Below the pieces are notes generated by a model, which had not been told where the DNA came from, made no database searches, and saw only the letters and a program-made list of their open reading frames with translations. From a virus, in IMG/VR virus record IMGVR_UViG_3300045988_144682: DNA of 64,000 nt. One strand, written 5' to 3'. How positions within the stretch are numbered: position 1 is the first letter of the stretch; each line of letters opens with the position of its first letter. Shown here piece by piece: positions 1 to 64,000 of the stretch. Both the position numbers and the translations under genes were made by a program.

Positions 1-7
1 TTTAAAA

Positions 8-1867
8 ATGGCGTTACGTTCACAGAATCCAGGACTTGATAGAACTGATAGAATTATTAAAAACAATTATACATTTGAGTATAATGGCGATTTTACATCT
101 ATAAATGATGTTGTGTTGCAAGGCTTTTCAATGGGGCATTTTCAGTCAAAATGGATTGATAAGATCGTGAATAAAAAGCGAAAGATGTATGATATCCAGA
201 ATATGCCATTTTCTGAAATGCAACCAAACAAAAAAATAGCAAAGTGGCTTGATGAGTTCACATTGATGGATGATGAAAGAACTGTAAAGCTGAATGATGC
301 TCAGAAAGCAGATCTGAATCTATTTATTCAGAAACCGTATAGCTTCATACAGTGGGAACAAGGAAGTGGTAAAACATTCGCCGGAATTGCAATAGGTAAA
401 TATCGTTTGCAACACGATCATGTGAAAAATGTGTTTATTGTGAGTACGGCAATCTCAATCAAGAACAACTGGCAGGATGTATTGGATCAGTACGGTATTG
501 ATTTTGTTATGATTGAAAGCCTTGCAGATATTCAAAATATCAAAGAAGGTCAGTTTGTAATTATCACTTTAAATATGATGTGTAAATATCATAAATTCAT
601 CAAGCGATATGTAAAATCAATCTGCCAGAAAGCCGTTTTGATTTTTGACGAGTCGGATAATATGAGTAATCAGGACAGTAAACGGACAAAAGCCGTATTA
701 AATGCTTTTCGCCGGTTGAAGTATAAAACACTGATGACGGGTACAAGCACAAGGAATAATATCACTGAAATTTATCCTCAGTTTGAATTATTGTACAACA
801 ATTCTATCAATATGTTGTCTGAATGTGAGTATATTATGGAACGCAACAAAGATGGAGAACTGGAAGATCAGATAAATGAATATTATTTACAGCCATATCC
901 AGCATATCGTAAGGGTAGTAAGTTATTTGCAGCGAGTCATATTCCAGAGAAAATCACTGTATTTGGCGTATCTCAGTTCACACAAGATATTCTTAATGCA
1001 GACATTTTGAAACAGATGATTGATAAGACGATTATCACACGTACATTTGAAGAAATTACTGGCAAACAGCTTTATGAGATTAAACAGATTGCTTGTGAAA
1101 TGGGAGAAGAAGAGAAGCGTCTGTATAAGGTTGCATTGGATGAGTTCTATAAAATGGAATATCTGTTTGCGAAAACTGGGAACAGCCGGAAAGATGCAAT
1201 GCTGAAAATTTTGAATCAGTTGCTTGCACTTTTGAAGATTTGCGCTGCGCCTCAGACGTTGAGAGAGTACAATCAGTCGATAATGCCGGAAAAATTCAAA
1301 ACTGTATTATCACTTTTAGACGAATTTTCTGATGAAAGAGTTGCTATTGGTGTGCGTCATATTTCAGTAGTAAATGCATATGCAAAGGAAATCAGAAAAG
1401 CGTTTCCGGGCAGACCTATATTTGTGATTACTGGAAATGAAACTACATTGAAACAGAGAAAGAAAATTGTCAAAGAGTTAAAAGAAACAACAAACGGAAT
1501 TCTGATAAGCACACAGCAGAGCTTATCTGCAAGTATGAATATTGATTTTGTGAATAAGTGTATTATTCCAGAATTGCACTGGAACAACTCTAGCATGAGT
1601 CAGTATTATTTCCGCTTTATTCGTTATACTTCAACGGAATTCAAGCAAGTGTATTTTGTAACTTATGAGAATAGTATTGAAAGCAATCTGTTAAAAATGA
1701 TTCTTGTAAAAGACAAATTGAATCTGTTTATGAAGGATCAGGATTTGACAGACGATGAACTATATGAACGTTTTGGAGTGGATAGTAATATGCTGCAGAA
1801 CCTCATGTACAAAGAAAAAACGGAAGAAGGTTATGTAATAAGATGGGGAAATCAAAAAGTATCGTAA
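8..1867 (+). CDS. SNF2-family (superfamily 2) helicase/ATPase
   Basis: 619-aa ORF with Walker A-like QGSGKT, DExD-like IFDESDN, motif III MTGTS and a C-terminal helicase lobe. Motif recall only. Confidence 0.8.
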   Translation: MALRSQNPGLDRTDRIIKNNYTFEYNGDFTSINDVVLQGFSMGHFQSKWIDKIVNKKRKMYDIQNMPFSEMQPNKKIAKWLDEFTLMDDERTVKLNDAQKADLNLFIQKPYSFIQWEQGSGKTFAGIAIGKYRLQHDHVKNVFIVSTAISIKNNWQDVLDQYGIDFVMIESLADIQNIKEGQFVIITLNMMCKYHKFIKRYVKSICQKAVLIFDESDNMSNQDSKRTKAVLNAFRRLKYKTLMTGTSTRNNITEIYPQFELLYNNSINMLSECEYIMERNKDGELEDQINEYYLQPYPAYRKGSKLFAASHIPEKITVFGVSQFTQDILNADILKQMIDKTIITRTFEEITGKQLYEIKQIACEMGEEEKRLYKVALDEFYKMEYLFAKTGNSRKDAMLKILNQLLALLKICAAPQTLREYNQSIMPEKFKTVLSLLDEFSDERVAIGVRHISVVNAYAKEIRKAFPGRPIFVITGNETTLKQRKKIVKELKETTNGILISTQQSLSASMNIDFVNKCIIPELHWNNSSMSQYYFRFIRYTSTEFKQVYFVTYENSIESNLLKMILVKDKLNLFMKDQDLTDDELYERFGVDSNMLQNLMYKEKTEEGYVIRWGNQKVS

Positions 1868-2253
1868 AGAAACAACCATATATAAGGAAAGAAATATATT
1901 CCATTGATGAAGTGTATAACGCTGTAAAAGATGGACTCTTTGAAGAGAAAAAGACATTTGTTGATATGGATGGAGATATGATTAAAGCAAATAGTCAGAG
2001 ATATCAGACGTTTTTCACAAAAGGAATTAAGTGTTGCCGGTGTGGAATCGAAGGTAGATATTTTGCAAAAGAGAAAAATCCGAATGCAAGAAGATATCAT
2101 TTGAATCTGTATGCGGTAGATCAAGATGGGGAAGAAGTGATGATGACAAAAGATCATATCATCCCCGTTTCCAAAGGTGGCAAGAATACGCTTGAAAATT
2201 ACCAGACAATGTGCAGAAAATGCAACGTGCAAAAGGGGAATAAATTGGTTTGA
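1843..2253 (+). CDS. HNH endonuclease
   Basis: 136-aa ORF with HNH core DHIIPVSKGGKNTLENYQTMCRKCNVQKG and an upstream CCRCG knuckle. Overlaps the helicase 3' end by 25 nt. Confidence 0.85.
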   Translation: MGKSKSIVKKQPYIRKEIYSIDEVYNAVKDGLFEEKKTFVDMDGDMIKANSQRYQTFFTKGIKCCRCGIEGRYFAKEKNPNARRYHLNLYAVDQDGEEVMMTKDHIIPVSKGGKNTLENYQTMCRKCNVQKGNKLV

Positions 2254-2666
2254 CATATGATAGAGAAAATATGCGATGGATAGAATACACAAAACTATCT
2301 AATGGACAATCGGCGGTAATCTGTTTTGATAAGAACTATAGACATGAAATAGGAAGTGGATATGATTATGCAGTTGCTTTTGCTATTGCTAATAAAAAGA
2401 AAGTTTTAAGGCAGTGGCTTAATAGTGACGGTTACGGCGATTTAGATATGACAACAACTGGGAAATGTGGTGTTGAGGGATTATTGTGGGCTTTTAAAAT
2501 GGTTCGTGAATTTATAGGAACACATATGTATGAAAATGATAGAATCATTGTATATGGTTCAGATGCAAGAAGACAAAAGGTATATAGACATTTTCTCACT
2601 ACTAGATTAGGGTTTGAAGAAATACTTGATCCATATTGGGGAAGATGCCTTGCAAAAAACTTATAA
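2250..2666 (+). CDS. hypothetical protein
   Basis: 138-aa ORF with a TTG start in the track (first ATG at 2271). No recognisable motif. Confidence 0.55.
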   Translation: MTYDRENMRWIEYTKLSNGQSAVICFDKNYRHEIGSGYDYAVAFAIANKKKVLRQWLNSDGYGDLDMTTTGKCGVEGLLWAFKMVREFIGTHMYENDRIIVYGSDARRQKVYRHFLTTRLGFEEILDPYWGRCLAKNL

Positions 2667-2683
2667 ACAAACCAAAATAAATG

Positions 2684-2712
2684 TTGACACAATAATAAAA
2701 ATGTGGTATCTT
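2684..2712 (+). promoter_or_regulatory. sigma-70/sigA-type promoter
   Basis: TTGACA at 2684-2689, 17-nt spacer, extended -10 TGgTATCTT at 2704-2712. Lies upstream of the 2761 start. Confidence 0.6.
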
Positions 2713-2760
2713 ATATATAAAGAAAAACACAACTAATAAAAATTCACGGAGGTATTAAAA

Positions 2761-3924
2761 ATGAAGAAATCAACAATCCCTTACACAGTTATGCAGTTAA
2801 AGAAAATGTATGAGAAATCTGGAATCCTGGATTTTGATTGCCCTATTCAGAGAAGATATGGAATGTGGGACGATTATAAAAAGAGTCTGTTACCACATTC
2901 AATGCTTATCGGGTTTGTCATTCCACCATTGTATTTTACAAAAGAAAACAAAGGCACAAGAGATAAAAAGAACAGACCAGTATCTAATTATTCTTGCATT
3001 GACGGTCAGCACAGACTTTGCAGCTTATTCAGTTTTATCAATGATGAGTATGCACTGCATCCAGAAACGCCGGAAGTTGAAATTGATGGAGAAACTTATG
3101 AAATCGCTGGATTGAAATTCTCAGAGCTGCCGGAAGAAATTCAGCAGATGATTAACGGATATGTTTTCACGAATTATAACTTAGAAGAATGCACAGATGA
3201 AGAAATCGAGGAAATGTTCTTTAGACTGAATAACGGATCTGGATTAAGTAAAACTCAGATTGCCAATGTAAAACTGGGTATGAATCTGGCAAAATTTGTT
3301 AAAGAGATTCTTGCCGGAAAGTTCTTTGAAGATGTTTGTCATTTTACACCAGCTCAGTATCGTAGAGCAGCAGACGAAAAGACACTTTTACAAGCTATGA
3401 TGCTGTTAGATGTAAAAGACGGAGATTACGAACTTACTTCTATCTCAGAAGGTCAGGTAACAAAGTATGCGGAAAAACTGCATGATTCTTATACAGATGA
3501 AAAGCGTGAACGTCTTCTTAAAATTGTTAAGTATCTGGAAGACGGATTCGACCAGAAAGAAAAATTTATGAAGGTTGTAAATATTCCGATTTTCATGTAC
3601 ATGGCAGATGAGGCAATCAACAACGATATTAAAGCAGAAGATTTCTACAAATGGTTTGAGATCTTTGCAGACAAATATAACCCGGATTGTGCCTATGCAC
3701 AGTATTGTTCTACTGGATCTGTCAAGAAAGAGAAGGTGGAGGGAAGAATTTCTGTTATGAGTAAAGATTTCAGAGATTATTTCAAACTTAATGATAACAA
3801 TAATGAGGTAGAAGAAACAGAAATGGAAGAATCTGATGAATCCAGCGAACAGGTTACAGAGTCTAAAACTCCACTGACTGACGATTTCATGGATGATTTA
3901 GATAATGAACTTCCATTTTGCTAA
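2761..3924 (+). CDS. DUF262 / ParB-nuclease-superfamily protein with SSB-like acidic C-terminal tip
   Basis: 387 aa. GGAGG RBS. N-terminal signature FDCPIQRRYGMW ... IDGQHRL. C-terminus DDFMDDLDNELPFC. Confidence 0.75.
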   Translation: MKKSTIPYTVMQLKKMYEKSGILDFDCPIQRRYGMWDDYKKSLLPHSMLIGFVIPPLYFTKENKGTRDKKNRPVSNYSCIDGQHRLCSLFSFINDEYALHPETPEVEIDGETYEIAGLKFSELPEEIQQMINGYVFTNYNLEECTDEEIEEMFFRLNNGSGLSKTQIANVKLGMNLAKFVKEILAGKFFEDVCHFTPAQYRRAADEKTLLQAMMLLDVKDGDYELTSISEGQVTKYAEKLHDSYTDEKRERLLKIVKYLEDGFDQKEKFMKVVNIPIFMYMADEAINNDIKAEDFYKWFEIFADKYNPDCAYAQYCSTGSVKKEKVEGRISVMSKDFRDYFKLNDNNNEVEETEMEESDESSEQVTESKTPLTDDFMDDLDNELPFC

Positions 3925-4009
3925 AAAGATTTGAGCGGTGTATGGTAGGTAAATCCTGCCACGCCGTAAAAATAAATTAAAATCAAACGAAAATAAAGGA
4001 GAATACACA

Positions 4010-4774
4010 ATGAAATTATTTAAAAACAAGAAAACAGGGAAAATGTATGTAACACTTTCAGAGGAAAAAGATTGCCTGGTGGGATTTGATGGAATTCCGT
4101 ATACAGGATCTTCGGACGATGTTGAGGAAGTTTCGACAACAGCATCAGCACAGGATTTTCGCAGATTACATGAAGAGGCAAATGGTTTTTCTATTGGTTG
4201 TAGTGTAAATGTAGAAGATCCTACAAAAGTGACAATAGAAATTACGCATAGTGTAACAAATGAAAATAAAAGAAAATACAAAGTGGGGGATAAGTTTTCG
4301 TTTTCTTTAAAGAATGGAGAAAGTGTGACAGCACTTGCGGTTAAGGAAGAAACGGATGGAATGGTCTTCATCTTTGAAGACTGTTTAAGTAAAGCATACC
4401 CTATGAATGACAATCTGATGGATATGCTCAATAATGAGTTGTATAAATTATTTCCTGATAAGATTCGAGATGCTATGGTTTCTTTTGATGGCAATAGCAT
4501 GATTAGAATTCCAACCGAAAAAGAAATTTTTGGTGTTAATAAATATGGCGAGAAAGAATCTGATGATGTAAAGCAGTTTGAGCCGATGAAAAATAGAAGA
4601 AACAGAATTGCATTTAGGAACAATGAATTTGAATGGTACTGGTTGAAAAACCGTGGTGTTAGGAGTGCGACTCACTTCGCTCTTGTGAACTCCAACGGTA
4701 CTGCGAACATCAGCAGCGCCTCTTATTCTATTGGTGTTCGCCCGCTTTTCAAAATCAGATTTGTAGAAATCTGA
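4010..4774 (+). CDS. hypothetical protein
   Basis: 254-aa ORF with AAGGAG RBS. The C-terminal WYWLKNRGVRSATHFALVNSNG...IGVRPLF pattern resembles a repeat-associated domain of Firmicutes proteins, but this is a weak recollection. Confidence 0.6.
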   Translation: MKLFKNKKTGKMYVTLSEEKDCLVGFDGIPYTGSSDDVEEVSTTASAQDFRRLHEEANGFSIGCSVNVEDPTKVTIEITHSVTNENKRKYKVGDKFSFSLKNGESVTALAVKEETDGMVFIFEDCLSKAYPMNDNLMDMLNNELYKLFPDKIRDAMVSFDGNSMIRIPTEKEIFGVNKYGEKESDDVKQFEPMKNRRNRIAFRNNEFEWYWLKNRGVRSATHFALVNSNGTANISSASYSIGVRPLFKIRFVEI

Positions 4775-4786
4775 AATCTTTAATCT

Positions 4787-4806
4787 TACCGCCATTTATG
4801 GCGGTA
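4787..4806 (+). terminator. stem-loop after the 4010 gene (weak terminator candidate)
   Basis: TACCGCC-ATTTAT-GGCGGTA: 7-bp stem, no clear U-tract. Confidence 0.3.
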
Positions 4807-4847
4807 TGTTAAAGGCTGTAATTAAGAGAATAGGAGCGTAAAAGGAA

Positions 4848-5144
4848 ATGAAGAAAATTCGTAAAATGATTTGCATTGCAACTATTACATTGATGGCTTG
4901 TTTCGCTTGTACGGCTTGTGGGACTACATACTAGGAAGCGGTATCAGAAGAATATGCCACAGATGATAGTATATGTGGAAACTATTTCACAACTATCACG
5001 GAATGGGATGATACCACGGCATATTACAAAATCGCATATGCAAAAGATACTAAAGTGAAATACCTAATTATTGTATCTGGATATAAATTTGGAATAACAC
5101 CATTGTATAACGCCGATGGTACATTACAGGTATATGAAGAATAA
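4848..5144 (+). CDS. putative small lipoprotein interrupted by an in-frame TAG (4932-4934)
   Basis: AAAAGGA RBS. The N-terminus MKKIRKMICIATITLMAC carries a lipobox. The frame stays open through TAG for 70 more codons to TAA at 5142-5144. It is missing from the ORF track because both halves are under 60 aa. Confidence 0.5.
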
Positions 5145-5203
5145 ATAAAAGCAGTTTTTTATCTTAAAATAAATACAATATATAGTATTTTAATGTTAGT
5201 GAA

Positions 5204-5503
5204 ATGCAATATATAGAGTGCGAGGTGTACACAAATATGCAACCTTTTAAAAAATGGAAAGAGGCATCAGATAATAAGTATAAAAGAAGAATGTTCGGTG
5301 TAATCAATAGCTCTAGTGATGAGAAACTGATAGAACTTAACAAAGAATTCTATAATGGAATTGAGTTTGATAGAAGATTAGGAAAAAAGGTTTCTAAAGT
5401 GACTATCGAAATTGACGGGCTAATAAATGAAGAGATGCGTAAAAGAGGGCTTAAAACATGTGACGATATCGAGGAAGATATTTGGTTTAGTCAGCATAGA
5501 TAA
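5204..5503 (+). CDS. hypothetical protein
   Basis: 99-aa ORF with a weak RBS. Confidence 0.45.
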   Translation: MQYIECEVYTNMQPFKKWKEASDNKYKRRMFGVINSSSDEKLIELNKEFYNGIEFDRRLGKKVSKVTIEIDGLINEEMRKRGLKTCDDIEEDIWFSQHR

Positions 5504-5517
5504 TAAAGGAGAAAATT

Positions 5518-6834
5518 ATGAAGTTAGGAAGAATTGTAACAAGTTTATTAGAGAATGATCTGTATAAATTCAGTATGGGACAGGCAATTTATCATCAGTT
5601 CTCAGACTACAAGACAACATGGAGTTTTAAATGCCGGAACAAAGACGTACATTTCACAAAAGAAATGCTGGAAGAAGTCAGAGAGCAGATTAAAGCATAT
5701 TGTGAGCTGCGGTTCACAGAAGACGAACTGAGTTATCTGGACGGTATCAAGTGGATTAAAGGATCTTACGTTGATTTCCTAAGACTCTGGAAACCACGAT
5801 ATGAAGATTTCACAATTACAGATGATGCAGAATGTGGACTTGTCATTGAAACTGCCGGTACATGGTTAAATACTTCTATGTACGAAATCCCGACACTTGC
5901 TATTGTAAATGAAGTGTATTTCAGAATGCAGTATGATTATGATGAGCTGTTAAGTAGCTTCAAGAAAAGACTGGATAACAAGTATGCAAATCTTCGCAAT
6001 GGTCATTGGTATTGTGGCACATTTTCAGAGTTTGGACTTCGCCGGAGATTATCTGCAGAAGCACAGGAACTTGTTGTTGAGAAGTTCTCACACCTGAATG
6101 ATACGGCGCATTGTGCATCAAGATTTATTGGCACTTCAAACGTATTTCTTGCGAAAAAATACGGAGTTACACCAGTTGGCACAATGGCACATGAATGGAT
6201 TATGTGTGTAGGACAGGGAAATCACAAGCACAATCCGGCATATTCTAATTGGTATGCACTTGACGCATGGGTTAAGGAATATGGAGTTTTGAACGGTACA
6301 GCACTGACAGATACAATTACAACCGACTGTTTCTTGGAAGATTTCCAGCTTACATTCGCAACATTGTTTTCTGGCGTTCGTCATGATTCGGGTGATCCGA
6401 TGGTGTGGGGCGAAAAGATGATTAAGCACTATGAAAAACTGGGGATTGATACGAAAACAAAAACATTGCTTTTCTCTGATTCACTGGATTTTGAGAGAGC
6501 AGATAAGATTTGCCGACATTTTTCAAAGAAAGCAAAAGTCGCATTCGGAATCGGCACATATTTGTCAAATGATACTTGCGTAAGTCCACTCAATATCGTT
6601 ATGAAGACTACAAAATGCAATGGTCAGGATGTGGCTAAAATTTCCGATGTTGAAGGAAAGGGAATGTGTAAGAATCCAGAGTATGTGGATTATTTGAGAA
6701 GATCAATTGGTTGGAGAATGGAGTCCTCAAAGAAAGCAGAAATGGACGAAAAACTGACTTCATATTTTAAAAGCAGTTTTACAGGAGAAAAGACACCTGT
6801 TTTAATACAGGGTAGTGGGAAAAGTAGAATGTAA
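5518..6834 (+). CDS. pncB: nicotinate phosphoribosyltransferase
   Basis: 438 aa, collinear with E. coli PncB as I recall it: LLENDLYKFSMGQA, FGLRRR, GTSNV, GTMAHEW, ALTDTITTD, GVRHDSGDP..WGEK...YEKLGID, LLFSD, FGIGT, NIVMK...NG..VAK.SD. Confidence 0.92.
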   Translation: MKLGRIVTSLLENDLYKFSMGQAIYHQFSDYKTTWSFKCRNKDVHFTKEMLEEVREQIKAYCELRFTEDELSYLDGIKWIKGSYVDFLRLWKPRYEDFTITDDAECGLVIETAGTWLNTSMYEIPTLAIVNEVYFRMQYDYDELLSSFKKRLDNKYANLRNGHWYCGTFSEFGLRRRLSAEAQELVVEKFSHLNDTAHCASRFIGTSNVFLAKKYGVTPVGTMAHEWIMCVGQGNHKHNPAYSNWYALDAWVKEYGVLNGTALTDTITTDCFLEDFQLTFATLFSGVRHDSGDPMVWGEKMIKHYEKLGIDTKTKTLLFSDSLDFERADKICRHFSKKAKVAFGIGTYLSNDTCVSPLNIVMKTTKCNGQDVAKISDVEGKGMCKNPEYVDYLRRSIGWRMESSKKAEMDEKLTSYFKSSFTGEKTPVLIQGSGKSRM

Positions 6835-6852
6835 AGAAAGGCGGTATCTGAA

Positions 6853-7596
6853 ATGAGTTTTAATGCAAAAGAAGCAAAAGATAAGTGCGTAGAGTGGATC
6901 AGAGAATGGTTCAAAGAAAATGGGAATCAGTGCAAAGCTGTAATTGGAATCAGTGGAGGTGTTGACTCTTCTGTAGTAGCTGCATTATGTGTGGAAGCAT
7001 TAGGGAAAGAAAGAGTATACGGTGTGTTGATGCCACAGAACAGCCAGGATGACATTGATTATTCTTATGAGTTATGTGAACATCTGGGAATTGAACATTG
7101 TGTTATTGATATTGGTAATACTGTAGAGGATATGTTGACTCTTATGTACATTAAAAGTGGGATTAAAGTTTCTAATCAGACAGAAATAAATATTCCGGCT
7201 AGAGTGAGAATGGTAATGCTGTATGCAATTTCTCAGTCGATTGACGGGCGTGTTGCAAATACATGTAATTTGTCTGAGAACTATGTTGGTTACAGTACAA
7301 AATATGGAGATGCAGCAGGGGACTTTTCGCCACTGGAATCACTGACAAAAACAGAAGTAAAAGCGATTGGTAAAGAACTTGGACTGCCGGAACGTCTGGT
7401 TGTAAAAGTTCCAACTGACGGTTTATGTGGAAAGACAGACGAAGAAAAACTGGGATTTTCATATGATGTACTGGATAAGTATATCAGAACTGGCGAAATT
7501 GAAGACATGCCAAAGAAACGTTCGATTGACACATTGCATATGTTGAATGATTTTAAAATGAAACCTATGGCACATTTTGAGTATACAGGAGAATAG
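6853..7596 (+). CDS. nadE: NH3-dependent NAD+ synthetase
   Basis: 247 aa with PP-loop GISGGVDSS and the downstream YGDAAGDFSPL motif. Ends in TAG, in frame with the next ORF. Confidence 0.88.
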   Translation: MSFNAKEAKDKCVEWIREWFKENGNQCKAVIGISGGVDSSVVAALCVEALGKERVYGVLMPQNSQDDIDYSYELCEHLGIEHCVIDIGNTVEDMLTLMYIKSGIKVSNQTEINIPARVRMVMLYAISQSIDGRVANTCNLSENYVGYSTKYGDAAGDFSPLESLTKTEVKAIGKELGLPERLVVKVPTDGLCGKTDEEKLGFSYDVLDKYIRTGEIEDMPKKRSIDTLHMLNDFKMKPMAHFEYTGE

Positions 7597-7599
7597 CAT

Positions 7600-8001
7600 A
7601 TGAGTAAAAACCACGCAAAAGAACTTTTTGGAAAATTTAATGAGAACACAGATGATTATGACAAGTACATAGACACTGTAAAATATTGCGAATCTATAGA
7701 GGATGAAATTAGATCGGAAGAAAATGTAAAATTTCATGCTAAACTTCGTAGATTAGAAGGTTTGTTAAGTTGTCCTAATTGGAGAGAAAGAAAAAATGAT
7801 ATGTTATCACTTATTCATAAGGTACAGGCAGAGATAGAGCTTAAATATGGGGATTGCATAGCAAAAGAAAGTAAAACAATGTGTTCACAAGTCGGAAAGC
7901 ATATTAAAGGAGAAGATAATGGGAAAAATAATATACGCAGAGAAAATAACTTGTCAGAAGTTTATAAATCTGTTCAAACTTCACGCAAAAACGAAAGATG
8001 A
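7600..8001 (+). CDS. hypothetical protein
   Basis: 133-aa ORF with GGAGA RBS. Its 3' end overlaps the Nudix gene by 83 nt. Confidence 0.5.
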   Translation: MSKNHAKELFGKFNENTDDYDKYIDTVKYCESIEDEIRSEENVKFHAKLRRLEGLLSCPNWRERKNDMLSLIHKVQAEIELKYGDCIAKESKTMCSQVGKHIKGEDNGKNNIRRENNLSEVYKSVQTSRKNER

Positions 8002-8491
8002 AAAAGATATTGAATATATGGTTGCTTCAAGAGCCAAAGAAGTTGATGAACTAAAAGCGATCAATCCAAGTAAACAAGTTGATGCTGTTGCAATTCGTGC
8101 AACAACAGAAGAAGGAAAACTGGTACTTATCAGACAGTACAGATATGCAATCGGTGGTTATATCTATGAACTTCCGGCTGGACTTGTTGACGATGGAGAA
8201 AGTGTTTGTGATGCAGCAATAAGAGAAATGCATGAGGAAACAGGGTTGACACTTGAAATCACAGATTTGCCGATTGGAAATAAGGGTGGTTATTCAAGTG
8301 CCGGAATGACTGACGAAACTTGCACACTTGTAGTAGGCAAGGTAACTGGCGAAATTTCCGATAAATATAAAGAAGCGTCAGAAGAAATTGAAGTATTGCT
8401 TGTAGATAAAAAAGAAGCAGCACGTATCTTAAAAGAAGAAAACGTATGTATCAGATTAGCTCTTGTGCTTATGATGTTTATACATGAGTAG
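7919..8491 (+). CDS. Nudix hydrolase, ADP-ribose pyrophosphatase-like
   Basis: 190 aa with AAAGGAGA RBS. Nudix box GLVDDGESVCDAAIREMHEETGL. The preceding IRQYRY...ELPAG is typical of ADPRases. Confidence 0.8.
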   Translation: MGKIIYAEKITCQKFINLFKLHAKTKDEKDIEYMVASRAKEVDELKAINPSKQVDAVAIRATTEEGKLVLIRQYRYAIGGYIYELPAGLVDDGESVCDAAIREMHEETGLTLEITDLPIGNKGGYSSAGMTDETCTLVVGKVTGEISDKYKEASEEIEVLLVDKKEAARILKEENVCIRLALVLMMFIHE

Positions 8492-8500
8492 GAGGATATT

Positions 8501-8851
8501 ATGAATCTATATGATGGTTGCGAGTCAAATAAAGAAATCATTTATGGTTTTACTTCATTTGATTTTTACGATAAATTAGAAAAACGACAAAATGAAATTT
8601 TATCACAAGGAAAGAAAGTTGTGTTTGTGGAATCAAATACAAGTATTCATTCAGGTGCAAGAGTTGTTATATATTCTGATAAAATTCCCGAAATAATGCA
8701 GAACTATAAACATAGATACGTCAAAATCAATGGTAAGTGGACAAGGAACAGTCTTCTTGGATATTGTGATTGCTGCGGAATGTATACAGAACTTGTATGC
8801 TTAAGTAACAAAGGAAGAACATGTGAAAATTGTTCAGACTGGGATTTCTAA
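8501..8851 (+). CDS. hypothetical Cys-rich protein
   Basis: 116 aa with GGAGG RBS. C-terminal CDCCG...C...CENC cluster. Confidence 0.6.
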   Translation: MNLYDGCESNKEIIYGFTSFDFYDKLEKRQNEILSQGKKVVFVESNTSIHSGARVVIYSDKIPEIMQNYKHRYVKINGKWTRNSLLGYCDCCGMYTELVCLSNKGRTCENCSDWDF

Positions 8852-8942
8852 TAAAACTAAGATTTCAAGAAAAGGAGTGATACAGAAATAGTGCTGGCTC
8901 TACAGAATACAAAGAATTTTATAATTAAACCATAATAAATGG

Positions 8943-8970
8943 TTGACAAATCAAGAAAACATGATATACT
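8943..8970 (+). promoter_or_regulatory. sigA-type promoter
   Basis: TTGACA at 8943-8948, 16-nt spacer, TGaTATACT at 8962-8970. Confidence 0.55.
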
Positions 8971-8995
8971 ATAATCAGAAACGAGGTGATATGAA

Positions 8996-9247
8996 ATGTC
9001 AGGCACGAATTTGAATCGGATTAAAAACAAGCGTATGCAGAAAAATAACACTTCTGGTGTTACCGGCGTTTCTTTTCATTCAGGAATGGGACAATGGTAT
9101 GCAAGAATCTCTTTTAAAGGGAAAACGTATAGCTTGGGTTATTTTGATGAACTTGATGATGCGGTTAAAGCCAGGAGAGATGCGGAAAAGAAGTTGCATG
9201 ATGGTTTCATATCTCAAATAAGCCATAATAAAGTTATAGAAGTGTAA
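8996..9247 (+). CDS. AP2-domain DNA-binding protein
   Basis: 83 aa. SGVTGVSFHSGMGQWYARISFKGKTYSLGYFDELDDAVKARRDAE matches the AP2/integrase-type DNA-binding fold seen in phage and HNH-associated proteins. Confidence 0.75.
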   Translation: MSGTNLNRIKNKRMQKNNTSGVTGVSFHSGMGQWYARISFKGKTYSLGYFDELDDAVKARRDAEKKLHDGFISQISHNKVIEV

Positions 9248-9346
9248 AGGAGAAGAAAGATGATTAAACAGTTAATCTAGACAGAAACAAAAGTATTAAG
9301 CTCAAAGACCGTTATTGATTGTGGCAACGGCGATGTTGCTATCGGT

Positions 9347-10081
9347 ATGGCAGATGTAAAGGGTACGCCAAATGTACTTATTACATTTTCTGATATTCCA
9401 CAGCAGGAAGTCGGATCAAATGTAAAAAATAAAAACGTTATCGGTATACCGGTTGTAATATCCTTTGATTCTGTTGAGAGTATCAAGGTTCTGAATAAGT
9501 TTGTACAGGCTGCAATGAATAAGTTGAAAAAGAAAGAAGAGGTAGCAAAGAGAGCAGCTTTACCGCATTTTGTTGTAAAGACTGAAAGTATTATGATTCC
9601 GAGTTCTTTCAAATGTACAAATCCGAATGCAGAGAAGATCATGAAATGCCAGCAGTATTTCAATGAAAATGAAAAGCTGGACGAAGCCATTGACGTAACA
9701 AGTACCCTTACACTTACAGATGGATATGTGAGATATCTGGTTGCAAAATACAATAAACTGGAAAAGGTAGAAGTTGTTGCAGTAAACGGTATTGATATCA
9801 AGGTCGGAAACCAGGTTATCAAATTTACATCAGACGATATCAGACTTTCTTATGGTCTTGGAAAAGATGATGAAACAGGTGAAAAGAAGTTCTACTTATC
9901 CATTATAAATGGTGGTAAGAGATATGAAATTCCGGCAGAGGATAATGTAGAAGCTGCCACAATGGTTAAGAAGATCACAAATGTATTCGATGCAAAAATC
10001 GGGATTGCAGCAGTTAGCACAATGAACTTTGGATTAAAAGAAAGACTTGAAGAAGCCGGTATTACTGTTGCATACGCATAA
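9347..10081 (+). CDS. hypothetical protein (frame open from 9281; possible true start 9260 with in-frame TAG at 9278-9280)
   Basis: 244-aa ORF from its first ATG, which lacks an SD. A strong AAAGGAGA RBS serves an ATG at 9260 in the same frame, interrupted only by TAG. Confidence 0.6.
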   Translation: MADVKGTPNVLITFSDIPQQEVGSNVKNKNVIGIPVVISFDSVESIKVLNKFVQAAMNKLKKKEEVAKRAALPHFVVKTESIMIPSSFKCTNPNAEKIMKCQQYFNENEKLDEAIDVTSTLTLTDGYVRYLVAKYNKLEKVEVVAVNGIDIKVGNQVIKFTSDDIRLSYGLGKDDETGEKKFYLSIINGGKRYEIPAEDNVEAATMVKKITNVFDAKIGIAAVSTMNFGLKERLEEAGITVAYA

Positions 10082-10107
10082 CAAACAAAAATAAAGGACA
10101 AAACATT

Positions 10108-10584
10108 ATGATTTACAATATAGTTGGAGATTTATTAAAACAGGATAAAGTAGATATAATTTGTCATCAGACAAACTGTAAAGGTGTGATGGGTGCAGGA
10201 ATTGCATTTCAGATTAAAAGAGCTTATCCAGAAGTATTCAAAAAGTACAAAGAGTTTTGTGATGAATATGAAAACATTTTACTTGGAAGAACATTATTCG
10301 TAAATTGTAATGACGGAAAAGTTGTTGCAAATCTGTTTGGTCAGGATAGCTATGGTAGAGGATTCTGCCAGACAGATTATGTGGCACTTGAAAAGGCAAT
10401 TGCTACGGTGGCAAAAACCGCAGCCAAATATAAAAAGAGTGTCGGATTTCCGTACAAAATTGGTTGTGATTTAGCCGGTGGCGATTGGTCAATAGTAAGC
10501 AAAATCATAGAAAAATATTTTATGGATTCTGAGGTGGATTGCTACATCTGTTCGCTAACACAGGAACAGGAGCATGAATGTTAA
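10108..10584 (+). CDS. macrodomain protein (ADP-ribose binding/hydrolase)
   Basis: 158 aa. IICHQTNCKGVMGAGIAFQIKRAYPEVF and the later GCDLAGGDW are typical of phage-type macro domains. Confidence 0.8.
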   Translation: MIYNIVGDLLKQDKVDIICHQTNCKGVMGAGIAFQIKRAYPEVFKKYKEFCDEYENILLGRTLFVNCNDGKVVANLFGQDSYGRGFCQTDYVALEKAIATVAKTAAKYKKSVGFPYKIGCDLAGGDWSIVSKIIEKYFMDSEVDCYICSLTQEQEHEC

Positions 10585-10853
10585 ATAAGAAAGAATTTAT
10601 AAATGTGGTCAGTGGTACTACTGGAAAATCTAAAAAAGAGGTTGAAAGTGCCGTTGACCTGGTGCTTGAAGGTATCAAGTATGCCTACAAGTATTATGAT
10701 GGTGTAAAGTTCGTTGGTTTTGGTACTTTTAAGAAAAAGATAACGAAATCACGAATGGGTACAGATCCAAACACACTTGAACGAATTAAGATAGAGTCAA
10801 ACGTGTTACCAAAATTCATTCCGGGAGCAGAACTGAGAGGAATCTTTGCTTAG
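10578..10853 (+). CDS. HU/IHF-family DNA-binding protein
   Basis: 91 aa. MLNKKEFI...SKKEVESAVDLVLEGI...FGTFKKK..R.GTDPNT...KF.PG..L. Confidence 0.88.
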   Translation: MLNKKEFINVVSGTTGKSKKEVESAVDLVLEGIKYAYKYYDGVKFVGFGTFKKKITKSRMGTDPNTLERIKIESNVLPKFIPGAELRGIFA

Positions 10854-10887
10854 TTCCCGGAAATTCAAAAGAAAGTGCAGATAAATT

Positions 10888-11991
10888 ATGAGAGCGTTCA
10901 GGAGTGGAAAAAGAGACTTTGTAAAAGACGAGATAGTATTTGTTGTTGATAAGCTGGACAATTTTATGAATATATTGATTGGCAAAATCAATACATACGC
11001 TGGTTATGGAAAATACTATGTTGATTTATATACGGTTACGGAGAAAAAAGAAGATATTGATCCGAACCTTAATATCAGAATTGGAGATGATGCTGGTATT
11101 AGAGAGTGGATTAACAGAGGGTATTTAGTATTACGGTCAACCGTTGAACATTACCATAAAAAGCATCCAGATTCTCCATTATATATTGTTGAGCGAAAAG
11201 ATAATATTTTTCATTCTTGGAAAGATTCGGTGGATGAATTTAACCGAAGGAAAGAAGAGAAGAAAGTCGAAGAAGAACGGCGCAGCAATATGACAGAATA
11301 TCAGCTTTGCAGAGAAGACAATGCTGTATATTTGAAAAAGTGTGGTCTTTCCGATGAGGAAATTTCTGAATGTCTCAATTTGATTGATGAAAATGATTCA
11401 CTACCAGATATGGAAGATATTGATATCAGACGTTTTGGGAATGAGGTTCAGTGGAAATATCGTAGTAAATGGGAAAAGTTAATTGAACTTAACCGACCAG
11501 AGGAAGAAAAGCATAGTGAAAAATACTATGCAAATATATACCATGTGTGGGATATGGATCAAGAACCTGTTTTTAGAGGGTATACCAATGAATCGCCGAA
11601 GTCTTTGTTTGAGAAATATAGTGATTATACAGAGTATTATTTTCACGTTGCCAACAAAGAGTGGAGCATCGAAAAAGGTCTTGAAATTCCAGTGGGATAT
11701 GGTAGTTGTGTTGCAGCAGATGAAAATGGAGAGTTAAAACCGGCACTTGTTATAGAGTATTTGACAGAACATGGTTCTTTCGAGCTGGTTGGTGGGGAAC
11801 TTAGACATTTTGACATTTCCATTGATTATAAACATAGCGTAAATACTTTTTGGATTTCTGTGCTTTCAAAAACCAAACTGAGCAACCAGGAAATCCGTGA
11901 ATGGTTCTTAAAGAGAATCGGAAAAGTAACGGGGAAATATGAGGATCTTTTCAAAGAGAAAATCAATGAGCTGGACATCAGAAAAGCATAA
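10888..11991 (+). CDS. hypothetical protein
   Basis: 367-aa ORF with no recognisable motif. Confidence 0.6.
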   Translation: MRAFRSGKRDFVKDEIVFVVDKLDNFMNILIGKINTYAGYGKYYVDLYTVTEKKEDIDPNLNIRIGDDAGIREWINRGYLVLRSTVEHYHKKHPDSPLYIVERKDNIFHSWKDSVDEFNRRKEEKKVEEERRSNMTEYQLCREDNAVYLKKCGLSDEEISECLNLIDENDSLPDMEDIDIRRFGNEVQWKYRSKWEKLIELNRPEEEKHSEKYYANIYHVWDMDQEPVFRGYTNESPKSLFEKYSDYTEYYFHVANKEWSIEKGLEIPVGYGSCVAADENGELKPALVIEYLTEHGSFELVGGELRHFDISIDYKHSVNTFWISVLSKTKLSNQEIREWFLKRIGKVTGKYEDLFKEKINELDIRKA

Positions 11992-12370
11992 GGGGATGAA
12001 ATTGGATTCGATTGGGCATGGAACGGATATAATTCGCAGGAGCGACTACCTAATAGTCAAACTTAAAATAAACGCTGAAGAATTAAGAATGGTAGCGTAA
12101 GCTATATCAGTCTGTGAGATTGGGATATTGGTAACAGGCTGTATTAAGAGCTAATATCCAAAAGGAGAATGTTTTCTCTGTAAGTTGACTCTTCAAAAAA
12201 CAACAGAGTGGTGGACGTTGTAAGAAACCTTTACAAACCCAAAAACGGAGTAGTTACCTGATTCACTGGGGCAACCGTTTTCAAACAAAATGCCCGAATG
12301 AATGGTATTGCGTAAAAGATTATATAATTAGTACGTGTTTAAGACGGGGGTTCGACTCCCCCCATCTCCA
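11992..12370 (+). ncRNA. ssrA: tmRNA (SsrA)-like RNA
   Basis: 5' GGGGATGAAATTGGATTCGA. 3' GGGGGTTCGACTCCCCC-CATCTCC-A. The acceptor GGGGATG/CATCTCC includes a G3:U70 pair. No CCA is encoded. The tag frame is uncertain; the best candidate ends ...NAEELRMVA-TAA at 12098-12100. Confidence 0.75.
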
Positions 12371-12496
12371 CTGTAATAGCTGGTTATTGTTGTTACGGCT
12401 ATTACTAAAAACCTTTCTATCTAAATGGGGCGATGTAAAAATCGTCCCAAATAAAAAAATCACACAACTTTAAACAAACAATAATAAAGAAAATGC

Positions 12497-12525
12497 TTGC
12501 AAAAGTCATAAAAGTATGATAGTAT
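12497..12525 (+). promoter_or_regulatory. sigA-type promoter
   Basis: TTGCAA at 12497-12502, 17-nt spacer, TGaTAGTAT at 12517-12525. Confidence 0.5.
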
Positions 12526-12561
12526 ATATATTGTAAAGAAGAGATAAGAAAGGAATTCAAC

Positions 12562-12822
12562 ATGTCAAAGAAAAGCAAAGAAAAAGGATTGTCATTTGTA
12601 TATGACAGAAATGGTGAGAAAATGCATTGTGGTGTAACATCTATTTCTGAATTTAGAAAATTAGGAAATTCAAATAATCCTTTTGCTCCACAGATGAGCG
12701 AAGCAGTAAAGGGTGTCTTTATTTTTGGTGTGGAATTTCCGCAGTATGATGGATATACTGTAAAAGAACTTATCAAAGTTTTAGAAGAAATTGATTTTAC
12801 ATCAAAATTAACAAGAGAATAG
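12562..12822 (+). CDS. hypothetical protein
   Basis: 86-aa ORF with AAAGGA RBS. Confidence 0.55.
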   Translation: MSKKSKEKGLSFVYDRNGEKMHCGVTSISEFRKLGNSNNPFAPQMSEAVKGVFIFGVEFPQYDGYTVKELIKVLEEIDFTSKLTRE

Positions 12823-12833
12823 GAGAGTGAAAA

Positions 12834-13259
12834 ATGTATTCAATTAACAGACAGGAAACAATTAACCCAGACTTTGATATGATTAACAGAATTGTGGACA
12901 AGCTCAATTCAAAGTTTGATCCAAACGATGCATACCATCACAGTAATGCAGAATCAGAAATGTTTGAGTTCCAGATGAAGATAGACGATAAACGCCGGGA
13001 AGCATGGCAGATCGTATTCATGGGGCATCATACAGTAGCAAGTGGTAGCTTTTTTGGATTTGATTATTCAGATTGCCAGGAAGAAGAGTATATTACACTG
13101 GAAGGAAAAAATGAAAGAAAAATTTATATGCTTGCAGTGTCAAATACGGTTAATGTAATCACAAAATTCATTGAATTTATTTCAATGTCTGACACCTCTT
13201 ATCAGAACAAAAAGAAATGGATTGACACATTAAAGAAAGGTCTTGAAGACGAAGAGTAA
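12834..13259 (+). CDS. hypothetical protein
   Basis: 141-aa ORF with AGGAGAG RBS. Confidence 0.6.
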   Translation: MYSINRQETINPDFDMINRIVDKLNSKFDPNDAYHHSNAESEMFEFQMKIDDKRREAWQIVFMGHHTVASGSFFGFDYSDCQEEEYITLEGKNERKIYMLAVSNTVNVITKFIEFISMSDTSYQNKKKWIDTLKKGLEDEE

Positions 13260-13286
13260 GCCATAATAGCAGAAAGGAGCAGCATT

Positions 13287-14006
13287 ATGGAAGGATATAT
13301 TATTGATGGAACATCTGCAAGAATCATCAATTTTCCGACAGTAGAGAAGACTTTAGAAGTAGTTGAAAAACCAGAAAAGAAGGGTAACTACAAGAAAAAT
13401 TATAAAGTTGGCGAAAAACAGGAAGTATATCCGTTCCGTACTCAGGAGGATCTGGAACTGATGTATAACCATTTCGTAGAGAAAAAACAGTATCGCAATG
13501 CTTTAATGTTCGTTATTGGAATCAATGTAGGGCTTAGAGCAAGTGATTTGTTGGAATTGAAATGGAGTCAGATTTTCGATGAAGATGGTAGTATTGCGAA
13601 TGGAATTACAGTCAAAGAAGATAAGACTGAGAAGTTCCGTACATTTTATCTTAATGAATCATGTAAAACTGCCATTATTGAATATTATAACGGTTTAAAG
13701 AAAAAACCGGCAAAAAACGAATATGTTTTCAGTAGTCGAAAAGGAGATGGACATATAGAAGTTCGTCCGGCTGGTCTTATTCTGAAAAACGCTGCAAAAG
13801 CTGTAGGTATCAAGTATAATGTCGGCACTCATTCAATGAGAAAGACTTTTGGTTATTGGCAGTTACAAGCTCATAAAGATGATGCTTTGTTTTTATGTCA
13901 TTTGCAGGAGATGTTCAATCATTCAAGCCCACAGATTACATTGAGGTATTGTGGTTTGGCAGAAGAGGAAATGGAACAATATTACAATGATGTAAATTTG
14001 TTATAG
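13287..14006 (+). CDS. tyrosine recombinase (catalytic domain only, short)
   Basis: 239 aa with the catalytic set GLRASD (R), HSMRKTF (H-x-x-R), NHSS (H) and LRY (Y). No N-terminal core-binding domain is evident. Confidence 0.8.
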   Translation: MEGYIIDGTSARIINFPTVEKTLEVVEKPEKKGNYKKNYKVGEKQEVYPFRTQEDLELMYNHFVEKKQYRNALMFVIGINVGLRASDLLELKWSQIFDEDGSIANGITVKEDKTEKFRTFYLNESCKTAIIEYYNGLKKKPAKNEYVFSSRKGDGHIEVRPAGLILKNAAKAVGIKYNVGTHSMRKTFGYWQLQAHKDDALFLCHLQEMFNHSSPQITLRYCGLAEEEMEQYYNDVNLL

Positions 14007-14032
14007 TAAAATCAAACGTAAATAAAGGAGGT

Positions 14033-15010
14033 ATGATGATGATTTCGTGTAAAGAGTATGCTCAGGTTATGAAAGAAACTCTTAGAAAAAGAATTGAAAC
14101 AATGGATAAGAAACCAGCTCTTTCAATTATTCAAGTTGGTGATGACCAGGCTTCAGATGCTTATATAAGAGGTAAGATAAAAGACTGCGAAGAAGTCGGG
14201 ATTAGATATATTGTACAGAAACTTAGCGAAAATGTTAGCGAAGAAAATTTGCTGTATAATATTGAATTAGCTTCATGCGTTGCAGATGGGATTATTGTTC
14301 AGTTACCATTACCAAGACATATTAACGTAACTCATGTTAAAAATGCAATTCCTAAAGAAAAAGATGTAGATGGTTTTCGCCGGGACAGTTTGTTTGAGTG
14401 TTGCACTCCAAAAGGAATTATTGATTGGCTTGATTTTAACGAATATGAATTGTGCGGTAAAAATGCCGTTGTTCTTGGCAGGAGTGAAATTGTAGGAAAA
14501 CCACTCGTAAATATGTTGATTGATCGAGGTGCGACAGTTACATGCTGCAATAGCCACACAGATTTATTTTTAGAATCAGAATTGTCAAATAAAGCAGATA
14601 TAGTAATTTCAGCAATTGGAAAAGCAAAATTTTTAGACTGGATGAATTTTGGCACTGATTGTGATGTGATTGTTGATGTCGGAATCAACAGAGATGAAAA
14701 TGGAAAACTGTGTGGAGATGTTGATAGAGATTCTATTGAAAAATTAAAAGATGGAATCTATGTTACACCTGTTCCTGGTGGAGTTGGGTTGCTGACAAGA
14801 GTTACACTTCTGAAAAATATAGTTGAAGCGTGCGAAAATGGATATACAGAAAACACCGTAAAAGATGCAATCTCATTTCTGAAAAAGAAGGACTATTTTG
14901 TTAGAAAAATACCAAATAATTTGTGCGAGAATGCAAAAGAATGTCTTGAAACGGGACACGGAGAATGCGATTATTGTAGTTGTTTCGCATGTTTGGTTGG
15001 CAATGAGTAA
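14033..15010 (+). CDS. folD: bifunctional methylenetetrahydrofolate dehydrogenase/cyclohydrolase with Cys-rich C-terminal extension
   Basis: 325 aa. YIRGKIKDCEEVGI, VQLPLP, DVDGF, GKNAVVLGRSEIVGKP, VIDVGINR, TPVPGGVG. Extra tail CLETGHGECDYCSCFAC. Confidence 0.88.
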   Translation: MMMISCKEYAQVMKETLRKRIETMDKKPALSIIQVGDDQASDAYIRGKIKDCEEVGIRYIVQKLSENVSEENLLYNIELASCVADGIIVQLPLPRHINVTHVKNAIPKEKDVDGFRRDSLFECCTPKGIIDWLDFNEYELCGKNAVVLGRSEIVGKPLVNMLIDRGATVTCCNSHTDLFLESELSNKADIVISAIGKAKFLDWMNFGTDCDVIVDVGINRDENGKLCGDVDRDSIEKLKDGIYVTPVPGGVGLLTRVTLLKNIVEACENGYTENTVKDAISFLKKKDYFVRKIPNNLCENAKECLETGHGECDYCSCFACLVGNE

Positions 15011-15275
15011 CAGATATACAAGACTTGAAGAAAAATGCCCATTACTGGGAGATTATTGTAATCAGGAAGAAAAGGATTGCGATAAATGCATCAATCAAGA
15101 AAAAGCATGGCAAGATATACAGTGCTACATTGAATGTCACGATTATGGCATATCTTGTGGTTTTCTTGAAAAGTATTACAAGATGTTCTATTTGCCTGGA
15201 TTTTATGTGAATCCTATAATCCTTGATATTATTGAGAATAACAAGGAAGCGTGCAAATTATTATTTGAAGATTAG
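15003..15275 (+). CDS. hypothetical Cys-rich protein
   Basis: ATG at 15003 overlaps the folD stop. 90 aa with several CxxC-like pairs. Confidence 0.5.
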   Translation: MSNRYTRLEEKCPLLGDYCNQEEKDCDKCINQEKAWQDIQCYIECHDYGISCGFLEKYYKMFYLPGFYVNPIILDIIENNKEACKLLFED

Positions 15276-15285
15276 AGGTAAGAAA

Positions 15286-16059
15286 ATGGTCGGGTATAGT
15301 TACGACAAAGAAAATAAGCAAAGAGATTACACCTATATGGCAAGAGAAAAGAGGTCAAGAGATCTTGTTTGTGGGTATGTCGCAATTCATAAACCGTGGT
15401 ATGAACCAGAAAGTAACTGGACGTATTATATGTTTTATGACAGCTATCGTCCTGGTGGTTTCTGTGGTGGTGCTATAAATGAAGGACTTAAAAAGGTTGA
15501 AATTGATCCGAATACAATCGTGCCATATACTCAGGTTGCGGAGATTATAAGTGTTCTGCAGTCCGGCGATACCGTACATATAGAAGGTAAAGATTTGCCG
15601 GAAATGATGACTACAGCAATGATTGTAAGTGTTGATGATATGTACAGATATTACAACCGTAAAGACATTGATTATGTGGTCGAAAGATTTGGAGAGCCAG
15701 CCAAAGAGAAAGAATTTATAAATGTCAGAAAGATAGGGCATTTTCAGGATTTCGTTGATGGAATAATCGAAAAACAGAAAACCGCAAAAAGAAGTGAATT
15801 GCTTGCAGCTATAACAGATTTTTGGAATGCGTGGAAATCTATTTACAGTGAAGTTATCATTGGCACTGGTGGAGAATATGACTATGAGTATATCGAAGAG
15901 GAAGATGGTAAGTTTACCAGTTCTTTGTTAGATGGAGAATATGACAGTTTTGATGAAATTGTCAAAGATTTCTGCAAAGTTGTTGATCCAGATGATGTTG
16001 CCGGTTTTAATTATGGCAAGAGAAGGGTAAAAGAGCAATGCGAGAAGCAAAAGTGTTAA
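15286..16059 (+). CDS. hypothetical protein
   Basis: ATG at 15286 after AGAGGTAAG. 257 aa. Confidence 0.6.
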   Translation: MVGYSYDKENKQRDYTYMAREKRSRDLVCGYVAIHKPWYEPESNWTYYMFYDSYRPGGFCGGAINEGLKKVEIDPNTIVPYTQVAEIISVLQSGDTVHIEGKDLPEMMTTAMIVSVDDMYRYYNRKDIDYVVERFGEPAKEKEFINVRKIGHFQDFVDGIIEKQKTAKRSELLAAITDFWNAWKSIYSEVIIGTGGEYDYEYIEEEDGKFTSSLLDGEYDSFDEIVKDFCKVVDPDDVAGFNYGKRRVKEQCEKQKC

Positions 16060-16436
16060 ATAAGTACAATTTAACATTAAAAACCGCCAGAAAACTTGAA
16101 GTTGGCGATGAATCAAAAATCTGTGAACCTCTGTTTTGGCGAAACAATGTAATCAATGCATGGTGTATCAGCCGGAGTATTGGAACAGATGCAGACAGAA
16201 AGTTTTGTAACGACAATGAGATATGGATAGGAATTTACGATGAACCATATTATCGCAGGAGAGTTCATATTCATGTGAATTGTTGGGGCGGTATGGGAAA
16301 ATATGAATTTTGTGATTTCTACAATTATAAGGAAATTGAGAATGAAAGAGATTTGCAGACTCAGGAAAAACTTCTGGAAGTTCTCAATATGCTTATAGAT
16401 GAAGGAGTCTTAAAAATTTCAACAAACAAACCATAA
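16038..16436 (+). CDS. hypothetical protein
   Basis: 132-aa ORF that overlaps the upstream gene end. Confidence 0.55.
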   Translation: MREAKVLNKYNLTLKTARKLEVGDESKICEPLFWRNNVINAWCISRSIGTDADRKFCNDNEIWIGIYDEPYYRRRVHIHVNCWGGMGKYEFCDFYNYKEIENERDLQTQEKLLEVLNMLIDEGVLKISTNKP

Positions 16437-16449
16437 TAAATGTAAGGAA

Positions 16450-16671
16450 GTGATGAAAATGAATAGTGAAGAGTTCATACAGACATGCAGCTCAATGGGA
16501 TATTCGTCAAAGAAACTGGCGAAGAAATACGTTGAGAAAAACCAGAAAGATACTTATGACATGGACGATATTATAAATGTACATAGAAAAAGCGGTAATT
16601 TCAAGGGTAATCATACATGTGGATTAAGCAATATTCCAAATGGGAAAACGACAGCATTTCAGAACGCTTAA
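16450..16671 (+). CDS. hypothetical protein
   Basis: 73-aa ORF with AAGGAAG RBS. Confidence 0.5.
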   Translation: MMKMNSEEFIQTCSSMGYSSKKLAKKYVEKNQKDTYDMDDIINVHRKSGNFKGNHTCGLSNIPNGKTTAFQNA

Positions 16672-16683
16672 TAGGAGATTAAA

Positions 16684-16947
16684 ATGAAAATAGATTATTT
16701 ATACCGGCACAAGGAATTCAAGAAAGTTTTAGAGAAAGAGCTTGATAGACTAATCGAAGGGAAAATCAACCAAATAAGAATCAAAAATATTCCGTCTGAT
16801 ATATTTTGTGAAGCAACGGGATGCGAAGCCAATGATTTTAACGGCTGGCAGTGTGATTGGTGGGGACATTTCCAGTATAAAGGATATAAGTTCGGCGTTT
16901 GCGGTTGTGCCTGGGATGGAACGGTTGGCGTGAACTTAGAAAGGTAG
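16684..16947 (+). CDS. hypothetical protein
   Basis: 87-aa ORF with AGGAGA RBS. Confidence 0.55.
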   Translation: MKIDYLYRHKEFKKVLEKELDRLIEGKINQIRIKNIPSDIFCEATGCEANDFNGWQCDWWGHFQYKGYKFGVCGCAWDGTVGVNLER

Positions 16948-16953
16948 GTATGT

Positions 16954-17214
16954 ATGTCAGCATTTGAAGAGATGTTCGGAGATTATCTCAATGCATATAA
17001 AAATACATCTCAGTATAGAGATAATAGCATGTTGGATATTGCACTCAGAAAATCAGAGTTTGAGAAAAACTTAGATGAAATGTGGGCGATTTATTCAAGA
17101 GGATGTACGCAGCAGATTATTGAGTATAACAAGGGTGTTGAGCAGATTAAGAGTGCAGGATTTAAAGTGTATAGAAATTCTGTTGGGAAACACAAGATTG
17201 TAATACCTAAGTGA
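16954..17214 (+). CDS. hypothetical protein
   Basis: 86-aa ORF. Confidence 0.55.
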
Positions 17215-17519
17215 TGGAGGCAGAAATGAGAATACATAAAGGCGATGTTGTAAAACATTTTAAAAGAGAAAATCTTACAGAAGAGCAAGTAAAAAATAAC
17301 AGTGAATTATATCTGTATAAGGTTTTGGATTTTGCAAGGCATACAGAAACCGGTGAATTACTTGTGATTTATGAAGCATTGTATGATGGTAGAGAAATCG
17401 GTTGTGATGTTCATTATGGAGATAAATTTGCACGACCATTTGATATGTTCATGAGTGAAGTAGACCATGAGAAATATCCTAATATCAATAAGTGCAAATA
17501 TAGATTTGAGAAGGTATAA
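17211..17519 (+). CDS. DUF1653-like protein
   Basis: 102 aa. HFKRE...[28 protein letters not shown]...FARPFDMF...YRFEKV resembles DUF1653 as I remember it. Confidence 0.55.
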
Positions 17520-17536
17520 GAAAAGAGAGTAACGTA

Positions 17537-18061
17537 ATGGGAAAAGAAAAAATAAGTGAATTACATTTCGGTGATAAATTTATAACTCAACTCGGTGAAT
17601 TCACAGTGATTGAAAAAATGCAAAATGACACAATTAAAGTTGCATCATGTGACTATTATGGAGATTATTTGGGAAAATTTAGTTCTTCGATTATACCAGA
17701 TTATGACACAAGTAATATAAGAGGGTACATTGAGGAAAAGATTTTGCCTAAATTTGAAGATTATTTTGGTGATAATCTTGAGGATTGTGATTTGAAAAAT
17801 GGATATAGAATGAGAGCAATTTCGAGCGAAGAGTGTCTGTTGTTTAGCAGCCACTATGGACATCCAATTAGTAAAGAATGCTGGACTTCAACAGTCACAC
17901 AAGATGGGGAAAAGGTATACTATTTTAATAATTATGGAGTGATAAAAAGTTGCGAACCACATAAAAATTTCAAACGAATAATGATTGTGTTTGGTTTGAA
18001 TAAAGATACTTTTGTGGAAAAGATTAAAAAGGAAATTGGATTAGTTAAAGCAAAGATATAG
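17537..18061 (+). CDS. hypothetical protein
   Basis: 174-aa ORF. Confidence 0.6.
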   Translation: MGKEKISELHFGDKFITQLGEFTVIEKMQNDTIKVASCDYYGDYLGKFSSSIIPDYDTSNIRGYIEEKILPKFEDYFGDNLEDCDLKNGYRMRAISSEECLLFSSHYGHPISKECWTSTVTQDGEKVYYFNNYGVIKSCEPHKNFKRIMIVFGLNKDTFVEKIKKEIGLVKAKI

Positions 18062-18074
18062 GAGAGTGCATGAA

Positions 18075-18521
18075 ATGAACAAGCAAGAATTAGTAAGAAA
18101 TGAAATGGTCAAAGCCATGAAAGAAAAAGACAAACCTAAAAAGGAAACGCTTTCTCTCTTACTGGCAGCATTAAAGAATGCGGAAATTGACAAAATGGGA
18201 ATTTTATCTGAATCTGAAGAAGATGCAGTAGTCCAGAAGGAAATCAAACAGACAAAAGAAACCCTGGATCTTGCACCGGCAGATAGAACAGATATCATTC
18301 AGGAGTGTAAATATCGTATTGAAGTGCTGAGTCAGTTCGCACCGAAGATGATGACAGAAGAAGAGATTGAGGCTATAATCGCTGGTGTGCTGAGTGATTT
18401 AGGTATCGAGAATCCGACCAAAAAAGAAAAAGGTAAAATCATGAAGACACTTATGCCGATGGTCAAGGGCAAAGCTGACGGGAAATTGGTAAATCAGATT
18501 TTGGAAAAGAAACTGGCATAA
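18075..18521 (+). CDS. GatB/YqeY-domain protein
   Basis: ATG at 18075 (the track uses GTG at 18066). AMKEKDK..L..LLAALKNAEIDK...VVQKEIKQ..E........R.D...E....I.VL..FAPKMM.EEEI...I...L...G...K.KGKIMK.LMP.VKGKADGKLVNQ. Confidence 0.8.
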   Translation: MNKQELVRNEMVKAMKEKDKPKKETLSLLLAALKNAEIDKMGILSESEEDAVVQKEIKQTKETLDLAPADRTDIIQECKYRIEVLSQFAPKMMTEEEIEAIIAGVLSDLGIENPTKKEKGKIMKTLMPMVKGKADGKLVNQILEKKLA

Positions 18522-18526
18522 TTGTT

Positions 18527-19120
18527 ATGTATATTGGAAGTTATGTTTTTATCAAAGAGCGTTGTATATCAGAACTTAGAAAGAAAGATCCAGAACTGGC
18601 AAGTAGTTTGGCATATAAGGTGGGTAAAATCGTTGGGTTTGATGGTACAACATGGACATTTAATGTCAAATTTGGCGATGAAGAATATTCACTTAGAAGA
18701 TATCAGTTGGAGGAAATATCTGAAAAAGAGTTGCAATTAGTTAATTCCATTTCAGGTAATTGGAAGAAAATGAGTTCAGTGCAGAGTTATTATGTGATTG
18801 CCGGAATGGATTTATCTGCATTTAAAACAGATAAATATAAAGGATGGCAATGGTCTGAGGCATGGGAGAACTACACATGTAATCAGTCAAGAGGAAAAAT
18901 TCAGTTGTTCGATGATCCAACGTATTTATATATTGGATATATTCTGGCAGCAGGAGATGAATACGGTTTTAATACCGCTATGATAAAGCCAGAAGAAGTC
19001 AAAGAACATCAACAGCAAGTAATCGAGGAAATAAAACGACTGGTAAAAATTGGGGTTATATCTGAAAAAGTATTAGACTCTATTGATTACGGTCTGATTG
19101 TTTTTGCAGATTACAGATAG
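18527..19120 (+). CDS. hypothetical protein
   Basis: 197-aa ORF. Confidence 0.55.
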   Translation: MYIGSYVFIKERCISELRKKDPELASSLAYKVGKIVGFDGTTWTFNVKFGDEEYSLRRYQLEEISEKELQLVNSISGNWKKMSSVQSYYVIAGMDLSAFKTDKYKGWQWSEAWENYTCNQSRGKIQLFDDPTYLYIGYILAAGDEYGFNTAMIKPEEVKEHQQQVIEEIKRLVKIGVISEKVLDSIDYGLIVFADYR

Positions 19121-19127
19121 GAGTATT

Positions 19128-19667
19128 ATGAAAATAGTAAATAATTGCATTGATTGCGTATATGATTTTCAAATGAGAGAATCATGTCGTGATAAACTTG
19201 TACATGCAATGCCAACAGATTTAATAGCAAGAATGACTTCTATTTTGGTTATCAAACCGTATGGGGATAAATTCTATGTTGTAAAATCAAGATACGAGAG
19301 GGAACTTTTTTATAACAAATTACTTAAAGAAGATTTTAAGGTAATTTCCAATTCGGATTTTGAAGGTTGTAAGGATTGGATTGAATTTGCGGAAAGAGTA
19401 AGAGAGCTAATCAATCCAGGAGAATGTGTCATATATAAGATGAACAACAAGAAGTTCGATGAAAATTATAATCTGGTGCGGAATACAAATTACAGTACAA
19501 ATATCTATTCGTTGTATAAGAGGGTTATGAAACGTGATCCGAGAGCCATTGATGAAATCGAATCTCTTGAAGAAGCAAAAGAAATTATAGGTATGATGCT
19601 TGGAAACCACTATATGCATAATACGGCATATGAAATGCTCAAAATTTTTGGAGGGAAACAACGATGA
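19128..19667 (+). CDS. hypothetical protein
   Basis: ATG at 19128 after TAGGAG. 179 aa. Confidence 0.55.
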   Translation: MKIVNNCIDCVYDFQMRESCRDKLVHAMPTDLIARMTSILVIKPYGDKFYVVKSRYERELFYNKLLKEDFKVISNSDFEGCKDWIEFAERVRELINPGECVIYKMNNKKFDENYNLVRNTNYSTNIYSLYKRVMKRDPRAIDEIESLEEAKEIIGMMLGNHYMHNTAYEMLKIFGGKQR

Positions 19668-20422
19668 TTTATATTACGGGAGATATTCACGGTAGCCCGG
19701 AACGCCTGGGTATGCATTCCTTTTATGAACAGAAGGAAATGACAAGAGATGATATCGTGATTATTTGCGGAGATTTTGGTATGGTCTGGGAAAAAAGTGG
19801 AGAATCTGCATCTGAGCAGTATTGGCTGAAATGGCTAGAAGATAAGCCGTTTACAACCGTGTTCGTGTGCGGAAACCATGAAAATTTTGACAGACTATAT
19901 CAGTACCCAGTGAAAGAGTGGCATGGTGGTAAAGTTCATGAAATTCGCCCACATGTATTACATTTAATGCGTGGAGAAATTTTTGATATTGAAGGATTGA
20001 AATTTTTCGCATTTGGTGGGGCAAGCAGCCATGATATCAGAGATGGTATTATTGATCCGGCAGAAGATGAAAACTGGCGTGAGATAGCTAAAGAATGGTA
20101 TAAAGCCGGGAAGATGTATCGCATTAAAGGGATTTCATGGTGGGAACAGGAGCTTCCGACACAAAAGGAAATGGATAATGGTATTAAGAATCTTGAACGT
20201 GTTGGAAATAAAGTAGATTACATTATCACTCATTCGCCATCTGCAAGTGTGATTGCACTGTTAGGGCATGGATTGTATGAACAAGATGTACTTACAAGAT
20301 ACTTGGAAGATATTCGATCTAAGGTAGAGTATAAGAAACATTTCTGCGGTCATATGCATGTAGATAAGGCAGTTAATGAAAAAGACATTATTCTGTATGA
20401 GCAGATCATCCGGCTTGCTTGA
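19664..20422 (+). CDS. calcineurin-like metallophosphoesterase
   Basis: 252 aa. ITGDIHG, ICGDFG, GNHENF, and later GHMH. Confidence 0.82.
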   Translation: MIYITGDIHGSPERLGMHSFYEQKEMTRDDIVIICGDFGMVWEKSGESASEQYWLKWLEDKPFTTVFVCGNHENFDRLYQYPVKEWHGGKVHEIRPHVLHLMRGEIFDIEGLKFFAFGGASSHDIRDGIIDPAEDENWREIAKEWYKAGKMYRIKGISWWEQELPTQKEMDNGIKNLERVGNKVDYIITHSPSASVIALLGHGLYEQDVLTRYLEDIRSKVEYKKHFCGHMHVDKAVNEKDIILYEQIIRLA

Positions 20423-20446
20423 CAAATTTGTAATCTATGCTATAAT
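20419..20446 (+). promoter_or_regulatory. sigA-type promoter (first of tandem pair)
   Basis: TTGACA at 20419-20424, 16-nt spacer, TGcTATAAT at 20438-20446. Confidence 0.6.
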
Positions 20447-20467
20447 ATTAACATGCAAAAATAAAGG

Positions 20468-20496
20468 TTGACAGTCAACAAATAATATGATATCTT
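20468..20496 (+). promoter_or_regulatory. sigA-type promoter (second of tandem pair)
   Basis: TTGACA at 20468-20473, 17-nt spacer, TGaTATCTT at 20488-20496. Confidence 0.6.
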
Positions 20497-20512
20497 ATAG
20501 GAGAAGCAAATA

Positions 20513-20797
20513 GTGAATATAGTATTGATTATTATTTTGTTCGGCTTTATATATGGAAGCAGCTATTTCAGATTTCATGAACCATACGGATTGAATAATA
20601 CATACAATGCTTTAGGTTATTATATGTTATCAGTAAAATGGTGGAATATTGAATTCAACTGGTGTACATACAAAAACAAATGGCAAGTTGATATTAAGCT
20701 GAGATTTATAAGAAAATGGAAGCCGAGAAGATATAAAGAGGTATATGTGATATTTAATAGTGCAGGAGTAAGAACCTACACTTTAAATATATATTAA
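20513..20797 (+). CDS. hypothetical small membrane protein
   Basis: GTG start after AGGAGA. 94 aa with a hydrophobic N-terminus IVLIIILFGFIYG. Confidence 0.5.
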   Translation: MNIVLIIILFGFIYGSSYFRFHEPYGLNNTYNALGYYMLSVKWWNIEFNWCTYKNKWQVDIKLRFIRKWKPRRYKEVYVIFNSAGVRTYTLNIY

Positions 20798-20824
20798 ACA
20801 AACAATAATAAAGGAGAAAGACAA

Positions 20825-23458
20825 ATGAGAACAGGATTAACAAGCTCTCAGGTAACAAAGAACAGAGAAAAATATGGTTCAAATAAGTTACCAGAAAAGA
20901 AACTAAAAACAGGATTTCAGTTTTTCATGGAAACATTTGAAGATAGACTGAACCAGATTCTTTTAGCAATGATGATTGTGTTTACGGTTTTAGCCGTATT
21001 CGGACAAGGATCGTATTCAGAGCCGATAGGTGTTGCGGTAGTATTACTTGCAATTGCATTTATTGGAATGAATACAGGATTGAAAAGCCAGAAAAGTGCA
21101 AAAGAATTGAAAGACAGAACTTCGATTCATTATTGTAATGTAATCCGTGATGGAAAGGTTGAGCATATCAACTCAAATGATTTGGTTGTTGGCGATCTTG
21201 TAATTATTCAGTCCGGCGAAGCAATTTATGCAGACGGATATTTAGTAGAAGGAAATGTAAAAGTTGATAACTCCGTTTTAAATGGGGAATCAGATCCTTG
21301 TAAAAAGACACCGTGGGAAAATGAAGATTCATCCCCAATTATTATAGGTGGGAAACGACATGCAAATTCAAATGATTATGTAGATTCGTATTCATTATTT
21401 GCTGGCACAACAGTAACAGACGGAGAAGGAAAGATGATCGTTACAAACGTAGGTGTTAATACTGTAAACGGTCAGACAATTTCCACGATTGATGAAATCG
21501 AAGAAACAAAGACATCACTGGAAATTCAGTTAGATGATCTTGCCGGGCAGATTAGTAAATTCGGATATATTGGAGCAGCTATCATCGTTGTTGCACTGAT
21601 TGTAACAAATATCATTCAGCTTGGTGGTATTGCTGAATACCTCAATATCGGGTGGATTGGTATTTTGAAAAATGTCCTTACAGTAGCAGTTACGGCACTT
21701 ACAATTATTGTTGCAGCAGTTCCAGAAGGACTTCCATTGATTATTAACCTTATTACAGCACAGAATGCGAAAGTAATGATTAAACATAACGTGCTTGCGA
21801 AACATACAAATAAGATCCCGGAAGCCGGAAACATTCAGTTGCTTTGCACAGATAAGACAGGAACTCTTACGGTAGGTAAACTTGTACCAGTTGAAAATGT
21901 GATGGGCGATAAAAATGAAGTACCGAAAGATTCAGTAATTGAAAATATGTTTAAGTTAAACGTAGCGTTAAATAGTAGTGCTATGTATGATGAAAATAAA
22001 AATATTGTTGGTGGTAACGCTACAGAACGTGCATTACTTACAATGATTTCAGATAGAGAGTATAAAGACTTTACGGATTCTGTAGAAGTCACAAACAGAA
22101 AAATTTTCAATAGTGCAAATAAGTTTAGTGCTATTGAAACGAGTGGAAAAGATGGAAAGATTACCTATTATAAAGGTGCGCCTGAAAAATTGATTGATGC
22201 AGCAGTTTCTTATGAAACAACAGATGGAATCAAACCAATTGAAAAGGAAAAATTAAAAGAAATCGTTAAATCATATGCTACAAAAGCTATGAGGGTAATC
22301 GCAACTGGATATAGTAAATCCGTATTACCAGAGGAAGGATTCCCGGATGATTTAGTTCTTGTTTCTTTGGTTGCTATTCGTGATGATGTTCGTCCAGAAG
22401 TACCGGAAGCAGTTGCAAAAATGCATGAAGCCGGTGTACAGGTAATGATGGTAACAGGAGATGTCATTGATACTGCTAAAGCTATTGCTAAAGATGCAGG
22501 ACTTATTACAAGTGATTCTGATATCGCAATGTCAGCTATTGATTTTGATGCCTTATCAGACGAAGAAGCAAAAGAGAAACTTCCGTATATCAAAGTAATT
22601 GCAAGAGCTACGCCAAATACGAAACTGAGAATTGTAAGACTTGCACAGGAGATTGGTCTTTGCGTTGGAATGACAGGAGATGGAACAAATGATGCACCAG
22701 CTTTAAAGGCTGCAGATGTAGGATTTTCAATGGGATCTGGTACGGATGTTTGCAAAGAAGCAGGAGATATCATTATTACAGATGATAACTTTGTATCTAT
22801 TACAGATGCCGTTCTATTAGGAAGAACATTCATGCACAATGTTATGAAGTTCCTGAAATTCCAGCTACCTATCAATGTAGGGTTAGTAATTTTGAGTATT
22901 TTATATCCGATTATTATGGCAGTAGAAGCTGTGGCAGCAGTACAGATTCTTGTAATCAATATTGTAATGGACTCTCTTAATTCTCTTTCGTTTGGTGGAG
23001 AACCAGCAAAAGATGAGTATATGAAAGAAAAGCCTATTCCAAAAGGATCGAAACTTCTTTCAAGAGAAACTATTGGACAGATTGCAGTATCAGTTGTAGC
23101 ATTTATCGGAATTTTTGGAATTACATTACTGCCACCAATTCAGAAAGTATTTGGAAATGATGAAACCGTTTATGCGACAGTAAGGTTTGCGCTTCTTGTT
23201 ATGATGGCAACATTTAATGGATTTAACATCAGAACCGATGGATTCAATTTATTTAAAGGAATTGGAAAGAATAAGCTCTTTGTTGAGATTGCGGTAGCAA
23301 TTTTTGTACTGACATTTGTTCTTGCTCAGTTTGGTGGAGCAATTATGGGATGCGCAGCACTGACAGCTACACAGTGGGGCATTACAGTTGGGCTTGCATT
23401 CATGATTATCCCAATTGATCTGGTAAGAAAAGCCGTTATCAGAGTAAAAAGAAAGTAG
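20825..23458 (+). CDS. P-type (P2, Ca2+-type) cation-transporting ATPase
   Basis: 877 aa. Phosphorylation site CTDKTGTLT, actuator-like NGES, M4 VPEGLPLI, MVTGD, hinge TGDGTNDAPALK, and multiple TM helices. Confidence 0.92.
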   Translation: MRTGLTSSQVTKNREKYGSNKLPEKKLKTGFQFFMETFEDRLNQILLAMMIVFTVLAVFGQGSYSEPIGVAVVLLAIAFIGMNTGLKSQKSAKELKDRTSIHYCNVIRDGKVEHINSNDLVVGDLVIIQSGEAIYADGYLVEGNVKVDNSVLNGESDPCKKTPWENEDSSPIIIGGKRHANSNDYVDSYSLFAGTTVTDGEGKMIVTNVGVNTVNGQTISTIDEIEETKTSLEIQLDDLAGQISKFGYIGAAIIVVALIVTNIIQLGGIAEYLNIGWIGILKNVLTVAVTALTIIVAAVPEGLPLIINLITAQNAKVMIKHNVLAKHTNKIPEAGNIQLLCTDKTGTLTVGKLVPVENVMGDKNEVPKDSVIENMFKLNVALNSSAMYDENKNIVGGNATERALLTMISDREYKDFTDSVEVTNRKIFNSANKFSAIETSGKDGKITYYKGAPEKLIDAAVSYETTDGIKPIEKEKLKEIVKSYATKAMRVIATGYSKSVLPEEGFPDDLVLVSLVAIRDDVRPEVPEAVAKMHEAGVQVMMVTGDVIDTAKAIAKDAGLITSDSDIAMSAIDFDALSDEEAKEKLPYIKVIARATPNTKLRIVRLAQEIGLCVGMTGDGTNDAPALKAADVGFSMGSGTDVCKEAGDIIITDDNFVSITDAVLLGRTFMHNVMKFLKFQLPINVGLVILSILYPIIMAVEAVAAVQILVINIVMDSLNSLSFGGEPAKDEYMKEKPIPKGSKLLSRETIGQIAVSVVAFIGIFGITLLPPIQKVFGNDETVYATVRFALLVMMATFNGFNIRTDGFNLFKGIGKNKLFVEIAVAIFVLTFVLAQFGGAIMGCAALTATQWGITVGLAFMIIPIDLVRKAVIRVKRK

Positions 23459-23466
23459 GTAATAAT

Positions 23467-23697
23467 ATGGTCATGAGAGATAGAGAATACAAAACGGTTG
23501 AAAATATTGTATTGATTTGTTATACAGTTGGATTAGTCCTTACATGCGTAACAAAATTTATACCATTTATATTTTTAACGGTTGCAGCATATCCTATTTC
23601 ACTTGCTATATTAAACAATAATAAATGTGGGAACAGAACAAAAAACTGTTCCCAGAAAACAAAAAAGTTCAATAAGAAGGAGAGAACATTATGGTAA
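23467..23697 (+). CDS. hypothetical small membrane protein
   Basis: 76 aa with two hydrophobic helices and a basic tail. Confidence 0.5.
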
Positions 23698-24257
23698 GTT
23701 TGGTAAAAGGACAGAAAGTTGATCTTACAAAAGGAAACGCAGGGTTAAAGAAAATTCTTGTCGGTTTAGGATGGGACACAAATAAGTACGATGGAGATGA
23801 TTTCGATTTAGACGCATCTGCATTTCTGCTTGATAAAAATGGAAAAGTGACAACTGATAAAGACTTTGTATTCTTCAACAATCTGGTACATCCGAGTGGA
23901 GCAGTAAAACATATGGGAGATAACCTTACTGGATCTGGCGATGGAGATGATGAACAGATTATTGTTGACCTGGCAAAGATCCCGGAAAATATCGAAAAGA
24001 TTGCATTTACAGTAACAATTTATGAAGCAGACAGTAGAATGCAGAATTTCGGTATGGTGTCTAATGCGTATATTCGTATGTCAAACGAGGAAACAGGCGA
24101 AGAAATGATTAGATACGATCTTGGAGAAGATTATTCTACAGAAACATCTATGGTTCTTGGAGAGTTGTATCGTCATAATGGCGAGTGGAAATTCAATGCG
24201 ATTGGTGCTGGTTATGCTGGCGGTTTAACTGCACTTTGCAATGGATATGGATTATAA
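23691..24257 (+). CDS. TerD-family protein (paralog 1)
   Basis: 188 aa. [39 protein letters not shown]. Confidence 0.92.
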
Positions 24258-24272
24258 AGGGAGGAAACGAAA

Positions 24273-24884
24273 ATGGCAGTTAGTTTAACAAAAGGTGAAA
24301 AGGTAAATCTTTCAAAAGTGGTGGAGAAACTGGCGAATGTAACCGTTGGTCTTGGTTGGGATGCAGCGGAATACGGAGATAGTATTGATTGTGATTCTTC
24401 TGTATTTGTACTTAAAAATGTAGTTGGAAAGTCTGGAATGTTCGGCTTATTTAAGAAAGAAGAGAAAGCAAGATTAGTAAATGATGAGGATATCATTTAC
24501 TATGGTCACAAAAAACATTCAAATGGTTGTATCAAACATCATGGAGATAATTTGGTTGGTGGCAGTGTAGGTGATGATGAGCAGATTTCAATAAATTTGA
24601 AAGAAATGCCGGAAGATGTTACTAGACTGGCTGTTGTAATCAATATCTATAATTGTAGAAATAGAGGGCAACATTTTGGCATGATTAAAAACTGTTTTGC
24701 ACGTATTGTAGATGATGCGACCAAAGAAGAAATCTGCCGATATAATTTATCAAATGACTATAACGGTTGTACAGCACTGATTGTGGCTGAGTTCTACAGA
24801 GAAGATGGAGAATGGCATTTTGAAGCTGTTGGAAAAGGCACACATGATGGCAGTATTTCAGAACTTGCAAGAAGATACAAATAG
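24273..24884 (+). CDS. TerD-family protein (paralog 2, divergent with insert)
   Basis: 203 aa. GLGWD, CDSSVFVL, GDNLVGGSVGDDEQI, WHFEAVGKG. Confidence 0.88.
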   Translation: MAVSLTKGEKVNLSKVVEKLANVTVGLGWDAAEYGDSIDCDSSVFVLKNVVGKSGMFGLFKKEEKARLVNDEDIIYYGHKKHSNGCIKHHGDNLVGGSVGDDEQISINLKEMPEDVTRLAVVINIYNCRNRGQHFGMIKNCFARIVDDATKEEICRYNLSNDYNGCTALIVAEFYREDGEWHFEAVGKGTHDGSISELARRYK

Positions 24885-24900
24885 AGTGGAGGAAAAGTAG

Positions 24901-25479
24901 ATGTCAGTAAGTTTGAATAAAGGCGATAGAGTCGAACTTTCAAAGGACAGCAGAGTGAATGCAGTTTCCGTGTGTTTAGGTTGGGACACAGCTAAATACG
25001 ATGATGATGGAGATTTTGATTTGGATGCGTCTGCATTTGTTATCGGTAGAAATGGCATGACAAGAAGAGATGAGGATTTCATTTTTTACAATAATCTGCA
25101 GCATCCTAGTGGTGGTATCACTCACAGTGGAGATAACCTTACCGGCGGTGGAGATGGGGATGATGAAGTAATCAAAGTCGTTCTTGATAAACTTCCAAAA
25201 TATGCCGAAAAGGTTGTGTTCTGTGTAACAATTCACGAAGCAGAGAGAAGAATGCAGAACTTTGGAATGGTCGAAAACTCTTTTATTAGGGTGGTTGATG
25301 ACAATACTGGTTGTGAGATTACACGTTACGACTTAAAAGAGAAATTCGGAGATTCTACTGCAATTATCGCAGGTGAAATCTACAGAGATGGATCTGGTTG
25401 GAAATTCCATGCTGTAGGGGATGGATTCAATGGTGGACTTTTTGACTTATGTGAAAAATTTGGAATTGAGGTAAAGTAG
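24901..25479 (+). CDS. TerD-family protein (paralog 3)
   Basis: 192 aa. LGWD, DLDASAFVI, GDNLTGGGDGDDEVI, WKFHAVGDGF. Confidence 0.92.
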   Translation: MSVSLNKGDRVELSKDSRVNAVSVCLGWDTAKYDDDGDFDLDASAFVIGRNGMTRRDEDFIFYNNLQHPSGGITHSGDNLTGGGDGDDEVIKVVLDKLPKYAEKVVFCVTIHEAERRMQNFGMVENSFIRVVDDNTGCEITRYDLKEKFGDSTAIIAGEIYRDGSGWKFHAVGDGFNGGLFDLCEKFGIEVK

Positions 25480-25480
25480 A

Positions 25481-26248
25481 ATGACAGTAGGTACAAGTAA
25501 TTTAGTGATATTCGTTATTGCTATTATCCTGGTTGTTGGAATTATTGCACTGATTTTGAATAAGACATTTTTCAAACAGCTTGTGATTAAATACAGAGGA
25601 AGAACAGAAGAGATTGCAAGACAAGATGCAGCGACACCACAAGGTGCAACGGATTATTTCAATAATGCAATCAGAGAAAAAGAAACTTTATATGGGGATG
25701 CAGAACGTTCATATGTTGAGATTGCTGGAAAATTAGACGAGTCCGAAAAGGAACAGTATCATTTGAAGAAAGAACTCATGAAGATTGATAAATCTATCAA
25801 TGATTGTCTGGACGCAAATGACGAAAACGGTGCTAGACAGTATGCAATGAAGAAAATCACAGTTCAGCAGAAAATTGATACTCTGAAAGATACAATCGAA
25901 GAGTTTAAGAAAGCGAAAGATCAGCAGGATGAAATCAGAAAAGCGGTGAAACAGGAACTTGACGAACTCAAAGAAGAGAAAGAAAGAACCGTTTATCAGA
26001 TGGAAGCAGATCAGCAGATTATTCAGCTTCATGAAGGTATGAATGCAAGTGCAAGTTCAAGTGAAAGCGATCACATGTTGGAAAGAGTGCGTGAAGGTGC
26101 TAAAAAGACCAGAGAACGTGCAGCCGGAGCGCAGATTGCCTATGATACAAGTGCAAAAGCACAGGATCGTAGACTGGAAGCCCAGGCAAGAAACAGAGAG
26201 GCTGATGAACTTCTGGCAGAAATGAAAAGAAAAAGAGGTAACAACTAA
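25481..26248 (+). CDS. membrane-anchored coiled-coil protein, PspA/IM30-like (weak)
   Basis: 255 aa with an N-terminal TM helix followed by a long heptad-rich region. Similarity to PspA is loose (..NGARQYAMKKI.VQQKIDTLK..). Confidence 0.35.
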   Translation: MTVGTSNLVIFVIAIILVVGIIALILNKTFFKQLVIKYRGRTEEIARQDAATPQGATDYFNNAIREKETLYGDAERSYVEIAGKLDESEKEQYHLKKELMKIDKSINDCLDANDENGARQYAMKKITVQQKIDTLKDTIEEFKKAKDQQDEIRKAVKQELDELKEEKERTVYQMEADQQIIQLHEGMNASASSSESDHMLERVREGAKKTRERAAGAQIAYDTSAKAQDRRLEAQARNREADELLAEMKRKRGNN

Positions 26249-26337
26249 TGATTGTACTTAATATTGGAGTTTTCTGCTTGTGTATAGTTGTTCCGTTTGT
26301 AACTGGCTACTGCGTAGGACGCAAGAAAAGAAAGTAG
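26248..26337 (+). CDS. 29-aa hydrophobic peptide
   Basis: ATG overlaps the upstream TAA (TAATG). Sequence MIVLNIGVFCLCIVVPFVTGYCVGRKKRK. Below the track cutoff. Confidence 0.35.
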   Translation: MIVLNIGVFCLCIVVPFVTGYCVGRKKRK

Positions 26338-26343
26338 TATGAA

Positions 26344-26377
26344 GTAGTAGTTGGTGAAATATCCAACTACTATTTTT
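26344..26377 (+). terminator. Rho-independent terminator
   Basis: GTAGTAGTTGG-TGAAATAT-CCAACTACTA(T) stem followed by TTTTT. Confidence 0.7.
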
Positions 26378-26393
26378 AAAATGAGGTAAATAA

Positions 26394-26873
26394 ATGAGAG
26401 TAATTGATCCGAATTTGGACGGAATCACTCATATCAATGTGTATAGTGGAAGTAGGACAGAGCTTGGTAGAATGCTGAGTAATTTCTGTCTGGAAGAGAT
26501 ATATACAAAAGATGGGCGGTTTATGTCAGTTGAGGCATATTGGTTTTGGCTAGGTATTTCGCCGGATTGTAAAGAAAGAGAATGTATGCGTGATTTATTC
26601 GGTTATCAGGCAAAGGCAAAAGGTACATATTTGAGAGAAGTATATCCCGGAGAGCAGATAGAAGATTTTCAGGACAGAATCATTCGGGCGATATGGTACA
26701 AAGCCAAAAGACATACAGACTTATTTTTGCCGGAATATGAAAATCTGCCACTGAAACATTACTATGTCAACAGAAACGGATCAGTGAGAGATGTGTATGG
26801 CAAATACTGGTGGATGATAGAAGCTGAAGAAAAAATGAAGAAATACATTTATGAGGTTAAGAAACAGCTATGA
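26394..26873 (+). CDS. NADAR (YbiA/DUF1768)-like protein
   Basis: 159 aa. INVYSGSRTELGRMLSNFCLEEIYTKDGRFMSVEAYWFW aligns by eye with E. coli YbiA INFYSTSDDYGDFSNFAAWPIKVDGKTWPTSEHYFQ. The C-terminal half is less clear. Confidence 0.45.
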   Translation: MRVIDPNLDGITHINVYSGSRTELGRMLSNFCLEEIYTKDGRFMSVEAYWFWLGISPDCKERECMRDLFGYQAKAKGTYLREVYPGEQIEDFQDRIIRAIWYKAKRHTDLFLPEYENLPLKHYYVNRNGSVRDVYGKYWWMIEAEEKMKKYIYEVKKQL

Positions 26874-27694
26874 AGAAATTGAAAGTAGTTGCGTTATTAG
26901 TAGTTATGATGTGCGGATTGGTCGGGTGTAAGGAAGACGTAGAAGTACATACAGAATATGTCAAAGCACAGCCGTTACAATTATATACAGAGGAAGTCGT
27001 GCAAGAAACCGTAGAACAAGCAAAAGTAAGTGCTGAGATTGCTATAGAGGAAGTGGAGAAGGAATTTTCGCCATATTATGTAGCGGTCAGTTCTTTGAAT
27101 ATCAGACAAGCACCAGATACAAATTCTTCATTGGTTGGCAGCTTGGTATTTGGCGATTATATAAATGCGTATGTAGATGGAGAATGGGCAGAACTTGATA
27201 ACGGTACATATGTAAGTGCAGAGTATTTGACAAGTGAATTGCTATATACAGCTTATGCAGCACCATATACAAGCGGAATGAAAAGCTATATGCCGTATAG
27301 TGTTAGAGATAGAAGTATTTTCGTACAATCAAGTAATCAGTACAAATTACAAGAATTATGCAACACTGGGAATTACGGCATCCGGCAATATAAGGGCAGA
27401 TATTGTGTGGCAATTGGTAGTTATTTTGGAACTACAATCGGACAGTATTTTGACTTGATTTTAGAGAATGGCGTTTCAATACCTTGTATCATGGCAGATC
27501 AAAAAGCAGATTGCCATACAGATGACAGTAATATTATTACGGTTGCCAATGGTTGCATGACAGAATTTGTAGTTGATTTTGACAATCTTAATAGTGATGC
27601 AAAACGAATGGGGGATATATCCTACTGTTCCGAAGATTGGAAATCAAGAGTTGTAGAAGTAAGAGTGTATGATATGAATGCACTTTCTGAATAG
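26870..27694 (+). CDS. lipoprotein with SH3b domain (possible cell-wall-binding/hydrolase)
   Basis: 274 aa. Signal plus lipobox LVGC. SH3b-like LNIRQAPDTNSSLVGSLVFGDYINAYVDGEWAEL..GTYVSAEYL. Confidence 0.55.
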   Translation: MKKLKVVALLVVMMCGLVGCKEDVEVHTEYVKAQPLQLYTEEVVQETVEQAKVSAEIAIEEVEKEFSPYYVAVSSLNIRQAPDTNSSLVGSLVFGDYINAYVDGEWAELDNGTYVSAEYLTSELLYTAYAAPYTSGMKSYMPYSVRDRSIFVQSSNQYKLQELCNTGNYGIRQYKGRYCVAIGSYFGTTIGQYFDLILENGVSIPCIMADQKADCHTDDSNIITVANGCMTEFVVDFDNLNSDAKRMGDISYCSEDWKSRVVEVRVYDMNALSE

Positions 27695-28073
27695 GAGAAT
27701 TGAAGTGGACAAAGAAGATATTAAGAAATTATGTGAAGAACGTGGAATTATATATAAAGCGGATTTCATGGATGGATTAAGCGAAAAGCAGTTTGATGAG
27801 GGATGTATCAAGCTCTATATACCGGCAGATGGAAACGGTGGTTGTGGAGAAGGAATCTGGGGTTGGATTACGCCGGAAGATAAAGAGAAGTATATGGACG
27901 ATAATTTCTACGGAGAGATTAAAGCTGTACTTTGCAATAATCCAATTAACTATTTTGGAATCCTGTTTTGGGGTTGTGAAATCCCGATTATTTGCCAGGG
28001 AGAAGATAGACCAATACTTTCGGAAGACTACATTAAAAATGTGTTACTTCCAATCGTAAACAAGCAAAAATAA
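27678..28073 (+). CDS. hypothetical protein
   Basis: 131-aa ORF. An alternative GTG start at 27706 follows AGGAGA. Confidence 0.5.
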   Translation: MHFLNRRIEVDKEDIKKLCEERGIIYKADFMDGLSEKQFDEGCIKLYIPADGNGGCGEGIWGWITPEDKEKYMDDNFYGEIKAVLCNNPINYFGILFWGCEIPIICQGEDRPILSEDYIKNVLLPIVNKQK

Positions 28074-28076
28074 TGA

Positions 28077-29252
28077 ATGGAGAACATGATGAGTGAATTA
28101 GATATGAACTGGGAAATTTTAGCGAATAAGGATTATGCATTTTTGACAGAAAGCCCCCTCTTAGGTAATAATATTCTTCTTTTGACTTTGGGCGGTTCTC
28201 ATGCATATGGAACGAATGTGGAAACGTCAGATATTGATGTTAGAGGAATTACTTATAATCCAGTTGATTCTCTGCTTGGGAACAGAGTTTTTGAGCAGTA
28301 CGAAGACGAAGCGACAGATACCGTTGTATATGGATTAAATAAAATGTTTAAGTTGTTATTGGAGTGTAACCCAAACACTATCGAGCAGCTTGGTTCTAAA
28401 CCAGAACATTATATTATTCTCAATGATGACGGTAAAAAGCTGATTGAAAACAGGAAAATCTTTCTTTCTAAAAGAGCGATTTATACTTTTGGCGGTTACG
28501 CAAATTCACAGTTACGCCGGTTGCAGAATGCGTTGGCAAGAGACAGTTATCCACAGGCAGAGAAAGAAAAACATATTCTTGGATCAATCAGAAGTGCAAT
28601 GAACAGTATTATTGAGAAATTCCATACAGTTAATGGAAAGTTGATTGAATATAATTTTGCCAATGACAATGGAAAAATGGTTCATGCATATAAGGAATAC
28701 AACCAAAAAATGCAAGAGATGGAACAGTTTAAGGACTTTGAGTATGGATCACTCAACCTTTACCCGGATAAATCCGATAGAGAGGGGATGGACGTTGAAA
28801 TCTATATGGACGCTTGCTTACATCATTATCCATTGAGAGATTACAAGGGTATCTGGAACGGTATGAATACTATCGTAAAAGATTACGAAAAACTGGGTAA
28901 GCGAAATACGAAGAAAGATGACATGCATCTTAATAAGCACGCACAACATTTAGTCAGACTGTATCTTATGTGTATTGACATTCTTACAAAAGAAGAAATC
29001 ATTACATATCGTGCCGATGAACATGATTTGCTTATGAGCATTAGAAATGGAGAGTTCCAGAAGCCGGAAGGTGGTTATCGCCCAGAATTCTTTGAACTGG
29101 TTGATGATTTGGAAAAGAAAATGAAAGATGCAGCAGAAAACACAAGTCTGCCGGATTGCCCAGATACAGAAGCAGCTTATGAAATGCTTGTGGAAATGAA
29201 CAAAAATCATATTCTGAAGATGGAGGATTATTATGACGGAAGCACATATTAA
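28077..29252 (+). CDS. Pol-beta-fold nucleotidyltransferase, RlaP-type (RNA-repair associated)
   Basis: 391 aa. LLLTLGGSHAYGTNVETSDIDVRGI is the GS..YG...SD.D signature of this nucleotidyltransferase family. Confidence 0.65.
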   Translation: MENMMSELDMNWEILANKDYAFLTESPLLGNNILLLTLGGSHAYGTNVETSDIDVRGITYNPVDSLLGNRVFEQYEDEATDTVVYGLNKMFKLLLECNPNTIEQLGSKPEHYIILNDDGKKLIENRKIFLSKRAIYTFGGYANSQLRRLQNALARDSYPQAEKEKHILGSIRSAMNSIIEKFHTVNGKLIEYNFANDNGKMVHAYKEYNQKMQEMEQFKDFEYGSLNLYPDKSDREGMDVEIYMDACLHHYPLRDYKGIWNGMNTIVKDYEKLGKRNTKKDDMHLNKHAQHLVRLYLMCIDILTKEEIITYRADEHDLLMSIRNGEFQKPEGGYRPEFFELVDDLEKKMKDAAENTSLPDCPDTEAAYEMLVEMNKNHILKMEDYYDGSTY

Positions 29253-29640
29253 AGAAGCAACAAAAATGTTAGGTTGGTTCTTCGATAGATGCGGTAAAGT
29301 TCCGCACTATAAGGGAATGATGTACGTGAAAAACGCCGATAACTTAAAGGTATTACTTGATTCTGTTGTTGGTCGGATTGAGAAAGAAAATTCACAGCAG
29401 ATTGAGAAAATCTATAATGAAGAAAATTCATATACGGTACATTTCAAGAACGGAAGTCATTTCTCTTTTGTGGTTGTTGATACAGTGGTAGTAGTTGGAG
29501 AACATTGCCATGTACTGTTTGTGGACAGTAAAATCAGAGAACTTGAATTGAGAAGCCTTGCGCCGGTAATTGATCCGTGTACAATGCCGGAAGGAAATGT
29601 AATGCTTAATCCGAAACCACTTTATTTGAGTATGGATTAA
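29233..29640 (+). CDS. hypothetical protein
   Basis: 135-aa ORF that overlaps the upstream gene end. Confidence 0.55.
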   Translation: MTEAHIKEATKMLGWFFDRCGKVPHYKGMMYVKNADNLKVLLDSVVGRIEKENSQQIEKIYNEENSYTVHFKNGSHFSFVVVDTVVVVGEHCHVLFVDSKIRELELRSLAPVIDPCTMPEGNVMLNPKPLYLSMD

Positions 29641-29650
29641 GGAGAAAGCA

Positions 29651-30001
29651 ATGCAGATAGATAGAATTAAATATACAATGAAACATAGAAAAGCGTTCCG
29701 AGCAGTTGAAAAACAATTGCTCGGACACAATACAATTCGTGGTTACTTGCACGACCTGGATAAAGTGTTTCTGTATATGATTATGGACTATAAGCGTGCC
29801 CATAAGACACATAGAAGCCATTCTAGACACCACACTTTGAAAGCAAGGACACATGCGGATTATGTACAAATGGTTATAGACTGGGAATGTGCCAGACTTA
29901 CAAAGCCGGACAAGCAGATGAATGCCAGAGAAACACTGGATAAGCTATATCCTGAGTTAAAAGATAAGGTTTTGCCGGTAATTGAAGAACTTGGATTATA
30001 A
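29651..30001 (+). CDS. hypothetical His-rich protein
   Basis: 116 aa with AAGGAGA RBS. Contains HDLDK...HKTHRSHSRHH. Confidence 0.55.
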   Translation: MQIDRIKYTMKHRKAFRAVEKQLLGHNTIRGYLHDLDKVFLYMIMDYKRAHKTHRSHSRHHTLKARTHADYVQMVIDWECARLTKPDKQMNARETLDKLYPELKDKVLPVIEELGL

Positions 30002-30092
30002 CCAGATAAAAAGTAAATTTTATTTAGAAATAAGTGCTATATATTGTATTTTGAGATAGTTATTATACCATATATAGTATATATGTGGAGGA

Positions 30093-31013
30093 ATGATTAT
30101 GGTATTACCGATTGTGGTAAATACAGATAGGAAAATTGCCATTGATAAATCAGAATATAATCATGGTATGGAAAATGGGTTATTTCTGACAGAAGATGGT
30201 TCGCTTGGCATAAAAAGAAAAAATGGTGAGTGTTTTGATTTGTACGGAAAAGAACTGAATGTATCTGGGGAGATGGGATATAAATGTTATGTAGAAGGTG
30301 GAATTAAAGGTATTGGTATTGAAGGTCAAACTAGAGAAAGTTGGTGTGGCGATAAAATGTCAACACATTCTGGATATGGAGTAATGACTATAACACGCCA
30401 ACAAGTAAATCCACCTACAGCATTGTTCGGTAGTTCAATTAAGCATGGAAATGTTATCAATGTTACTGTTTCTCATGCAGATTTAAAACGTGGAATAAAT
30501 CACGACTGGTATCATGCCAATGGAAGAATATGTGAAATTGAATTATCTTTATCTCAATTTGCAGATATGATTACATCTATTGGAAATGGCGATGGTGTTC
30601 CTTGTACTATCCATTTTACAGAACGTGACGGATATATTCCACAAATTGATTATGAAAGCAAGATTGAACAGCATCGTGGTGAATTCAAGGATCAGTTGTC
30701 AGATGTTAAAAGTTCGATTAAAAATGCGTATGATATAGCTGAAGAATTATTTTCATCGAAGAAAACATTGAATAAAGCAGATAAGCAGAAAATTTTAGAT
30801 GTATTGGCAAAAGCAAATAGAGATATTGGTTGCAATGCCGAATATGCTCTTGATTGTTTCAATGAACAGATGGAAAAATCAGTAACAGAAGCTAGAGGCG
30901 AAATCGAAGCATTTATGCAGAATCAGATTCAAAATATAGCAATGAAAGCTATTGGAACGAATGTTGATGAAAACGGATTGCCGGATTTCAATAAGATGAT
31001 TGCAATAGAATAG
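30093..31013 (+). CDS. hypothetical protein
   Basis: 306-aa ORF with GGAGGA RBS. Confidence 0.6.
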   Translation: MIMVLPIVVNTDRKIAIDKSEYNHGMENGLFLTEDGSLGIKRKNGECFDLYGKELNVSGEMGYKCYVEGGIKGIGIEGQTRESWCGDKMSTHSGYGVMTITRQQVNPPTALFGSSIKHGNVINVTVSHADLKRGINHDWYHANGRICEIELSLSQFADMITSIGNGDGVPCTIHFTERDGYIPQIDYESKIEQHRGEFKDQLSDVKSSIKNAYDIAEELFSSKKTLNKADKQKILDVLAKANRDIGCNAEYALDCFNEQMEKSVTEARGEIEAFMQNQIQNIAMKAIGTNVDENGLPDFNKMIAIE

Positions 31014-31020
31014 GAGAAAT

Positions 31021-31260
31021 ATGAGTGTAATAATTGGAAATAGAAATTATATAAGAAATGCAGTCATTGGAGATAATGGAGAATCTATACAAAATATTGA
31101 AAATGACGGAATTATTATTGATGGGAAAAAGATTCCACCATGCCCAACGCCGATGAACAACTGTACGATTATTGATAACCATGTATTCATAGATGGATAT
31201 GAATGGAAAAATAGTAAATGGAAGAAAACTCTCAGAGCTTTATATCATAAATATTTTTAA
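31021..31260 (+). CDS. hypothetical protein
   Basis: 79-aa ORF with AGGAGA RBS. Confidence 0.5.
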   Translation: MSVIIGNRNYIRNAVIGDNGESIQNIENDGIIIDGKKIPPCPTPMNNCTIIDNHVFIDGYEWKNSKWKKTLRALYHKYF

Positions 31261-31276
31261 CATGATGGAGGAAGAT

Positions 31277-31843
31277 ATGAATAAACCATATGATGTAGGA
31301 TTTATTTGCGGACGTTTCCAAACGTTCCACAAAGGACATGAAAAATTAGTTGAAACTGGGTTAATGCTTTGTGACAGACTTTTAATTTTTATTGGAAGTT
31401 CTCAGGAAGACGGAACAGAAAGAAATCCGTTCAACATTACAACCAGAGAAAAAATGTTAAAAGAGATATACGGTGGGCGTGACGATATCATGATTTACGG
31501 CTTACCAGACTTAACCACTGAAAATGATATTACTCCGGCGTGGGGAAGTTATCTACTGGATAAGGTAGACAGATATATTTATAAGAAGCCGGATATTATG
31601 ATTTATGGGAATGATGAGAGTAGATCTGCCTGGTTCTCCAAAGAAGACCTTAAAGGAATGACAGAGCTTATTATCAATCGTTCAGATTTGCCGATTTCTG
31701 CCACAATGGTAAGAGATTATATGGTTCACGATCAGAGAAAAGAATGGATGCAACTTGTAAATCCAAAACTTCATAAGATGTATGATGAATTGCGTATGCA
31801 GCTTATGTCCGTTGAATACTACAAAAAAGTAGCGGAGGTATAA
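31277..31843 (+). CDS. nicotinamide/nicotinate mononucleotide adenylyltransferase (NadM/NadR-type)
   Basis: ATG at 31277 after GGAGGA (the track ORF starts at 31193). GFICGRFQTFHKGHEKLV is the (H/T)xGH cytidylyltransferase-fold motif in the GRFQPFH form. C-terminal ISATMVR. Confidence 0.8.
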   Translation: MNKPYDVGFICGRFQTFHKGHEKLVETGLMLCDRLLIFIGSSQEDGTERNPFNITTREKMLKEIYGGRDDIMIYGLPDLTTENDITPAWGSYLLDKVDRYIYKKPDIMIYGNDESRSAWFSKEDLKGMTELIINRSDLPISATMVRDYMVHDQRKEWMQLVNPKLHKMYDELRMQLMSVEYYKKVAEV

Positions 31844-31845
31844 AA

Positions 31846-32250
31846 TTGAAAATTTGTCAAAAATTTCATTTAAAACAGATGTATCATGAGATAACATTTT
31901 ATGCTTATGATATAGAGAAGATTGAGAAAATAACACCATATAATTTATCAAGGATATATGTGCCGGAATGCGCAGATAGAGCCAATAAAAGGTGTGATTT
32001 TTGGAAAGTAAAAGAGGTTTGTTGTCAATGTTGCGCTCCGCATTTACAAGAATTACTTTTAGATGGTTGGTATGTAGGGGATAAAAATGGATTTTTGACA
32101 GATGATTCATATTATGCTCTGTTACAGACAGGGATTAGAGTTCCCGTAAATAAAGAAATATATAGGGAATGGAAAAAAGGTTGGTCTTCCAAACCATCAA
32201 CACAAGATGATAAAGTGTATGAGTTAGGAGTAGATTATGAAAAGAAATAG
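31846..32250 (+). CDS. hypothetical Cys-rich protein
   Basis: TTG start after GGAGG. 134 aa. Confidence 0.5.
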   Translation: MKICQKFHLKQMYHEITFYAYDIEKIEKITPYNLSRIYVPECADRANKRCDFWKVKEVCCQCCAPHLQELLLDGWYVGDKNGFLTDDSYYALLQTGIRVPVNKEIYREWKKGWSSKPSTQDDKVYELGVDYEKK

Positions 32251-32527
32251 CCAGTTTTGGCATTTGAAATTTGCCGATGATTACGATAAATCAAAGGAAA
32301 CATTCCGGGAATACAGATGTAATCATGAGTTATATTACGACCATGACAAGAAAATGTGGGTACATCGTGCAGAATATACAGGCAGTTGGTATCCAGCAAC
32401 ATTCCCTTGTGGAAGTTATAAAGCTGCATTACGACATTTGAGAAAGCATGATGAGATACCAAAGGGTACACGATTTGTTTTAGTTAGTCGTTTTGTTGGT
32501 GGTGATAGAGTTTTAATGAAGAGGTAG
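32237..32527 (+). CDS. hypothetical protein
   Basis: 96-aa ORF with AGGAG RBS. Confidence 0.55.
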   Translation: MKRNSQFWHLKFADDYDKSKETFREYRCNHELYYDHDKKMWVHRAEYTGSWYPATFPCGSYKAALRHLRKHDEIPKGTRFVLVSRFVGGDRVLMKR

Positions 32528-32530
32528 AAC

Positions 32531-32902
32531 ATGAGAACGAATGATATTTTATTAGACGGATTTAATGATATCCGCACACTTCAAAGATATCTTTATATGT
32601 CAGATGAACATTATATTGAGATAGAAAATGTTATTGGAGTGAAACTGAGAATTAGAATGGGAGAAAACTTACATTATTATTGTAAGAACATGAATTTCCC
32701 AGATTTGCCAGATGCATGTTTTTCGGAATCAATGACGAATAAAACTATGTTAGGTATTATTGACCAGTTGAAAGAGAATCCGGCAACTGAATATCCAAAC
32801 AGTTTTAAGAATAGATGGGATGAGATAGTATCAATAACATCTGCAAACGTAGCTCAGAACGAATATAAATGGGCGAATGGAAGATACAGAGGGAGTGTGT
32901 AA
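32531..32902 (+). CDS. hypothetical protein
   Basis: 123-aa ORF. Confidence 0.55.
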   Translation: MRTNDILLDGFNDIRTLQRYLYMSDEHYIEIENVIGVKLRIRMGENLHYYCKNMNFPDLPDACFSESMTNKTMLGIIDQLKENPATEYPNSFKNRWDEIVSITSANVAQNEYKWANGRYRGSV

Positions 32903-32903
32903 G

Positions 32904-34136
32904 ATGAAAGACATCAAAATGCCAGAAAATGTAAAAATGATTCTTGATAAATTATCAAGTGAAGGGCATGAAGCTGTTATAATTGGTGGTTGCGTGCGTG
33001 ATTCTATCATGGGGATCGAACCGCATGATTGGGATATTGCCACATCTGCCCAACCAGAAGAAATAATGGAATGTTTCAAGAGATATAATCTAATGAAAGC
33101 TGGATTAAAACATGGGACAGTAACCGTTATTATTGACCATGAGCCGTATGAAATCACTACTTACAGAATTGATGGGGAGTATTCAGATCATCGAAGACCT
33201 GATTCTGTTGATTTTACATGTGATTTAGCAGAAGACATTATGCGCCGGGATTTCACAATCAATGCTATCGCATATGACGGAGAAAATATTATTGACTTGC
33301 ATGATGGTATTGGAGATTTGCAGAAAGGGATTATCCGTTGTGTTGGTAATGCAAATACAAGATTCAGAGAAGATCCGCTTAGAATTCTCCGGGCGATTCG
33401 ATTTGCTGCACGATTTGGCTTTGAGATTGAAGAATTAACTAAAAAAGCAATGTTTGATAATTGTGATATGTTGCGACTCATTGCAACGGAGAGAAGACAG
33501 AGTGAATTTACAAAAACACTTTGCAGTGAGCATGTCAGTATCATCAAGGATTATGCTAAAATACTGAAATATGGTTTACCATGTATTGACAGCATTAAGG
33601 ATTTTGATAAGGCAGTACGTGCAATAGAAATGTGCCAGGATATCAGTGAAAAATTGGCAATTTTGATTGACGGATTATCATTATCAGAGTATAATAAAGC
33701 TGTTAAAGCAATTTTGACAGGAATGAGATATCCGAATAAAGTAATTGTATCTGTTCAAAATATTTTTGCTGCAAAGAAAATGGTAATTACTAACTCAGAT
33801 GCGTGTATCAAAAATATGTTGTACAAGTTTTCACTGGAAGATGTGAAACATATTTTAAGATATAAACACGCTAAAATAAATGCAAGTGATAATATAAATA
33901 AAGAAACACTTGAAAAAGTAGAGGATATGATTGAACGTGCAGAAGAATTGGCTGAATCAGATGAATGCTACAACTTAAAAGGTCTTGCAATTAACGGAAA
34001 TGATTTAAAACGCCTGGGAGTGAAAGATCTTGACATTAAGTGGATGTTAGATGGACTGTTAAAATTAGTAACCACAAATCAAGTAGAAAATTCGAGGGAC
34101 GTATTGATCGAGGTGGCAAAAATTTCCATGTTATAA
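32904..34136 (+). CDS. cca: CCA-adding tRNA nucleotidyltransferase
   Basis: ATG at 32904 after GAGGGAG. IIGGCVRDSIMG..PHDWDIAT (head domain), TYR.DG.Y.DHR, RRDFTINA, DPLRILRAIRFAARF. Confidence 0.88.
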   Translation: MKDIKMPENVKMILDKLSSEGHEAVIIGGCVRDSIMGIEPHDWDIATSAQPEEIMECFKRYNLMKAGLKHGTVTVIIDHEPYEITTYRIDGEYSDHRRPDSVDFTCDLAEDIMRRDFTINAIAYDGENIIDLHDGIGDLQKGIIRCVGNANTRFREDPLRILRAIRFAARFGFEIEELTKKAMFDNCDMLRLIATERRQSEFTKTLCSEHVSIIKDYAKILKYGLPCIDSIKDFDKAVRAIEMCQDISEKLAILIDGLSLSEYNKAVKAILTGMRYPNKVIVSVQNIFAAKKMVITNSDACIKNMLYKFSLEDVKHILRYKHAKINASDNINKETLEKVEDMIERAEELAESDECYNLKGLAINGNDLKRLGVKDLDIKWMLDGLLKLVTTNQVENSRDVLIEVAKISML

Positions 34137-34151
34137 TTTGGTTTATTATTA

Positions 34152-34180
34152 TTGACTTTAGTAAGGTTGATATGTATAAT
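34152..34180 (+). promoter_or_regulatory. sigA-type promoter
   Basis: TTGACT at 34152-34157, 17-nt spacer, TATAAT at 34175-34180. Confidence 0.55.
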
Positions 34181-34240
34181 AAGAACATACGTTCTAAGTG
34201 GAACTTTCGCTACCTGGATGTCGGAAAGGGGAAAAAGATA

Positions 34241-34528
34241 ATGTTTTTTATTTACGAAAAGAATGAGTACCATGTAAATGTGAAAGATGAATTTGCAAAA
34301 GCTACGTCTGGTGATTATATAGACATGCTTGATGCATTTGGCATTGTGTTACATAGTTTATCTGACAATCCAGAATTCGGCAATTCTACTGTTATGTTAA
34401 TGATGTATAATAATGGAAGAATTACCATTGAAATTGTTGATGCAAAGGAAGATGATTGTGAAATCATTGATCCAACATACACACAGGAGGAATATAGAGA
34501 AATAGAAGAATATTTAAAACTCGAATAA
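34241..34528 (+). CDS. hypothetical protein
   Basis: ATG at 34241 lies downstream of the 34152 promoter. 95 aa. The track ORF extends upstream into the cca 3' end. Confidence 0.5.
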   Translation: MFFIYEKNEYHVNVKDEFAKATSGDYIDMLDAFGIVLHSLSDNPEFGNSTVMLMMYNNGRITIEIVDAKEDDCEIIDPTYTQEEYREIEEYLKLE

Positions 34529-34573
34529 TTGAATATCTACTATCAGATAAAAATAAAGTATTACCGGAAAAAC

Positions 34574-34602
34574 TTGACATCTCTGTTTTCTGGTGGTATT
34601 AT
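34574..34602 (+). promoter_or_regulatory. sigA-type promoter
   Basis: TTGACA at 34574-34579, 17-nt spacer, TGgTATTAT at 34594-34602. Confidence 0.6.
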
Positions 34603-34638
34603 TAAAGTACAAACAAAATATGGAAAGGGGACGCACAT

Positions 34639-35958
34639 ATGAAAGCATCTGATAGTAGAGAGCATCTAATTACTAAAATTGAGAATTTAGTTTTAAACTC
34701 AAGTCCAGATAAAATAAACAAAATTGAAGAAGAAGTTAGACATGACGGTAAAATCTCATTAGGCAGTTTTCTTAGAATAGTATCAGGGAGAGCCGATTTA
34801 GATGAACTGAGTGATGCCGAATTATATTGGCTGACTTTTGCCATATCTAAAGTATCAAAAAATTTTGGTGTGCCGGAAGATTATTTTGAAGACGTAGAAA
34901 TTCAGAATTATAAATATTATGATCCACAAACAGATAATAATAAAAAAATTGGTTATCCGTTAGTTTTTAGAAATGTTTCAAAATTGGCAGATAATCAGTA
35001 TATGTTTCCATTAAGTGTCAGAGAAATTAAAGAATTAAAGAGTGCAAATCTTTTGCAAATTATTCCAGAGCTGCAGCGTAACCACAAAAAGGATAAATAT
35101 GGAGATTTAAAAACAAAGGTTAATCGCCAAACAGCGCAACAGATTTCTAATCTTATCAATGAGGGAAGTTTTTTCTATAACGGAATTCGTTTCAATTTAA
35201 TGGATGACGGTGATAGTGATATTCCAGTTTATGACGAAGAAGCAAAAACATTAACTGTTTCAAATGGTATTATTATCGTTCCAGATGGAAACCATAGAAC
35301 AATAAGTTGTGAATTAGCAAATAAACATTTAGATGATTGTTTTGGTGTATTTTTCACATATTTCTCACCACAGAAGACGAGAGAATTGCTTAATCAGGAA
35401 TGGACAACAGTGCCGATTCCGAAACGACACAGAGAGGCGATGAAGCCTACAGTTGCAAATAAGATTGTAGATTCAATTATGAGAAGCAGTGATGCCGATG
35501 AAATCTATGTAAAAGGTATCGTGAAAGATGGAATGGAACTCCGGGCAAATAATGGATTCATTCTTTATATTGAATTGGCAACGGCAATTTCAAGATACTA
35601 TGATACAGATAATCTTACATTCAAAGCACAGCAAGATGAATTGAGAGACTGGCTGATTACTTACATGAATTATCTTACAATGTTATTGCACGATGATTTT
35701 ATGAATTATAAGAAAGCGAAGAGAACCTCTTGGTCTGTACACTATATGGCATGGCATTATTATATAATGATTAGCAGATATATAAAAGGCGATGACAACT
35801 GGCGTGAAGAGCTAAAGAGAATTATAGCTGAAACCGACTTTTCAGATCAAGAAATTAGAGAATTCTTTGTTAAAAATAATCGCAGGAAAGTATATGAATT
35901 CTGCAATGAGAAGGAGGAACAGTTATGTACAACTCTGAACAAAAACAAACTTTCTTAA
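34639..35958 (+). CDS. ParB/sulfiredoxin-fold protein of the DGQHR (DndB-like) type
   Basis: 439 aa. The central IIIVPDGNHRTISCELA follows a QR-containing segment (IPELQRNHK), resembling the DGQHR-domain layout. Confidence 0.4.
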   Translation: MKASDSREHLITKIENLVLNSSPDKINKIEEEVRHDGKISLGSFLRIVSGRADLDELSDAELYWLTFAISKVSKNFGVPEDYFEDVEIQNYKYYDPQTDNNKKIGYPLVFRNVSKLADNQYMFPLSVREIKELKSANLLQIIPELQRNHKKDKYGDLKTKVNRQTAQQISNLINEGSFFYNGIRFNLMDDGDSDIPVYDEEAKTLTVSNGIIIVPDGNHRTISCELANKHLDDCFGVFFTYFSPQKTRELLNQEWTTVPIPKRHREAMKPTVANKIVDSIMRSSDADEIYVKGIVKDGMELRANNGFILYIELATAISRYYDTDNLTFKAQQDELRDWLITYMNYLTMLLHDDFMNYKKAKRTSWSVHYMAWHYYIMISRYIKGDDNWREELKRIIAETDFSDQEIREFFVKNNRRKVYEFCNEKEEQLCTTLNKNKLS

Positions 35959-36893
35959 ATACTATTACAAATGATAATTCATATAGATCATTCCAAAGAG
36001 TTTTCAAAGCTGTACAGGATATGGAAGAAAAATTTGGAAAAGATATTTGTGAGATGAATGTTGATGAACTTCTAACTGTTCTGGATTTCAAAACGGGAGT
36101 GCGAATTACAAATACCGAACAAACAATGAGCTTATTGCGTTCATATGTTGATTGGTGTATTCAAAATGGTAAGACAACTAGCGAAAATAATTTTGATAAA
36201 ATCAGTTCTTCCGAAGTAGATAAGACTAGAACTTGTCGGGCGAGATATGTCAAATCGCCGGTAGAATTTGAGGAAATGATTAAAATTGCATTTGGTATGA
36301 ATGTTGATTACAATGAAAGCACTGAAATACCAAACGAGTTAATGGTAAGGTTATGTTATGTTGGCTTAGAGAATGAAGAGATTGTACTTTTAGAAAAGGC
36401 TAATGTAGATTACGAAGCAAAGACGATTAAAAGCCCACTTTATGATTGCGTTTATCATGTTTCCGATAGGATTCTGAAACTTTGTAAATTTTGTGCGGAG
36501 CAAGAAGAAGTATTGCTTATGGCGAAGTTCGGTATGCGAAAAGAAAGAGTATGCAGCAACAAGTATTTATTTAGAAATCGACTTGGTACATTACGTGGAA
36601 AATCTGAAGATTCTCCACTGAATAAATTAGTTATCCCTAGAAAAGTAAAGGCATTTAGCGATGCGTATGTTGAAAGTACAGGAAATTATAAAGCTATATC
36701 TTGTGATAAATTACGTGAGAGCAAGATGCTTTATAATATCTATGAATCTGGTGAAACTTTTGATGTGTATTTTAACCAAGTAATTCTTCCAGATATTAAA
36801 ATGCGCAACCCGGAATATACAGAGCGGAAAATCCAGGAGAGAAGACGTATTCTCAAAGGTATGTATGATTTATATAAGGAAACTTTCTATTAA
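35925..36893 (+). CDS. hypothetical protein
   Basis: 322-aa ORF with GGAGGA RBS that overlaps the upstream gene by 34 nt. The N-terminus looks like a SAM-like core-binding fold, but no RHRY catalytic set was found. Confidence 0.55.
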   Translation: MYNSEQKQTFLNTITNDNSYRSFQRVFKAVQDMEEKFGKDICEMNVDELLTVLDFKTGVRITNTEQTMSLLRSYVDWCIQNGKTTSENNFDKISSSEVDKTRTCRARYVKSPVEFEEMIKIAFGMNVDYNESTEIPNELMVRLCYVGLENEEIVLLEKANVDYEAKTIKSPLYDCVYHVSDRILKLCKFCAEQEEVLLMAKFGMRKERVCSNKYLFRNRLGTLRGKSEDSPLNKLVIPRKVKAFSDAYVESTGNYKAISCDKLRESKMLYNIYESGETFDVYFNQVILPDIKMRNPEYTERKIQERRRILKGMYDLYKETFY

Positions 36894-36970
36894 GGAAAGG
36901 CGAGACTGGGATCTCGCCAAAACCTTGCGATAAACAACCGAAAATAAATGAAAAAACTTTTAAAAACCTA

Positions 36971-36998
36971 TTGACATTTTCCTGAAATATGGTATTAT
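36971..36998 (+). promoter_or_regulatory. sigA-type promoter driving the RNA array
   Basis: TTGACA at 36971-36976, 16-nt spacer, TGgTATTAT at 36990-36998. Confidence 0.6.
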
Positions 36999-37024
36999 AT
37001 AATTGTTCAAAGGAACAGAGAAAA

Positions 37025-37082
37025 ACACTGGAAAAGCTAATAAGGTAGCTTAAGAAAATAGGTTCGATTCCTAATCCATGTG
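37025..37082 (+). ncRNA. D-armless mini tRNA-like element (unit 0)
   Basis: Hand fold. Acceptor ACA(C)TGGA/TCCATGT has one bulge. Single hairpin AAGCT-AATAAGGT-AGCTT. T arm (A)TAGG-TTCGATT-CCTA(A). Confidence 0.35.
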
Positions 37083-37085
37083 ATC

Positions 37086-37152
37086 GACATTTCGGGGCTT
37101 ATCTCCGTGAAAAAGTTGTGTTTGTTTGTAGAACGGACAACTCCGAAATGTC
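37086..37152 (+). ncRNA. long imperfect hairpin RNA
   Basis: GACATTTCGGGG at 37086-37097 pairs with CTCCGAAATGTC at 37141-37152. An inner TCCGT/ACGGA helix is present. Confidence 0.35.
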
Positions 37153-37186
37153 TTTAAAAATAATATAAACAAGCAATAATAAATGA

Positions 37187-37304
37187 GCTGATGTAGTTCA
37201 ACTGGTAGAACATTTGATTATGAAAAATGCACTTCGTACAATAAGTGCTAACAGCAATAGCAAAGCCACTCAAACAGTTGTTGGTTCGAGTCCAACCGTC
37301 AGCA
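37187..37304 (+). tRNA. tRNA-scaffold gene with 52-nt anticodon-loop region (unit A)
   Basis: Acceptor GCTGATG/CGTCAGC. D arm GTTC-AACTGGTA-GAAC. Stem TTTGA (37213-17) / TCAAA (37270-74). Variable CAGTT. T arm GTTGG-TTCGAGT-CCAAC. The insert holds hairpin GCACTT/AAGTGC followed by ACAGCAAT (37251-58). Confidence 0.55.
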
Positions 37305-37425
37305 TTCGGCAGAAATGCCATAAATGTATGAGAAAGACACATGCAGCAAATTCAAAAGGATAAAGCAAAACTCTACAAGTTTAGTGAAGTGGTTCAAATC
37401 CACAAAAATGAAGTGTCTTGAAAAT
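37305..37425 (+). ncRNA. structured RNA, paralog of the 40246-40330 element (unit B)
   Basis: CAGAAATGCC (37310-19). AAGACAC (37334-40) followed by AT-GCAGCAAAT. An AAACT-CTACA-AGTTT hairpin. T-arm-like GTGG-TTCAAAT-CCAC. GTGTCTT (37413-19) is complementary to AAGACAC. Confidence 0.4.
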
Positions 37426-37433
37426 GTGAATAT

Positions 37434-37549
37434 GGGAGTGATCCGGCGGTGCTTTTTAAGGCGCATCGGGTGGAGAGCGCATACAGCAATTTTACATAAA
37501 AGGAAACTCTTCAAAAGTTTTAGTTACGGTTCGACTCCGTACACTCCCA
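37434..37549 (+). tRNA. tRNA-like gene with intact UCA anticodon arm and extra sequence around the D arm (unit C)
   Basis: Acceptor GGGAGTG/CACTCCC. D-arm-like GCGC-ATCGGGTGGAGA-GCGC (37461-80) followed by AT-ACAGCAAT. Anticodon arm AAACT-CTTCAAA-AGTTT (37504-20, anticodon TCA at 37511-13). T arm TACGG-TTCGACT-CCGTA. Confidence 0.55.
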
Positions 37550-37570
37550 CAATTCCACCAATTAAAAAAT

Positions 37571-37706
37571 GGGTAAGTGGCGAAATAGGCACACGCAACG
37601 GCAATTTTTATACACATGTGTTTAGTTGACAAACACATACAGCAATTTATTTAAGTAGAAGAAATCAGGAAGCCGTGTCTTGCAGGTTCGAGTCCTGTCT
37701 TACCCG
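37571..37706 (+). tRNA. tRNA-scaffold gene with 69-nt anticodon-loop region (unit D)
   Basis: Acceptor GGGTAAG/CTTACCC. Leu-like D arm TG-GCG-AAATAGGCACA-CGC. Stem ACGGC (37598-602) / GCCGT (37672-76). T arm GCAGG-TTCGAGT-CCTGT. Insert hairpin ATGTGTTT-AGTTGAC-AAACACAT followed by ACAGCAAT (37639-46). Confidence 0.55.
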
Positions 37707-37862
37707 TTAGCACCATGAAAGTATGCAACTTTGTTTAGTTGGAAATGAAAGAATATCGCACCACAAGAATCGTATGTTTTGTGTGATTAAATGTAGCGAA
37801 AAGGTATCGTGAAAGGCTAATCCATTGGAGGTCGTGCATGGCTTCGCTTTATGGTGCAACCA

Positions 37863-37936
37863 GGATCATTAGCTCAGTTGGTTAGAGCATCCGGCTCATA
37901 ACCGGGCGGTCACTGGTTCGAGTCCAGTATGATCCA
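37863..37936 (+). tRNA. tRNA with CAT anticodon (Met, or Ile2 if lysidinylated)
   Basis: Canonical cloverleaf GGATCAT-TA-GCTC-AGTTGGTTA-GAGC-A-TCCGG-CTCATAA-CCGGG-CGGTC-ACTGG-TTCGAGT-CCAGT-ATGATCC-A. No CCA is encoded. Confidence 0.9.
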
Positions 37937-38068
37937 TTTGAGCAATTTCAAACGCTCAACATTTTGATTTTTGTAGCTTGGTTTTAGCGAAAGCTGTGGA
38001 AACTATCTGTAAAATAGGGAGATAGTGTGTCTCATATGTGAGGTTTGTATGAGAAAAATTAAATATTT

Positions 38069-38194
38069 GCCACCGTAGCTCAACTAGATAGAGCAACGTA
38101 AATCGAAAAACGTGTCTAGTATTAGACACAGACAGCAATTTTTCAAGATAGCATGTTAAGCCGTAGGTTATAGGTTCGACTCCTATCGGTGGCG
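38069..38194 (+). tRNA. tRNA-scaffold gene with about 74 nt replacing the anticodon arm (unit F)
   Basis: Acceptor GCCACCG/CGGTGGC. D arm GCTC-AACTAGATA-GAGC. T arm ATAGG-TTCGACT-CCTAT. Internal hairpin GTGTCT-AGTATT-AGACAC followed by AG-ACAGCAAT (38132-39). No clean anticodon stem found. Confidence 0.5.
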
Positions 38195-38197
38195 TTG

Positions 38198-38332
38198 GCG
38201 AGAGTATGCAAGAGGCTTAAGCAAATGATACAAAAATGTGCTTAGTTCTAGCACACACAGCAAAATTCTCAGAAGAAAACATTGATTCAAAATTGTAAGT
38301 TGAATTCGTGGGTTCAAATCCCACCTCTCGCC
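38198..38332 (+). tRNA. class-II-like tRNA-scaffold gene with insert (unit G)
   Basis: Acceptor GCGAGAG/CTCTCGC. Ser/Leu-like D arm TGC-AAGAGGCTTAA-GCA. T arm GTGGG-TTCAAAT-CCCAC. Long arm ATTCAA-AATTGTAAG-TTGAAT. Hairpin GTGCT-TAGTTCT-AGCAC followed by AC-ACAGCAAA (38257-64). Confidence 0.5.
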
Positions 38333-38333
38333 C

Positions 38334-38418
38334 TGGTGAAATGGTAATGGATTAGAATGGCAGCAATTCATATAGTTCCCCTGTAAAAACAAGGTTGCCA
38401 CTGATTCTTGCCACACCA
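38334..38418 (+). ncRNA. small structured RNA without T arm (unit H)
   Basis: TGGTG (38334-38) / CACCA (38414-18) closing helix. Contains CAGCAAT (38361-67). Has GGCAG/TTGCC internal pairing. Confidence 0.3.
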
Positions 38419-38421
38419 TAA

Positions 38422-38557
38422 GCGTATGTAGCTCAGTAGGTTAGAGCGTCCACAAAAATTTTATAGAGCCTTGTATAAGGCTTGAACCGCAAATATTTTT
38501 AAAGAATTTGAAATTGAGGAAGGTGGAAGGTCACAAGTTCAAGTCTTGTCATACGCA
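38422..38557 (+). tRNA. tRNA-scaffold gene with 69-nt anticodon-loop region (unit I)
   Basis: Acceptor GCGTATG/CATACGC. D arm GCTC-AGTAGGTTA-GAGC. Stem TCCAC (38449-53) / GTGGA (38523-27). Variable AGGTC. T arm ACAAG-TTCAAGT-CTTGT. Insert hairpin AGCCTT-GTAT-AAGGCT followed by TGAA-CCGCAAAT. Confidence 0.55.
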
Positions 38558-38651
38558 CTTATTCTAATTTTTATATACTTACAGCATAATCAAACAATAA
38601 TAAAGTATGTAGGAATTATGAAATATAATTCAAAATTAGGAGGAATTGAAC

Positions 38652-40205
38652 ATGGGTTTCATGAATTCAATGAAAAGTACGTTGAATGAAGATTTCAACG
38701 AAAGCTACACAGAAAACGGCGCACTTGGATATAGAACAACAGGTAAACACTTGCTTGATTTGAATTTCAAGGTCGCATCTCTGAGAAAAGCTGATGCAGA
38801 AACAATCATTTCTGGATTCGATAAAGCGTTTTCAGAAGACCATATTCACGCACTCAAATGGTTATTCTATTTGCGTGATGCGAGAGAAGGTCTGGGGGAA
38901 CGTAGATCATTCAGAATCATCATGTCTCATTTGGCAAATGTTGAGCCGGAAATCAGTAAAGTGCTGATTGGTTTAATCGCTGAATACGGACGTAGTGATG
39001 ATCTTCTCTCCCTGTTAGGTACAGAGTGTGAAAAAGACACACTGGAACTTATCAAAAATCAGCTAATGAAAGATTTAGAAGCAAAAAAAGCGAACAAACC
39101 AGTATCATTGTTTGCTAAGTGGTTGCCAAGTTGTAATGCAACTTCCCACAAAACAAGAGAAAATGCTGCAGTAATTCGTAAGTATTTGGGATTCACAGAA
39201 AGACAATATCGTAAGATTCTTTCGGAACTGAGAGAGTATATTGATGTTGTTGAAAGAAAGATGTCTGCTAAGAAATGGGGCGAAATCAATTACGAAGCCG
39301 TTCCGTCAAAAGCAAATCTTATTTACAACAATGCATTCCTCAAAAACGATGAGGAACGCAGACGAGAGTATCTGGATAAGCTGGAAAAGGGAGAGGCGAA
39401 AATCAACTCTTCTACAAACTTCCCACATGATATCGTACATAGTTATCTGAAAGGTCGTAGCTATTACAGATCCAATATAAAAGAGAACAAAGCTCTGGAA
39501 GCATTATGGAAAGCACTTCCTGATACAGTACAGGGTGATGGAAATACTCTTGTTGTCAGAGATGGTTCTGGAAGTATGATGTGTAGTGTTGATCCAAACA
39601 GCAGCATTACTGCACTGGAAGTCGCAACAGCACTTGCTATTTACTTCTCTGAGAGATGTTCTGGCGAATTCAAAGATAACTTTATCACATTCAGTTCAAG
39701 ACCTGAGTTGATTGATCTTTCAGCGTGTAGTTCACTGGCAGAAAAAATCAGAAGATGTTATGCAGAAAATGACTGTTCTAACACAGACATTGAAAAAACA
39801 TTTGATCTTATTCTGCAGACAGCTATCAATACTAATATGAAACAGGAAGACATGCCAAAGAATATCCTGATTATCAGTGATATGGAATTTGACCAGGCAA
39901 CCTATTCATATGGATGGGGAGGTAGCGCAAGCACAGTAAATGAAACACTGTTCAAGACAATTGGCAGAAAATTTGAGAAAGCTGGATATCAGCTTCCGAG
40001 ACTTGTGTTCTGGAATGTAAACTCACGTACCGGCACAATCCCTGTCAAGGAAAACGCTTTGGGTGTTGCTCTTGTAAGTGGATTCTCAGTCAATGTTGCG
40101 AAAATGGTATTAAGCGGAGAACTTGATCCGTATAAATGTCTGATTGAGCAGCTTGACACAGAGAGATATGCACCGATTGAGGCAGCAATCAAAGATTTAA
40201 AATAA
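38652..40205 (+). CDS. vWA-domain protein of the DUF2828 / TROVE (Ro60)-like architecture
   Basis: ATG at 38652 after AGGAGGA. A helical N-terminal about 300 aa beginning ..YTENGALGY.TTGK.LLDLNF. C-terminal vWA with MIDAS VVRDGSGSM and ISDMEFD. The family assignment is from memory. Confidence 0.6.
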   Translation: MGFMNSMKSTLNEDFNESYTENGALGYRTTGKHLLDLNFKVASLRKADAETIISGFDKAFSEDHIHALKWLFYLRDAREGLGERRSFRIIMSHLANVEPEISKVLIGLIAEYGRSDDLLSLLGTECEKDTLELIKNQLMKDLEAKKANKPVSLFAKWLPSCNATSHKTRENAAVIRKYLGFTERQYRKILSELREYIDVVERKMSAKKWGEINYEAVPSKANLIYNNAFLKNDEERRREYLDKLEKGEAKINSSTNFPHDIVHSYLKGRSYYRSNIKENKALEALWKALPDTVQGDGNTLVVRDGSGSMMCSVDPNSSITALEVATALAIYFSERCSGEFKDNFITFSSRPELIDLSACSSLAEKIRRCYAENDCSNTDIEKTFDLILQTAINTNMKQEDMPKNILIISDMEFDQATYSYGWGGSASTVNETLFKTIGRKFEKAGYQLPRLVFWNVNSRTGTIPVKENALGVALVSGFSVNVAKMVLSGELDPYKCLIEQLDTERYAPIEAAIKDLK

Positions 40206-40245
40206 AACAACTTCATACGTGGCAAAACAACCAAAGTAAAAAGTA

Positions 40246-40330
40246 CAGAAATGCCTTGTAAGACACGTACAGCAAATAATAATGCAATCAACTTTTAATT
40301 GATAACCGCAAACTAAGTGTCTTGAAGAAC
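40246..40330 (+). ncRNA. structured RNA, paralog of unit B (unit J)
   Basis: CAGAAATGCC (40246-55). AAGACAC (40260-66) followed by GT-ACAGCAAAT (40269-77). Inner hairpin ATCAA-CTTTTAA-TTGAT. GTGTCTT (40317-23) followed by GAAG. Followed by a strong terminator. Confidence 0.45.
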
Positions 40331-40344
40331 GTATATTCCATAAT

Positions 40345-40391
40345 GGTTAGACGAAGTGGCAGTGGTTGTAAGCACTTCTTCTAACCTTTTT
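40345..40391 (+). terminator. Rho-independent terminator
   Basis: GGTTAGACGAAGTG / CACTTCTTCTAACC: a 14-bp stem with one mismatch, followed by TTTTT. Confidence 0.75.
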
Positions 40392-40422
40392 GAATAGATA
40401 TTTTTCAACATAGAGGTTATAC

Positions 40423-41517
40423 ATGAGAAAGTTAGCAACAATTCGTGAAATCGCAGAAATCAAGCCGATTCCTGATGCTGACAGAATCGAAGTAGCAAGA
40501 ATTGATGGTTGGGAAGTTGTCGTGTCAAAGAAAGACAATTTTCATGTTGGCGATAGAGTGGTATATGTCGAGATTGACAGTAAGATGCCGGAAACGCCAG
40601 AGTATGAATTCTTGAAATCAAGAAAGTATGTTGTAAAGACTATCGTAATGAGAGGACAGGTTTCACAAGGATTAGTGATGCCGTTATCCATTCTTCCGGT
40701 AGGTGAATACAAACTTGGTCAGGATGTTACGGATGTCTTAGGAATCATTAAGTATGATCCACAGCTTGAAGAAGAAAATGCGGTTTTCGAGGAAAACAGA
40801 AAGAAAACCAGGAATCCAGTTGTGAAATTTTTAATGAGATATGCATGGTTCAGAAAAATCTATCTCAAGAAGAATACGCACACAGAGTTTCCAAACTTTA
40901 TTAAAAAGACAGATGAAGAAAGAATTCAGAATATGCCTGAGTTATACGAAAGGCTGAAGAATGAACAAACCAATCTGATAGTGACAGAAAAAGTTGACGG
41001 ATGTTCCGGCACTTATTTTTTACGCAAAATTCCGAGAAAATTCGGAAAAGCGAAGTACGAATTCGGAGTTTGCAGCAGAAATAGGAGATTGCCACAGCCG
41101 GATAACAGCTACTATTGGAAAATCGCCAACAAATACAAAATTCGCAGCGTTCTTGAAAAATTGATAGACGATGAGGATTATATAGTATTACAAGGCGAAA
41201 TTACTGGTGCAAAAATCCAGGGAAACAAATATCATGAGAAAGATTGCCAGTTATGGGCATTCAACCTCATAGCCCCCTCAAAGAAATATAATACCATTGA
41301 GATGCAAGACATTCTCATTAAGCATGGTATTCATACAGTACCAATTGTTGAGATTGGTTACAATGTAAAAGGTGATATACAAGATATTGTAAAGTATGTG
41401 AAAGGCAAGTCACAAATTGTAGATAGGGAAAGAGAAGGATGTGTTTTTAGAAATACTGATAAGAATATCAGTTTCAAATGTATTAACCCAAACTTCTTAA
41501 TCAAGAATAATGAGTAG
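40423..41517 (+). CDS. ATP-dependent RNA ligase (Rnl5/DraRnl-like, N-terminal OB-type extension)
   Basis: 364 aa. The N-terminus MRKLATIREI.EIKPIPDADRIEVA.IDGW.VV is typical of this ligase clade. Nucleotidyl-lysine motif TEKVDG. Confidence 0.72.
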   Translation: MRKLATIREIAEIKPIPDADRIEVARIDGWEVVVSKKDNFHVGDRVVYVEIDSKMPETPEYEFLKSRKYVVKTIVMRGQVSQGLVMPLSILPVGEYKLGQDVTDVLGIIKYDPQLEEENAVFEENRKKTRNPVVKFLMRYAWFRKIYLKKNTHTEFPNFIKKTDEERIQNMPELYERLKNEQTNLIVTEKVDGCSGTYFLRKIPRKFGKAKYEFGVCSRNRRLPQPDNSYYWKIANKYKIRSVLEKLIDDEDYIVLQGEITGAKIQGNKYHEKDCQLWAFNLIAPSKKYNTIEMQDILIKHGIHTVPIVEIGYNVKGDIQDIVKYVKGKSQIVDREREGCVFRNTDKNISFKCINPNFLIKNNE

Positions 41518-41612
41518 CCTTGAAAATATAATATCTTTTGCAATATGTCTTCTTGTTTTGGTCGTGTGTTTACGATTCTTAATTGTAGAAACACGGGAAG
41601 CAAGAAAATTTT

Positions 41613-42518
41613 ATGGGAAGGGAAATGAGAATGGATCGGAGCAGTATTGGTACGAGAATGAAATCTTATGAAGATGCTCAGAAAACGTACTTAACAAGAA
41701 GAATGCCAGTAATGATTAGAGTGGATGGAAATGCTTTTCATACATTCACCAGAGGTTTTGAAAGACCTTTTGACAGCATTATGGCAGAATCAATGCAGCG
41801 CACAATGAAATATATGTGCGAAAACATTTCTGGATGTGTCTTAGGATATACACAGAGCGATGAAATCACATTACTTCTGATTGATTACAAGAAAAAGAAT
41901 CAGGGAGCATGGTTTGGATATGTAAAGCGAAAGGTAGAAACTATCGCAGCGAGTATGGCAACAATGGCTTTCAATGAGGCTTTTTCAGATGTAATTACGG
42001 AAAAGATATCAGAAGACATTATGAAAGTTCAGAATGATGAAGAAGCCGAAAAAGTAAAGGATTACTATTTCAAATATGTAAAGAAATGTGGAAGGGCAAT
42101 GTTTGATGCTAGAGCATTTAATATCCCAGAATTTGAAGTAGTCAATGAATTTATTTGGAGGCAGCAGGATTGTACAAGAAATTCAATTCAGTCAGTTGGT
42201 CATGCAAATTTTTCAGATAAGAAAATGCATAAGAAAAATATGAGTCAGATTCAAGACATGCTCATGTTGAAGAAAGGAATCAACTGGAATGATTTTCCGA
42301 CTTTTCTGAAAAGAGGATCTTGTTGTATCAAAGAAGATTATTTCATTCCAGAAAATGAGCTTCCAGAAAATCACAGAAACAATTTATCCCCACGGACATT
42401 AGATCCAGAAGAAGATGAATATGGTGTGTGGAGATCACGTTGGGTTATCGACAAAGAAATTCCAATTTTCACACAGAACAAAAACTATGTTAATAATTTG
42501 TTTTTAAACAAGTATTAA
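41613..42518 (+). CDS. Thg1-like protein (tRNA 3'-5' nucleotidyltransferase/5'-end repair)
   Basis: 301 aa. RMKSYE....YL.RRMPVMIRVDGNAFHTFTRGFERPFD and GYTQSDEITLLL. The start may be the ATG at 41631. Confidence 0.82.
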   Translation: MGREMRMDRSSIGTRMKSYEDAQKTYLTRRMPVMIRVDGNAFHTFTRGFERPFDSIMAESMQRTMKYMCENISGCVLGYTQSDEITLLLIDYKKKNQGAWFGYVKRKVETIAASMATMAFNEAFSDVITEKISEDIMKVQNDEEAEKVKDYYFKYVKKCGRAMFDARAFNIPEFEVVNEFIWRQQDCTRNSIQSVGHANFSDKKMHKKNMSQIQDMLMLKKGINWNDFPTFLKRGSCCIKEDYFIPENELPENHRNNLSPRTLDPEEDEYGVWRSRWVIDKEIPIFTQNKNYVNNLFLNKY

Positions 42519-42550
42519 ACAAGCAATAATAAAGGAGAAAACAAAGCAAG

Positions 42551-43456
42551 ATGAAAACAAGTTATTCAGAAATCGTAAATGAAAACTACATCGGCAAAAC
42601 TGAAAATCCCATTCCGATGAATGAAATTCTGAAAAAAGCAAACGAAGAAAAGTTAGAGCCATCTTCAAGCAGTCTTGAAAAAGTGCTGTTTTTGGGAATT
42701 GATGTGCAGCAGGACTTCATGGATAACGGAGCGTTAGGTGTTCCCGGCGCACATGAAGATGTTGCTAGAATGACTAAGTTCATTTATAACAACATGGAGA
42801 AAATCTCGCACATTTCAGTATCTATTGATACTCACATTCCACACCAGATTTTCCATCCGTGTTGGTGGATTGATGAAAACGGCAATAATCCAGCACCTTA
42901 CACTGTTATTACATTAGCAGATTTGGATTCTGGAAAATGGCGTCCTATTGTTGAACCAATTAAGAGCCGTGAGTATGTAGAGAATCTGGAAAAGAACTCT
43001 AAAAAGAAACTTTGCATTTGGACATATCACTGCTTACAGGGTACAGAAGGTGCAGCACTGGAAAATCAGTTTGCAAATATGATTTACTTCCACAGTGTAG
43101 CAAGAAAATACGCACTGAACCCTATCGTAAAAGGTCAAGATCCACTGTCGGAGATGTACGGTATTATCAAGCCGGAATATGACAGAAGAGGATATGTGAA
43201 CCAGGCACTATTAAACAAGTTCGCAAAATTTGACAAAATCATCATCGGCGGTGAAGCAAGAGATTATTGCGTATACGAATCTCTCTGCCAGATGCTTGAA
43301 TTTTACAAAGATGACACTGATATGCTGAAAAAGTTCTACATTCTGGAAGATTGTATGTCTGCCATTGGTGATAAAGCCGAAGTTGACAAGATGTATGCAG
43401 ATCTTCAGAAAAAGTACAAATTCAACATTGTACGCAGCACTGAATTCAAACTGTAA
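42551..43456 (+). CDS. pncA: isochorismatase-family hydrolase, nicotinamidase-like
   Basis: 301 aa. FLGIDVQQDFMDNGALGVPGA, WTYHCLQGTEGA, IIGGEARDYCV (catalytic Cys context). Confidence 0.65.
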   Translation: MKTSYSEIVNENYIGKTENPIPMNEILKKANEEKLEPSSSSLEKVLFLGIDVQQDFMDNGALGVPGAHEDVARMTKFIYNNMEKISHISVSIDTHIPHQIFHPCWWIDENGNNPAPYTVITLADLDSGKWRPIVEPIKSREYVENLEKNSKKKLCIWTYHCLQGTEGAALENQFANMIYFHSVARKYALNPIVKGQDPLSEMYGIIKPEYDRRGYVNQALLNKFAKFDKIIIGGEARDYCVYESLCQMLEFYKDDTDMLKKFYILEDCMSAIGDKAEVDKMYADLQKKYKFNIVRSTEFKL

Positions 43457-43467
43457 GGAGTAGAAAG

Positions 43468-44127
43468 ATGGAAGAAATTATTATTGATGGATTAGACGAA
43501 ATCGAAATGCAGAATACAGCCGTTGATGATATCGACAGTGAAAATGTCAATCTGATTTTCATTGGAATTGACAAATCTGGATCAATGTCCCCATACAGAG
43601 GTGATATGGTTTCTTGTCTGAAAGAGTTCAAACAGGCATTAACCGACTCTAAAGAGGCAGATGAAATTTTAGTAGCAAGAGCAGACTTTAACAGCTCAAT
43701 CAACGTGGGTGGTTACAAGAAAATCACAGAGTTTGATACAAACTACGATGCCAGTGGTATGACAGCACTGTACAATGTCATTGAAGATGGTACACAGAAA
43801 CTTACTGACTACATGGAATATCTGAAACAGCAGGGAGTACGTGTAAAAGCGGTATTTGCAATTTTCAGTGATGGTGAGGATACAGTTTCCAATGATCCGA
43901 GTGAAGCAAAACACAGAATTCAGGATCTAAACAATAAAGAAATTACAACAGCTTTCATTAGTTTTGGTGGTACAGCTACAGGTATTGCAAAGAGCCTGGG
44001 ATTTAGAAATATTCTGGATGTATCAAGTTCTGCATCTGAGCTGAGAAAAGCGTTCGATTGTCTGAGTAAATCTGTAATCGAAAGCTCAAAGAGTGTTGTA
44101 GCCGATGGAGATAACTTCTTCATTTAA
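43468..44127 (+). CDS. vWA-domain protein (TerY-like)
   Basis: 219 aa. MIDAS IGIDKSGSM, later T.L and FSDGEDT. Confidence 0.78.
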   Translation: MEEIIIDGLDEIEMQNTAVDDIDSENVNLIFIGIDKSGSMSPYRGDMVSCLKEFKQALTDSKEADEILVARADFNSSINVGGYKKITEFDTNYDASGMTALYNVIEDGTQKLTDYMEYLKQQGVRVKAVFAIFSDGEDTVSNDPSEAKHRIQDLNNKEITTAFISFGGTATGIAKSLGFRNILDVSSSASELRKAFDCLSKSVIESSKSVVADGDNFFI

Positions 44128-44181
44128 GAATAACAGAATTCGCCCCATTCATTAAGGGTGGGGCGATACACGGAGAAAAAT

Positions 44182-44820
44182 ATGTTTGTAAACAAAATAG
44201 GTTACGATCATTTATCTATCGGAATGAACTGCCAGGATTACGGATTTGAATTGTCGGATTATAAAGTGAAAGTTGTAGCAGATGGTTGTTCTGAGGGATT
44301 ACATTCAGAAGTAGGAGCAAAGACATTTTGCCACCTGTTGTCAAAAGGATATGATATCGAACAGGCTTTTTCTTCTTTGGTTGCTGTATATGGGCAGACA
44401 ATTGAGGATATGAAGAATTTCTTGTGCTTTACATATCTTTCGGTAACAGAAAGTAATGAATATTTCATTACATCAAATTGTGGCGATGGTTTCCTTATTT
44501 TGGAAGATAACGAAGGTAATATATCGTTTGTTGAATTAACCGATGGCGAATATCCGAAATACTATATCTACAACTATATTGACAAAAAATATCTTAATCA
44601 TTATGCAGATGGTGTTTCTGTAGAAAATAAGCTATTCAGCAAGGAAGAATACAAGAATGTAGGTATTGCTTCCGATGGATTGAGATTTATTGTAAATGCA
44701 GATGAAGATATCAAACAGGAATTTATTGAATGTTTAAAGTCTGGGAAAGCAGTGAAAATAAAAAGATTTATTAACCGTAACCAGAAATTATTCAGAGATG
44801 ATATTACAATTGTTTTTTAA
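44182..44820 (+). CDS. PP2C-family protein phosphatase-like
   Basis: ATG at 44182 after GGAG. NCQDYG......VVADGCSEG.HSEVGA, NCGDGF, IASDG. Confidence 0.65.
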   Translation: MFVNKIGYDHLSIGMNCQDYGFELSDYKVKVVADGCSEGLHSEVGAKTFCHLLSKGYDIEQAFSSLVAVYGQTIEDMKNFLCFTYLSVTESNEYFITSNCGDGFLILEDNEGNISFVELTDGEYPKYYIYNYIDKKYLNHYADGVSVENKLFSKEEYKNVGIASDGLRFIVNADEDIKQEFIECLKSGKAVKIKRFINRNQKLFRDDITIVF

Positions 44821-44834
44821 GAAAGGGACATATA

Positions 44835-45800
44835 ATGGGAAAAATTACTGAGAAATCAACAAAAGCACAGATTATGGACGCATATACTCAGGCATTAGCT
44901 GAGTTGGAGAAACTTAAAGCTATGAGCGATTCGCCGGTTGAAAATGCAAAGAAAGAGGCATTGGAAGCATCTATGCAGAATGCAGAAATAGCAGCAAGCA
45001 ATGAAGTATTTTCAGATACGATTGTAAAACAGTACAATGATCTGAAAATTGCGATTGACGAATATCAGAAAGAGTTAGAAGGACTCTACGGTATCAAAGC
45101 TGAAGCTGACGGTCTGGCAGCAGCTATCAATGCTCATAGAGCGAAAGTAGCTGAAATGAACGATGAGTATAAACAGAAGAAAGCGGATCTCGATGCAGAG
45201 CTGGCACGGAAGACAGTAGAAGTAAAAGAAAAGATTGCAGATTTGGAAAAGAGTGTTCAGAAAGCTAAGAAACAGGCTGATGAAGAAGTAAAAGAGTATA
45301 ATACCGATATCAACAAGAAACGTAATCGTGAGAAAGATGAGTATGACTACAATCTGAAGATGGATCGTAAGGCAGATGCCGACACTTGGGCAGAAGAAAA
45401 AGAAAAGCGTGAAGCAGAAATTCAGGCAAAAGATGATGCCGTAACAGAGCGTGAAGAAGCGATTGCTGCGAAAGAAGAAGAAATCCAGGCTATGAAAGCA
45501 CAGATTGAAGCATTCCCGGATAAACTGGCAGAAGCCAAAGAGGACGCAGCGAAAGAGGCAAAGGCTAAAGCGGACAAGAGTTTTGCATTTGAAAAACGTG
45601 CGTTAGAATCTGATAAAAAACATGCAGAGGAAATGGCAGATGCAAAAATCAAGAATCTGGAATCTCAGGTTGAAGCACTGACACAGAGCAATGCGGAACT
45701 TTCCAATAAACTTGATGCAGCATATGCTCAGATGAAAGACATGGCAACCGCTACTGTCCAGGCTGGCGCAACTGTAAAGGTCGTATCAAGCGACAAGTAA
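44835..45800 (+). CDS. Ala/Glu/Lys-rich coiled-coil protein
   Basis: 321-aa low-complexity heptad-rich ORF sitting between the phosphatase and the kinase. Confidence 0.6.
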   Translation: MGKITEKSTKAQIMDAYTQALAELEKLKAMSDSPVENAKKEALEASMQNAEIAASNEVFSDTIVKQYNDLKIAIDEYQKELEGLYGIKAEADGLAAAINAHRAKVAEMNDEYKQKKADLDAELARKTVEVKEKIADLEKSVQKAKKQADEEVKEYNTDINKKRNREKDEYDYNLKMDRKADADTWAEEKEKREAEIQAKDDAVTEREEAIAAKEEEIQAMKAQIEAFPDKLAEAKEDAAKEAKAKADKSFAFEKRALESDKKHAEEMADAKIKNLESQVEALTQSNAELSNKLDAAYAQMKDMATATVQAGATVKVVSSDK

Positions 45801-45823
45801 AATAAAAGAAAGCCGATAGAGAA

Positions 45824-47515
45824 ATGATTTTAAAAAGTAACATAACAAGATTGCCGGTATTAGCCGAAGGTGGAGAAGGAATTATATATGAATATGGAGA
45901 TAAGCTGATAAAGGCTTATAAATCCCATGTGAATATGCCAACCAAAGAGAAAAAGATTAAACTCTTAATGGCGAAGAATTTACCGGCAGAAGTCATTTCT
46001 CCGATTGATATTGTCTATGACAGCCGGAATAAATTTGTTGGTTACATCATGGACAAAGTAGACGGAGAAGAATTCAAGAAATTGTCAAATAAAAAATTCG
46101 TGAAAGCGAATGGAATTACAAAGAAAGAGATTCTTGCCATGCTTGACAGATTGTTTGATGTTTTGGCTGATTTGCATAAGCAGGGCATATACATTGGCGA
46201 TTTGAACGATCAGAACATTTTGTTTGATAAGCACTATAATATCTCTATCATTGACTGCGATAGTTGGTCAATTGATTCTGAGAAATGTGATGTTGCTATG
46301 GATTTATTCAAAGATCCGTTACTGGTTTCAAATAACTTTGACCAAAAAACAGATACATATGCATTCAGTGTATTGAGTTGGAAATCTCTGACACGAATTC
46401 ATCCGTTTGGTGGGACAATGCAGCCGGATATGAATATTATGGAACGTATGAAGAAAGGTATATCCGTGATAGACAATCTGGCGGTAAAGATTCCGAAAAC
46501 AATCGGATCATGGGCTGGTCTATCGCCAGAGCTTATCAGTGCGCTCAAAGCAGTTTTCGAGAATAAAAGCCGGGAACTTCACGGTGAAATTCATGAGCTA
46601 AGTTGTCATTTGAAATACTGTGATACAGATAAGGATTATTACTATGATAAATACAATGTCTGCCCAGTATGTGATAACTCTGCAAGGATCAATAGAAAGC
46701 CGATAAATCAGGGCGTACAGTCTGGATTACAGCTTGTAGAACTGTTGGTTAAATCAAGCATTAAAGCGGTTGTCGATGAGAATATGTACATTGATACCGA
46801 TGATAATGTTGTAGATATCAAGAGTGGCAAGAAATATAAGCACAAAAACTTGATAAAATATCATTTTCATTCAGATGGATATTTGATTGAGGATGATAAT
46901 AATACGATTGTCATTCACAGCGAAAAAGATTATGAGCTTGATAAAAAGTTCAAATCAAGAGTAGTTGTTGATGGGGATAAGATGTATTACATTTCAAAGC
47001 AGAACACCTTGACAGAAGTGACTATTACGAAGGATGGGAATAGCTTTAGAAATCTTTGTAAATGCAGCGATAGTTGTTATTTTGAAGTAAGCAATGGAAA
47101 GTATTTCGTTGTCAACTATTATCAGAGCAAAATAATCTTTGATATCAATGGCATAAACCACATTTATAAATATGACGGAAGGATTACAAATTATGGTATT
47201 CACTATGATGTTGCCACTGATAAGTGGTTAGTAGTCTTGGAAAATGAAACTGGAAGTTTCTTAACTCTTGTATTTAAAGGAAATGATATTCAATATGAAT
47301 GTAATGAAATTAAGTATGAGTGTTCGCTTGGAAACATGTGTATGAGTAATAACACAATCTTTTTCCCGATTGATGGAAAAATAAGAGGTTTTGCTTATGC
47401 AAAAGATATGTTTAAAGATTTTCAGTGTGGTGTTGTAAATTATGATAGCAAATTGATTAAGAGTGGCAAAAAAATCATTATCGTCAACGATGAAAATATA
47501 TATGCTCTATCATAG
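45824..47515 (+). CDS. Ser/Thr protein kinase-like protein with C-terminal beta-rich domain
   Basis: 563 aa. Gly-loop-like GGEGIIYEY, IKAYK, catalytic-loop-like LHKQGIYIGDLNDQNILF, IIDCDSW (DFG-equivalent), and a CPVC zinc knuckle. Confidence 0.7.
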   Translation: MILKSNITRLPVLAEGGEGIIYEYGDKLIKAYKSHVNMPTKEKKIKLLMAKNLPAEVISPIDIVYDSRNKFVGYIMDKVDGEEFKKLSNKKFVKANGITKKEILAMLDRLFDVLADLHKQGIYIGDLNDQNILFDKHYNISIIDCDSWSIDSEKCDVAMDLFKDPLLVSNNFDQKTDTYAFSVLSWKSLTRIHPFGGTMQPDMNIMERMKKGISVIDNLAVKIPKTIGSWAGLSPELISALKAVFENKSRELHGEIHELSCHLKYCDTDKDYYYDKYNVCPVCDNSARINRKPINQGVQSGLQLVELLVKSSIKAVVDENMYIDTDDNVVDIKSGKKYKHKNLIKYHFHSDGYLIEDDNNTIVIHSEKDYELDKKFKSRVVVDGDKMYYISKQNTLTEVTITKDGNSFRNLCKCSDSCYFEVSNGKYFVVNYYQSKIIFDINGINHIYKYDGRITNYGIHYDVATDKWLVVLENETGSFLTLVFKGNDIQYECNEIKYECSLGNMCMSNNTIFFPIDGKIRGFAYAKDMFKDFQCGVVNYDSKLIKSGKKIIIVNDENIYALS

Positions 47516-48032
47516 GGATCTTGTATTGCCGACAGAAAAATATTATGTGTATATCCACAGAAATCCTTTAACACACAAAATATTTTATGTTGGTTCTGCA
47601 AAAGGAAACCCATTGAGAGCATATGAATTTGGAAAACATAGAAATCAATCTTGGAAGAATGAGGTAATATCATTTGGAGGGACATGCAATATCATAGTTG
47701 AAATAGTACAGTATTGTGAAGATCCAATCCAGGCGCAAGAGGCTGAGTTTCAACTGATTTATAAATTGAAAAAATGTGGTGAAGCATATTGTTGTAATGA
47801 AGGAGATACGTCTTTTAAGAGAAAATATCCAAAATTACAGTACCATTTATTCATCGGAAGTACACATATAAAATTCACAAGAAAAATGGAATTATTTTCG
47901 TATTGTAAGAAAGAGTATGGTCTTAGTAGAAATATAGTGAATCTTCTGATTGAAAACGATGGTGAATACAACGGTTCACACCAACAGGCGTGTGGGCTGA
48001 AAATCATAAGAGAAGGAAAGGAACATCAATAA
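47490..48032 (+). CDS. GIY-YIG homing endonuclease
   Basis: YYVYIHRNPLTHKIFYVGSAKGNPLRAYE (GIY...YVG...R) followed by E in QEAEF. The start overlaps the kinase 3' end. Confidence 0.7.
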   Translation: MKIYMLYHRDLVLPTEKYYVYIHRNPLTHKIFYVGSAKGNPLRAYEFGKHRNQSWKNEVISFGGTCNIIVEIVQYCEDPIQAQEAEFQLIYKLKKCGEAYCCNEGDTSFKRKYPKLQYHLFIGSTHIKFTRKMELFSYCKKEYGLSRNIVNLLIENDGEYNGSHQQACGLKIIREGKEHQ

Positions 48033-48349
48033 TGGAAGAATTATTGTTAAGATTATTAAAGGAGTCACCAGAGAGCTTTGTAGGGCTTGTTCATGGATAT
48101 ATTGAAAAATATAAACCGGCAGTCTATGAAGTTGGTAAAGAAATTGTAAACGTAGCAAGAGACTATGCAAATAACACAGAGATTTGTGAAATTGCTGCAA
48201 TCAAAAAGAAAAACCAGTTTGATGCATATGTTAAAGTCGGTTTTACAGAAGAACAGGCAACTGCATTCATTCTGAGTGATAATCTGCAGCTTGTTAAGAA
48301 CATGGAAAAATTAAGTTCAAATTCTTCTGCAAAAGTTAATGCAAAGTAG
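48032..48349 (+). CDS. hypothetical protein
   Basis: ATG at 48032 overlaps the upstream stop. 105 aa. Confidence 0.5.
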   Translation: MEELLLRLLKESPESFVGLVHGYIEKYKPAVYEVGKEIVNVARDYANNTEICEIAAIKKKNQFDAYVKVGFTEEQATAFILSDNLQLVKNMEKLSSNSSAKVNAK

Positions 48350-48377
48350 TTGACAAATTTGGAAATCGTGGTACTAT
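48350..48377 (+). promoter_or_regulatory. sigA-type promoter
   Basis: TTGACA at 48350-48355, 16-nt spacer, TGgTACTAT at 48369-48377. Immediately followed by the AAACAAGCAATAATAAA motif. Confidence 0.6.
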
Positions 48378-48413
48378 AAACAAGCAATAATAAATGAAGA
48401 AAGGAATAAAGAA

Positions 48414-49034
48414 ATGGACGAAAAGAATTATTTCCAGGAATTGTACGATGTGGATGTTCGTGAGAAGACAAAACAGAAAAACGGTCTGAACTACCTGTCA
48501 TGGGCTGCAGCTTGGGCAGAAGTAAAAAAGAAATTCCCAGATGCAACATTCAAAATCTATGAACAGACAATGGATGACAAGGGGAACACAAGACCGTGGT
48601 TTGATGACGGACGTACTGGTTGGGTTAAGACTGGTGTAACGATCAATGGCATGGAATTGATTGAAGAACTTCCTATTATGGATTTTCGCAATAAATCTAT
48701 TCCAGCAGATTCTATTACATCAACGGATGCTAATAAATCTATTCAAAGATCACTCACAAAAGCGTGTGCCCGTCACGGATTGGGATTATATATCTACGAG
48801 GGAGAGGATCTTCCTGAAGAAGAAAAGAAGAAAGAAGCAAAAAAACAGGCTGAAAAATCAGAACTTGATAAAGTAAACCTTGAATGTTTCAATCTTGCAA
48901 AAGAGAAATCCAAGACTCATAACGATGCAGTGACAGAACTTTGTAAGAAGTATGTAGCTAATGGAAACCCGAAGAGAATCACAAATATTGATGATTCCAA
49001 AGCACTGTTAGAAGAGTTAAAAGCACTTAAATAA
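48414..49034 (+). CDS. Rad52-like single-strand annealing protein (Sak/DUF1071-type)
   Basis: 206 aa. KNGLNYLSWAAAWAEVKKKFPDATFKIYE. Position directly upstream of ssb. Confidence 0.6.
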   Translation: MDEKNYFQELYDVDVREKTKQKNGLNYLSWAAAWAEVKKKFPDATFKIYEQTMDDKGNTRPWFDDGRTGWVKTGVTINGMELIEELPIMDFRNKSIPADSITSTDANKSIQRSLTKACARHGLGLYIYEGEDLPEEEKKKEAKKQAEKSELDKVNLECFNLAKEKSKTHNDAVTELCKKYVANGNPKRITNIDDSKALLEELKALK

Positions 49035-49052
49035 AAAAGGAGATATTACAGA

Positions 49053-49496
49053 ATGAATAATGTAAATTTAGTAGGTCGTTTAGCAAGAGATCCAGAGGTT
49101 CGTTATTCCCAGGGCGGTAACGCAACATGTGTAGCAAGATATACGCTTGCCGTATCACGCCCATTTAAAAACGGAGAAGGTAAGCAGGAAGCAGATTTTA
49201 TTTCTTGTGTTGCATTCGGTAAAGCCGGAGAGTTTGCAGAAAAGTATCTTACAAAAGGAATGATGATCGGTGTTACTGGTAGAATTCAGACAGGAAGCTA
49301 CGATGATAAAGACGGTAAAAAAGTCTATACAACAGATGTAATCGTGGCAACTCAGGAGTTCTGTGAGAAAAAAGGAAGTACAGATAATGGGAATTCTTCT
49401 GCTGCACCTAAATCAAACAATAATAAAGGAAAGAAAACAGATGACGGTTTCATGAACATTCCAGACGATGTGGATGACGAACTTCCATTTAACTAA
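49053..49496 (+). CDS. ssb: single-stranded DNA-binding protein
   Basis: 147 aa. MNNVNLVGRLARDPEVRY...FI.CVAFGK.AE....YL.KG..I.V.GR.QTGSY, and an acidic tip DDVDDELPFN. Confidence 0.93.
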   Translation: MNNVNLVGRLARDPEVRYSQGGNATCVARYTLAVSRPFKNGEGKQEADFISCVAFGKAGEFAEKYLTKGMMIGVTGRIQTGSYDDKDGKKVYTTDVIVATQEFCEKKGSTDNGNSSAAPKSNNNKGKKTDDGFMNIPDDVDDELPFN

Positions 49497-49510
49497 GCCG
49501 GAGGATATAA

Positions 49511-50131
49511 ATGAGCGAAAATAAAGACAGGTTTGTTAGTCTTGTACGCTCAATAAACAGAGAAGGGATAAACGAATTAGTGGAATTCTTGGAAAAATCG
49601 GACTTTTACACAGCACCAGCAAGTACAAGATTCCACTGTTCAATCCCAGAAGGGTTATTGATACATAGTTTGAATGTGTATAACATGTTCGAGCAAAAAC
49701 GCAAGACAGAACCATATAAAACAGTTTTAGGCAATATTTCAGATGATTCCAGCAAAATAATCACTCTTTTCCATGATATTTGCAAGACATACATGTATGA
49801 AACTGATTATAAGAACAAGAAAATTTACAGTGAAACAGGTTCTAAGAAGGACGAAAAAGGTAGATTCGATTGGCAAGCGGTAGAGTTTTACAAAGTAAAT
49901 GATCTTGTTCCTTATGGTCACGGCGAAAAGAGCGTCATGATGCTTGAAGAGTTTATTAAATTACAACCGATTGAAAGATATGCTATCCGATGGCATATGG
50001 GGTTCACAGAGCCTAAAGAAAACTGGAACACTCTTGGTTCAGCGATTGAAAAATATCCAGTGATTTTAGCTCTCCATGAATCTGATCTGGAAGCCACATA
50101 TCTTTTAGAAAAAGATATGAAGTCAGAATAA
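49511..50131 (+). CDS. HD-domain phosphohydrolase
   Basis: 206 aa. H..(IHSL) ... LFHDICK ... GHGEKS ... W-H. Confidence 0.6.
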   Translation: MSENKDRFVSLVRSINREGINELVEFLEKSDFYTAPASTRFHCSIPEGLLIHSLNVYNMFEQKRKTEPYKTVLGNISDDSSKIITLFHDICKTYMYETDYKNKKIYSETGSKKDEKGRFDWQAVEFYKVNDLVPYGHGEKSVMMLEEFIKLQPIERYAIRWHMGFTEPKENWNTLGSAIEKYPVILALHESDLEATYLLEKDMKSE

Positions 50132-50135
50132 CAAC

Positions 50136-50167
50136 AGAGGGAGGGCAATAGCTTTCCCTCTTTTATT
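50136..50167 (+). terminator. Rho-independent terminator
   Basis: AGAGGGAGGGC-AATA-GCTTTCCCTCT: an 11-bp stem with two G:U pairs, followed by TTTTATT. Confidence 0.8.
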
Positions 50168-50185
50168 ATAGAAAGGAACTTGAAA

Positions 50186-50725
50186 ATGAAACATTATAAA
50201 TGCGGATTTTCCCACTGCGCACATGCTGATGGAAAAGTGCCAGAAAATGAAGCTGTGAAAATTGGCACACGTTACTGGCATAAAGATTGTTATGAGATAT
50301 CTGAAACAATCAAGGATATCAGAGAAACTTATCTTGATAAAATTAGCAGCTCTGTGGTTGTCAGTGCCTTAAACAAGATAATCAATAATATTGTTTTTGG
50401 TAAGAAACTGGAAAATAAAAAACTCACAAAAGCACAGTCAAATTTGGAAGCAGCAAGATATCTGCAGTTCTGTATTGACTATGCATTGGAGCATAAAATT
50501 CCAATCACACATGCGCCGGGATTATATTATCTGATTGATAACGTAAGAGTTAAAAAAGCATACGAGAAAAAGAATGAATTGGAAATGCAAAAAGAAATGA
50601 AAAAGCAAATGGATGTTGGTATCGAATCAAAGCCAGTTGATACAACGGTTAAGCCAACTACTAATTTTTCTGCTGGTGGCGGTAACTTTGGATTTGGAAA
50701 CATTCTGGGAGGCATGAATGAATAA
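50186..50725 (+). CDS. hypothetical protein with N-terminal Cys/His cluster
   Basis: ATG at 50186. HYKCGFSHCAH....YWHKDC. Its position before dnaB suggests a replication accessory role (inference). Confidence 0.5.
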   Translation: MKHYKCGFSHCAHADGKVPENEAVKIGTRYWHKDCYEISETIKDIRETYLDKISSSVVVSALNKIINNIVFGKKLENKKLTKAQSNLEAARYLQFCIDYALEHKIPITHAPGLYYLIDNVRVKKAYEKKNELEMQKEMKKQMDVGIESKPVDTTVKPTTNFSAGGGNFGFGNILGGMNE

Positions 50726-52061
50726 CGAGTTAGAAAAACTGTCTGATACACAAGCGGAAGCCGGGATTATTGCCACATTGGTTTATCATCCAGATTTTAT
50801 TTTACATTCTGATGTTCTAAAGGCAGGGTATTTCTATCATAAGGATAATGGTTGTTTATACTGGGCAATTGATGAGCTTATCAAGGCTGGTGTAGATAAT
50901 ATTGATGCATTCAACATTTCAAATATGTTACAGTCAAACAATGCTGTTAAGAAGACACTTGAAAGCGTCAATATGCCAGATATGGACGAATTCATTGAAC
51001 TTTGTAGCGATGCTGCCCGTCATACAATTGCAGAATATCAGCTCTTAGTTATCAGTGTTGTAACCCTTGCATTCAAAAGAGATTTGTATAAATTACTCAA
51101 CAAACTGCAAAAACAGACTCTTACACAAGAACTTGATTTAAACCAGCTTAACAAAATAGTATACGACAGTTTGGAAGATTTAACTGGAAGGTATATGTTT
51201 GATAGTGATTTTCAGATGTTCGGTGAAAAAGTGCCTGGACTCTGGGAAGAAGTTTGTGAGCGAAGAAATAATGATGGAACTATTGGAGTACCATCAAAAT
51301 TTCCACATCTTGCAAGATATTTTTCATACGAAAGTGGAGAGCTTGTTATGGTTTCTGGTCGTATGAAAATGGGTAAGAGTGCATTTATGCTCAATGAAGC
51401 GATGGACAAGATCCAGAGAGGAATCCCGACTATTTATTTCGACACTGAAATGAATGATAGGCTTTTCTATCTTCGTATGTTGGCTAATTTAACTGGAATA
51501 GATCAGAAGAAAATAAAGAGCGGAAATCTTTTGCCGGAAGAACAGAAGATTATTGACGATACAAATGAATGGCTCAAAAAACAGCCATTTGTACATGAGT
51601 TTATTCCAAACGCTACAAATGAGGAATTGTTTAATAAGTGCCGAATGATGAAATACAAAATGGGATTACAGTTTGTAATCTATGATTATTTCAAGAGTGC
51701 AGAAACAGACAGTAGTAATCAGTATAATGACTTAGGTGCAAAATGTGATTTTTTAAAAAACAGAATCGCCGGAGAACTGGATGTCGCTGTTTTGGCTGGT
51801 GCGCAGCTCAACCGTGAAGATAGGGTTGCTGATTCTGATAAATTGGAAAGATATGCCAGCGTGAGTGCAAAATGGAGAAAGAAAACAGCCGATGAAATGG
51901 CTAATGATGGAAAAGAATGCGGAAATTATGCATTCCATATTGCTCTTAACAGACTTGGCGAAGGAATGTTTGAGGACGAATATATAGACTTCAAATTTTC
52001 AGGGGCACAAATGAGGATTGAAGAAGCAAAACAACATGAGGAACAGCAAGTTCCATATTAG
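50718..52061 (+). CDS. dnaB: DnaB-family replicative helicase
   Basis: 447 aa. N-terminal AEAGIIATL..., Walker A SGRMKMGKSAF, and RecA-like C-terminal domain motifs. Confidence 0.85.
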   Translation: MNNELEKLSDTQAEAGIIATLVYHPDFILHSDVLKAGYFYHKDNGCLYWAIDELIKAGVDNIDAFNISNMLQSNNAVKKTLESVNMPDMDEFIELCSDAARHTIAEYQLLVISVVTLAFKRDLYKLLNKLQKQTLTQELDLNQLNKIVYDSLEDLTGRYMFDSDFQMFGEKVPGLWEEVCERRNNDGTIGVPSKFPHLARYFSYESGELVMVSGRMKMGKSAFMLNEAMDKIQRGIPTIYFDTEMNDRLFYLRMLANLTGIDQKKIKSGNLLPEEQKIIDDTNEWLKKQPFVHEFIPNATNEELFNKCRMMKYKMGLQFVIYDYFKSAETDSSNQYNDLGAKCDFLKNRIAGELDVAVLAGAQLNREDRVADSDKLERYASVSAKWRKKTADEMANDGKECGNYAFHIALNRLGEGMFEDEYIDFKFSGAQMRIEEAKQHEEQQVPY

Positions 52062-52072
52062 GAGCGAAACAC

Positions 52073-53083
52073 ATGAAAGAATACAGCGATGACCTGATCG
52101 AAGAAATAAAAGAGAATATTGACATCGTTGATTTCATCGGAGAGTATGTTGACCTTACAAGAAAAGGGAAGGAATATTTTGGGAAATGCCCATTACACGA
52201 TGAAAGAACTGGTTCGTTCAGTGTTACACCAAGTAAAAATATGTATTACTGCTTTGGTTGCAAAAAGGGTGGAGATGTAATTACTTTCTGCCAGGAACAT
52301 TTGAATATGTCATATGAGCGTGCTGTTTCATATTTGTGTGGGGTTGCTGGATTGAGTGATGAAAAGACAGAGATATCAACTACAGTTAGGTATCTCAAAA
52401 AAGCAGCCAGAAAAAAGAAAAAGCAACAACTGCCGGTAACACATCCAATTCTGGACGAAAAAATCTTAAATGATTTTGAACACCGGCGAATAACAAAATG
52501 GATTGAAGAGGGAATACCACAAAGCATCATGGAAAAATATGGTGTTCGGTATGATAAAAGAGCCAATCGTATTGTATATCCTGTATATGATAATGACGGA
52601 AATTTGATAAATGTAAAGGGGAGAACTCTTTACGATGGTTATAAAGACTTTGATCCACCGATTCCAAAATACATGAATTATTATCCTGTGGGCGATTTAG
52701 ATTACCTTCAAGGATTTTGTTTTAAGAAAGATATCATACAGCAGTACAAGGAAATCATTATTTTTGAATCACTGAAATCTGTTATGAAACTTGATAGTTA
52801 TGGTCAACCCAATTCAGTTTCATCAGAAACCAGTGAGCTTACAATTTTTCAGATAAAGACGATTATTAGTCTACATTGCGATGTGGTAATTGCTTTTGAT
52901 AATGACGTTTCACTTGAAAAAATATTAGAGAAAGAGACAATTCAGTTACTTATGAGATTTGTGAATGTGTATGTTGTGATTGATAAAAATGAATTACTGG
53001 GGAAAGTGAGTGATAAAAATTCGCCCGTAGATAAAGGGAAAGATATTTGGGATCGCCTATATCAAACTAAAATAAAGTTATGA
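52073..53083 (+). CDS. dnaG: DNA primase
   Basis: 336 aa. CHC2 zinc finger CPLHDERTGSFSV.....YYCFGCKKGGD, followed by a TOPRIM-like region. Confidence 0.88.
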   Translation: MKEYSDDLIEEIKENIDIVDFIGEYVDLTRKGKEYFGKCPLHDERTGSFSVTPSKNMYYCFGCKKGGDVITFCQEHLNMSYERAVSYLCGVAGLSDEKTEISTTVRYLKKAARKKKKQQLPVTHPILDEKILNDFEHRRITKWIEEGIPQSIMEKYGVRYDKRANRIVYPVYDNDGNLINVKGRTLYDGYKDFDPPIPKYMNYYPVGDLDYLQGFCFKKDIIQQYKEIIIFESLKSVMKLDSYGQPNSVSSETSELTIFQIKTIISLHCDVVIAFDNDVSLEKILEKETIQLLMRFVNVYVVIDKNELLGKVSDKNSPVDKGKDIWDRLYQTKIKL

Positions 53084-53091
53084 GGTAAATA

Positions 53092-53880
53092 ATGTCAGAA
53101 TATAACTTTTTGATAGATAACATGATTTGGTCTTTTAGTAGACTGAATTCATTTTGCATCTGCAAATATGAATGGTATTTGCAGTATATAGAAGAGGCAG
53201 AAGGAACAAACAACTTCTATGCGGAGTTTGGAAAGTTCTGTCACAAGATTCTTGAAATGTATGCAAAAGGTGAGCTTGGCTTATTTGAACTGTCTGACTA
53301 CTTTGTTGAACACTATGATGAAGAAGTAAAAGAGTTCGTATACCACAAAACCGCAGACATCAGAGAGAATTACAAACAGAAAGCAATTGAATATTTCGAT
53401 AACATTGATATTGATTTCAGTAAGTATGAGATTCTTGGTATCGAAAAGAAATGTGATTTTGAAATCAATGGGTATAAATTCACTGGATATATTGACTTGC
53501 TTTTAAGAGAGAAAGATACAGGAAAAATTATTCTCATTGACCATAAATCGTCAAAATATCCCTATGGGAAGAAAGGAAAGCTACTGAAATCTGAAAAGGA
53601 TAAATTTCAGCAGTACAAAAGGCAGCTATATCTCTATTCAATACAGGTATTCAATGAGTACGGTGTATTCCCAGACCGTATAGGTTGGAATTACTTTGGA
53701 GATAGAAAGTGGGATTTTCTTGATTTTAACAAAGAAGATTATGAAGAAGCTAAGAAATGGGCGATAGATACCCTGGAAGAAGTCAGAAATACAAGTGAAT
53801 TTCCACCGACTGTAGATTTCTATTACTGCCACAATCTGTGTAAATTCAGAAATTCATATTGCGAATATAAGAATTACTAG
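53092..53880 (+). CDS. PD-(D/E)XK nuclease, Cas4/RecB-like
   Basis: 262 aa. GYIDLLLRE...IILIDHKS (D...D.K) and Q..LY. One N-terminal Cys plus a C-terminal YYCHNLCKFRNSYC cluster. Confidence 0.68.
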   Translation: MSEYNFLIDNMIWSFSRLNSFCICKYEWYLQYIEEAEGTNNFYAEFGKFCHKILEMYAKGELGLFELSDYFVEHYDEEVKEFVYHKTADIRENYKQKAIEYFDNIDIDFSKYEILGIEKKCDFEINGYKFTGYIDLLLREKDTGKIILIDHKSSKYPYGKKGKLLKSEKDKFQQYKRQLYLYSIQVFNEYGVFPDRIGWNYFGDRKWDFLDFNKEDYEEAKKWAIDTLEEVRNTSEFPPTVDFYYCHNLCKFRNSYCEYKNY

Positions 53881-53889
53881 GAGGTAGGT

Positions 53890-56800
53890 ATGGACAATTA
53901 TGTAGTATATCATCTCCATAGTGATCTCTCAAATGGAGTAACCAATGTAGATAGCGTTACAAAGTTTGGTGAATACATAGAGGCAGCAAAAAAAATGGGA
54001 ATGAAAGCTATGGCTTTTAGCGAACACGGCAATATCTTTGAGTGGTTTCACAAAAAAGAAGCCATTGAAAATGCCGGAATGAAATATATTCATGCGGTGG
54101 AAGCCTATATAACAGAAGACAATAACTCTGACCACAAACGAACAGTATATAGTGCCATTGATTTGTTCACTTCGAGTACGGCTAAGAAAGATGTGAGAAT
54201 ATCTTTTGAAAATTATTACAAAAGAGAAGATGGCATGTATTTGGCAAAATGCATAGATGATGATAAGACATATCCGATAGATCCAGAAAGTATCAGAGAA
54301 GAAAAAGTTGTAAAGACGAGGGACAACTATCACTGTGTTTTAATCGCAAAAAATCATGCTGGTGTTAGAGAAATCAATAGATTGACTTCACAATCATTTT
54401 GCAGAACAGACAGTCATTTTTATTACATGCCGAGAATATATCTTGACGATCTATTGAATACCTCTGATAACGTGATAGTTACGTCTGCTTGTCTTGGTGG
54501 TATCTTATCGAAAGGTACAGATGAAGTAAAAGAGAGATTTTTGGATTTCTGTATAAAAAATAAGCATAGGTGCTACTTGGAAATTCAGCACCATAATGTT
54601 GAAGACCAAAAAAACTATAATAAAGAATTATATGCATTAAGCAGGGAGTACGGTATTCCGTTAATTGCTGGAACAGACACACATGCATTGAATGATACAC
54701 ATATGGAAGGTAGAAAGATTCTACAGCTCAGTAAGGGTGTTCATTTTGCAGAAGAAGACGCATGGGATTTAACATTTAAGTCTTTTGAAACGTTGTGTGA
54801 AGCATATAAGAGGCAAGATTCATTGCCGGAAGAAGTGTGGATGGAAGCCATTATGAATACAAACAGAATGGCAGATTGTGTTGAAACATTTGAGTTGGAT
54901 AGGAATACAAAATATCCGAAGATATACGATCATCCACTCCAAACTTATAAACAAAAAATCAATCAGGCATATAAGGTACATCCATATGTCCGTAAGAGGT
55001 ATAAGTCGGAAGAAATCAATCCAATCATAAGAGATGAGGTTGATGTATACGAAAAAACTAAATCCATTGACTTTATGTTGCTGCAGACCTATTTGAGAGA
55101 ATGGGAAACAAAACATGATATCTTTTGTGGATATGGTCGTGGATCTGTATCTGGAAGCGAAGTTGCATACATACTTGGAATCACTCAAATGGACAGTAAA
55201 AAATTCGGATTGAACTTCTTCCGTTTTATGAATCCAAGCCGTGTTACAAATGCTGATATTGATACAGATTATTCTTCCAGAGATAGAGATATTATTAAGC
55301 AATTCATTCTGAGGGATCACATGGATCTTCCGAACATTCGAGCGAGTGAGATTATCACGTTCAACACGATTGCATTAAAAGGCGCAATTAAAGATGTGGG
55401 ACGAGCATTGAGAATGTCCATCGTAGAAACGTCTGCGATATCAGAAGCAGTGTATTTGGAAGATGGCAAATGGATTATTGATGATGTATTTCGTGAACGA
55501 TATCCAGACTTATTCAAATATGTAGATATCGTAAGTGGAACAATCGTTTCTATCGGATCACATCCGTCTGGCGTTTTGGTAAGTGATTTAAACATTGATG
55601 AAGAAGTCGGAATGTGTAGTTTGTCAACATCTGACTATCCAGTGTCCGTATTAAATATGAAGGAACTGGATGCACTTATGTATGTCAAGTTGGATATTCT
55701 TGGACTTGATAATATTGGTGTAATCAATGAAACATGTAAACTTGCCGGAATTGAACGAATGACACCAGATAATGTTGATTTGGATGATGAAGATGTGTGG
55801 AGAGATATTAGGGAAGATACGACCTTGATATTCCAGTGGGAGTCAGCTTCAGCCCAAGCATATCTTAAAAGATTCATGTCGGACGAAACTATTGCAATTG
55901 CGAAAAGTAATAACAAAGACTTTTCCTATATTAAATGGTTTTCATTTGGAAATGGTCTGCTTAGACCAGGGTGTGCAAGTTTCCGTGATGACGTTGCGGA
56001 AGGTCATGTGTTGGTTACTGGATTCAAAGAGTTGGATGATTTCTTATCAACAACTTCCGGGCGAATCACCATGCAGGAAGATATCATGAAATTCTTGGTA
56101 AACTTCTGTGGCTATTCGGATGCAGAGTCAGATACAGTCCGGCGAGGAATTGCAAAGAAATATGGAACTGAAAAATTCATTGATGAAATACATGACAGAT
56201 TTATAAGCTATTCCAATGAAACATACGGTGCGCCAAAAGAACAGCTTGAAGAAATTTTCCCACCAATTAAACAGGGTATTCTTGATGCAACACGATACGC
56301 TTTCTCATGGAATCATTCAGACGCTTATTCATGTGTTGGATATATATGCGGATATTTGCGGTATTATTACCCATTGGAATTCTTGACAGCAGCGTTGAAT
56401 ACATTCGAGGGTAAAGAAGAAAAGACACTAAATATCACCAATTATACTAAGAAAAAAGGTATAAAGGTCGAAGGTGTTAAATTCCGGCATTCCACAAGTG
56501 AGTATACATTTAATAAGGAAGAAAATGTGATTTATAAGGGAATTGCTTCTATAAAATATCTTAACTCAAAAGTAGCAGATGCTTTTCAGTCTATAAAAGA
56601 TATGAAATTTCAGGACTTTATTCATTTGTTGGCTGTTGTAAAAGAAAAATCGTTGCCGGTCAATTCAAAGCAGATGAAAATTCTGATACAACTAAACTTC
56701 TTTGAAGAATTTGGAGAAGTAAAATATCTGTTGAAACAGTATGATTACTTTGATTTGCTATACGGTAAAAAACAGATGAAAAAGGATAAAGCTAATTCGC

Positions 56801-57252
56801 TTGGTATTCCGTATGAAATTATCAAACGTAATTCCGAAAAGGAAAGTGAAAAAACATTTACGAAAGTAAATATGATGGGTGTTTTACATGATTATATAAA
56901 TGTAATGCCATATGATAGGACAACATTCGTTGATCGTGTGGGATATCAGCTTGAGAACTTAGGATATATCGACATCGTGGATAATCAGTATAAAGGATAT
57001 GTAGTCGTTCTGGAAACTGAAACTAAGTATACTCCAAAAGTCAAGGTATATGCATTGGCAAATGGAAACACGCTGACAGTTAAAGTTGCCAAAAAGGACT
57101 TTAACAGAAATCCGCTGCAAAAAGGTGACATTGTACATATCACCAACCAAAAGAAAAAAGCAAGGATGAAAATGTCGGCAGAAGGAAAGTTTGTGCCAGT
57201 TGAAGGTGAATTTGATTGGTGGGCTACAAAATATGAAATGGTAGGTAAGTAA
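53890..57252 (+). CDS. dnaE: DNA polymerase III alpha subunit (DnaE-type)
   Basis: 1120 aa. PHP start HLHSDLSNG, SEHGN, GTDTH. Palm and fingers region GRGS..GS.VAY.LGIT and DID.D. Confidence 0.88.
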   Translation: MDNYVVYHLHSDLSNGVTNVDSVTKFGEYIEAAKKMGMKAMAFSEHGNIFEWFHKKEAIENAGMKYIHAVEAYITEDNNSDHKRTVYSAIDLFTSSTAKKDVRISFENYYKREDGMYLAKCIDDDKTYPIDPESIREEKVVKTRDNYHCVLIAKNHAGVREINRLTSQSFCRTDSHFYYMPRIYLDDLLNTSDNVIVTSACLGGILSKGTDEVKERFLDFCIKNKHRCYLEIQHHNVEDQKNYNKELYALSREYGIPLIAGTDTHALNDTHMEGRKILQLSKGVHFAEEDAWDLTFKSFETLCEAYKRQDSLPEEVWMEAIMNTNRMADCVETFELDRNTKYPKIYDHPLQTYKQKINQAYKVHPYVRKRYKSEEINPIIRDEVDVYEKTKSIDFMLLQTYLREWETKHDIFCGYGRGSVSGSEVAYILGITQMDSKKFGLNFFRFMNPSRVTNADIDTDYSSRDRDIIKQFILRDHMDLPNIRASEIITFNTIALKGAIKDVGRALRMSIVETSAISEAVYLEDGKWIIDDVFRERYPDLFKYVDIVSGTIVSIGSHPSGVLVSDLNIDEEVGMCSLSTSDYPVSVLNMKELDALMYVKLDILGLDNIGVINETCKLAGIERMTPDNVDLDDEDVWRDIREDTTLIFQWESASAQAYLKRFMSDETIAIAKSNNKDFSYIKWFSFGNGLLRPGCASFRDDVAEGHVLVTGFKELDDFLSTTSGRITMQEDIMKFLVNFCGYSDAESDTVRRGIAKKYGTEKFIDEIHDRFISYSNETYGAPKEQLEEIFPPIKQGILDATRYAFSWNHSDAYSCVGYICGYLRYYYPLEFLTAALNTFEGKEEKTLNITNYTKKKGIKVEGVKFRHSTSEYTFNKEENVIYKGIASIKYLNSKVADAFQSIKDMKFQDFIHLLAVVKEKSLPVNSKQMKILIQLNFFEEFGEVKYLLKQYDYFDLLYGKKQMKKDKANSLGIPYEIIKRNSEKESEKTFTKVNMMGVLHDYINVMPYDRTTFVDRVGYQLENLGYIDIVDNQYKGYVVVLETETKYTPKVKVYALANGNTLTVKVAKKDFNRNPLQKGDIVHITNQKKKARMKMSAEGKFVPVEGEFDWWATKYEMVGK

Positions 57253-57254
57253 AA

Positions 57255-57791
57255 ATGATGTTAGGAAAGTATAAGTATACTGAAGCCGAAGAAAAAGAGC
57301 TTCTATCATCAATTGTCATTCTGGTTGATACGAAAGAAAAGGTCAACAACCATATCACTGATTACTTCGATGCTCACGGTATTCCGTACAAGAAGAAAGC
57401 ATTGCAGAATGGCGATTACAGTTTTTACGTTCCAAAAAATGAGAAGTTATCAATTATGAGAGATACCTATTTCAATGATGAAATATTCATTGAGAGAAAG
57501 GCGAATCTTGAAGAGTTGTCTGCAAATCTCTCAGCCGAAAGAGCTAGATTTGAAAAAGAAATGGCAACGGCAAAAGCGAAGAAGAAGTATTTGCTTATTG
57601 AAAATGCAGGATATGAAGATGTGGTAAATGGAAATTATGACACTCAGTACAATAAGAAAAGTTATCTTGGAAGTATTCATAGTTTTAACCACAAATATGA
57701 TCTTCAGATCGTTTTCATGAAGGAACGTGCATACACTCCAATTTATATTTATGGGGTTATGCAGTATTATTTGAGAGGTCAAATTAGATAG
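57255..57791 (+). CDS. ERCC4-type (XPF/Mus81-like) nuclease
   Basis: 178 aa. GDYSF .... ERKANLEELSANL signature. Confidence 0.65.
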   Translation: MMLGKYKYTEAEEKELLSSIVILVDTKEKVNNHITDYFDAHGIPYKKKALQNGDYSFYVPKNEKLSIMRDTYFNDEIFIERKANLEELSANLSAERARFEKEMATAKAKKKYLLIENAGYEDVVNGNYDTQYNKKSYLGSIHSFNHKYDLQIVFMKERAYTPIYIYGVMQYYLRGQIR

Positions 57792-57848
57792 TACAAAAAC
57801 AAACAATAATAAAGTGGGTGCGTAAAGTGCCCACTTATAGGAGGAAAA

Positions 57849-59831
57849 ATGTCAAGACAAGATGATTTAAAAGAGATACGAGAACTAACCATTAAATTAA
57901 ATCAATGGTGTTATGAGTATTATGCACTCTCAAAACCGTCTGTTTCTAATGATGTGTTCGATCAAAATTTTGACCGGCTCAAATATTTAGAAGATAAAAC
58001 AGGGTTCTTTTTCTCTGGTAGTCCAGTAAGAACCGTTGGATTCAGAGTAAGTTCGGAACTTCCTAAAATTAAACACAGTTCTCCATTGTTGAGTCTGGAT
58101 AAGACGAAAGATAGAAAGGTTGCAATGGATTTTACTAAAAATCGGGAAGCACTTCTTATGTATAAACTGGATGGATTAACAATTTGCCTGGAATATGAAG
58201 ATGGTAAATTGGTAAGAGCAGCAACAAGAGGAAACGGCGAAGAAGGAAGCATTATTACCGATAATGCAAAAACGTTTGTAAATGTGCCACTTCAAATAGA
58301 ATATGAAGGGTACTTAAAAGTTACCGGCGAAGGAATCATTCATAGAGATGATTTTGAAGCCATAAATGCTCAGATTCCTAATGCGGATGACAGATATAAG
58401 ACACCACGAAATTTGGCAAGTGGATCAGTGCAACAACTTGATTCAGGTGTTTGTGCAAAGAGAAAAGTATATTTTTATGCGTTCAATGTTCTTGAAGGAT
58501 TAGAAGAGATCAATTCTCTGAATGGTAGATTGACACGGATTAAAGAGTTTGGTTTCGATGTGTGCAAATACAGAATGTTCAACCCAAAAGATATTGAATT
58601 TGAAACATTTGACTTTATGATGGATAGCATGGTAATGGAAGCTCAAAAAGAGAACATACCCATTGATGGTCTTGTTGTTATGTATGACGATATTGAGTAT
58701 GGAAAGAAACAGGGCAGAACAGGACACCATTATAGAAATGGTATCGCATTCAAATTTAAGGAAGAAGAGGAAGAGAGTGTAATCCATAGCATTGATTGGC
58801 AAGTTGGAAGAACGGGAAAGATTACGCCGGTTGCAGTTTTCGATACAGTTATTCTTGATGGTACAGACGTTAGTAGAGCATCATTACACAATCTCAGTAT
58901 CATTAAAGAACTTGGAATTAAAAATGGTGCAAAAGTAACTATTGTCAAGAAGAATGAAATCATACCGCAAATAATAAAAGCCACTGGTGGAACAGAAGAT
59001 TTTGAAGTGCCAAAAGTATGCCCTATTTGTGGAGGTACTACAACTCAGTGTTCAGATGGTGGAAGCGTATCATTATATTGCAGAAATATTGATTGTGCAG
59101 CACAAAATATTAGAAAGATTGCTTATTTTGCATCAAAAGAATGTATGAACATAGATGGTCTTTCTGAAAAAACGGTAGAGAAATTCATTGATGCCGGGAT
59201 TATCAAGAATATTTTAGATATCTACAAACTGGAAAACCACCATGATGAAATCGTTGGTTTTGAAGGTATGGGAGAAAAATCATTTGCAAAATTACTTTCT
59301 GCCATTGAGAAGAGTAAAAATGTGAAATTGGAAAATTTCATTGCCGGACTTGGAATACAGAATATCGCATTAAGCAAAGCAAAGATTATTAGCAGACGGT
59401 TTGACGGTGACTGGGATTTATTTGAAAATGCGTTGAAATCAAGATTTGATTTTACAGAATTGGAGTCATTTGGAACAGAAGTAAATAAGTGTATCTATGA
59501 GTTTTTCGATAATGTATTTTTAAAGAACGATATGTATTCCGAGTTGGTATCGTATATGCATTTTGTAAAAGAAGAGAAAAATTCCGATGTCTTTGCCGGA
59601 AATATCTTTGTAATTACTGGTAGCCTTAATATCTTCTCAAACAGAAAAGAGCTACAAGAAAAGATCGAATCACTTGGAGGAAAGGTAGCTGGTGGAGTTT
59701 CAAAGAAAACAACGTATTTAATCAATAATGATATTGAAAGTTCTTCGAGTAAGAATCGTGATGCTAAAAAGAATAATGTGCCGATTATTACAGAAGAAGA
59801 ATTTTTAAATATGATAAACAGACAAAAATAA
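57849..59831 (+). CDS. ligA: NAD+-dependent DNA ligase
   Basis: 660 aa. Adenylation YKLDGL, TRGNG..G, Zn finger CPICGG...C....C, HhH region, and a C-terminal BRCT (FVITGSL). Confidence 0.93.
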   Translation: MSRQDDLKEIRELTIKLNQWCYEYYALSKPSVSNDVFDQNFDRLKYLEDKTGFFFSGSPVRTVGFRVSSELPKIKHSSPLLSLDKTKDRKVAMDFTKNREALLMYKLDGLTICLEYEDGKLVRAATRGNGEEGSIITDNAKTFVNVPLQIEYEGYLKVTGEGIIHRDDFEAINAQIPNADDRYKTPRNLASGSVQQLDSGVCAKRKVYFYAFNVLEGLEEINSLNGRLTRIKEFGFDVCKYRMFNPKDIEFETFDFMMDSMVMEAQKENIPIDGLVVMYDDIEYGKKQGRTGHHYRNGIAFKFKEEEEESVIHSIDWQVGRTGKITPVAVFDTVILDGTDVSRASLHNLSIIKELGIKNGAKVTIVKKNEIIPQIIKATGGTEDFEVPKVCPICGGTTTQCSDGGSVSLYCRNIDCAAQNIRKIAYFASKECMNIDGLSEKTVEKFIDAGIIKNILDIYKLENHHDEIVGFEGMGEKSFAKLLSAIEKSKNVKLENFIAGLGIQNIALSKAKIISRRFDGDWDLFENALKSRFDFTELESFGTEVNKCIYEFFDNVFLKNDMYSELVSYMHFVKEEKNSDVFAGNIFVITGSLNIFSNRKELQEKIESLGGKVAGGVSKKTTYLINNDIESSSSKNRDAKKNNVPIITEEEFLNMINRQK

Positions 59832-59843
59832 AGGAGAAACAAT

Positions 59844-60263
59844 ATGAAGATTGCAGAGTTAGAAATCAACATTATGGCAGTACCACAGGGATATTACTTA
59901 GCACAAGGAATTTCCAGAGATCTCAATTTTAAGGTTGGTCTTCCGGCAGTATTTGAGAAGACATACAATCTGAAAGAAAAGTTGACTGATAAGTACGATG
60001 AGATTGAGTGTGGAGAAACATATCTTATTGATAATGTTTATTCTCTGGTTGTAAAAGATAGCAGCTATGACAGCCCGGATAGAGATCTTCTTATGGAAGC
60101 ACTGGTTAATCTGAGAGATCAGATGGAAGAAAACAAGGTTACAAAACTTGCCATTCCACGACTTTGTTGTGGTAGAGGTGGTCTTGACTGGGACGATGTG
60201 AAAGCAATGATTGGATTTGTTTTCGGAGATGCGGATATTCAGATTCTTGTTTGTGTGCAATAG
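59844..60263 (+). CDS. macrodomain protein, TARG1/OARD1-like
   Basis: 139 aa. Aligns by eye to human TARG1: ..LAQGISRDLNFKVGLPAVF.., YSLVVKDSSYDSP, L..AL..L.......VTKLAIPRLCCGRGGLDWDDVKAMI..VF. Confidence 0.7.
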   Translation: MKIAELEINIMAVPQGYYLAQGISRDLNFKVGLPAVFEKTYNLKEKLTDKYDEIECGETYLIDNVYSLVVKDSSYDSPDRDLLMEALVNLRDQMEENKVTKLAIPRLCCGRGGLDWDDVKAMIGFVFGDADIQILVCVQ

Positions 60264-60272
60264 GAGGTAACT

Positions 60273-60575
60273 ATGGAAGAGAAATCACCAGTTTACCTTG
60301 TTATGGTAACAACAAACAATAATAATAAATATTATCGCATGATTCCACATGGTGATACTTTCGAGGCTGAATATGGTCGTGTTGGTGCAAGTTGCCAGCA
60401 CGCCTCCTATTCAATGTCACAGTGGAATAAGAAGTACAATGAGAAAATTAAAAAAGGATATGTGGATCAGACACATCTTGTACAGGATTTGATTCAGAAA
60501 GAAAAACCAAAAGGAAAAGACGGTTATAAAGAAATTGAAAATAAAGTAATTGCAGAAATCGTTCAAAGACTTTAA
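60273..60575 (+). CDS. WGR-domain protein
   Basis: 100 aa. KYYRM......FEAEYGRVGA......Y....W...Y.EKIKKGY. Ends with TAA, in frame with the next ORF. Confidence 0.78.
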   Translation: MEEKSPVYLVMVTTNNNNKYYRMIPHGDTFEAEYGRVGASCQHASYSMSQWNKKYNEKIKKGYVDQTHLVQDLIQKEKPKGKDGYKEIENKVIAEIVQRL

Positions 60576-60578
60576 GAT

Positions 60579-61487
60579 ATGGCTCATCAGAAAATCCAGG
60601 CGAACTATAAGGTTTCATCTCAGCAAGTAACGCAAGCTATGGTGGACGAAGCACAGAAGGTAATTGATAAGCTCATGCAGCGAGAAGAAGTAGAGGACTT
60701 CAATAATACTTTGCTAGAGTTGTTTAGTGTAATTCCACGAAAAATGGGAAATGTCAATGATTATCTTTCCAGAAGCAAAGAAGATTTCGCACGCATTCTC
60801 AAAGATGAACAGGATCTACTTGATGTAATGAGAGGTCAGGTTGTTACACATACAGTACAGGATGAGCCAGACACCGATGATGTGGAAGAGAAGCAAGAAA
60901 CCATTATTGAAGCAATGGGGCTTGAATTTGAGGAAGTAACAGAAGACGATGTGCGAATGATTAAGAGTCTGCTTGGAGATTGTCGAGATAAATTCTATAG
61001 AGCATGGCGTGTCAAGAATATTAAGACACAAAAACGATTTGATGAGTTTGTCAACAAAGAACATATTTCAAAAACTAAGCTGTTATGGCATGGAAGTAGA
61101 AATGAGAACTGGTGGTCAATCATCAATACTGGTCTTGTTTTACGTCCGACAAATGCGGTTATTACAGGGAAGATGTTTGGATTTGGTATTTACTATGCCC
61201 CAAAAGCAAGAAAATCGTTAGGTTATACATCTTTGAGCGGATCATACTGGGCGAGAGGAAATTCAAATTCGGCATTTATGGCACTTATGGATGTGGCATA
61301 TGGAAAGCCATATGATGTACATTCTTTTGATAGTAAATATTATGATTTCAATTATGAACGATTACAGAAGACATGCCCAGGTGCGAATTGCTTACATGCT
61401 CATGCTGGTAGTATGTTGAGAAATGATGAAATTATCGTATATAAAGAAGACCAGTGTACAATCAAATATTTAGTTGAACTGAGATAA
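60579..61487 (+). CDS. PARP-family ADP-ribosyltransferase (helical regulatory + catalytic domain, H-Y-E intact)
   Basis: 302 aa. LLWHGSRNENWWSIINTGL, GKMFGFGIYYAP, NDEIIVY...IKYLVEL (compare PARP1 LLWHGSR / GKGIYFA / YNEYIVY). No SD. The ATG lies 3 nt after the WGR stop, in the same frame. Confidence 0.88.
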   Translation: MAHQKIQANYKVSSQQVTQAMVDEAQKVIDKLMQREEVEDFNNTLLELFSVIPRKMGNVNDYLSRSKEDFARILKDEQDLLDVMRGQVVTHTVQDEPDTDDVEEKQETIIEAMGLEFEEVTEDDVRMIKSLLGDCRDKFYRAWRVKNIKTQKRFDEFVNKEHISKTKLLWHGSRNENWWSIINTGLVLRPTNAVITGKMFGFGIYYAPKARKSLGYTSLSGSYWARGNSNSAFMALMDVAYGKPYDVHSFDSKYYDFNYERLQKTCPGANCLHAHAGSMLRNDEIIVYKEDQCTIKYLVELR

Positions 61488-61499
61488 GGAGAGATGATT

Positions 61500-61646
61500 A
61501 TGGTAGTAAAAAATTGTAGAGAATGCGAACACACAAATAACTGTAGATCATATTATAGTGGACTCGGCTGTAAAAAGCGTGATGAAATTCTCAAACATAT
61601 TGCAGAGTTAGAAGCTGAAAAGAAAGAAGGTAAAGCAAATGATTAA
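61500..61646 (+). CDS. 48-aa Cys-rich peptide
   Basis: AAGGAGAG RBS. MVVKNCRECEHTNNCRSYYSGLGCKKR... Below the track cutoff. Confidence 0.4.
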   Translation: MVVKNCRECEHTNNCRSYYSGLGCKKRDEILKHIAELEAEKKEGKAND

Positions 61647-61758
61647 AATAGGATTGGCTTTAATTGGTGTAGCGGTAGTTGTAGGTTTGTATTCTTGTGT
61701 TGTGGCTGGTAAAAATACAGACAATGCGATGCATGATTACTTTGAAAAATATAAATAA
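61639..61758 (+). CDS. 39-aa membrane peptide
   Basis: MIKIGLALIGVAVVVGLYSCVVAG... Overlaps the upstream stop. Confidence 0.4.
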   Translation: MIKIGLALIGVAVVVGLYSCVVAGKNTDNAMHDYFEKYK

Positions 61759-61799
61759 AATATGTTTTTTATTTTGTTGAGAAATATCCCCACTTTTAG

Positions 61800-61828
61800 T
61801 TGATATATTGCCGTTATTTTGGTATAAT
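61800..61828 (+). promoter_or_regulatory. sigA-type promoter with about 140-nt leader
   Basis: TTGATA at 61800-61805, 17-nt spacer, TGgTATAAT at 61820-61828. Confidence 0.6.
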
Positions 61829-61971
61829 TCACCATTTTCAATAGTATTCTCTGCCATAATACAATCTATTCCTCCACTATTTAAACGCATTTGCATGAAC
61901 TTATCTTAGAACCACCGATATTTAGCTGATTTGCGGTATAAGATAAAAAACATATTCACACAGAAAGTAGT

Positions 61972-62892
61972 TTGAAATTACTTCAAGCACTTCCTTTGGA
62001 TTTGAAGATTGCGAAGACTCAGAATAGAATCAGAGAGTGGTATAATTATTATGGTGGAGAAGTATATGTAAGTTTTTCTGGTGGAAAAGACAGTACAGTA
62101 TTATTGGATATTGTAAGAGGATTATACCCAGATATAGATGCGGTATATGTAGACACTGGACTTGAATATCCAGAATTGAGAGATTTTGTGAAAACGATTG
62201 ATAATGTCACATGGTTAAAACCAAAAAAGAATTTCAAGAGTGTTATTCAAGAATATGGATATCCAATCGTCAGTAAAGAAGTGGCAAATAAGGTTCATGG
62301 TGCGAAACCTGGAAATACAAGGTGGCAGCAACTTCATGGTACATACATTGATAATAATACCGGCAAGTTATCTACGCATTATAATTATAAGAAATGGGAG
62401 TATTTGCTTGATGCTGACTTTAAGATATCAGATCAGTGTTGTGCAATTATGAAAAAACGCCCATCTCTACAGTATGAGAAACAAACTGGTAAAAAACCAA
62501 TCTTGGGACTCATGGCAGCAGAAAGCCAAAAGAGAAAAACAGATTATATGAAAACTGGTTGCAATGCTTTTGATAAAGAGCGTCCACAGAGTCAACCTAT
62601 GGGATTTTGGACTGAACAAGACGTTTTACAATATCTGTATGAAAAGAAAATTCCGTATGCATCAGTCTATGGAGATATAGTATTGGAAGATGGAAAATAT
62701 CGCACGACTGGATGTAACAGAACCGGCTGTATTTTTTGTGGCTTTGGCTGCCACCTCGAAAAAGAACCAAACAGATTCCAAATGTTAAAGCAAACACACC
62801 CGAAATTATGGGAATATTGTATGAAACCGATTGAATCTGGTGGATTGGGAATGAGAAACGTAATGGAATATATCAATGTTCCTATAGAATAA
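61972..62892 (+). CDS. PAPS-reductase-family (PP-loop ATPase) protein
   Basis: 306 aa. TTG start in the track. VSFSGGKDSTVLLD PP-loop. C-terminal CNRTGCIFCGFGC cluster. Confidence 0.78.
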   Translation: MKLLQALPLDLKIAKTQNRIREWYNYYGGEVYVSFSGGKDSTVLLDIVRGLYPDIDAVYVDTGLEYPELRDFVKTIDNVTWLKPKKNFKSVIQEYGYPIVSKEVANKVHGAKPGNTRWQQLHGTYIDNNTGKLSTHYNYKKWEYLLDADFKISDQCCAIMKKRPSLQYEKQTGKKPILGLMAAESQKRKTDYMKTGCNAFDKERPQSQPMGFWTEQDVLQYLYEKKIPYASVYGDIVLEDGKYRTTGCNRTGCIFCGFGCHLEKEPNRFQMLKQTHPKLWEYCMKPIESGGLGMRNVMEYINVPIE

Positions 62893-62909
62893 ACAAGCAA
62901 AAATAAATG

Positions 62910-62937
62910 TTGACATTTACAAGAATGATGATATAAT
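62910..62937 (+). promoter_or_regulatory. sigA-type promoter
   Basis: TTGACA at 62910-62915, 16-nt spacer, TGaTATAAT at 62929-62937. Confidence 0.6.
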
Positions 62938-63010
62938 GTAAGGGAAAAGTGAATAGAGTCTATTTTTCTTTTATATTATAATCAAACAATAATAAAGGAA
63001 ACAACCAATA

Positions 63011-63671
63011 ATGAAAACAAATGAAATATATAATATGGATTGCATGTCATTCCTCCATAGCGTAGATGGGGGGGCAATTTGACTTAACACTAACAGATAT
63101 CCCATATGGTGAAGTGAATCGTTCCAGTAATGGGCTGAGGAATCTGGATAAAGAGGATGCTGATATATTGACCTTTAACCTACAAGACTTCTTAAAAGAG
63201 ATTTATGAGGTTACAAAAAGTACGATCATAATATTTTGTGGGAAAGAACAGATGTCGGAAATTCATAAATTTTTTTCTGAAAAACAGAAGAAAGGAAAAG
63301 GAACAGTCCGGCAGCTTGTATGGAAGAAAACGAATCCTTCACCTATGAATGGGCAGAATATCTATCTTTCCGGCATTGAAAATGCTGTGTGGTTCAAGAA
63401 GCGTGGCGGTACATTCAATGCTCACTGCAAAAATACAGTGTTTGAATATCCGTGTGGAAGAAACAAATTACACCCTACAGAAAAGAACCATGAGTTATTG
63501 CGAGAGCTGATAAGAGATAACAGTAATGAGGGCGATATAGTTTTTGATCCATGTTGCGGAAGTGGCGCACACTGTTTAGTTGCGAAGGAAGAGAATAGAA
63601 ATTACATAGGTGTTGAGCTGAAAAATCAATATTATGAAATTGCAAAGGAAAGGTTGAAAAATGTCTCATAA
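63011..63671 (+). CDS. DNA methyltransferase (beta-class, N6A/N4C type) frameshifted at a G7 tract
   Basis: ATG at 63011 gives MKTNEIYNMDCMSFLHSVDGGAI-stop. The ORF 63066-63671 continues in another frame with FDLTLTDIPYG (motif IV) ... FDPCCGSGAH (motif I). Removing one G from 63068-63074 fuses them. Confidence 0.75.
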
Positions 63672-63867
63672 ACATAACGACTTTGAAATGTCTAATGAGT
63701 TTAAAGGCATATACAAAGGAATGATAGGAATGCCAATGAACGAAATAGAAGAACGATTTAGAAAACATGGCAAAAAGTTATACCATGTAAATTTTGCTAA
63801 AATTGTGAGGATAATGTATGAGAAACAGAGCTTGGCGAAGAAAGAAGAACTTTTCAAAAGGTCGTAG
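63661..63867 (+). CDS. hypothetical protein
   Basis: 68-aa ORF that overlaps the methyltransferase stop. Confidence 0.45.
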   Translation: MSHKHNDFEMSNEFKGIYKGMIGMPMNEIEERFRKHGKKLYHVNFAKIVRIMYEKQSLAKKEELFKRS

Positions 63868-64000
63868 AAAGAAACGTATTGCAATAGCGGTTTGCCGGAA
63901 CTGGTGGTATGAACATGATGGGCAGTATATTAAGGGTAAAATCCATTGCTCATGTCCTTCATGTAGCCCAAAGACAAATAATCATGGACATGGAGCTGCA
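63818..64000 (+). CDS. hypothetical basic/Cys-rich protein, 3'-truncated by the window edge
   Basis: ATG at 63818 after TGAGGA. The frame is open to the end of the window (MRNRAWRRKKNFSKGRRKKR...CSCPSC...). Not in the track because there is no stop. Confidence 0.35.
   Translation, partial: MRNRAWRRKKNFSKGRRKKRIAIAVCRNWWYEHDGQYIKGKIHCSCPSCSPKTNNHGHGAA

What the first reader, a model, noticed from the sequence alone, without database searches (positions are those of the whole stretch)
40206..40391. Paralogous structured RNAs, one directly downstream of a Ro60/TROVE-like vWA gene: candidate Y-RNA-like partners
The 217-nt gap between the Ro-like gene and the RNA ligase gene has no credible ORF. 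It holds CAGAAATGCC-N4-AAGACAC-GT-ACAGCAAAT ... GTGTCTTGAAG (40246-40330), followed by a strong terminator (40345-40391).

The same architecture recurs inside the tRNA array: CAGAAATGCC-N14-AAGACAC-AT-GCAGCAAAT ... GTGTCTTGAAA (37310-37422). In both copies AAGACAC and GTGTCTT are complementary and could close a long-range helix. The 37310 copy also contains a T-arm-like GTGG-TTCAAAT-CCAC and an anticodon-arm-like AAACT-CTACA-AGTTT.

Bacterial Ro orthologs (Rsr) are known to bind Y RNAs that have a terminal helix plus a tRNA-like module, and these are often encoded next to rsr and RNA ligase genes. The gene order here (Ro-like, then small RNA, then RNA ligase, then Thg1-like) mimics that logic, but with a different ligase family and a DUF2828-type protein.
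Basis: partly seen in the sequence, partly recalled or inferred. Interest (0 to 1): 0.75.

Follow-up and report, generated by a model that had tools for sequence, protein, structure and literature searches.

The report
Anticodon-arm-mimic small RNAs beside phage Ro60-like gene
The gap after a phage Ro60-like gene encodes a 65-nt structured RNA that imitates the tRNA-Lys anticodon arm; it belongs to a large RNA family, not found in Rfam 15 or in my paper searches, that travels with this protein in many phages and is most likely its Y-RNA-like partner.

Summary
Window 40260-40324 (+) is a small RNA gene with these parts:
- a 7-bp terminal helix, AAGACAC/GTGTCTT;
- a 2-nt linker, then the motif ACAGCAAA;
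- a 3-bp helix plus a 5-bp/7-nt hairpin identical in form to a tRNA-Lys(UUU) anticodon arm;
- an A-rich return strand and an unpaired G.

The same module occurs eight times in 37.2-40.3 kb. Two copies are free-standing. Six are closed by a loop and sit inside tRNA-like genes.

Across 72 related phage loci a covariance model finds 176 copies, all on the strand of the neighbouring gene. Every base pair shows compensatory changes.

That gene (38652-40205, DUF2828+DUF7788) models as a Ro60-like ring plus vWA domain. Its mycobacteriophage homologues are annotated "Ro-like". In one of those phages the same module forms the terminal stem of an RNA that matches Rfam YrlA below threshold.

Best reading: a Y-RNA-like partner of a Ro60-like protein, working in tRNA damage and repair. 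It is not a member of Rfam Y_RNA or YrlA, because the motif differs. Binding is inferred, not shown.

Verdict: new variant of a known kind.

The parts
36971..36998 (+). Sigma-70-like promoter (TTGACA, 16 nt, TATTAT, with TG) upstream of the RNA array. It is the likely start of the transcript that runs through the array, the Ro60-like gene and the 40260 RNA.
   Evidence: 11 of 12 consensus positions, the best site in 36700-40600. Consensus match only; no transcript data.
37187..37304 (+). tRNA-like gene (Gly-type D arm) carrying a closed module. P1 hairpin 37229-37248, motif ACAGCAAT 37251-37258. The insert lies between loop nucleotides 33 and 34 (UU|...|GCCAC).
   Evidence: Rfam tRNA 57.8 bits with a 49-nt insertion. 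Parsing. The P1 loop grows from 8 to 31-34 nt in close relatives while the stem is kept.
37334..37420 (+). Free-standing ('open') module, the paralogue of the finding. P1 is AAGACAC/GTGTCTT, the motif is GCAGCAAAT, followed by an inner hairpin, a T-arm (GTGG-TTCAAAT-CCAC), an A-rich strand and a trailing G.
   Evidence: R1 28.5 bits, E 2.5e-5, not in the seed. The L021 orthologue keeps the T-arm through compensatory changes, ACGG/CCGT.
37434..37549 (+). tRNA-like gene with the module (motif 37483-37490) between the acceptor/D region and an intact 5-bp/7-nt hairpin with loop CUUCAAA.
   Evidence: R1 weak hit 37475-37533. The loop differs among close relatives.
37571..37707 (+). tRNA-like gene (Leu-type D arm) whose anticodon loop is replaced by a closed module. 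P1 is 37618-37623/37631-37636 and the motif is 37639-37646.
38069..38194 (+). tRNA-like gene (Asn GUU type) with a closed module (P1 38112-38129, motif 38132-38139). The module branches from the 5' strand of the anticodon stem after 3 bp (ACG|...|GC-AUGUUAA-GC-CGU).
   Evidence: Rfam tRNA 44.6 bits with a 63-nt insertion. The same layout recurs in L021, L039, L049, L058, L077 and L027.
38197..38333 (+). tRNA-like gene with a closed module (P1 38237-38255, motif ACAGCAAA 38257-38264) between the D arm and a hairpin with loop A-AUUGUAA-G.
38422..38557 (+). tRNA-like gene with a variant closed module (P1 38466-38483, motif ACCGCAAA 38486-38493) in place of the anticodon loop.
   Evidence: Rfam tRNA 53.8 bits with a 69-nt insertion. 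Parsing.
38652..40205 (+). Gene for the Ro60-like protein: a helical repeat domain plus a vWA domain with MIDAS motif D304-x-S306-x-S308. This is the proposed protein partner of the module RNAs.
   Evidence: Pfam DUF2828 + DUF7788. PHROG 850 'RNA-binding protein'. TROVE-only PDB sequence hits. AF2 model and Foldseek matches to Ro60. Homologues are annotated Ro-like in mycobacteriophages.
40260..40324 (+). The RNA of the finding. P1 40260-40266 pairs with 40317-40323. Linker GT, then motif ACAGCAAA 40269-40276. P2a is TGC 40282-40284 paired with GCA 40308-40310. The anticodon-arm mimic is ATCAA 40287-40291, loop CTTTTAA 40292-40298, TTGAT 40299-40303. The A-rich strand is 40304-40316 and the unpaired G is 40324.
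   Evidence: Sequence. R1 66.3 bits as a seed member. Fold. Orthologue covariation. Family covariation. P2a.
40339..40392 (+). Terminator-like hairpin followed by a T run. It ends the unit and lies 30 nt upstream of the RNA ligase start codon.
   Evidence: (I6). A hairpin of different sequence sits at the same place in L021.
40423..41517 (+). ATP-dependent RNA ligase of the DRB0094 (DraRnl-type) family.
   Evidence: Pfam PHA02142 OB fold + RNA_ligase. NCBIfam TIGR02306 at 157.9 bits, above its cut-off. PHROG 968.
41613..42518 (+). Thg1-like 3'-5' nucleotidyltransferase (tRNA 5'-end repair family).
   Evidence: Pfam Thg1. PHROG 4717.
32877..34136 (+). CCA-adding tRNA nucleotidyltransferase.
   Evidence: Pfam PolyA_pol and related domains. 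NCBIfam CCA tRNA nucleotidyltransferase at 283 bits, just under its cut-off.

Best explanation
Window 40260-40324 encodes a small non-coding RNA that is the Y-RNA-like partner of the phage's Ro60-like protein (38652-40205).

Anatomy. It is one of eight copies in this window of a conserved two-helix module:
- a 7-bp terminal helix P1 (consensus RAGRCRC);
- 2 nt, then a single-stranded ACAGCAAY-YUU;
- a second helix;
- an A-rich return strand;
- the 3' strand of P1 and an unpaired G.

In the free-standing form the second helix is a faithful imitation of a tRNA anticodon arm, here tRNA-Lys UUU. In six other copies P1 is closed by a loop and the module is grafted into the anticodon region of a tRNA-like gene. 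That layout is a circular permutation of YrlA, in which a terminal protein-binding stem carries a tRNA-like body.

Proposed mechanism:
1. The array, the Ro60-like gene and this RNA are made as one transcript, from the promoter at 36971 to the hairpin at 40339-40392, and are then processed.
2. The Ro60-like ring binds P1 together with the ACAGCAAY strand. This is the counterpart of Ro60 binding the terminal helix and the GGUCCGA / GNCGAA strand of Y RNAs.
3. The anticodon-arm mimic, or the tRNA-like body, is displayed as the effector or bait end. It tethers or titrates a factor that recognises tRNA anticodon arms.
4. All this takes place in the contest over tRNA cleavage and repair, which the neighbouring RNA ligase, Thg1-like enzyme and CCA-adding enzyme also serve.

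What is shown and what is inferred. Shown by computation: the RNA family, its structure, its strand and position linkage to the gene, and the protein's Ro60-like predicted fold (an AF2 model of moderate confidence). Inferred: transcription as one unit, protein binding, and the biological role.
For: RNA family and structure
- The motif is concentrated and strand-specific in the window.
- In 82 loci around homologues of the gene, ACAGCAA[ATC] occurs 462 times on the gene strand and 26 times on the other. Of the + strand copies that have a P1 partner, 158 lie in the 500 nt before the gene start.
- Model R1 finds 176 hits with E<=1e-3 in 72 loci, all on the gene strand.
- On 115 distinct sequences P1 is 100% paired, with double changes at 7 of 7 pairs. 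P2 is 92% paired, with double changes at 5 of 5 pairs. Slid controls give 30-52% pairing.
- In elements defined only by P1 plus the motif, 54 of 140 have a hairpin of 5 bp or more with a 7-nt loop of anticodon form (Y-U-NNN-R). Shuffles give 3.4, with a maximum of 8. The commonest loops are CUUUUAA (17), CUUGAAA (9), CUGAUAA (5) and CUGCAAA (5).
- P2a is present in 32 of 65 elements, against 12.4 in the control.
- A G follows P1 in 137 of 159 elements.

Linkage to the gene
- In 44 of 72 loci a module lies within 200 nt upstream or 300 nt downstream of the gene, typically 22-40 nt before the start codon.
- A motif-only scan of IMG/VR returned 63 real elements. 24 of them have a DUF2828 homologue within the few kb fetched, against 3 of 57 chance hits.
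- Modules sit next to DUF2828 genes in phages of Actinobacteria, Firmicutes and Proteobacteria: Moostard, VRE9_3, LP-083-2 and skuden.
- T5 has 25 tRNAs, no DUF2828 homologue in the 50 kb examined, and no module in its tRNA array.

Protein
-.

Bridge to Y RNAs
- Moostard 4545-4672 consists of P1, CC, ACAGCAAT, a T-arm, a closed acceptor stem, a D-arm, an A-rich strand and the return strand of P1.
- It hits Rfam YrlA at 37.9 bits.

Literature
- Y RNAs are encoded beside Ro60 on the same strand, occur several per genome, and mimic tRNA (PMC4201824).
- A phage Ro60 binds Yrl RNAs encoded upstream of its gene (PMC12135203).
Against: - There is no evidence here of transcription, of RNA ends, or of protein binding.
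- No Rfam Y_RNA or YrlA hit appears in window 36800-40500 even at E<=10.
- The conserved strand is ACAGCAAY. It is not the GGUCCGA / GNCGAAN0-1G motif that defines the Ro-binding site of known Y RNAs.
- The protein does not reach Pfam TROVE. Its model is of moderate confidence (pLDDT 73.9; TM about 0.45-0.5, rmsd about 9-10 A to Ro60 structures).
- Both the gene and the RNAs live in tRNA arrays, so part of the co-location could be shared context. I ran only one tRNA-rich control phage, and only its first 50 kb was checked for DUF2828.
- Eight or more partner RNAs per genome, with many different anticodon-like loops, is far beyond any known Ro/Y system. It may point to a different job.
Confidence: 0.6

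Rival explanations
1. Intron-like cassette in a protein-dependent tRNA maturation or repair pathway. The module marks tRNA precursors. It is cut out, and the exon ends, held in register by the anticodon stem, are sealed by the adjacent nick-sealing DRB0094 RNA ligase. The Ro60-like protein would be the recognition subunit. Free-standing copies such as 40260-40324 would be competitors or regulators of that pathway.
For: - In many tRNA-like genes, removing the insert restores a canonical 5-bp stem and 7-nt loop. Examples: ACG|..|GC-AUGUUAA-GC-CGU at 38069-38194, CGT|..|GC-CUUUUAA-GC-ACG in L049, and UU|..|GCCAC at 37187-37304.
- 19 of 51 tRNA hits in 9 related loci are such long forms.
- The ligase is TIGR02306.
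- Excision from a stem would leave a nicked duplex, which is that family's preferred substrate. This last point rests on my own knowledge of DraRnl biochemistry, not on a test here.
Against: - No endonuclease candidate was identified.
- The insert position is not fixed: stem after 2-3 bp, loop 33/34, D/anticodon junction, or replacement of the whole loop.
- In several units no deletion yields a canonical loop (37571-37707 and 38422-38557; ARAGORN's forced solutions are inconsistent).
- The free-standing copies have no exons.
- The ligase accompanies only 2 of 63 motif-first loci within the sequence fetched.
Confidence: 0.13
2. Stand-alone anticodon-arm decoys, or ultra-reduced tRNAs, that act without the Ro60-like protein. 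They might soak up host anticodon nucleases or tRNA-modifying enzymes. Alternatively they might be processed, receive CCA and be used, since a 7-bp P1 plus an unpaired G resembles an acceptor stem plus discriminator.
For: - The anticodon-loop signature is highly enriched.
- Lys UUU and Asn GUU loops are frequent. These are classic anticodon-nuclease targets, which is my own knowledge and was not tested here.
- The loop changes between near-identical phages: CTTTTAA becomes CCGTTAA in L016 and L018. That fits an arms race.
- The phage encodes a CCA-adding enzyme.
Against: - A uniform P1 sequence and a uniform G 'discriminator' across all anticodon types argue against aminoacylation identity.
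- There is no T arm for EF-Tu-type recognition.
- The invariant ACAGCAA strand and the tight gene linkage across hosts from different phyla are left unexplained if no dedicated protein reads the module.
Confidence: 0.15
3. A cis-acting element of the mRNA: an autoregulatory operator or stability and processing signal in the UTR of the Ro60-like gene, or a leader of the RNA ligase gene.
For: - In 42 of 72 loci a module ends within 200 nt upstream of the start codon, most often 22-40 nt.
- In this window it lies in the 3' UTR, between the stop codon and the terminator.
Against: - Several tandem copies occur per locus, 7-20 nt apart. Some are inside tRNA-like genes.
- Position flips between the 5' and 3' side of the gene.
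- The RNA ligase is rarely the neighbour.
- The hairpin carries anticodon-loop features that a simple operator does not need.
Confidence: 0.07
4. A new small self-cleaving ribozyme that punctuates the tRNA array, doing the job of the HDV-like theta ribozymes found in gut phages with the same accessory genes.
For: The gene context matches. Theta-ribozyme phages are enriched 140-fold for DRB0094 ligase and 250-fold for the CCA-adding enzyme (PMC10879173). Both genes flank this array.
Against: - There is no theta/HDV core in the window. 'CAGCAA' is absent from the theta supplement. No ribozyme family is hit in Rfam.
- Only 9 of 220 open modules lie within 60 nt downstream of an uninterrupted tRNA. 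By contrast, 77% of tRNA-associated theta ribozymes lie within +/-1 nt of the tRNA end.
- The closed, permuted versions inside tRNAs do not fit a 5'-end cleaver.
Confidence: 0.04

Closest known systems
Bacterial and phage YrlA / Y RNAs with Rsr (Ro60) (Chen et al. 2014, PMC4201824; Rfam RF02553)
   Same: - Small RNAs encoded within a few kb of the Ro60-type gene, on the same strand.
- Several per genome.
- The 5' and 3' ends pair in a terminal stem next to a conserved single-stranded motif.
- The rest of the RNA mimics tRNA parts.
- They sit in RNA-repair neighbourhoods with an RNA ligase.
- In Moostard one module RNA matches YrlA in its T-arm, closed acceptor stem and D-arm.
   Different: - The conserved motif is ACAGCAAY, not GNCGAAN0-1G / GGUCCGA.
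- The terminal stem lies outside the Rfam YrlA model.
- The free-standing form mimics the anticodon arm, which is exactly the part YrlA lacks.
- Many copies are circularly permuted: the stem is closed and the acceptor end is open.
- The protein is DUF2828/DUF7788 rather than Pfam TROVE.
- Copy number is 8 or more per locus.
Thermus phage phiLo Ro60 with Yrl1/Yrl2 (PMC12135203; PDB 9KOP, 9L5Y)
   Same: - A phage-encoded Ro60-type ring with Y-like RNAs encoded beside the gene.
- It gives the best structural match to the model of the window protein, and the only PDB sequence hit.
   Different: - phiLo's RNAs were picked by a CGAA motif in a large internal bulge and have no anticodon-arm mimic.
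- Sequence identity in the structural alignment is about 18%.
- No tRNA-embedded forms are described there.
HDV-like theta ribozymes of gut phages (PMC10879173)
   Same: Small structured RNAs scattered through phage tRNA arrays, in genomes enriched for DRB0094 RNA ligase and the CCA-adding enzyme.
   Different: - The fold and motif are different (no ACC-U-CC-NCGY-GGU core).
- They do not abut tRNA 3' ends.
- There is no evidence of catalysis.
Intron-containing tRNAs (archaeal bulge-helix-bulge introns; bacterial group I introns in tRNA)
   Same: Inserts of 45-70 nt in or next to the anticodon loop of otherwise high-scoring tRNAs. Some restore a canonical anticodon arm if removed.
   Different: - The inserts share one conserved protein-type recognition module rather than splice-site geometry.
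- Positions vary.
- The same module also exists as an independent gene.
- No splicing endonuclease is evident.
Armless mitochondrial tRNAs (nematode and mite)
   Same: A 7-bp end helix plus an anticodon arm, joined by short connectors, with no D or T arm.
   Different: - One connector is an invariant ACAGCAAY motif.
- P1 and the trailing G are the same for all anticodon types.
- Nothing suggests use in translation.

Membership tests
Ro60 / TROVE proteins (for 38652-40205) | HEAT-repeat ring followed by a vWA domain, with overall fold similar to solved Ro60 structures | tested here: met
   The AF2 model has a helical domain at about residues 30-290 and an alpha/beta domain at 298-517. Foldseek's top 12 matches are all full-length Ro60/TROVE (E 1.2e-7 to 6.9e-5, target-normalised TM 0.33-0.52, mostly 0.41-0.52); vWA-only proteins follow. 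Model confidence is moderate.
Ro60 / TROVE proteins (for 38652-40205) | Match to the Pfam TROVE domain (PF05731) | tested here: not met
   Only PF11443 (DUF2828) and PF25043 (DUF7788) are found at E<=0.01. The same holds for the Moostard, skuden, LP-083-2 and VRE9_3 homologues.
Ro60 / TROVE proteins (for 38652-40205) | MIDAS motif (DxSxS ... T ... D) in the vWA domain | tested here: met
   D304, S306, S308, T378 and D410 are invariant in 26-28 homologues. The region aligns with DVSGSM of the phiLo TROVE protein.
Ro60 / TROVE proteins (for 38652-40205) | Binds Y RNAs and misfolded RNAs | not testable with these tools
   Needs biochemistry.
Y RNA / YrlA (for 40260-40324) | Encoded close to the Ro60-type gene on the same strand | tested here: met
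   The RNA starts 55 nt after the stop codon. All 176 family hits are on the gene strand. 44 of 72 loci have a copy within 200 nt upstream or 300 nt downstream of the gene.
Y RNA / YrlA (for 40260-40324) | The 5' and 3' ends form a conserved terminal stem | tested here: met
   P1 is 100% paired in 115 distinct sequences, with compensatory changes at all 7 pairs. RNAalifold on an independent MAFFT alignment also recovers P1.
Y RNA / YrlA (for 40260-40324) | Ro-binding motif GGUCCGA (animals) or GNCGAAN0-1G (bacteria) near the 5' end | tested here: not met
   The conserved strand is ACAGCAAY-YUU. The motif definitions come from PMC4201824.
Y RNA / YrlA (for 40260-40324) | tRNA-like domain with T arm and D arm | tested here: not met
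   The 40260 copy has only an anticodon-arm mimic. The 37334 copy has a T arm. The six embedded copies have full tRNA-like bodies.
Y RNA / YrlA (for 40260-40324) | Match to the Rfam models Y_RNA or YrlA | tested here: not met
   No hit in 36800-40500 at E<=10, and none in 9 related gut-phage loci. A homologous-context RNA in Moostard reaches 37.9 bits against a gathering score of 69.
tRNA (for 40260-40324) | Cloverleaf with acceptor, D, anticodon and T arms | tested here: not met
   No ARAGORN or Rfam tRNA hit. Only a 7-bp end helix and an anticodon-type hairpin are present.
HDV-like theta ribozymes | Nested double pseudoknot with an ACC-U-CC-NCGY-GGU type P3/L3 and a catalytic C in J4/2, with the cleavage site at a tRNA 3' end | tested here: not met
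   The core pattern is absent from the window. The module is not adjacent to tRNA 3' ends.

The most novel reading that the evidence does not exclude
The Ro60-like ring and its ACAGCAAY-tagged RNAs form a phage system that manages anticodon arms. It could work in either of two ways:
- It displays a changeable panel of anticodon-arm baits (Lys, Asn, Ser, Pro and others) to trap or misdirect host anticodon nucleases.
- It recognises module-tagged tRNA precursors so that the insert is excised and the nicked anticodon stem is sealed by the DRB0094 ligase. That would be a protein-dependent tRNA splicing or 'unlocking' pathway in bacterial viruses.
Probability: 0.2. Interest if true: 0.9.

Novelty: new variant of a known kind. 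Interest (0 to 1): 0.72.

Why it matters
Ro60 and Y RNAs are known from animals, about 5% of bacteria and a few phages. What the tRNA-like part of bacterial Y RNAs is for remains open.

What this finding adds:
- The much larger DUF2828 family is found in 711 GenBank phage records. These include Felix O1-like, P100/A511-like, Staphylococcus, Campylobacter, Vibrio and mycobacterial phages.
- In the four cultured phages I examined, and in the gut-phage clade, it is accompanied by its own RNA family, which is not in Rfam 15 and which I found in no paper.
- That RNA family has a simple, searchable signature.
- Its variable end is an anticodon arm, or a whole tRNA.

What this makes testable, in genetically tractable phages:
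- whether Ro-type rings work on tRNA anticodon arms during infection;
- whether they counter anticodon nucleases;
- what the widespread DRB0094 ligases seal.

It also has a practical consequence for annotation. Many 'tRNAs with introns', 'pseudo-tRNAs' and short hypothetical ORFs in phage tRNA arrays are probably these RNAs.

Tried and rejected
1. Theta/HDV-like ribozymes. The gene context matches the Nat Commun 2024 paper, but the motif is absent and the geometry differs.

2. Reading the long tRNAs as ordinary intron-containing tRNAs. ARAGORN with introns allowed gives inconsistent, forced anticodons. The insert positions differ and some units have no recoverable loop. I kept this only as a rival.

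3. A helix formed by the sequences flanking the closed modules. The longest complementary runs are not better than shuffles (6.12 against 5.95 +/- 0.13). Individual covarying cases do exist: GAAAAA/TTTTTC in the window against CGTTAA/TTAACG in L021.

4. Thermodynamic support. z = -1.2 for the single sequence. RNAalifold on a MAFFT alignment recovers only P1, because P2 is misaligned. P2 therefore rests on the model-fitted alignment and on the independent hairpin test.

5. Stop-codon recoding that might explain the UCA- and CUA-type loops. There is no sign of it in this window, and those loops vary between close relatives.

6. Intron-less orthologues to fix the splice boundaries. None were found among close relatives.

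7. Close relatives in GenBank phages by DNA similarity. Only tRNA-Met and short ligase matches turned up.

8. Literature. Searches for DUF2828, YrlA+phage and Ro-like+mycobacteriophage found no description of the module.

9. A resemblance between the P1 3' strand plus G (GUGUCUUG; GGGUCCAG in Moostard) and the animal GGUCCGA motif. I noted this but did not test it. The strand polarity relative to the loop is opposite.
Full report
**What is in the sequence**

The gap between the DUF2828-type gene (stop codon at 40203-40205) and the RNA ligase gene (ATG at 40423) is 217 nt. It contains only two mechanical antisense ORFs.

The element proper is 40260-40324. It reads AAGACAC, GT, ACAGCAAA, UAAUAA, UGC, AA, then the hairpin UCAA-CUUUUAA-UUGA, then UAACC, GCA, AACUAA, GUGUCUU, G. 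The hairpin with its closing A-U pair is the 5-bp ATCAA/TTGAT stem listed in the parts table. The minimum-free-energy fold gives the outer 7-bp helix and the inner 5-bp/7-nt hairpin.

The inner hairpin has exactly the form of a tRNA-Lys(UUU) anticodon arm: C32, U33, UUU, A37, A38. Downstream lies a long imperfect hairpin followed by a T run (40339-40392).

The second copy at 37334-37420 shares the upstream CAGAAATGCC, the helix AAGACAC/GTGTCTT, the motif and the trailing GAA. It also contains a T-arm.

**The two copies are part of a larger set**

Exact ACAGCAAW occurs eight times in the 64-kb window, and six of these lie in 37251-40276 on the + strand.

Rfam's tRNA model matches three more units at gathering score, and a fourth at E 1.8e-7, but each carries a 45-70-nt insertion in the anticodon region. 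In each such unit the insertion consists of a covarying hairpin (GCACTT/AAGTGC, GTGTTT/AAACAC, GTGTCTA/TAGACAC, TGTGCT/AGCACA, GAGCCTT/AAGGCTT), then 1-2 nt, then ACAGCAAW.

So the same module exists in two topologies:
- 'Open': the ends lie in helix P1 and the second helix is closed by a loop. These are 37334-37420 and 40260-40324.
- 'Closed': P1 is capped by a loop and the module is grafted into a tRNA-like gene. There are six of these.

Going round either form, the order is the same: the P1 5' strand, NN-ACAGCAAY, an anticodon-type hairpin or a tRNA body, an A-rich strand, then the P1 3' strand.

**Is it a real RNA family?**

I fetched 15 loci, and then 80 loci, around homologues of the neighbouring protein from IMG/VR. 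Their protein identity to the window runs from 33% to 97%.

In 604 kb, ACAGCAA[ATC] occurs 462 times on the gene strand and 26 times on the other. Of the + strand copies that have a P1 partner, 158 fall in the 500 nt before the gene start.

A covariance model (R1) was built from 16 open elements. It found 176 hits with E<=1e-3 in 72 non-redundant loci, every one on the gene strand.

On the 115 distinct aligned sequences the figures are:
- P1 is paired in 100% of cells, and all 7 pairs show changes on both sides.
- The inner stem is paired in 92%, and all 5 pairs show compensatory changes.
- Sliding the partners gives 30-52% pairing.

That alignment is fitted to the model, so I added tests that do not use it:
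- Among 140 elements defined only by P1 plus the motif, 54 contain a hairpin of 5 bp or more whose 7-nt loop has the anticodon signature Y-U-NNN-R. Shuffles give 3.4, with a maximum of 8.
- A 3-bp helix (P2a) brackets that hairpin in 32 of 65 cases, against 12.4 in a partner-swap control. Its preferred geometry leaves 1 nt and 3 nt unpaired.
- A G follows P1 in 137 of 159 elements, and the linker is 2 nt in 144 of 159.

The orthologous intergenic element in relatives of 62-68% protein identity is the only conserved island there, and it carries compensatory changes in both helices.

The loops cover many anticodons. CUUUUAA (Lys) is commonest, followed by CUUGAAA, CUGAUAA, CUGCAAA, CUGUUAA and UUUGGGN. 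The loop can differ between nearly identical phages, for example CTTTTAA against CCGTTAA.

**The protein**

Pfam gives DUF2828 plus DUF7788 and no TROVE match. PHROGs calls the family 'RNA-binding protein'.

A profile of 28 homologues hits only two PDB sequences at E 0.004. Both are TROVE proteins from Thermus phage phiLo, matched at the MIDAS segment, which lies at the equivalent position in the chain.

An AF2 model (mean pLDDT 73.9) shows a helical N-terminal domain and a vWA-type C-terminal domain. Its twelve best Foldseek matches in the PDB are all full-length Ro60/TROVE structures: phiLo, Xenopus, human complexes and Deinococcus Rsr. vWA-only proteins come next, at E values 100-fold worse.

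Homologues occur in 711 GenBank phage records. In mycobacteriophages they are annotated 'Ro-like RNA binding protein', yet these too are DUF2828/DUF7788 by Pfam. In all four cultured phages I inspected, the gene sits in or next to a tRNA array.

**Linkage of RNA and protein**

- In 44 of 72 loci a module lies within 200 nt upstream or 300 nt downstream of the gene. The usual gap to the start codon is 22-40 nt. In the window's own clade the adjacent copy is downstream instead.
- I then searched IMG/VR by RNA motif alone (AGACACNTACAGCAAT). About half of the 120 returned stretches were chance matches in coding sequence, as expected for 15 specified bases. The other 63 were real elements with the P1 partner. 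A DUF2828 homologue lies within the few kb fetched in 24 of those 63, against 3 of the 57 chance loci.
- The module is also present beside the gene in Mycobacterium phage Moostard, Enterococcus phage VRE9_3, Listeria phage LP-083-2 (three tandem copies, visible by eye) and coliphage skuden.
- Phage T5 has 25 tRNAs, no DUF2828 homologue in the 50 kb examined, and no module in its tRNA array. This is a single control.

**The bridge to Y RNAs**

Downstream of the Moostard Ro-like gene lie three module RNAs in a row. The first and third are minimal forms; the third has the loop CUGCUAA and scores E 1.5e-9 with R1.

The middle one (4545-4672) is built as follows: P1 TGGACCC/GGGTCCA, then CC, ACAGCAAT, a T-arm, a closed acceptor-like stem, a D-arm, GTTAAAAAC, the return strand of P1, and a G. 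Its tRNA-like core hits Rfam YrlA at 37.9 bits (gathering score 69; E 5e-7 for the 361-nt stretch searched).

That is the published YrlA architecture: a terminal stem plus a tRNA-like domain that lacks the anticodon arm (PMC4201824). The difference is that the terminal stem here is the ACAGCAAY module, which lies outside the Rfam model.

The window's 'interrupted tRNAs' are the same parts circularly permuted: the acceptor end is open and the module stem is closed. The published record also fits. Y RNAs are encoded beside Ro60 on the same strand, and two or more occur per genome. One has a tRNA-like module and another is a simple hairpin. M. smegmatis YrlA is even cut by RNase P and receives CCA. 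A phage Ro60 binds Yrl RNAs encoded upstream of its gene (PMC12135203).

**How it most likely works**

Shown by computation:
- a conserved, covarying RNA module;
- its anticodon-arm mimicry;
- its strand and position linkage to a gene whose product is predicted (AF2 model, moderate confidence) to have a Ro60-like fold;
- a neighbourhood of tRNA end-repair and ligation enzymes, namely DRB0094-family ligase, Thg1-like enzyme and CCA-adding enzyme.

Inferred:
- The unit is transcribed from the strong promoter at 36971 through to the hairpin at 40392, and is then processed.
- The Ro60-like ring binds P1 together with the single-stranded ACAGCAAY. This parallels Ro60 holding the Y-RNA stem and its conserved 5' strand.
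- The anticodon arm, or the tRNA-like body, is the effector end that tethers or titrates a factor recognising tRNA.

The nature of that factor is open. It could be a host anticodon nuclease, a modification enzyme, an exonuclease as in the Ro-Y-PNPase complex, or the phage's own repair enzymes.

I give 0.6 to the core claim that this RNA is a Y-RNA-like partner of the Ro60-like protein.

**Rivals**

- The strongest rival is that the module is an intron-like tag on tRNA precursors. In many long tRNAs the insert branches from the 5' strand of the anticodon stem after 2-3 bp, or sits between nucleotides 33 and 34. Removing it would restore a canonical arm. Excision from a stem would leave a nicked duplex, which is what DraRnl-type ligases prefer; that last point is my own knowledge and was not tested. 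Against this reading, the insert positions are not fixed, some units have no recoverable loop, no endonuclease is evident, and the free-standing copies have no exons.
- Protein-independent decoys or minimal tRNAs. This leaves the invariant motif and the gene linkage unexplained.
- A cis-acting UTR element. This does not fit tandem copies or copies inside tRNA-like genes.
- A theta-like self-cleaver. This does not fit the motif or the geometry: only 9 of 220 open modules lie within 60 nt downstream of an uninterrupted tRNA.

**Comparison and novelty**

The RNA works like a Y RNA or YrlA, but it fails two defining tests of that family: the Ro-binding sequence motif and the Rfam models. Likewise the protein is Ro60-like in predicted fold and MIDAS motif, but it is not a Pfam TROVE member.

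Several things are, as far as Rfam 15 and my literature searches show, undescribed:
- the ACAGCAAY module itself;
- the anticodon-arm-mimic minimal form;
- the permuted grafting of the module into tRNAs;
- the high copy number per locus.

I therefore file this as a new variant of a known kind, of above-average interest. The family is large, has a simple signature and is present in tractable model phages. It also points to the anticodon arm as the business end of a Ro-type ribonucleoprotein.

Noticed in passing
window 37187-38557: Six of the roughly nine tRNA-like units carry the closed module, and the insertion point differs from unit to unit. It lies in the anticodon-stem 5' strand after 3 bp (38069-38194), between loop nucleotides 33 and 34 (37187-37304), at the D/anticodon junction (37434-37549 and 38197-38333), or it replaces the whole loop (37571-37707 and 38422-38557). 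Such 'long tRNAs' make up 19 of 51 tRNA hits in nine related loci.
   Followed up: partly
window 40292-40298 against L016 and L018 at about 4641-4647; window 37508-37514 against L021 and L022: The anticodon-like loops change between otherwise near-identical phages. CTTTTAA becomes CCGTTAA, and CTTCAAA becomes TTTCGCAT or CTGTCA, while the stems and the module stay fixed. This looks like diversifying selection on the loop.
   Followed up: partly
window 11992-12373: A phage-encoded tmRNA with tag peptide AEELRMVA (ARAGORN; Rfam 80.2 bits).
   Followed up: no
window 37088-37153, 37709-37862 and 38340-38421: Three further stretches in the array fold into long-range helices and match no family. They are GACATTTCGG/CCGAAATGTC; GCACCATGAAAG/CTTTATGGTGC enclosing about 130 nt; and a hairpin containing GCAGCAAT. 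A T-arm-like GGTTCGATTCC at 37061 has no recognisable tRNA around it.
   Followed up: no
L055 around 860-960: A module-bearing tRNA-like gene with loop CUCUAAA (amber-suppressor form) has the 6-nt string ATCAGA on both sides of the insert, like a target-site duplication. This hints that the modules spread by insertion or duplication.
   Followed up: no
L218 (Listeria phage LP-083-2) 2462-3013 and 3656-3919: A sub-threshold ROOL RNA (87.4 bits against a gathering score of 99.1) lies about 1 kb upstream of the DUF2828 gene. Between the ROOL RNA and the gene are three tandem open modules that the deposited annotation does not mark.
   Followed up: partly
L013 5590-5900: A tRNA-Leu-like gene (GCCGGAGTGGCGGAATTGGCAGACGCACTGGACTT...AATCCAGTG) is interrupted by an insert of about 250 nt. 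This may be a group I intron. Rfam gave no hit at E<=0.01.
   Followed up: no
L013 2137-3040: Directly upstream of that locus's array promoter is an ORF with a P-loop kinase N-terminus (GLPGSGKST) and an HD-type C-terminus (HD...LHDCGKP). By eye it looks like an RNA end-healing enzyme. I did not scan it against any family library.
   Followed up: no
window 35925-36893; 42551-43456; 44158-44820: An MrpR-type recombinase N-terminal domain sits just upstream of the array promoter. Downstream of the Thg1-like gene there is a weak nicotinamidase-like match and a PP2C-type phosphatase.
   Followed up: no
L220 (phage T5) 30284-33949: The T5 tRNA region is annotated with eight 'stable RNAs with unknown functions', some described as tRNA-like. 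None matches the module model R1.
   Followed up: partly
window 40317-40327; L217 4527-4534, 4664-4672 and 4734-4741: The 3' strand of P1 plus the trailing G (GUGUCUUG in the window; GUGUCCAG, GGGUCCAG and CCGUCCAG in Moostard) resembles the animal Y-RNA Ro-binding string GGUCCGA. It lies on the opposite strand relative to the internal loop. This is a lead only.
   Followed up: no

Follow-up and report, generated by a model that had tools for sequence, protein, structure and literature searches.

A phage-borne variant of the TerY-P triad linked to a nicotinamidase-like hydrolase

The viral DNA stretch that we analysed (64,000 nucleotides from IMG/VR record IMGVR_UViG_3300045988_144682; hereafter, the window) contains a four-gene cassette encoding a nicotinamidase-like protein of 301 residues (N301), a vWA protein, a PP2C-like phosphatase and a Ser/Thr kinase; in this phage lineage the cassette is interrupted by an unrelated coiled-coil gene. 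The cassette is a variant of the TerY-P triad, to which it adds a PncA-like nicotinamidase-family hydrolase beside the vWA gene and a predicted seven-bladed beta-propeller after the Zn-ribbon of the kinase. Catalytic and metal-binding residues are intact, and the linkage of the genes is kept even where their order is rearranged. An earlier, sequence-only reading of this DNA had recognised four consecutive genes, and all four are found as plus-strand open reading frames containing the motifs it quoted: a TerY/YegL-type vWA protein (43468-44127, 219 aa), a PP2C-like phosphatase (44158-44820, 220 aa), a coiled-coil protein (44835-45800, 321 aa) and the kinase (45824-47515, 563 aa). The gaps within this run are 11-30 nt, and no terminator-like site was found on the plus strand between 38 and 49 kb of the window. 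That reading missed a conserved fourth cassette member, N301, which is encoded on the plus strand at 42551-43456, directly 5' of the vWA gene.

The vWA protein carries the motif IGIDKSGSM at residues 32-40. Because neither Pfam nor sequence searches of the PDB gave a match for this domain, its identity was taken from structure: all 50 PDB matches listed by Foldseek for the AF2 model (pLDDT 80, pTM 0.80) were vWA/integrin-I domains, at probability 1.0. The MIDAS residues D35, S37, S39, T99 and D135 are invariant across 50 sequences at 27-84% identity, in agreement with the original call of a MIDAS-containing vWA protein. The protein aligns over nearly its full length to E. coli YegL (hhalign, 83.5%, E 8e-6), two of its homologs are named 'YegL' by JGI, and its relatives in Chloroflexota carry PF00092. 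Three serines (S200, S202 and S207) are invariant in a Ser-rich C-terminal helix and correspond in the alignment to LSSSLRSVS, a serine-rich stretch of YegL; the tail of the protein is disordered and ends in an invariant phenylalanine, F217.

The phosphatase, recognised initially by its motif VVADGCSEG..SEVGA, matched Pfam PF13672 (PP2C_2) with an E-value of 2e-9 (37.8 bits, cut-off 24). Its metal-binding motifs are invariant in 15 sequences (QD27, D42-G43, G109-D110-G111, D173-G174 and D214-D215), which bears out the PP2C-like assignment. With E. coli PphC the protein aligns weakly but colinearly (hhalign, 33%, E 4.5e-4). The length of 220 aa is counted from a GTG codon; translation probably begins at the ATG at 44182 instead, since homologs start with MF(I/V)NKIG.

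The kinase protein comprises three parts. Its catalytic domain (residues 1-255; 45824-46588, plus strand) contains the motifs GDLNDQNILF (residues 125-134) and IIDCDSW (residues 142-148), and matches PF00069 (Pkinase) at 39.2 bits against a cut-off of 31.7. The AF2 model (pLDDT 80) retrieved kinase folds at Foldseek probability 1.0, and residues 12-286, spanning the kinase domain and the Zn-ribbon, align to E. coli YegI (hhalign, 97.8%, E 6.7e-13). The catalytic Lys and Asp, whose loss would have spoken against a kinase, are invariant (K30 and D126), as are the G-loop (E15-G19), N131 and D144. No evidently conserved alpha-C Glu was found, position 42 being E, K, Q or R. The Zn-ribbon, or knuckle (residues about 256-295; 46589-46708, plus strand), follows the pattern C266-x2-[D/H]269 ... 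C280-x2-C283 and aligns to the C...CPWC segment of YegI. Its three cysteines are invariant, position 269 is Asp in 12 of 13 sequences and His in the remaining one, and a CxxC...CxxC pattern occupies this position in the Chloroflexota homologs. The beta-rich C-terminal domain noticed earlier (residues about 300-563; 46721-47515, plus strand) is modelled confidently as 28 beta-strands (pLDDT about 80-95, around 90 for the C-terminal half), which we read as a seven-bladed beta-propeller with four strands per blade. This domain is presumed to act in sensing or docking.

Several lines of evidence identify N301 as a long, nicotinamidase-like cysteine hydrolase of the isochorismatase superfamily. In a search of the PDB, the best matches of the family profile were nicotinamidases (5.6e-8 and 8.4e-7), and N301 aligns to E. 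coli PncA (hhalign, 97.2%, E 2.8e-11). Both the catalytic positions (D51, K194 and C240) and the metal positions (D93, H95 and H160) are invariant in 20 sequences. N301 is also the best conserved member of the cassette, with phmmer E-values against Chloroflexota of ~1e-65, compared with ~1e-30 for the kinase and ~1e-20 for the vWA protein.

The association among these genes is consistent across genomes. N301 is colinear with the vWA, PP2C and kinase genes, which themselves occur together, in 86 of 87 related loci. Overall, 101 loci contain all four genes, representing 33 lineages as defined at 80% kinase identity. Chloroflexota chromosomes carry the same four genes in the order PP2C-kinase-N301-vWA, and in both this and the phage arrangement N301 is followed immediately by the vWA gene. 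The N301-vWA pair was additionally detected with no kinase adjacent to it in two loci (L127 and L209).

The genomic context provides a further clue to function. The window encodes a PncB-type NAPRTase with an NAPRTase_N domain, NadE, and NUDIX and Macro proteins. Two points tell against a NAD link: pncB and nadE lie 36 kb from the cassette, and a scan of window proteins yielded no NadD. In four related loci (L001-L004), the cassette adjoins genes for an isochorismatase, a Pribosyltran protein, an NAPRTase-family protein and an NAD synthase. Since this NAD cluster already has a separate, canonical isochorismatase, N301 is not simply a salvage nicotinamidase. Such a neighbourhood is not general either, because the neighbours are MoxR/vWA genes in L131/L132 and housekeeping genes in Chloroflexota.

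Our preferred reading, to which we give about an even chance, is that the cassette couples Ser/Thr phospho-switching to nicotinamide/NAD metabolism. We infer the following scheme for how the proteins contact one another, which of them phosphorylates which, what N301 acts on and how the phage would gain from it. The Zn-ribbon and propeller of the kinase would sense a trigger or dock a partner, whereupon the kinase would phosphorylate the N301/vWA pair and the PP2C phosphatase would reverse this modification. The likeliest target would be the vWA protein's Ser-rich helix at the C terminus; the vWA protein, in turn, may bind or gate the N301 hydrolase through its MIDAS site. The switch would thereby control an amidohydrolase whose substrate would be nicotinamide or a closely related pyridine-carboxamide, and so set the flow of nicotinamide into nicotinate. 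In this phage, a PncB-type nicotinate phosphoribosyltransferase and NadE, both phage-encoded, could then use the nicotinate. The cassette could thus serve as a regulated entry to NAD+ resynthesis when host immunity or the infection itself degrades NAD+. A phosphorylation-dependent switch has been proposed for TerY-P (PMC11090510), and kinase activity has been demonstrated for E. coli YegI (bioRxiv 10.1101/819920).

A possible though tentative alternative is that the cassette provides antiphage defence or superinfection exclusion, borne by phages and prophages, with the propeller-kinase sensing a competing phage. On this account, the nicotinamidase-like effector might, equally tentatively, remove nicotinamide and block competitors from rebuilding NAD+ by nicotinamide-dependent routes, and the carrier phage might, with the same reservation, keep the use of nicotinate through its own PncB and NadE. 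The triad had been described in the sequence-only reading as experimentally uncharacterised. That view is outdated: YegI is active, and Gao et al. 2020 are reported to have shown protection by TerY-P-like modules against T7-like phages (summarised in PMC11090510 and PMC7699616). That the TerY-P relatives tested so far act in antiphage defence fits this account and the NAD reading equally. Several genomic settings favour defence: the cassette lies in an integrated prophage of Diplocloster hominis (L097) and, next to ParB_N/PAPS-reductase genes, in a variable island of the chromosome, where the genes 3' of it differ between genomes (the NAD-salvage genes of L001-L004; MoxR-DUF5682-VWA_CoxE-DUF4132 in L131/L132), and the N301-vWA pair of L127 follows a STAND-type NTPase and adjoins an EAD7-domain gene. 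In addition, the best PADLOC matches of the kinase are the defence kinases mad6, MkoA and PD-T4-6, and conservation is lower in the propeller than in the kinase domain (mean pairwise identity 50% versus 60%), as expected of a sensor. Against defence, the kinase has a Zn-ribbon and propeller rather than the OB-fold of the validated variant (PMC11090510), and the cassette includes no toxic or nuclease effector. The window cassette, moreover, is surrounded by RNA-repair genes (for RNA ligase, a Thg1-like protein and DUF2828) and not by lysogeny genes. The Chloroflexota set lies among housekeeping genes, and the vWA orthologs there, among the matches listed, all share 67% identity or more with the query; this resembles a cellular function kept by vertical descent more than a patchy defence system.

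A second alternative, which we regard as doubtful, holds that N301 hydrolyses another amide or ester, for example that of a small signalling molecule or of a modified nucleotide, and that the cassette is a sensor-effector unit unrelated to NAD salvage. Members of the isochorismatase superfamily act on varied substrates. N301 of the window matched no Pfam family, falling below the Isochorismatase thresholds, and no PHROG, and compared with PncA it is extended by 45 aa at the N terminus and has some 50 aa inserted; for these reasons its substrate may differ from nicotinamide. The extension is specific to the family, and the conserved insertion is marked by W105-W106, which is invariant, and by a conserved segment, NPAP. 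N301 further belongs to a large family of its own (2,015 representative clusters), some members of which are fused to an unknown N-terminal domain. Two members (P0389 and P0462) do exceed the Pfam Isochorismatase cut-off, however, and the invariant catalytic triad and metal site, together with best PDB matches that are specifically nicotinamidases, argue for the nicotinamidase-like assignment.

The comparative data largely refute a third account, now very improbable, in which the genes form a Ter-linked stress module working with a TerD operon, the coiled-coil protein being an added substrate or scaffold. The TerY-P name does derive from Ter-associated vWA proteins (PMC11090510), and three TerD genes (23691-25479) lie 18 kb upstream of the module, the distance given in the sequence-only reading. 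The Ter link drawn from it is not general, as TerD and the cassette share a contig only in the window's own lineage. The uncapped kinase scan gave no match in ~60 other large TerD-bearing phage contigs, none of the ~45 contigs of a 49%-identity group was in the TerD list, and in every related locus the 9 kb around the module are free of TerD. The proximity is therefore incidental. The coiled-coil gene lies inside the cluster, and its product fits the initial description in being rich in Ala (18%), Glu (14%) and Lys (15%), 47% in total, with two Pro; it matches phrog_29668 (E 2.5e-53), and its sole relative in a GenBank phage is gp268 of Bacillus phage G. As that description also had it, the gene is no part of the described triad, nor does it belong to the conserved cassette: it occurs in one of the 33 lineages (L007-L018 and L060, kinases at least 94% identical), the syntenic relatives L006 and L073 (kinases 70-72% identical) lack it, and in other lineages unrelated accessory or mobile genes fill the slot between module genes. 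We conclude that it was inserted recently, in this lineage alone, between the gene for the phosphatase and that for the kinase. Some phages are known to encode Ser/Thr kinases that remodel proteins of their hosts, and the position among early or auxiliary genes would suit a host-takeover kinase of the T7 gp0.7 type that phosphorylates host proteins amid incidental neighbours, but this is scarcely credible given four genes linked in 33 lineages and, rearranged, in non-phage Chloroflexota chromosomes, and a kinase homologous, Zn-ribbon included, to the cellular YegI type.

Among known systems, the closest is the TerY-P triad reported by Anantharaman, Iyer & Aravind 2012 (summarised in PMC11090510), with E. 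coli yegL-pphC-yegI as prototype. Both have, in the same order, a MIDAS vWA protein, a PP2C_2 phosphatase and a kinase with a C-terminal Zn-ribbon, and the window kinase shares with YegI the unusual motifs GD[LV]N..N and ID[CS]DS[WF]. Unlike the E. coli triad, the cassette is carried by phages and has a nicotinamidase-like gene, lacking in E. coli and Selenomonas, fixed upstream of the vWA gene; its kinase keeps the motif-VI Asn (N131) missing from YegI and continues into a propeller, where YegI instead contains transmembrane segments (10.1101/819920) and gives an HHH_5 match. With the validated TerY-P antiphage system (Gao et al. 2020, Science; PMC11090510, PMC7699616) it shares a vWA, PP2C and Ser/Thr kinase cassette on mobile or variable regions, but there the kinase is fused to an OB-fold, while here it has a Zn-ribbon and propeller and is accompanied by an extra hydrolase gene. 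The PADLOC TerY-P models matched neither the window cassette nor the E. coli triad. A kinase domain followed by a C-terminal beta-propeller also recalls LRRK-type kinases, and LRRK1 is the best Foldseek match (676 alignment columns); at 11% identity and with no ROC-COR, this is an analogy of architecture and does not imply homology beyond the kinase fold.

Like PncA/Pnc1, N301 keeps the aligned Asp-Lys-Cys triad and Asp-His-His metal site. It is longer (301 aa, compared with 180-235 aa in the solved nicotinamidases matched and 213 aa in E. coli PncA), has the extension and the insertion, scores below the Pfam threshold, and is genomically tied to a signalling triad and not to salvage genes. 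Osterman et al. 2024 reportedly described phage NAD+ reconstitution by NARP1 and NARP2. NAD+ genes occur in gut jumbo-phages (PMC11662467), and phage NAD+ salvage involves NAMPT/NAPRTase and NadE. This phage resembles such sets in its PncB-type NAPRTase, NadE, NUDIX and Macro genes, and a nicotinamidase would supply nicotinate to its NAPRTase/NadE route. In the literature searched, phage NAD+ pathways are described as plain metabolic enzymes, none coupled to a kinase/phosphatase/vWA switch; the nicotinamidase linkage of this gut phage suggests that such a switch controls vitamin-B3/NAD metabolism during phage-bacterium conflict.

The unit to which the kinase of this region belongs is a cassette of four genes that recurs, largely colinear, across many viral and bacterial genomes: N301 (a 301-aa nicotinamidase-like ORF at 42551-43456, +, directly upstream of the vWA gene), vWA, PP2C, and kinase. 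More than 350 full-length relatives of the kinase were found in metagenomes. We compared 66 viral and 53 genomic loci, plus contigs retrieved by exact-protein look-up, and searched their ORFs with the window proteins and with profile HMMs. Where the kinase was full-length and the contig reached far enough upstream, N301, vWA, PP2C, and kinase were colinear in 86 of 87 loci. The sequence-only reading had staked its triad on co-occurrence of the vWA, PP2C, and kinase genes in relatives, and the trio indeed recurs in these 86 of 87 loci, across 33 lineages. Overall, all four genes were detected in 101 loci, which fall into 33 lineages when the kinases are grouped at 80% identity and into 20 at 60%. 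The sole locus with N301 deleted (L062, 6155-10710) also has a vWA ORF shorter than those of its close relatives, and there a DUF2828 gene directly adjoins the vWA remnant.

The same four genes are found on Chloroflexota chromosomes in a different order, PP2C, kinase, N301, vWA. In the Chloroflexota kinases, GDLNDxN and the Zn-ribbon are retained, and so is a domain of about 300 aa at the C-terminus. What the two arrangements have in common is the adjacency and order of N301 followed by vWA, and N301 is the most conserved cassette component between the two phyla. The N301-vWA pair also occurs without an adjacent kinase, once after a BTAD/AAA_16/TPR STAND NTPase (L127) and once alone (L209). 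In the former locus, on a Chloroflexota chromosome (4967-9777 and 9798-10478), the STAND-type NTPase preceding the pair is 940 aa long, and a gene for an effector-associated domain, EAD7, flanks the pair. N301 is absent from the classical triads of Selenomonas and E. coli. Since the linkage survives rearrangement across phyla, it constitutes strong comparative evidence that the four proteins are likely to work together, with N301 and vWA as the probable core pair.

Within the window, which has a low GC content (about 35%) and nearly all of its long ORFs on the plus strand, the sequence-only reading had described four tightly packed plus-strand ORFs at 43468-47515. All are in place: vWA (43468-44127, 219 aa), PP2C (44158-44820, 220 aa), a coiled-coil protein (44835-45800, 321 aa), and the kinase (45824-47515, 563 aa), and every motif quoted from them was found in the translations. 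Its interpretation held in part: the triad is of the TerY-P type, but the real unit is N301-vWA-PP2C-kinase rather than the four genes it had grouped. Promoter and terminator scans were uninformative: promoter-like sites numbered 47, compared with 36.9 +/- 6 in shuffles, and no plus-strand terminator was found between 38 and 49 kb of the window. An ORF with a GIY-YIG domain (47463-48032, +) overlaps the 3' end of the kinase gene by 53 nt in its longest reading, an arrangement also kept in two relatives (L006 and L073). Searching GenBank phages with the cluster by megablast gave no match, and tblastn with the kinase gave fragments or remote matches only; the phage represented by the window is known from metagenomes only.

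The assignment of N301 comes from profile comparisons. A profile built from 20 sequences found nicotinamidases as its best matches in the PDB (5.6e-8 and 8.4e-7), and hhalign aligned N301 to E. coli PncA with 97.2% probability (E 2.8e-11). Three residues invariant in the 20 sequences, D51, K194, and C240, pair with the Asp of VDLQNDF, the Lys of HKGENP, and the Cys of TDYCV in the alignment to PncA; from the known structures of PncA and Pnc1, we take these to be the catalytic Asp-Lys-Cys triad. D93, H95, and H160 are likewise invariant and align to the QDWH and WPDHC motifs of PncA and Pnc1; an Asp-His-His metal site sets nicotinamidases apart within their superfamily. The Pfam Isochorismatase model did not match the window N301, and two other members of its family, P0389 and P0462, pass that model, scoring 42.7 and 37.6 bits where the cut-off is 27. 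Compared with PncA, the N301 family is extended at the N-terminus and carries about 50 aa of inserted sequence, and it is large, comprising 2,015 representative clusters at E <= 1e-3. Because of the missing Pfam match, the extension and insertion, and this large family of its own, we call N301 nicotinamidase-like rather than PncA. Some family members have unusual architectures: in P0389 the hydrolase is duplicated in tandem, and in P0366 and P0400 a domain of about 230-255 aa, with no Pfam, PDB, or PHROG match, is fused N-terminally to the N301-like hydrolase. An apparent fusion of N301 to Rho (P0361) looks like an assembly chimera and was set aside.

The vWA protein was not recognizable as such by sequence searches, as Pfam, NCBIfam, PADLOC, and both single-sequence and profile searches of the PDB returned no vWA match. 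Its fold emerged from an AF2 model built on an alignment of 50 sequences, a mixed set from two homolog searches (pLDDT 80, pTM 0.80): all 50 PDB matches listed by Foldseek were vWA/integrin-I domains, with probability 1.0. In the same alignment, the MIDAS residues D35, S37, S39, T99, and D135 are invariant in homologs down to 27% identity. The protein aligns with E. coli YegL over nearly its full length, the Ser-rich C-terminal helix included (hhalign, 83.5%, E 8e-6), and two of its homologs bear the JGI name 'YegL'. There is thus moderate support for a TerY/YegL-like protein with a MIDAS site; the lack of a Pfam VWA match for the window protein keeps this support from being strong. The phosphatase matches Pfam PF13672 (37.8 bits, cut-off 24), the family to which E. 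coli PphC belongs, and its metal-binding motifs QD27, D42-G43, G109-D110-G111, D173-G174, and D214-D215 are invariant in 15 homologs. Its hhalign match to PphC is weak (33%), yet colinear.

The kinase matches Pfam PF00069 (Pkinase) at 39.2 bits against a cut-off of 31.7. In an alignment of 13 homologs that share 48-86% identity with the window kinase, the G-loop (E15-G19), K30, D126, N131, and D144 are invariant. The sequence-only reading had named loss of the catalytic Asp or Lys as fatal to its proposal, and no such loss is seen. No conserved acidic residue was found for helix alpha-C in this alignment, where position 42 varies; in YegI, an Asp replaces the alpha-C Glu and the kinase is still active in vitro (10.1101/819920). 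The profile of the kinase-family alignment matches YegI over 270 columns spanning the kinase domain and the Zn-ribbon (hhalign, 97.8%, E 6.7e-13). Following the kinase domain is a conserved Cys knuckle, C266-x2-[D/H]...C280-x2-C283, which aligns to the C...CPWC segment of YegI and reads CxxC...CxxC in the Chloroflexota homologs. As in TerY-P kinases, the kinase is fused at its C-terminus to a putative Zn-ribbon. After the knuckle, the AF2 model (pLDDT 80) shows a confident all-beta domain of 28 strands. LRRK1 was the best Foldseek match to the model, and the matches listed were taken up by kinase folds. LRRK1 is built of a kinase followed by a WD40 propeller, and its rank as best structural match is consistent with our reading of the modeled all-beta domain, from strand count, pLDDT, and this match, as a seven-bladed propeller.

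Cassette carriers include large phages, phages of 40-85 kb that are also found integrated (L097, in Diplocloster hominis), and a chromosomal island of Lachnospiraceae. The Lachnospiraceae site, occupied in loci L001-L004 and L131/L132, lies after dCache-MCP, ParB_N, PAPS-reductase/DUF3440, and GH31 genes. Downstream of the cassette, L001-L004 carry NAD-salvage genes, whereas L131/L132 carry a MoxR/vWA set (bpMoxR-DUF5682-VWA_CoxE-DUF4132); since the same site holds differing downstream genes, it is a variable island. In Chloroflexota, the cassette is surrounded by housekeeping genes.

In the window, the genes upstream of the cassette encode a DUF2828/DUF7788 protein (38646-40205; phrog_850, 'RNA-binding protein') with a DGSGSM MIDAS-like motif, an RNA ligase (40423-41517), and a Thg1-like protein (41613-42518). 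Two over-long matches to the Rfam tRNA model RF00005, of 136 nt (38422-38557, +) and 118 nt (37187-37304, +), reach 53.8 and 57.8 bits and neither was called by ARAGORN; the DUF2828/DUF7788 gene follows one of them at a distance of about 90 nt. The gene for bacterial Ro60, a TROVE+vWA protein, has tRNA-like Y RNAs and an RNA ligase gene as neighbors. By analogy with this arrangement, the DUF2828 gene, the tRNA-like RNAs, the RNA ligase, and the Thg1-like gene may form a phage Ro60-like/Y-RNA-like RNA-repair unit. Other RNA-repair-type genes encode an RlaP-family nucleotidyltransferase ('RNA repair pathway DNA polymerase beta family'; 28077-29252, +) and a CCA-adding/poly(A) polymerase-family enzyme (32877-34136, +). 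The window also contains a tRNA-Met (37863-37936) and a tmRNA (11992-12373, +; RF00023, 80 bits), for which ARAGORN gives the tag peptide AEELRMVA*. Between 5518 and 10584 lies an NAD/ADP-ribose toolkit of plus-strand genes encoding a PncB-type nicotinate phosphoribosyltransferase (NAPRTase; 5518-6834), the NAD synthase NadE (6853-7596), a NUDIX hydrolase (7919-8491), and a Macro-domain protein (10108-10584); none of the window proteins scanned was a NadD. A SNF2/DEAD-family helicase (8-1867, +) and a GmrSD_N-domain protein (2761-3924, +) are also encoded; GmrSD_N is the N-terminal domain of a type IV restriction endonuclease.

How might these proteins act together? In the reading we favor, to which we give an even chance, a phospho-switch on the vWA/N301 pair controls an amidohydrolase acting on nicotinamide or a near relative, feeding the phage nicotinate route to NAD+. 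The propeller-Zn-ribbon kinase and the PP2C would constitute a reversible Ser/Thr switch acting on the vWA/N301 pair, with S200, S202, and S207, all invariant in the C-terminal helix of the vWA, as candidate phospho-acceptors, and the disordered vWA tail, which ends in an invariant Phe, might dock on the propeller. The switch would in turn control N301 as the hydrolase of nicotinamide or a near relative, whose output, in the window's phage, could enter the phage-encoded nicotinate route to NAD+. A more specific and more tentative proposal casts N301 as the effector of the TerY-P switch: the kinase would sense damage related to infection or NAD+ breakdown and toggle the conversion of nicotinamide to nicotinate by phosphorylating the vWA/hydrolase pair, and the PP2C would reset the system. 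The main alternative is that the cassette, carried by a phage or prophage, serves in defense or exclusion and acts through the hydrolase as effector, which we deem possible though rather doubtful. The phospho-switch and the defense readings both put N301 at the output, and the data do not separate the two.

To our knowledge, TerY-P triads are widespread and validated antiphage systems for which no mechanism has been established and no effector identified. The variant described here fixes a nicotinamidase-like hydrolase with an intact active site beside the vWA, in a linkage spanning 33 lineages and two distant bacterial phyla, and thereby offers a concrete, assayable candidate output. It connects Ser/Thr phospho-signaling with nicotinamide/NAD+ metabolism, at present a central battleground of phages against bacterial immune systems. 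If the effector proposal is right, phages, prophages, and bacteria use Ser/Thr signaling to control the rebuilding of NAD+ under immune NAD+ depletion; a TerY-P-type system would then have a mechanistic output for the first time, and the NAD+ arms race would gain a new level of regulation. In Lachnospiraceae of the human and animal gut and in the phages of these bacteria, the cassette family is abundant and so may matter for gut phage ecology, and the four proteins, being small and apparently soluble, are biochemically tractable. A search of the accessible literature for TerY, vWA, or PP2C tied to a nicotinamidase or isochorismatase found none, with Anantharaman et al. 2012 taken via PMC11090510.

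The suggestion that the cassette is functionally tied to TerD fared less well. Three TerD genes do lie 18 kb upstream (23691-25479), as had been noted from the sequence. Among the best 80 of 111 TerD matches in IMG/VR, TerD and the cassette share contigs in the window's own lineage only, and none of the about 45 contigs of the 49%-identity cassette group appears; on these 80 matches, TerD is probably rather than certainly missing from the small phages. About 60 other large TerD-bearing phage contigs had no match in a complete kinase scan, no TerD was found within 9 kb of the cassette in any related locus, and no ter genes were found in the 18 kb examined at the E. coli yeg locus. The unshared contigs and the lack of TerD near related loci led us to reject a functional TerD link; Ter association is not a strict requirement of the TerY-P family, and the nearness of TerD in the window's phage is most plausibly coincidental, in an auxiliary region rich in genes. 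The stretch 20825-26248 (+) encodes, in this order, an 877-aa P-type cation ATPase, the three TerD paralogs, and a weak PspA/IM30-like protein; weak PspA-like matches were also seen two genes upstream of N301 in L128-L130.

The coiled-coil protein, ruled out as a module component by its restricted occurrence and by the variable contents of its slot, is encoded by an accessory insertion. Its gene is confined to the window's own lineage (L007-L018 and L060, with kinases at least 94% identical) and is absent from the syntenic L006 and L073 (70-72% identical), where the PP2C-kinase gap is 11-12 nt; in other lineages, unrelated genes occupy the cassette's intergenic gaps, such as an HTH and pRha cassette in L130 (Pfam). 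By eye, we also read a lipoprotein among these between-gene inserts; in L090 (4825-8986) an AP2/HNH-like endonuclease, a small acidic protein, a bactofilin-like repeat protein, and a C5-methyltransferase-like ORF; and in L068 (8231-8932, -) a DUF559-like endonuclease on the opposite strand between cassette genes. The L090 and L068 inserts look mobile by eye. The coiled-coil protein itself, of which Ala, Glu, and Lys make up 47%, matches PHROG 29668, which has no assigned function. Its sole relative in GenBank phages is gp268 of Bacillus phage G (L207, JN638751.1 192030-203010; 30.6% identity over 96% of the query), within a few kb of which lie a 'putative kinase' (gp264), a NUDIX hydrolase (gp273), an isochorismatase hydrolase (gp275), and a nicotinate phosphoribosyltransferase (gp277). 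The gp264-gp277 neighborhood is a loose parallel to the window.

In PMC11090510, a TerY-P system is defined by a TerY-like vWA, a PP2C, and a Ser/Thr kinase with a C-terminal Zn-ribbon, and variants with a kinase-OB fusion are described as stand-alone antiphage systems; PMC7699616 reports that kinase-OB variants act against T7-like phages. E. coli K-12 encodes yegL (Pfam VWA), pphC (PP2C_2), and yegI in the same gene order as in the cassette. Given the matching components and order and the profile alignments to YegL, PphC, and YegI, the cassette is, on these comparisons, a member of the TerY-P kind, and the alignments uphold the earlier equation of the vWA, PP2C, and kinase trio with the TerY-P triad. 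PADLOC left the vWA and PP2C unmatched and matched the kinase only to mad6, MkoA, PD-T4-6, and PglW; the missing TerY-P match is uninformative, since the E. coli YegL/PphC/YegI control was also without one. Unlike the defense variant of Gao 2020, the modeled kinase has a Zn-ribbon and a 28-strand propeller-like domain and no OB-fold. The TerY-P triad itself is known; what is new in the cassette, and distinguishes it from that triad, is the fixed nicotinamidase-like partner, the predicted propeller after the Zn-ribbon, and carriage by phages.
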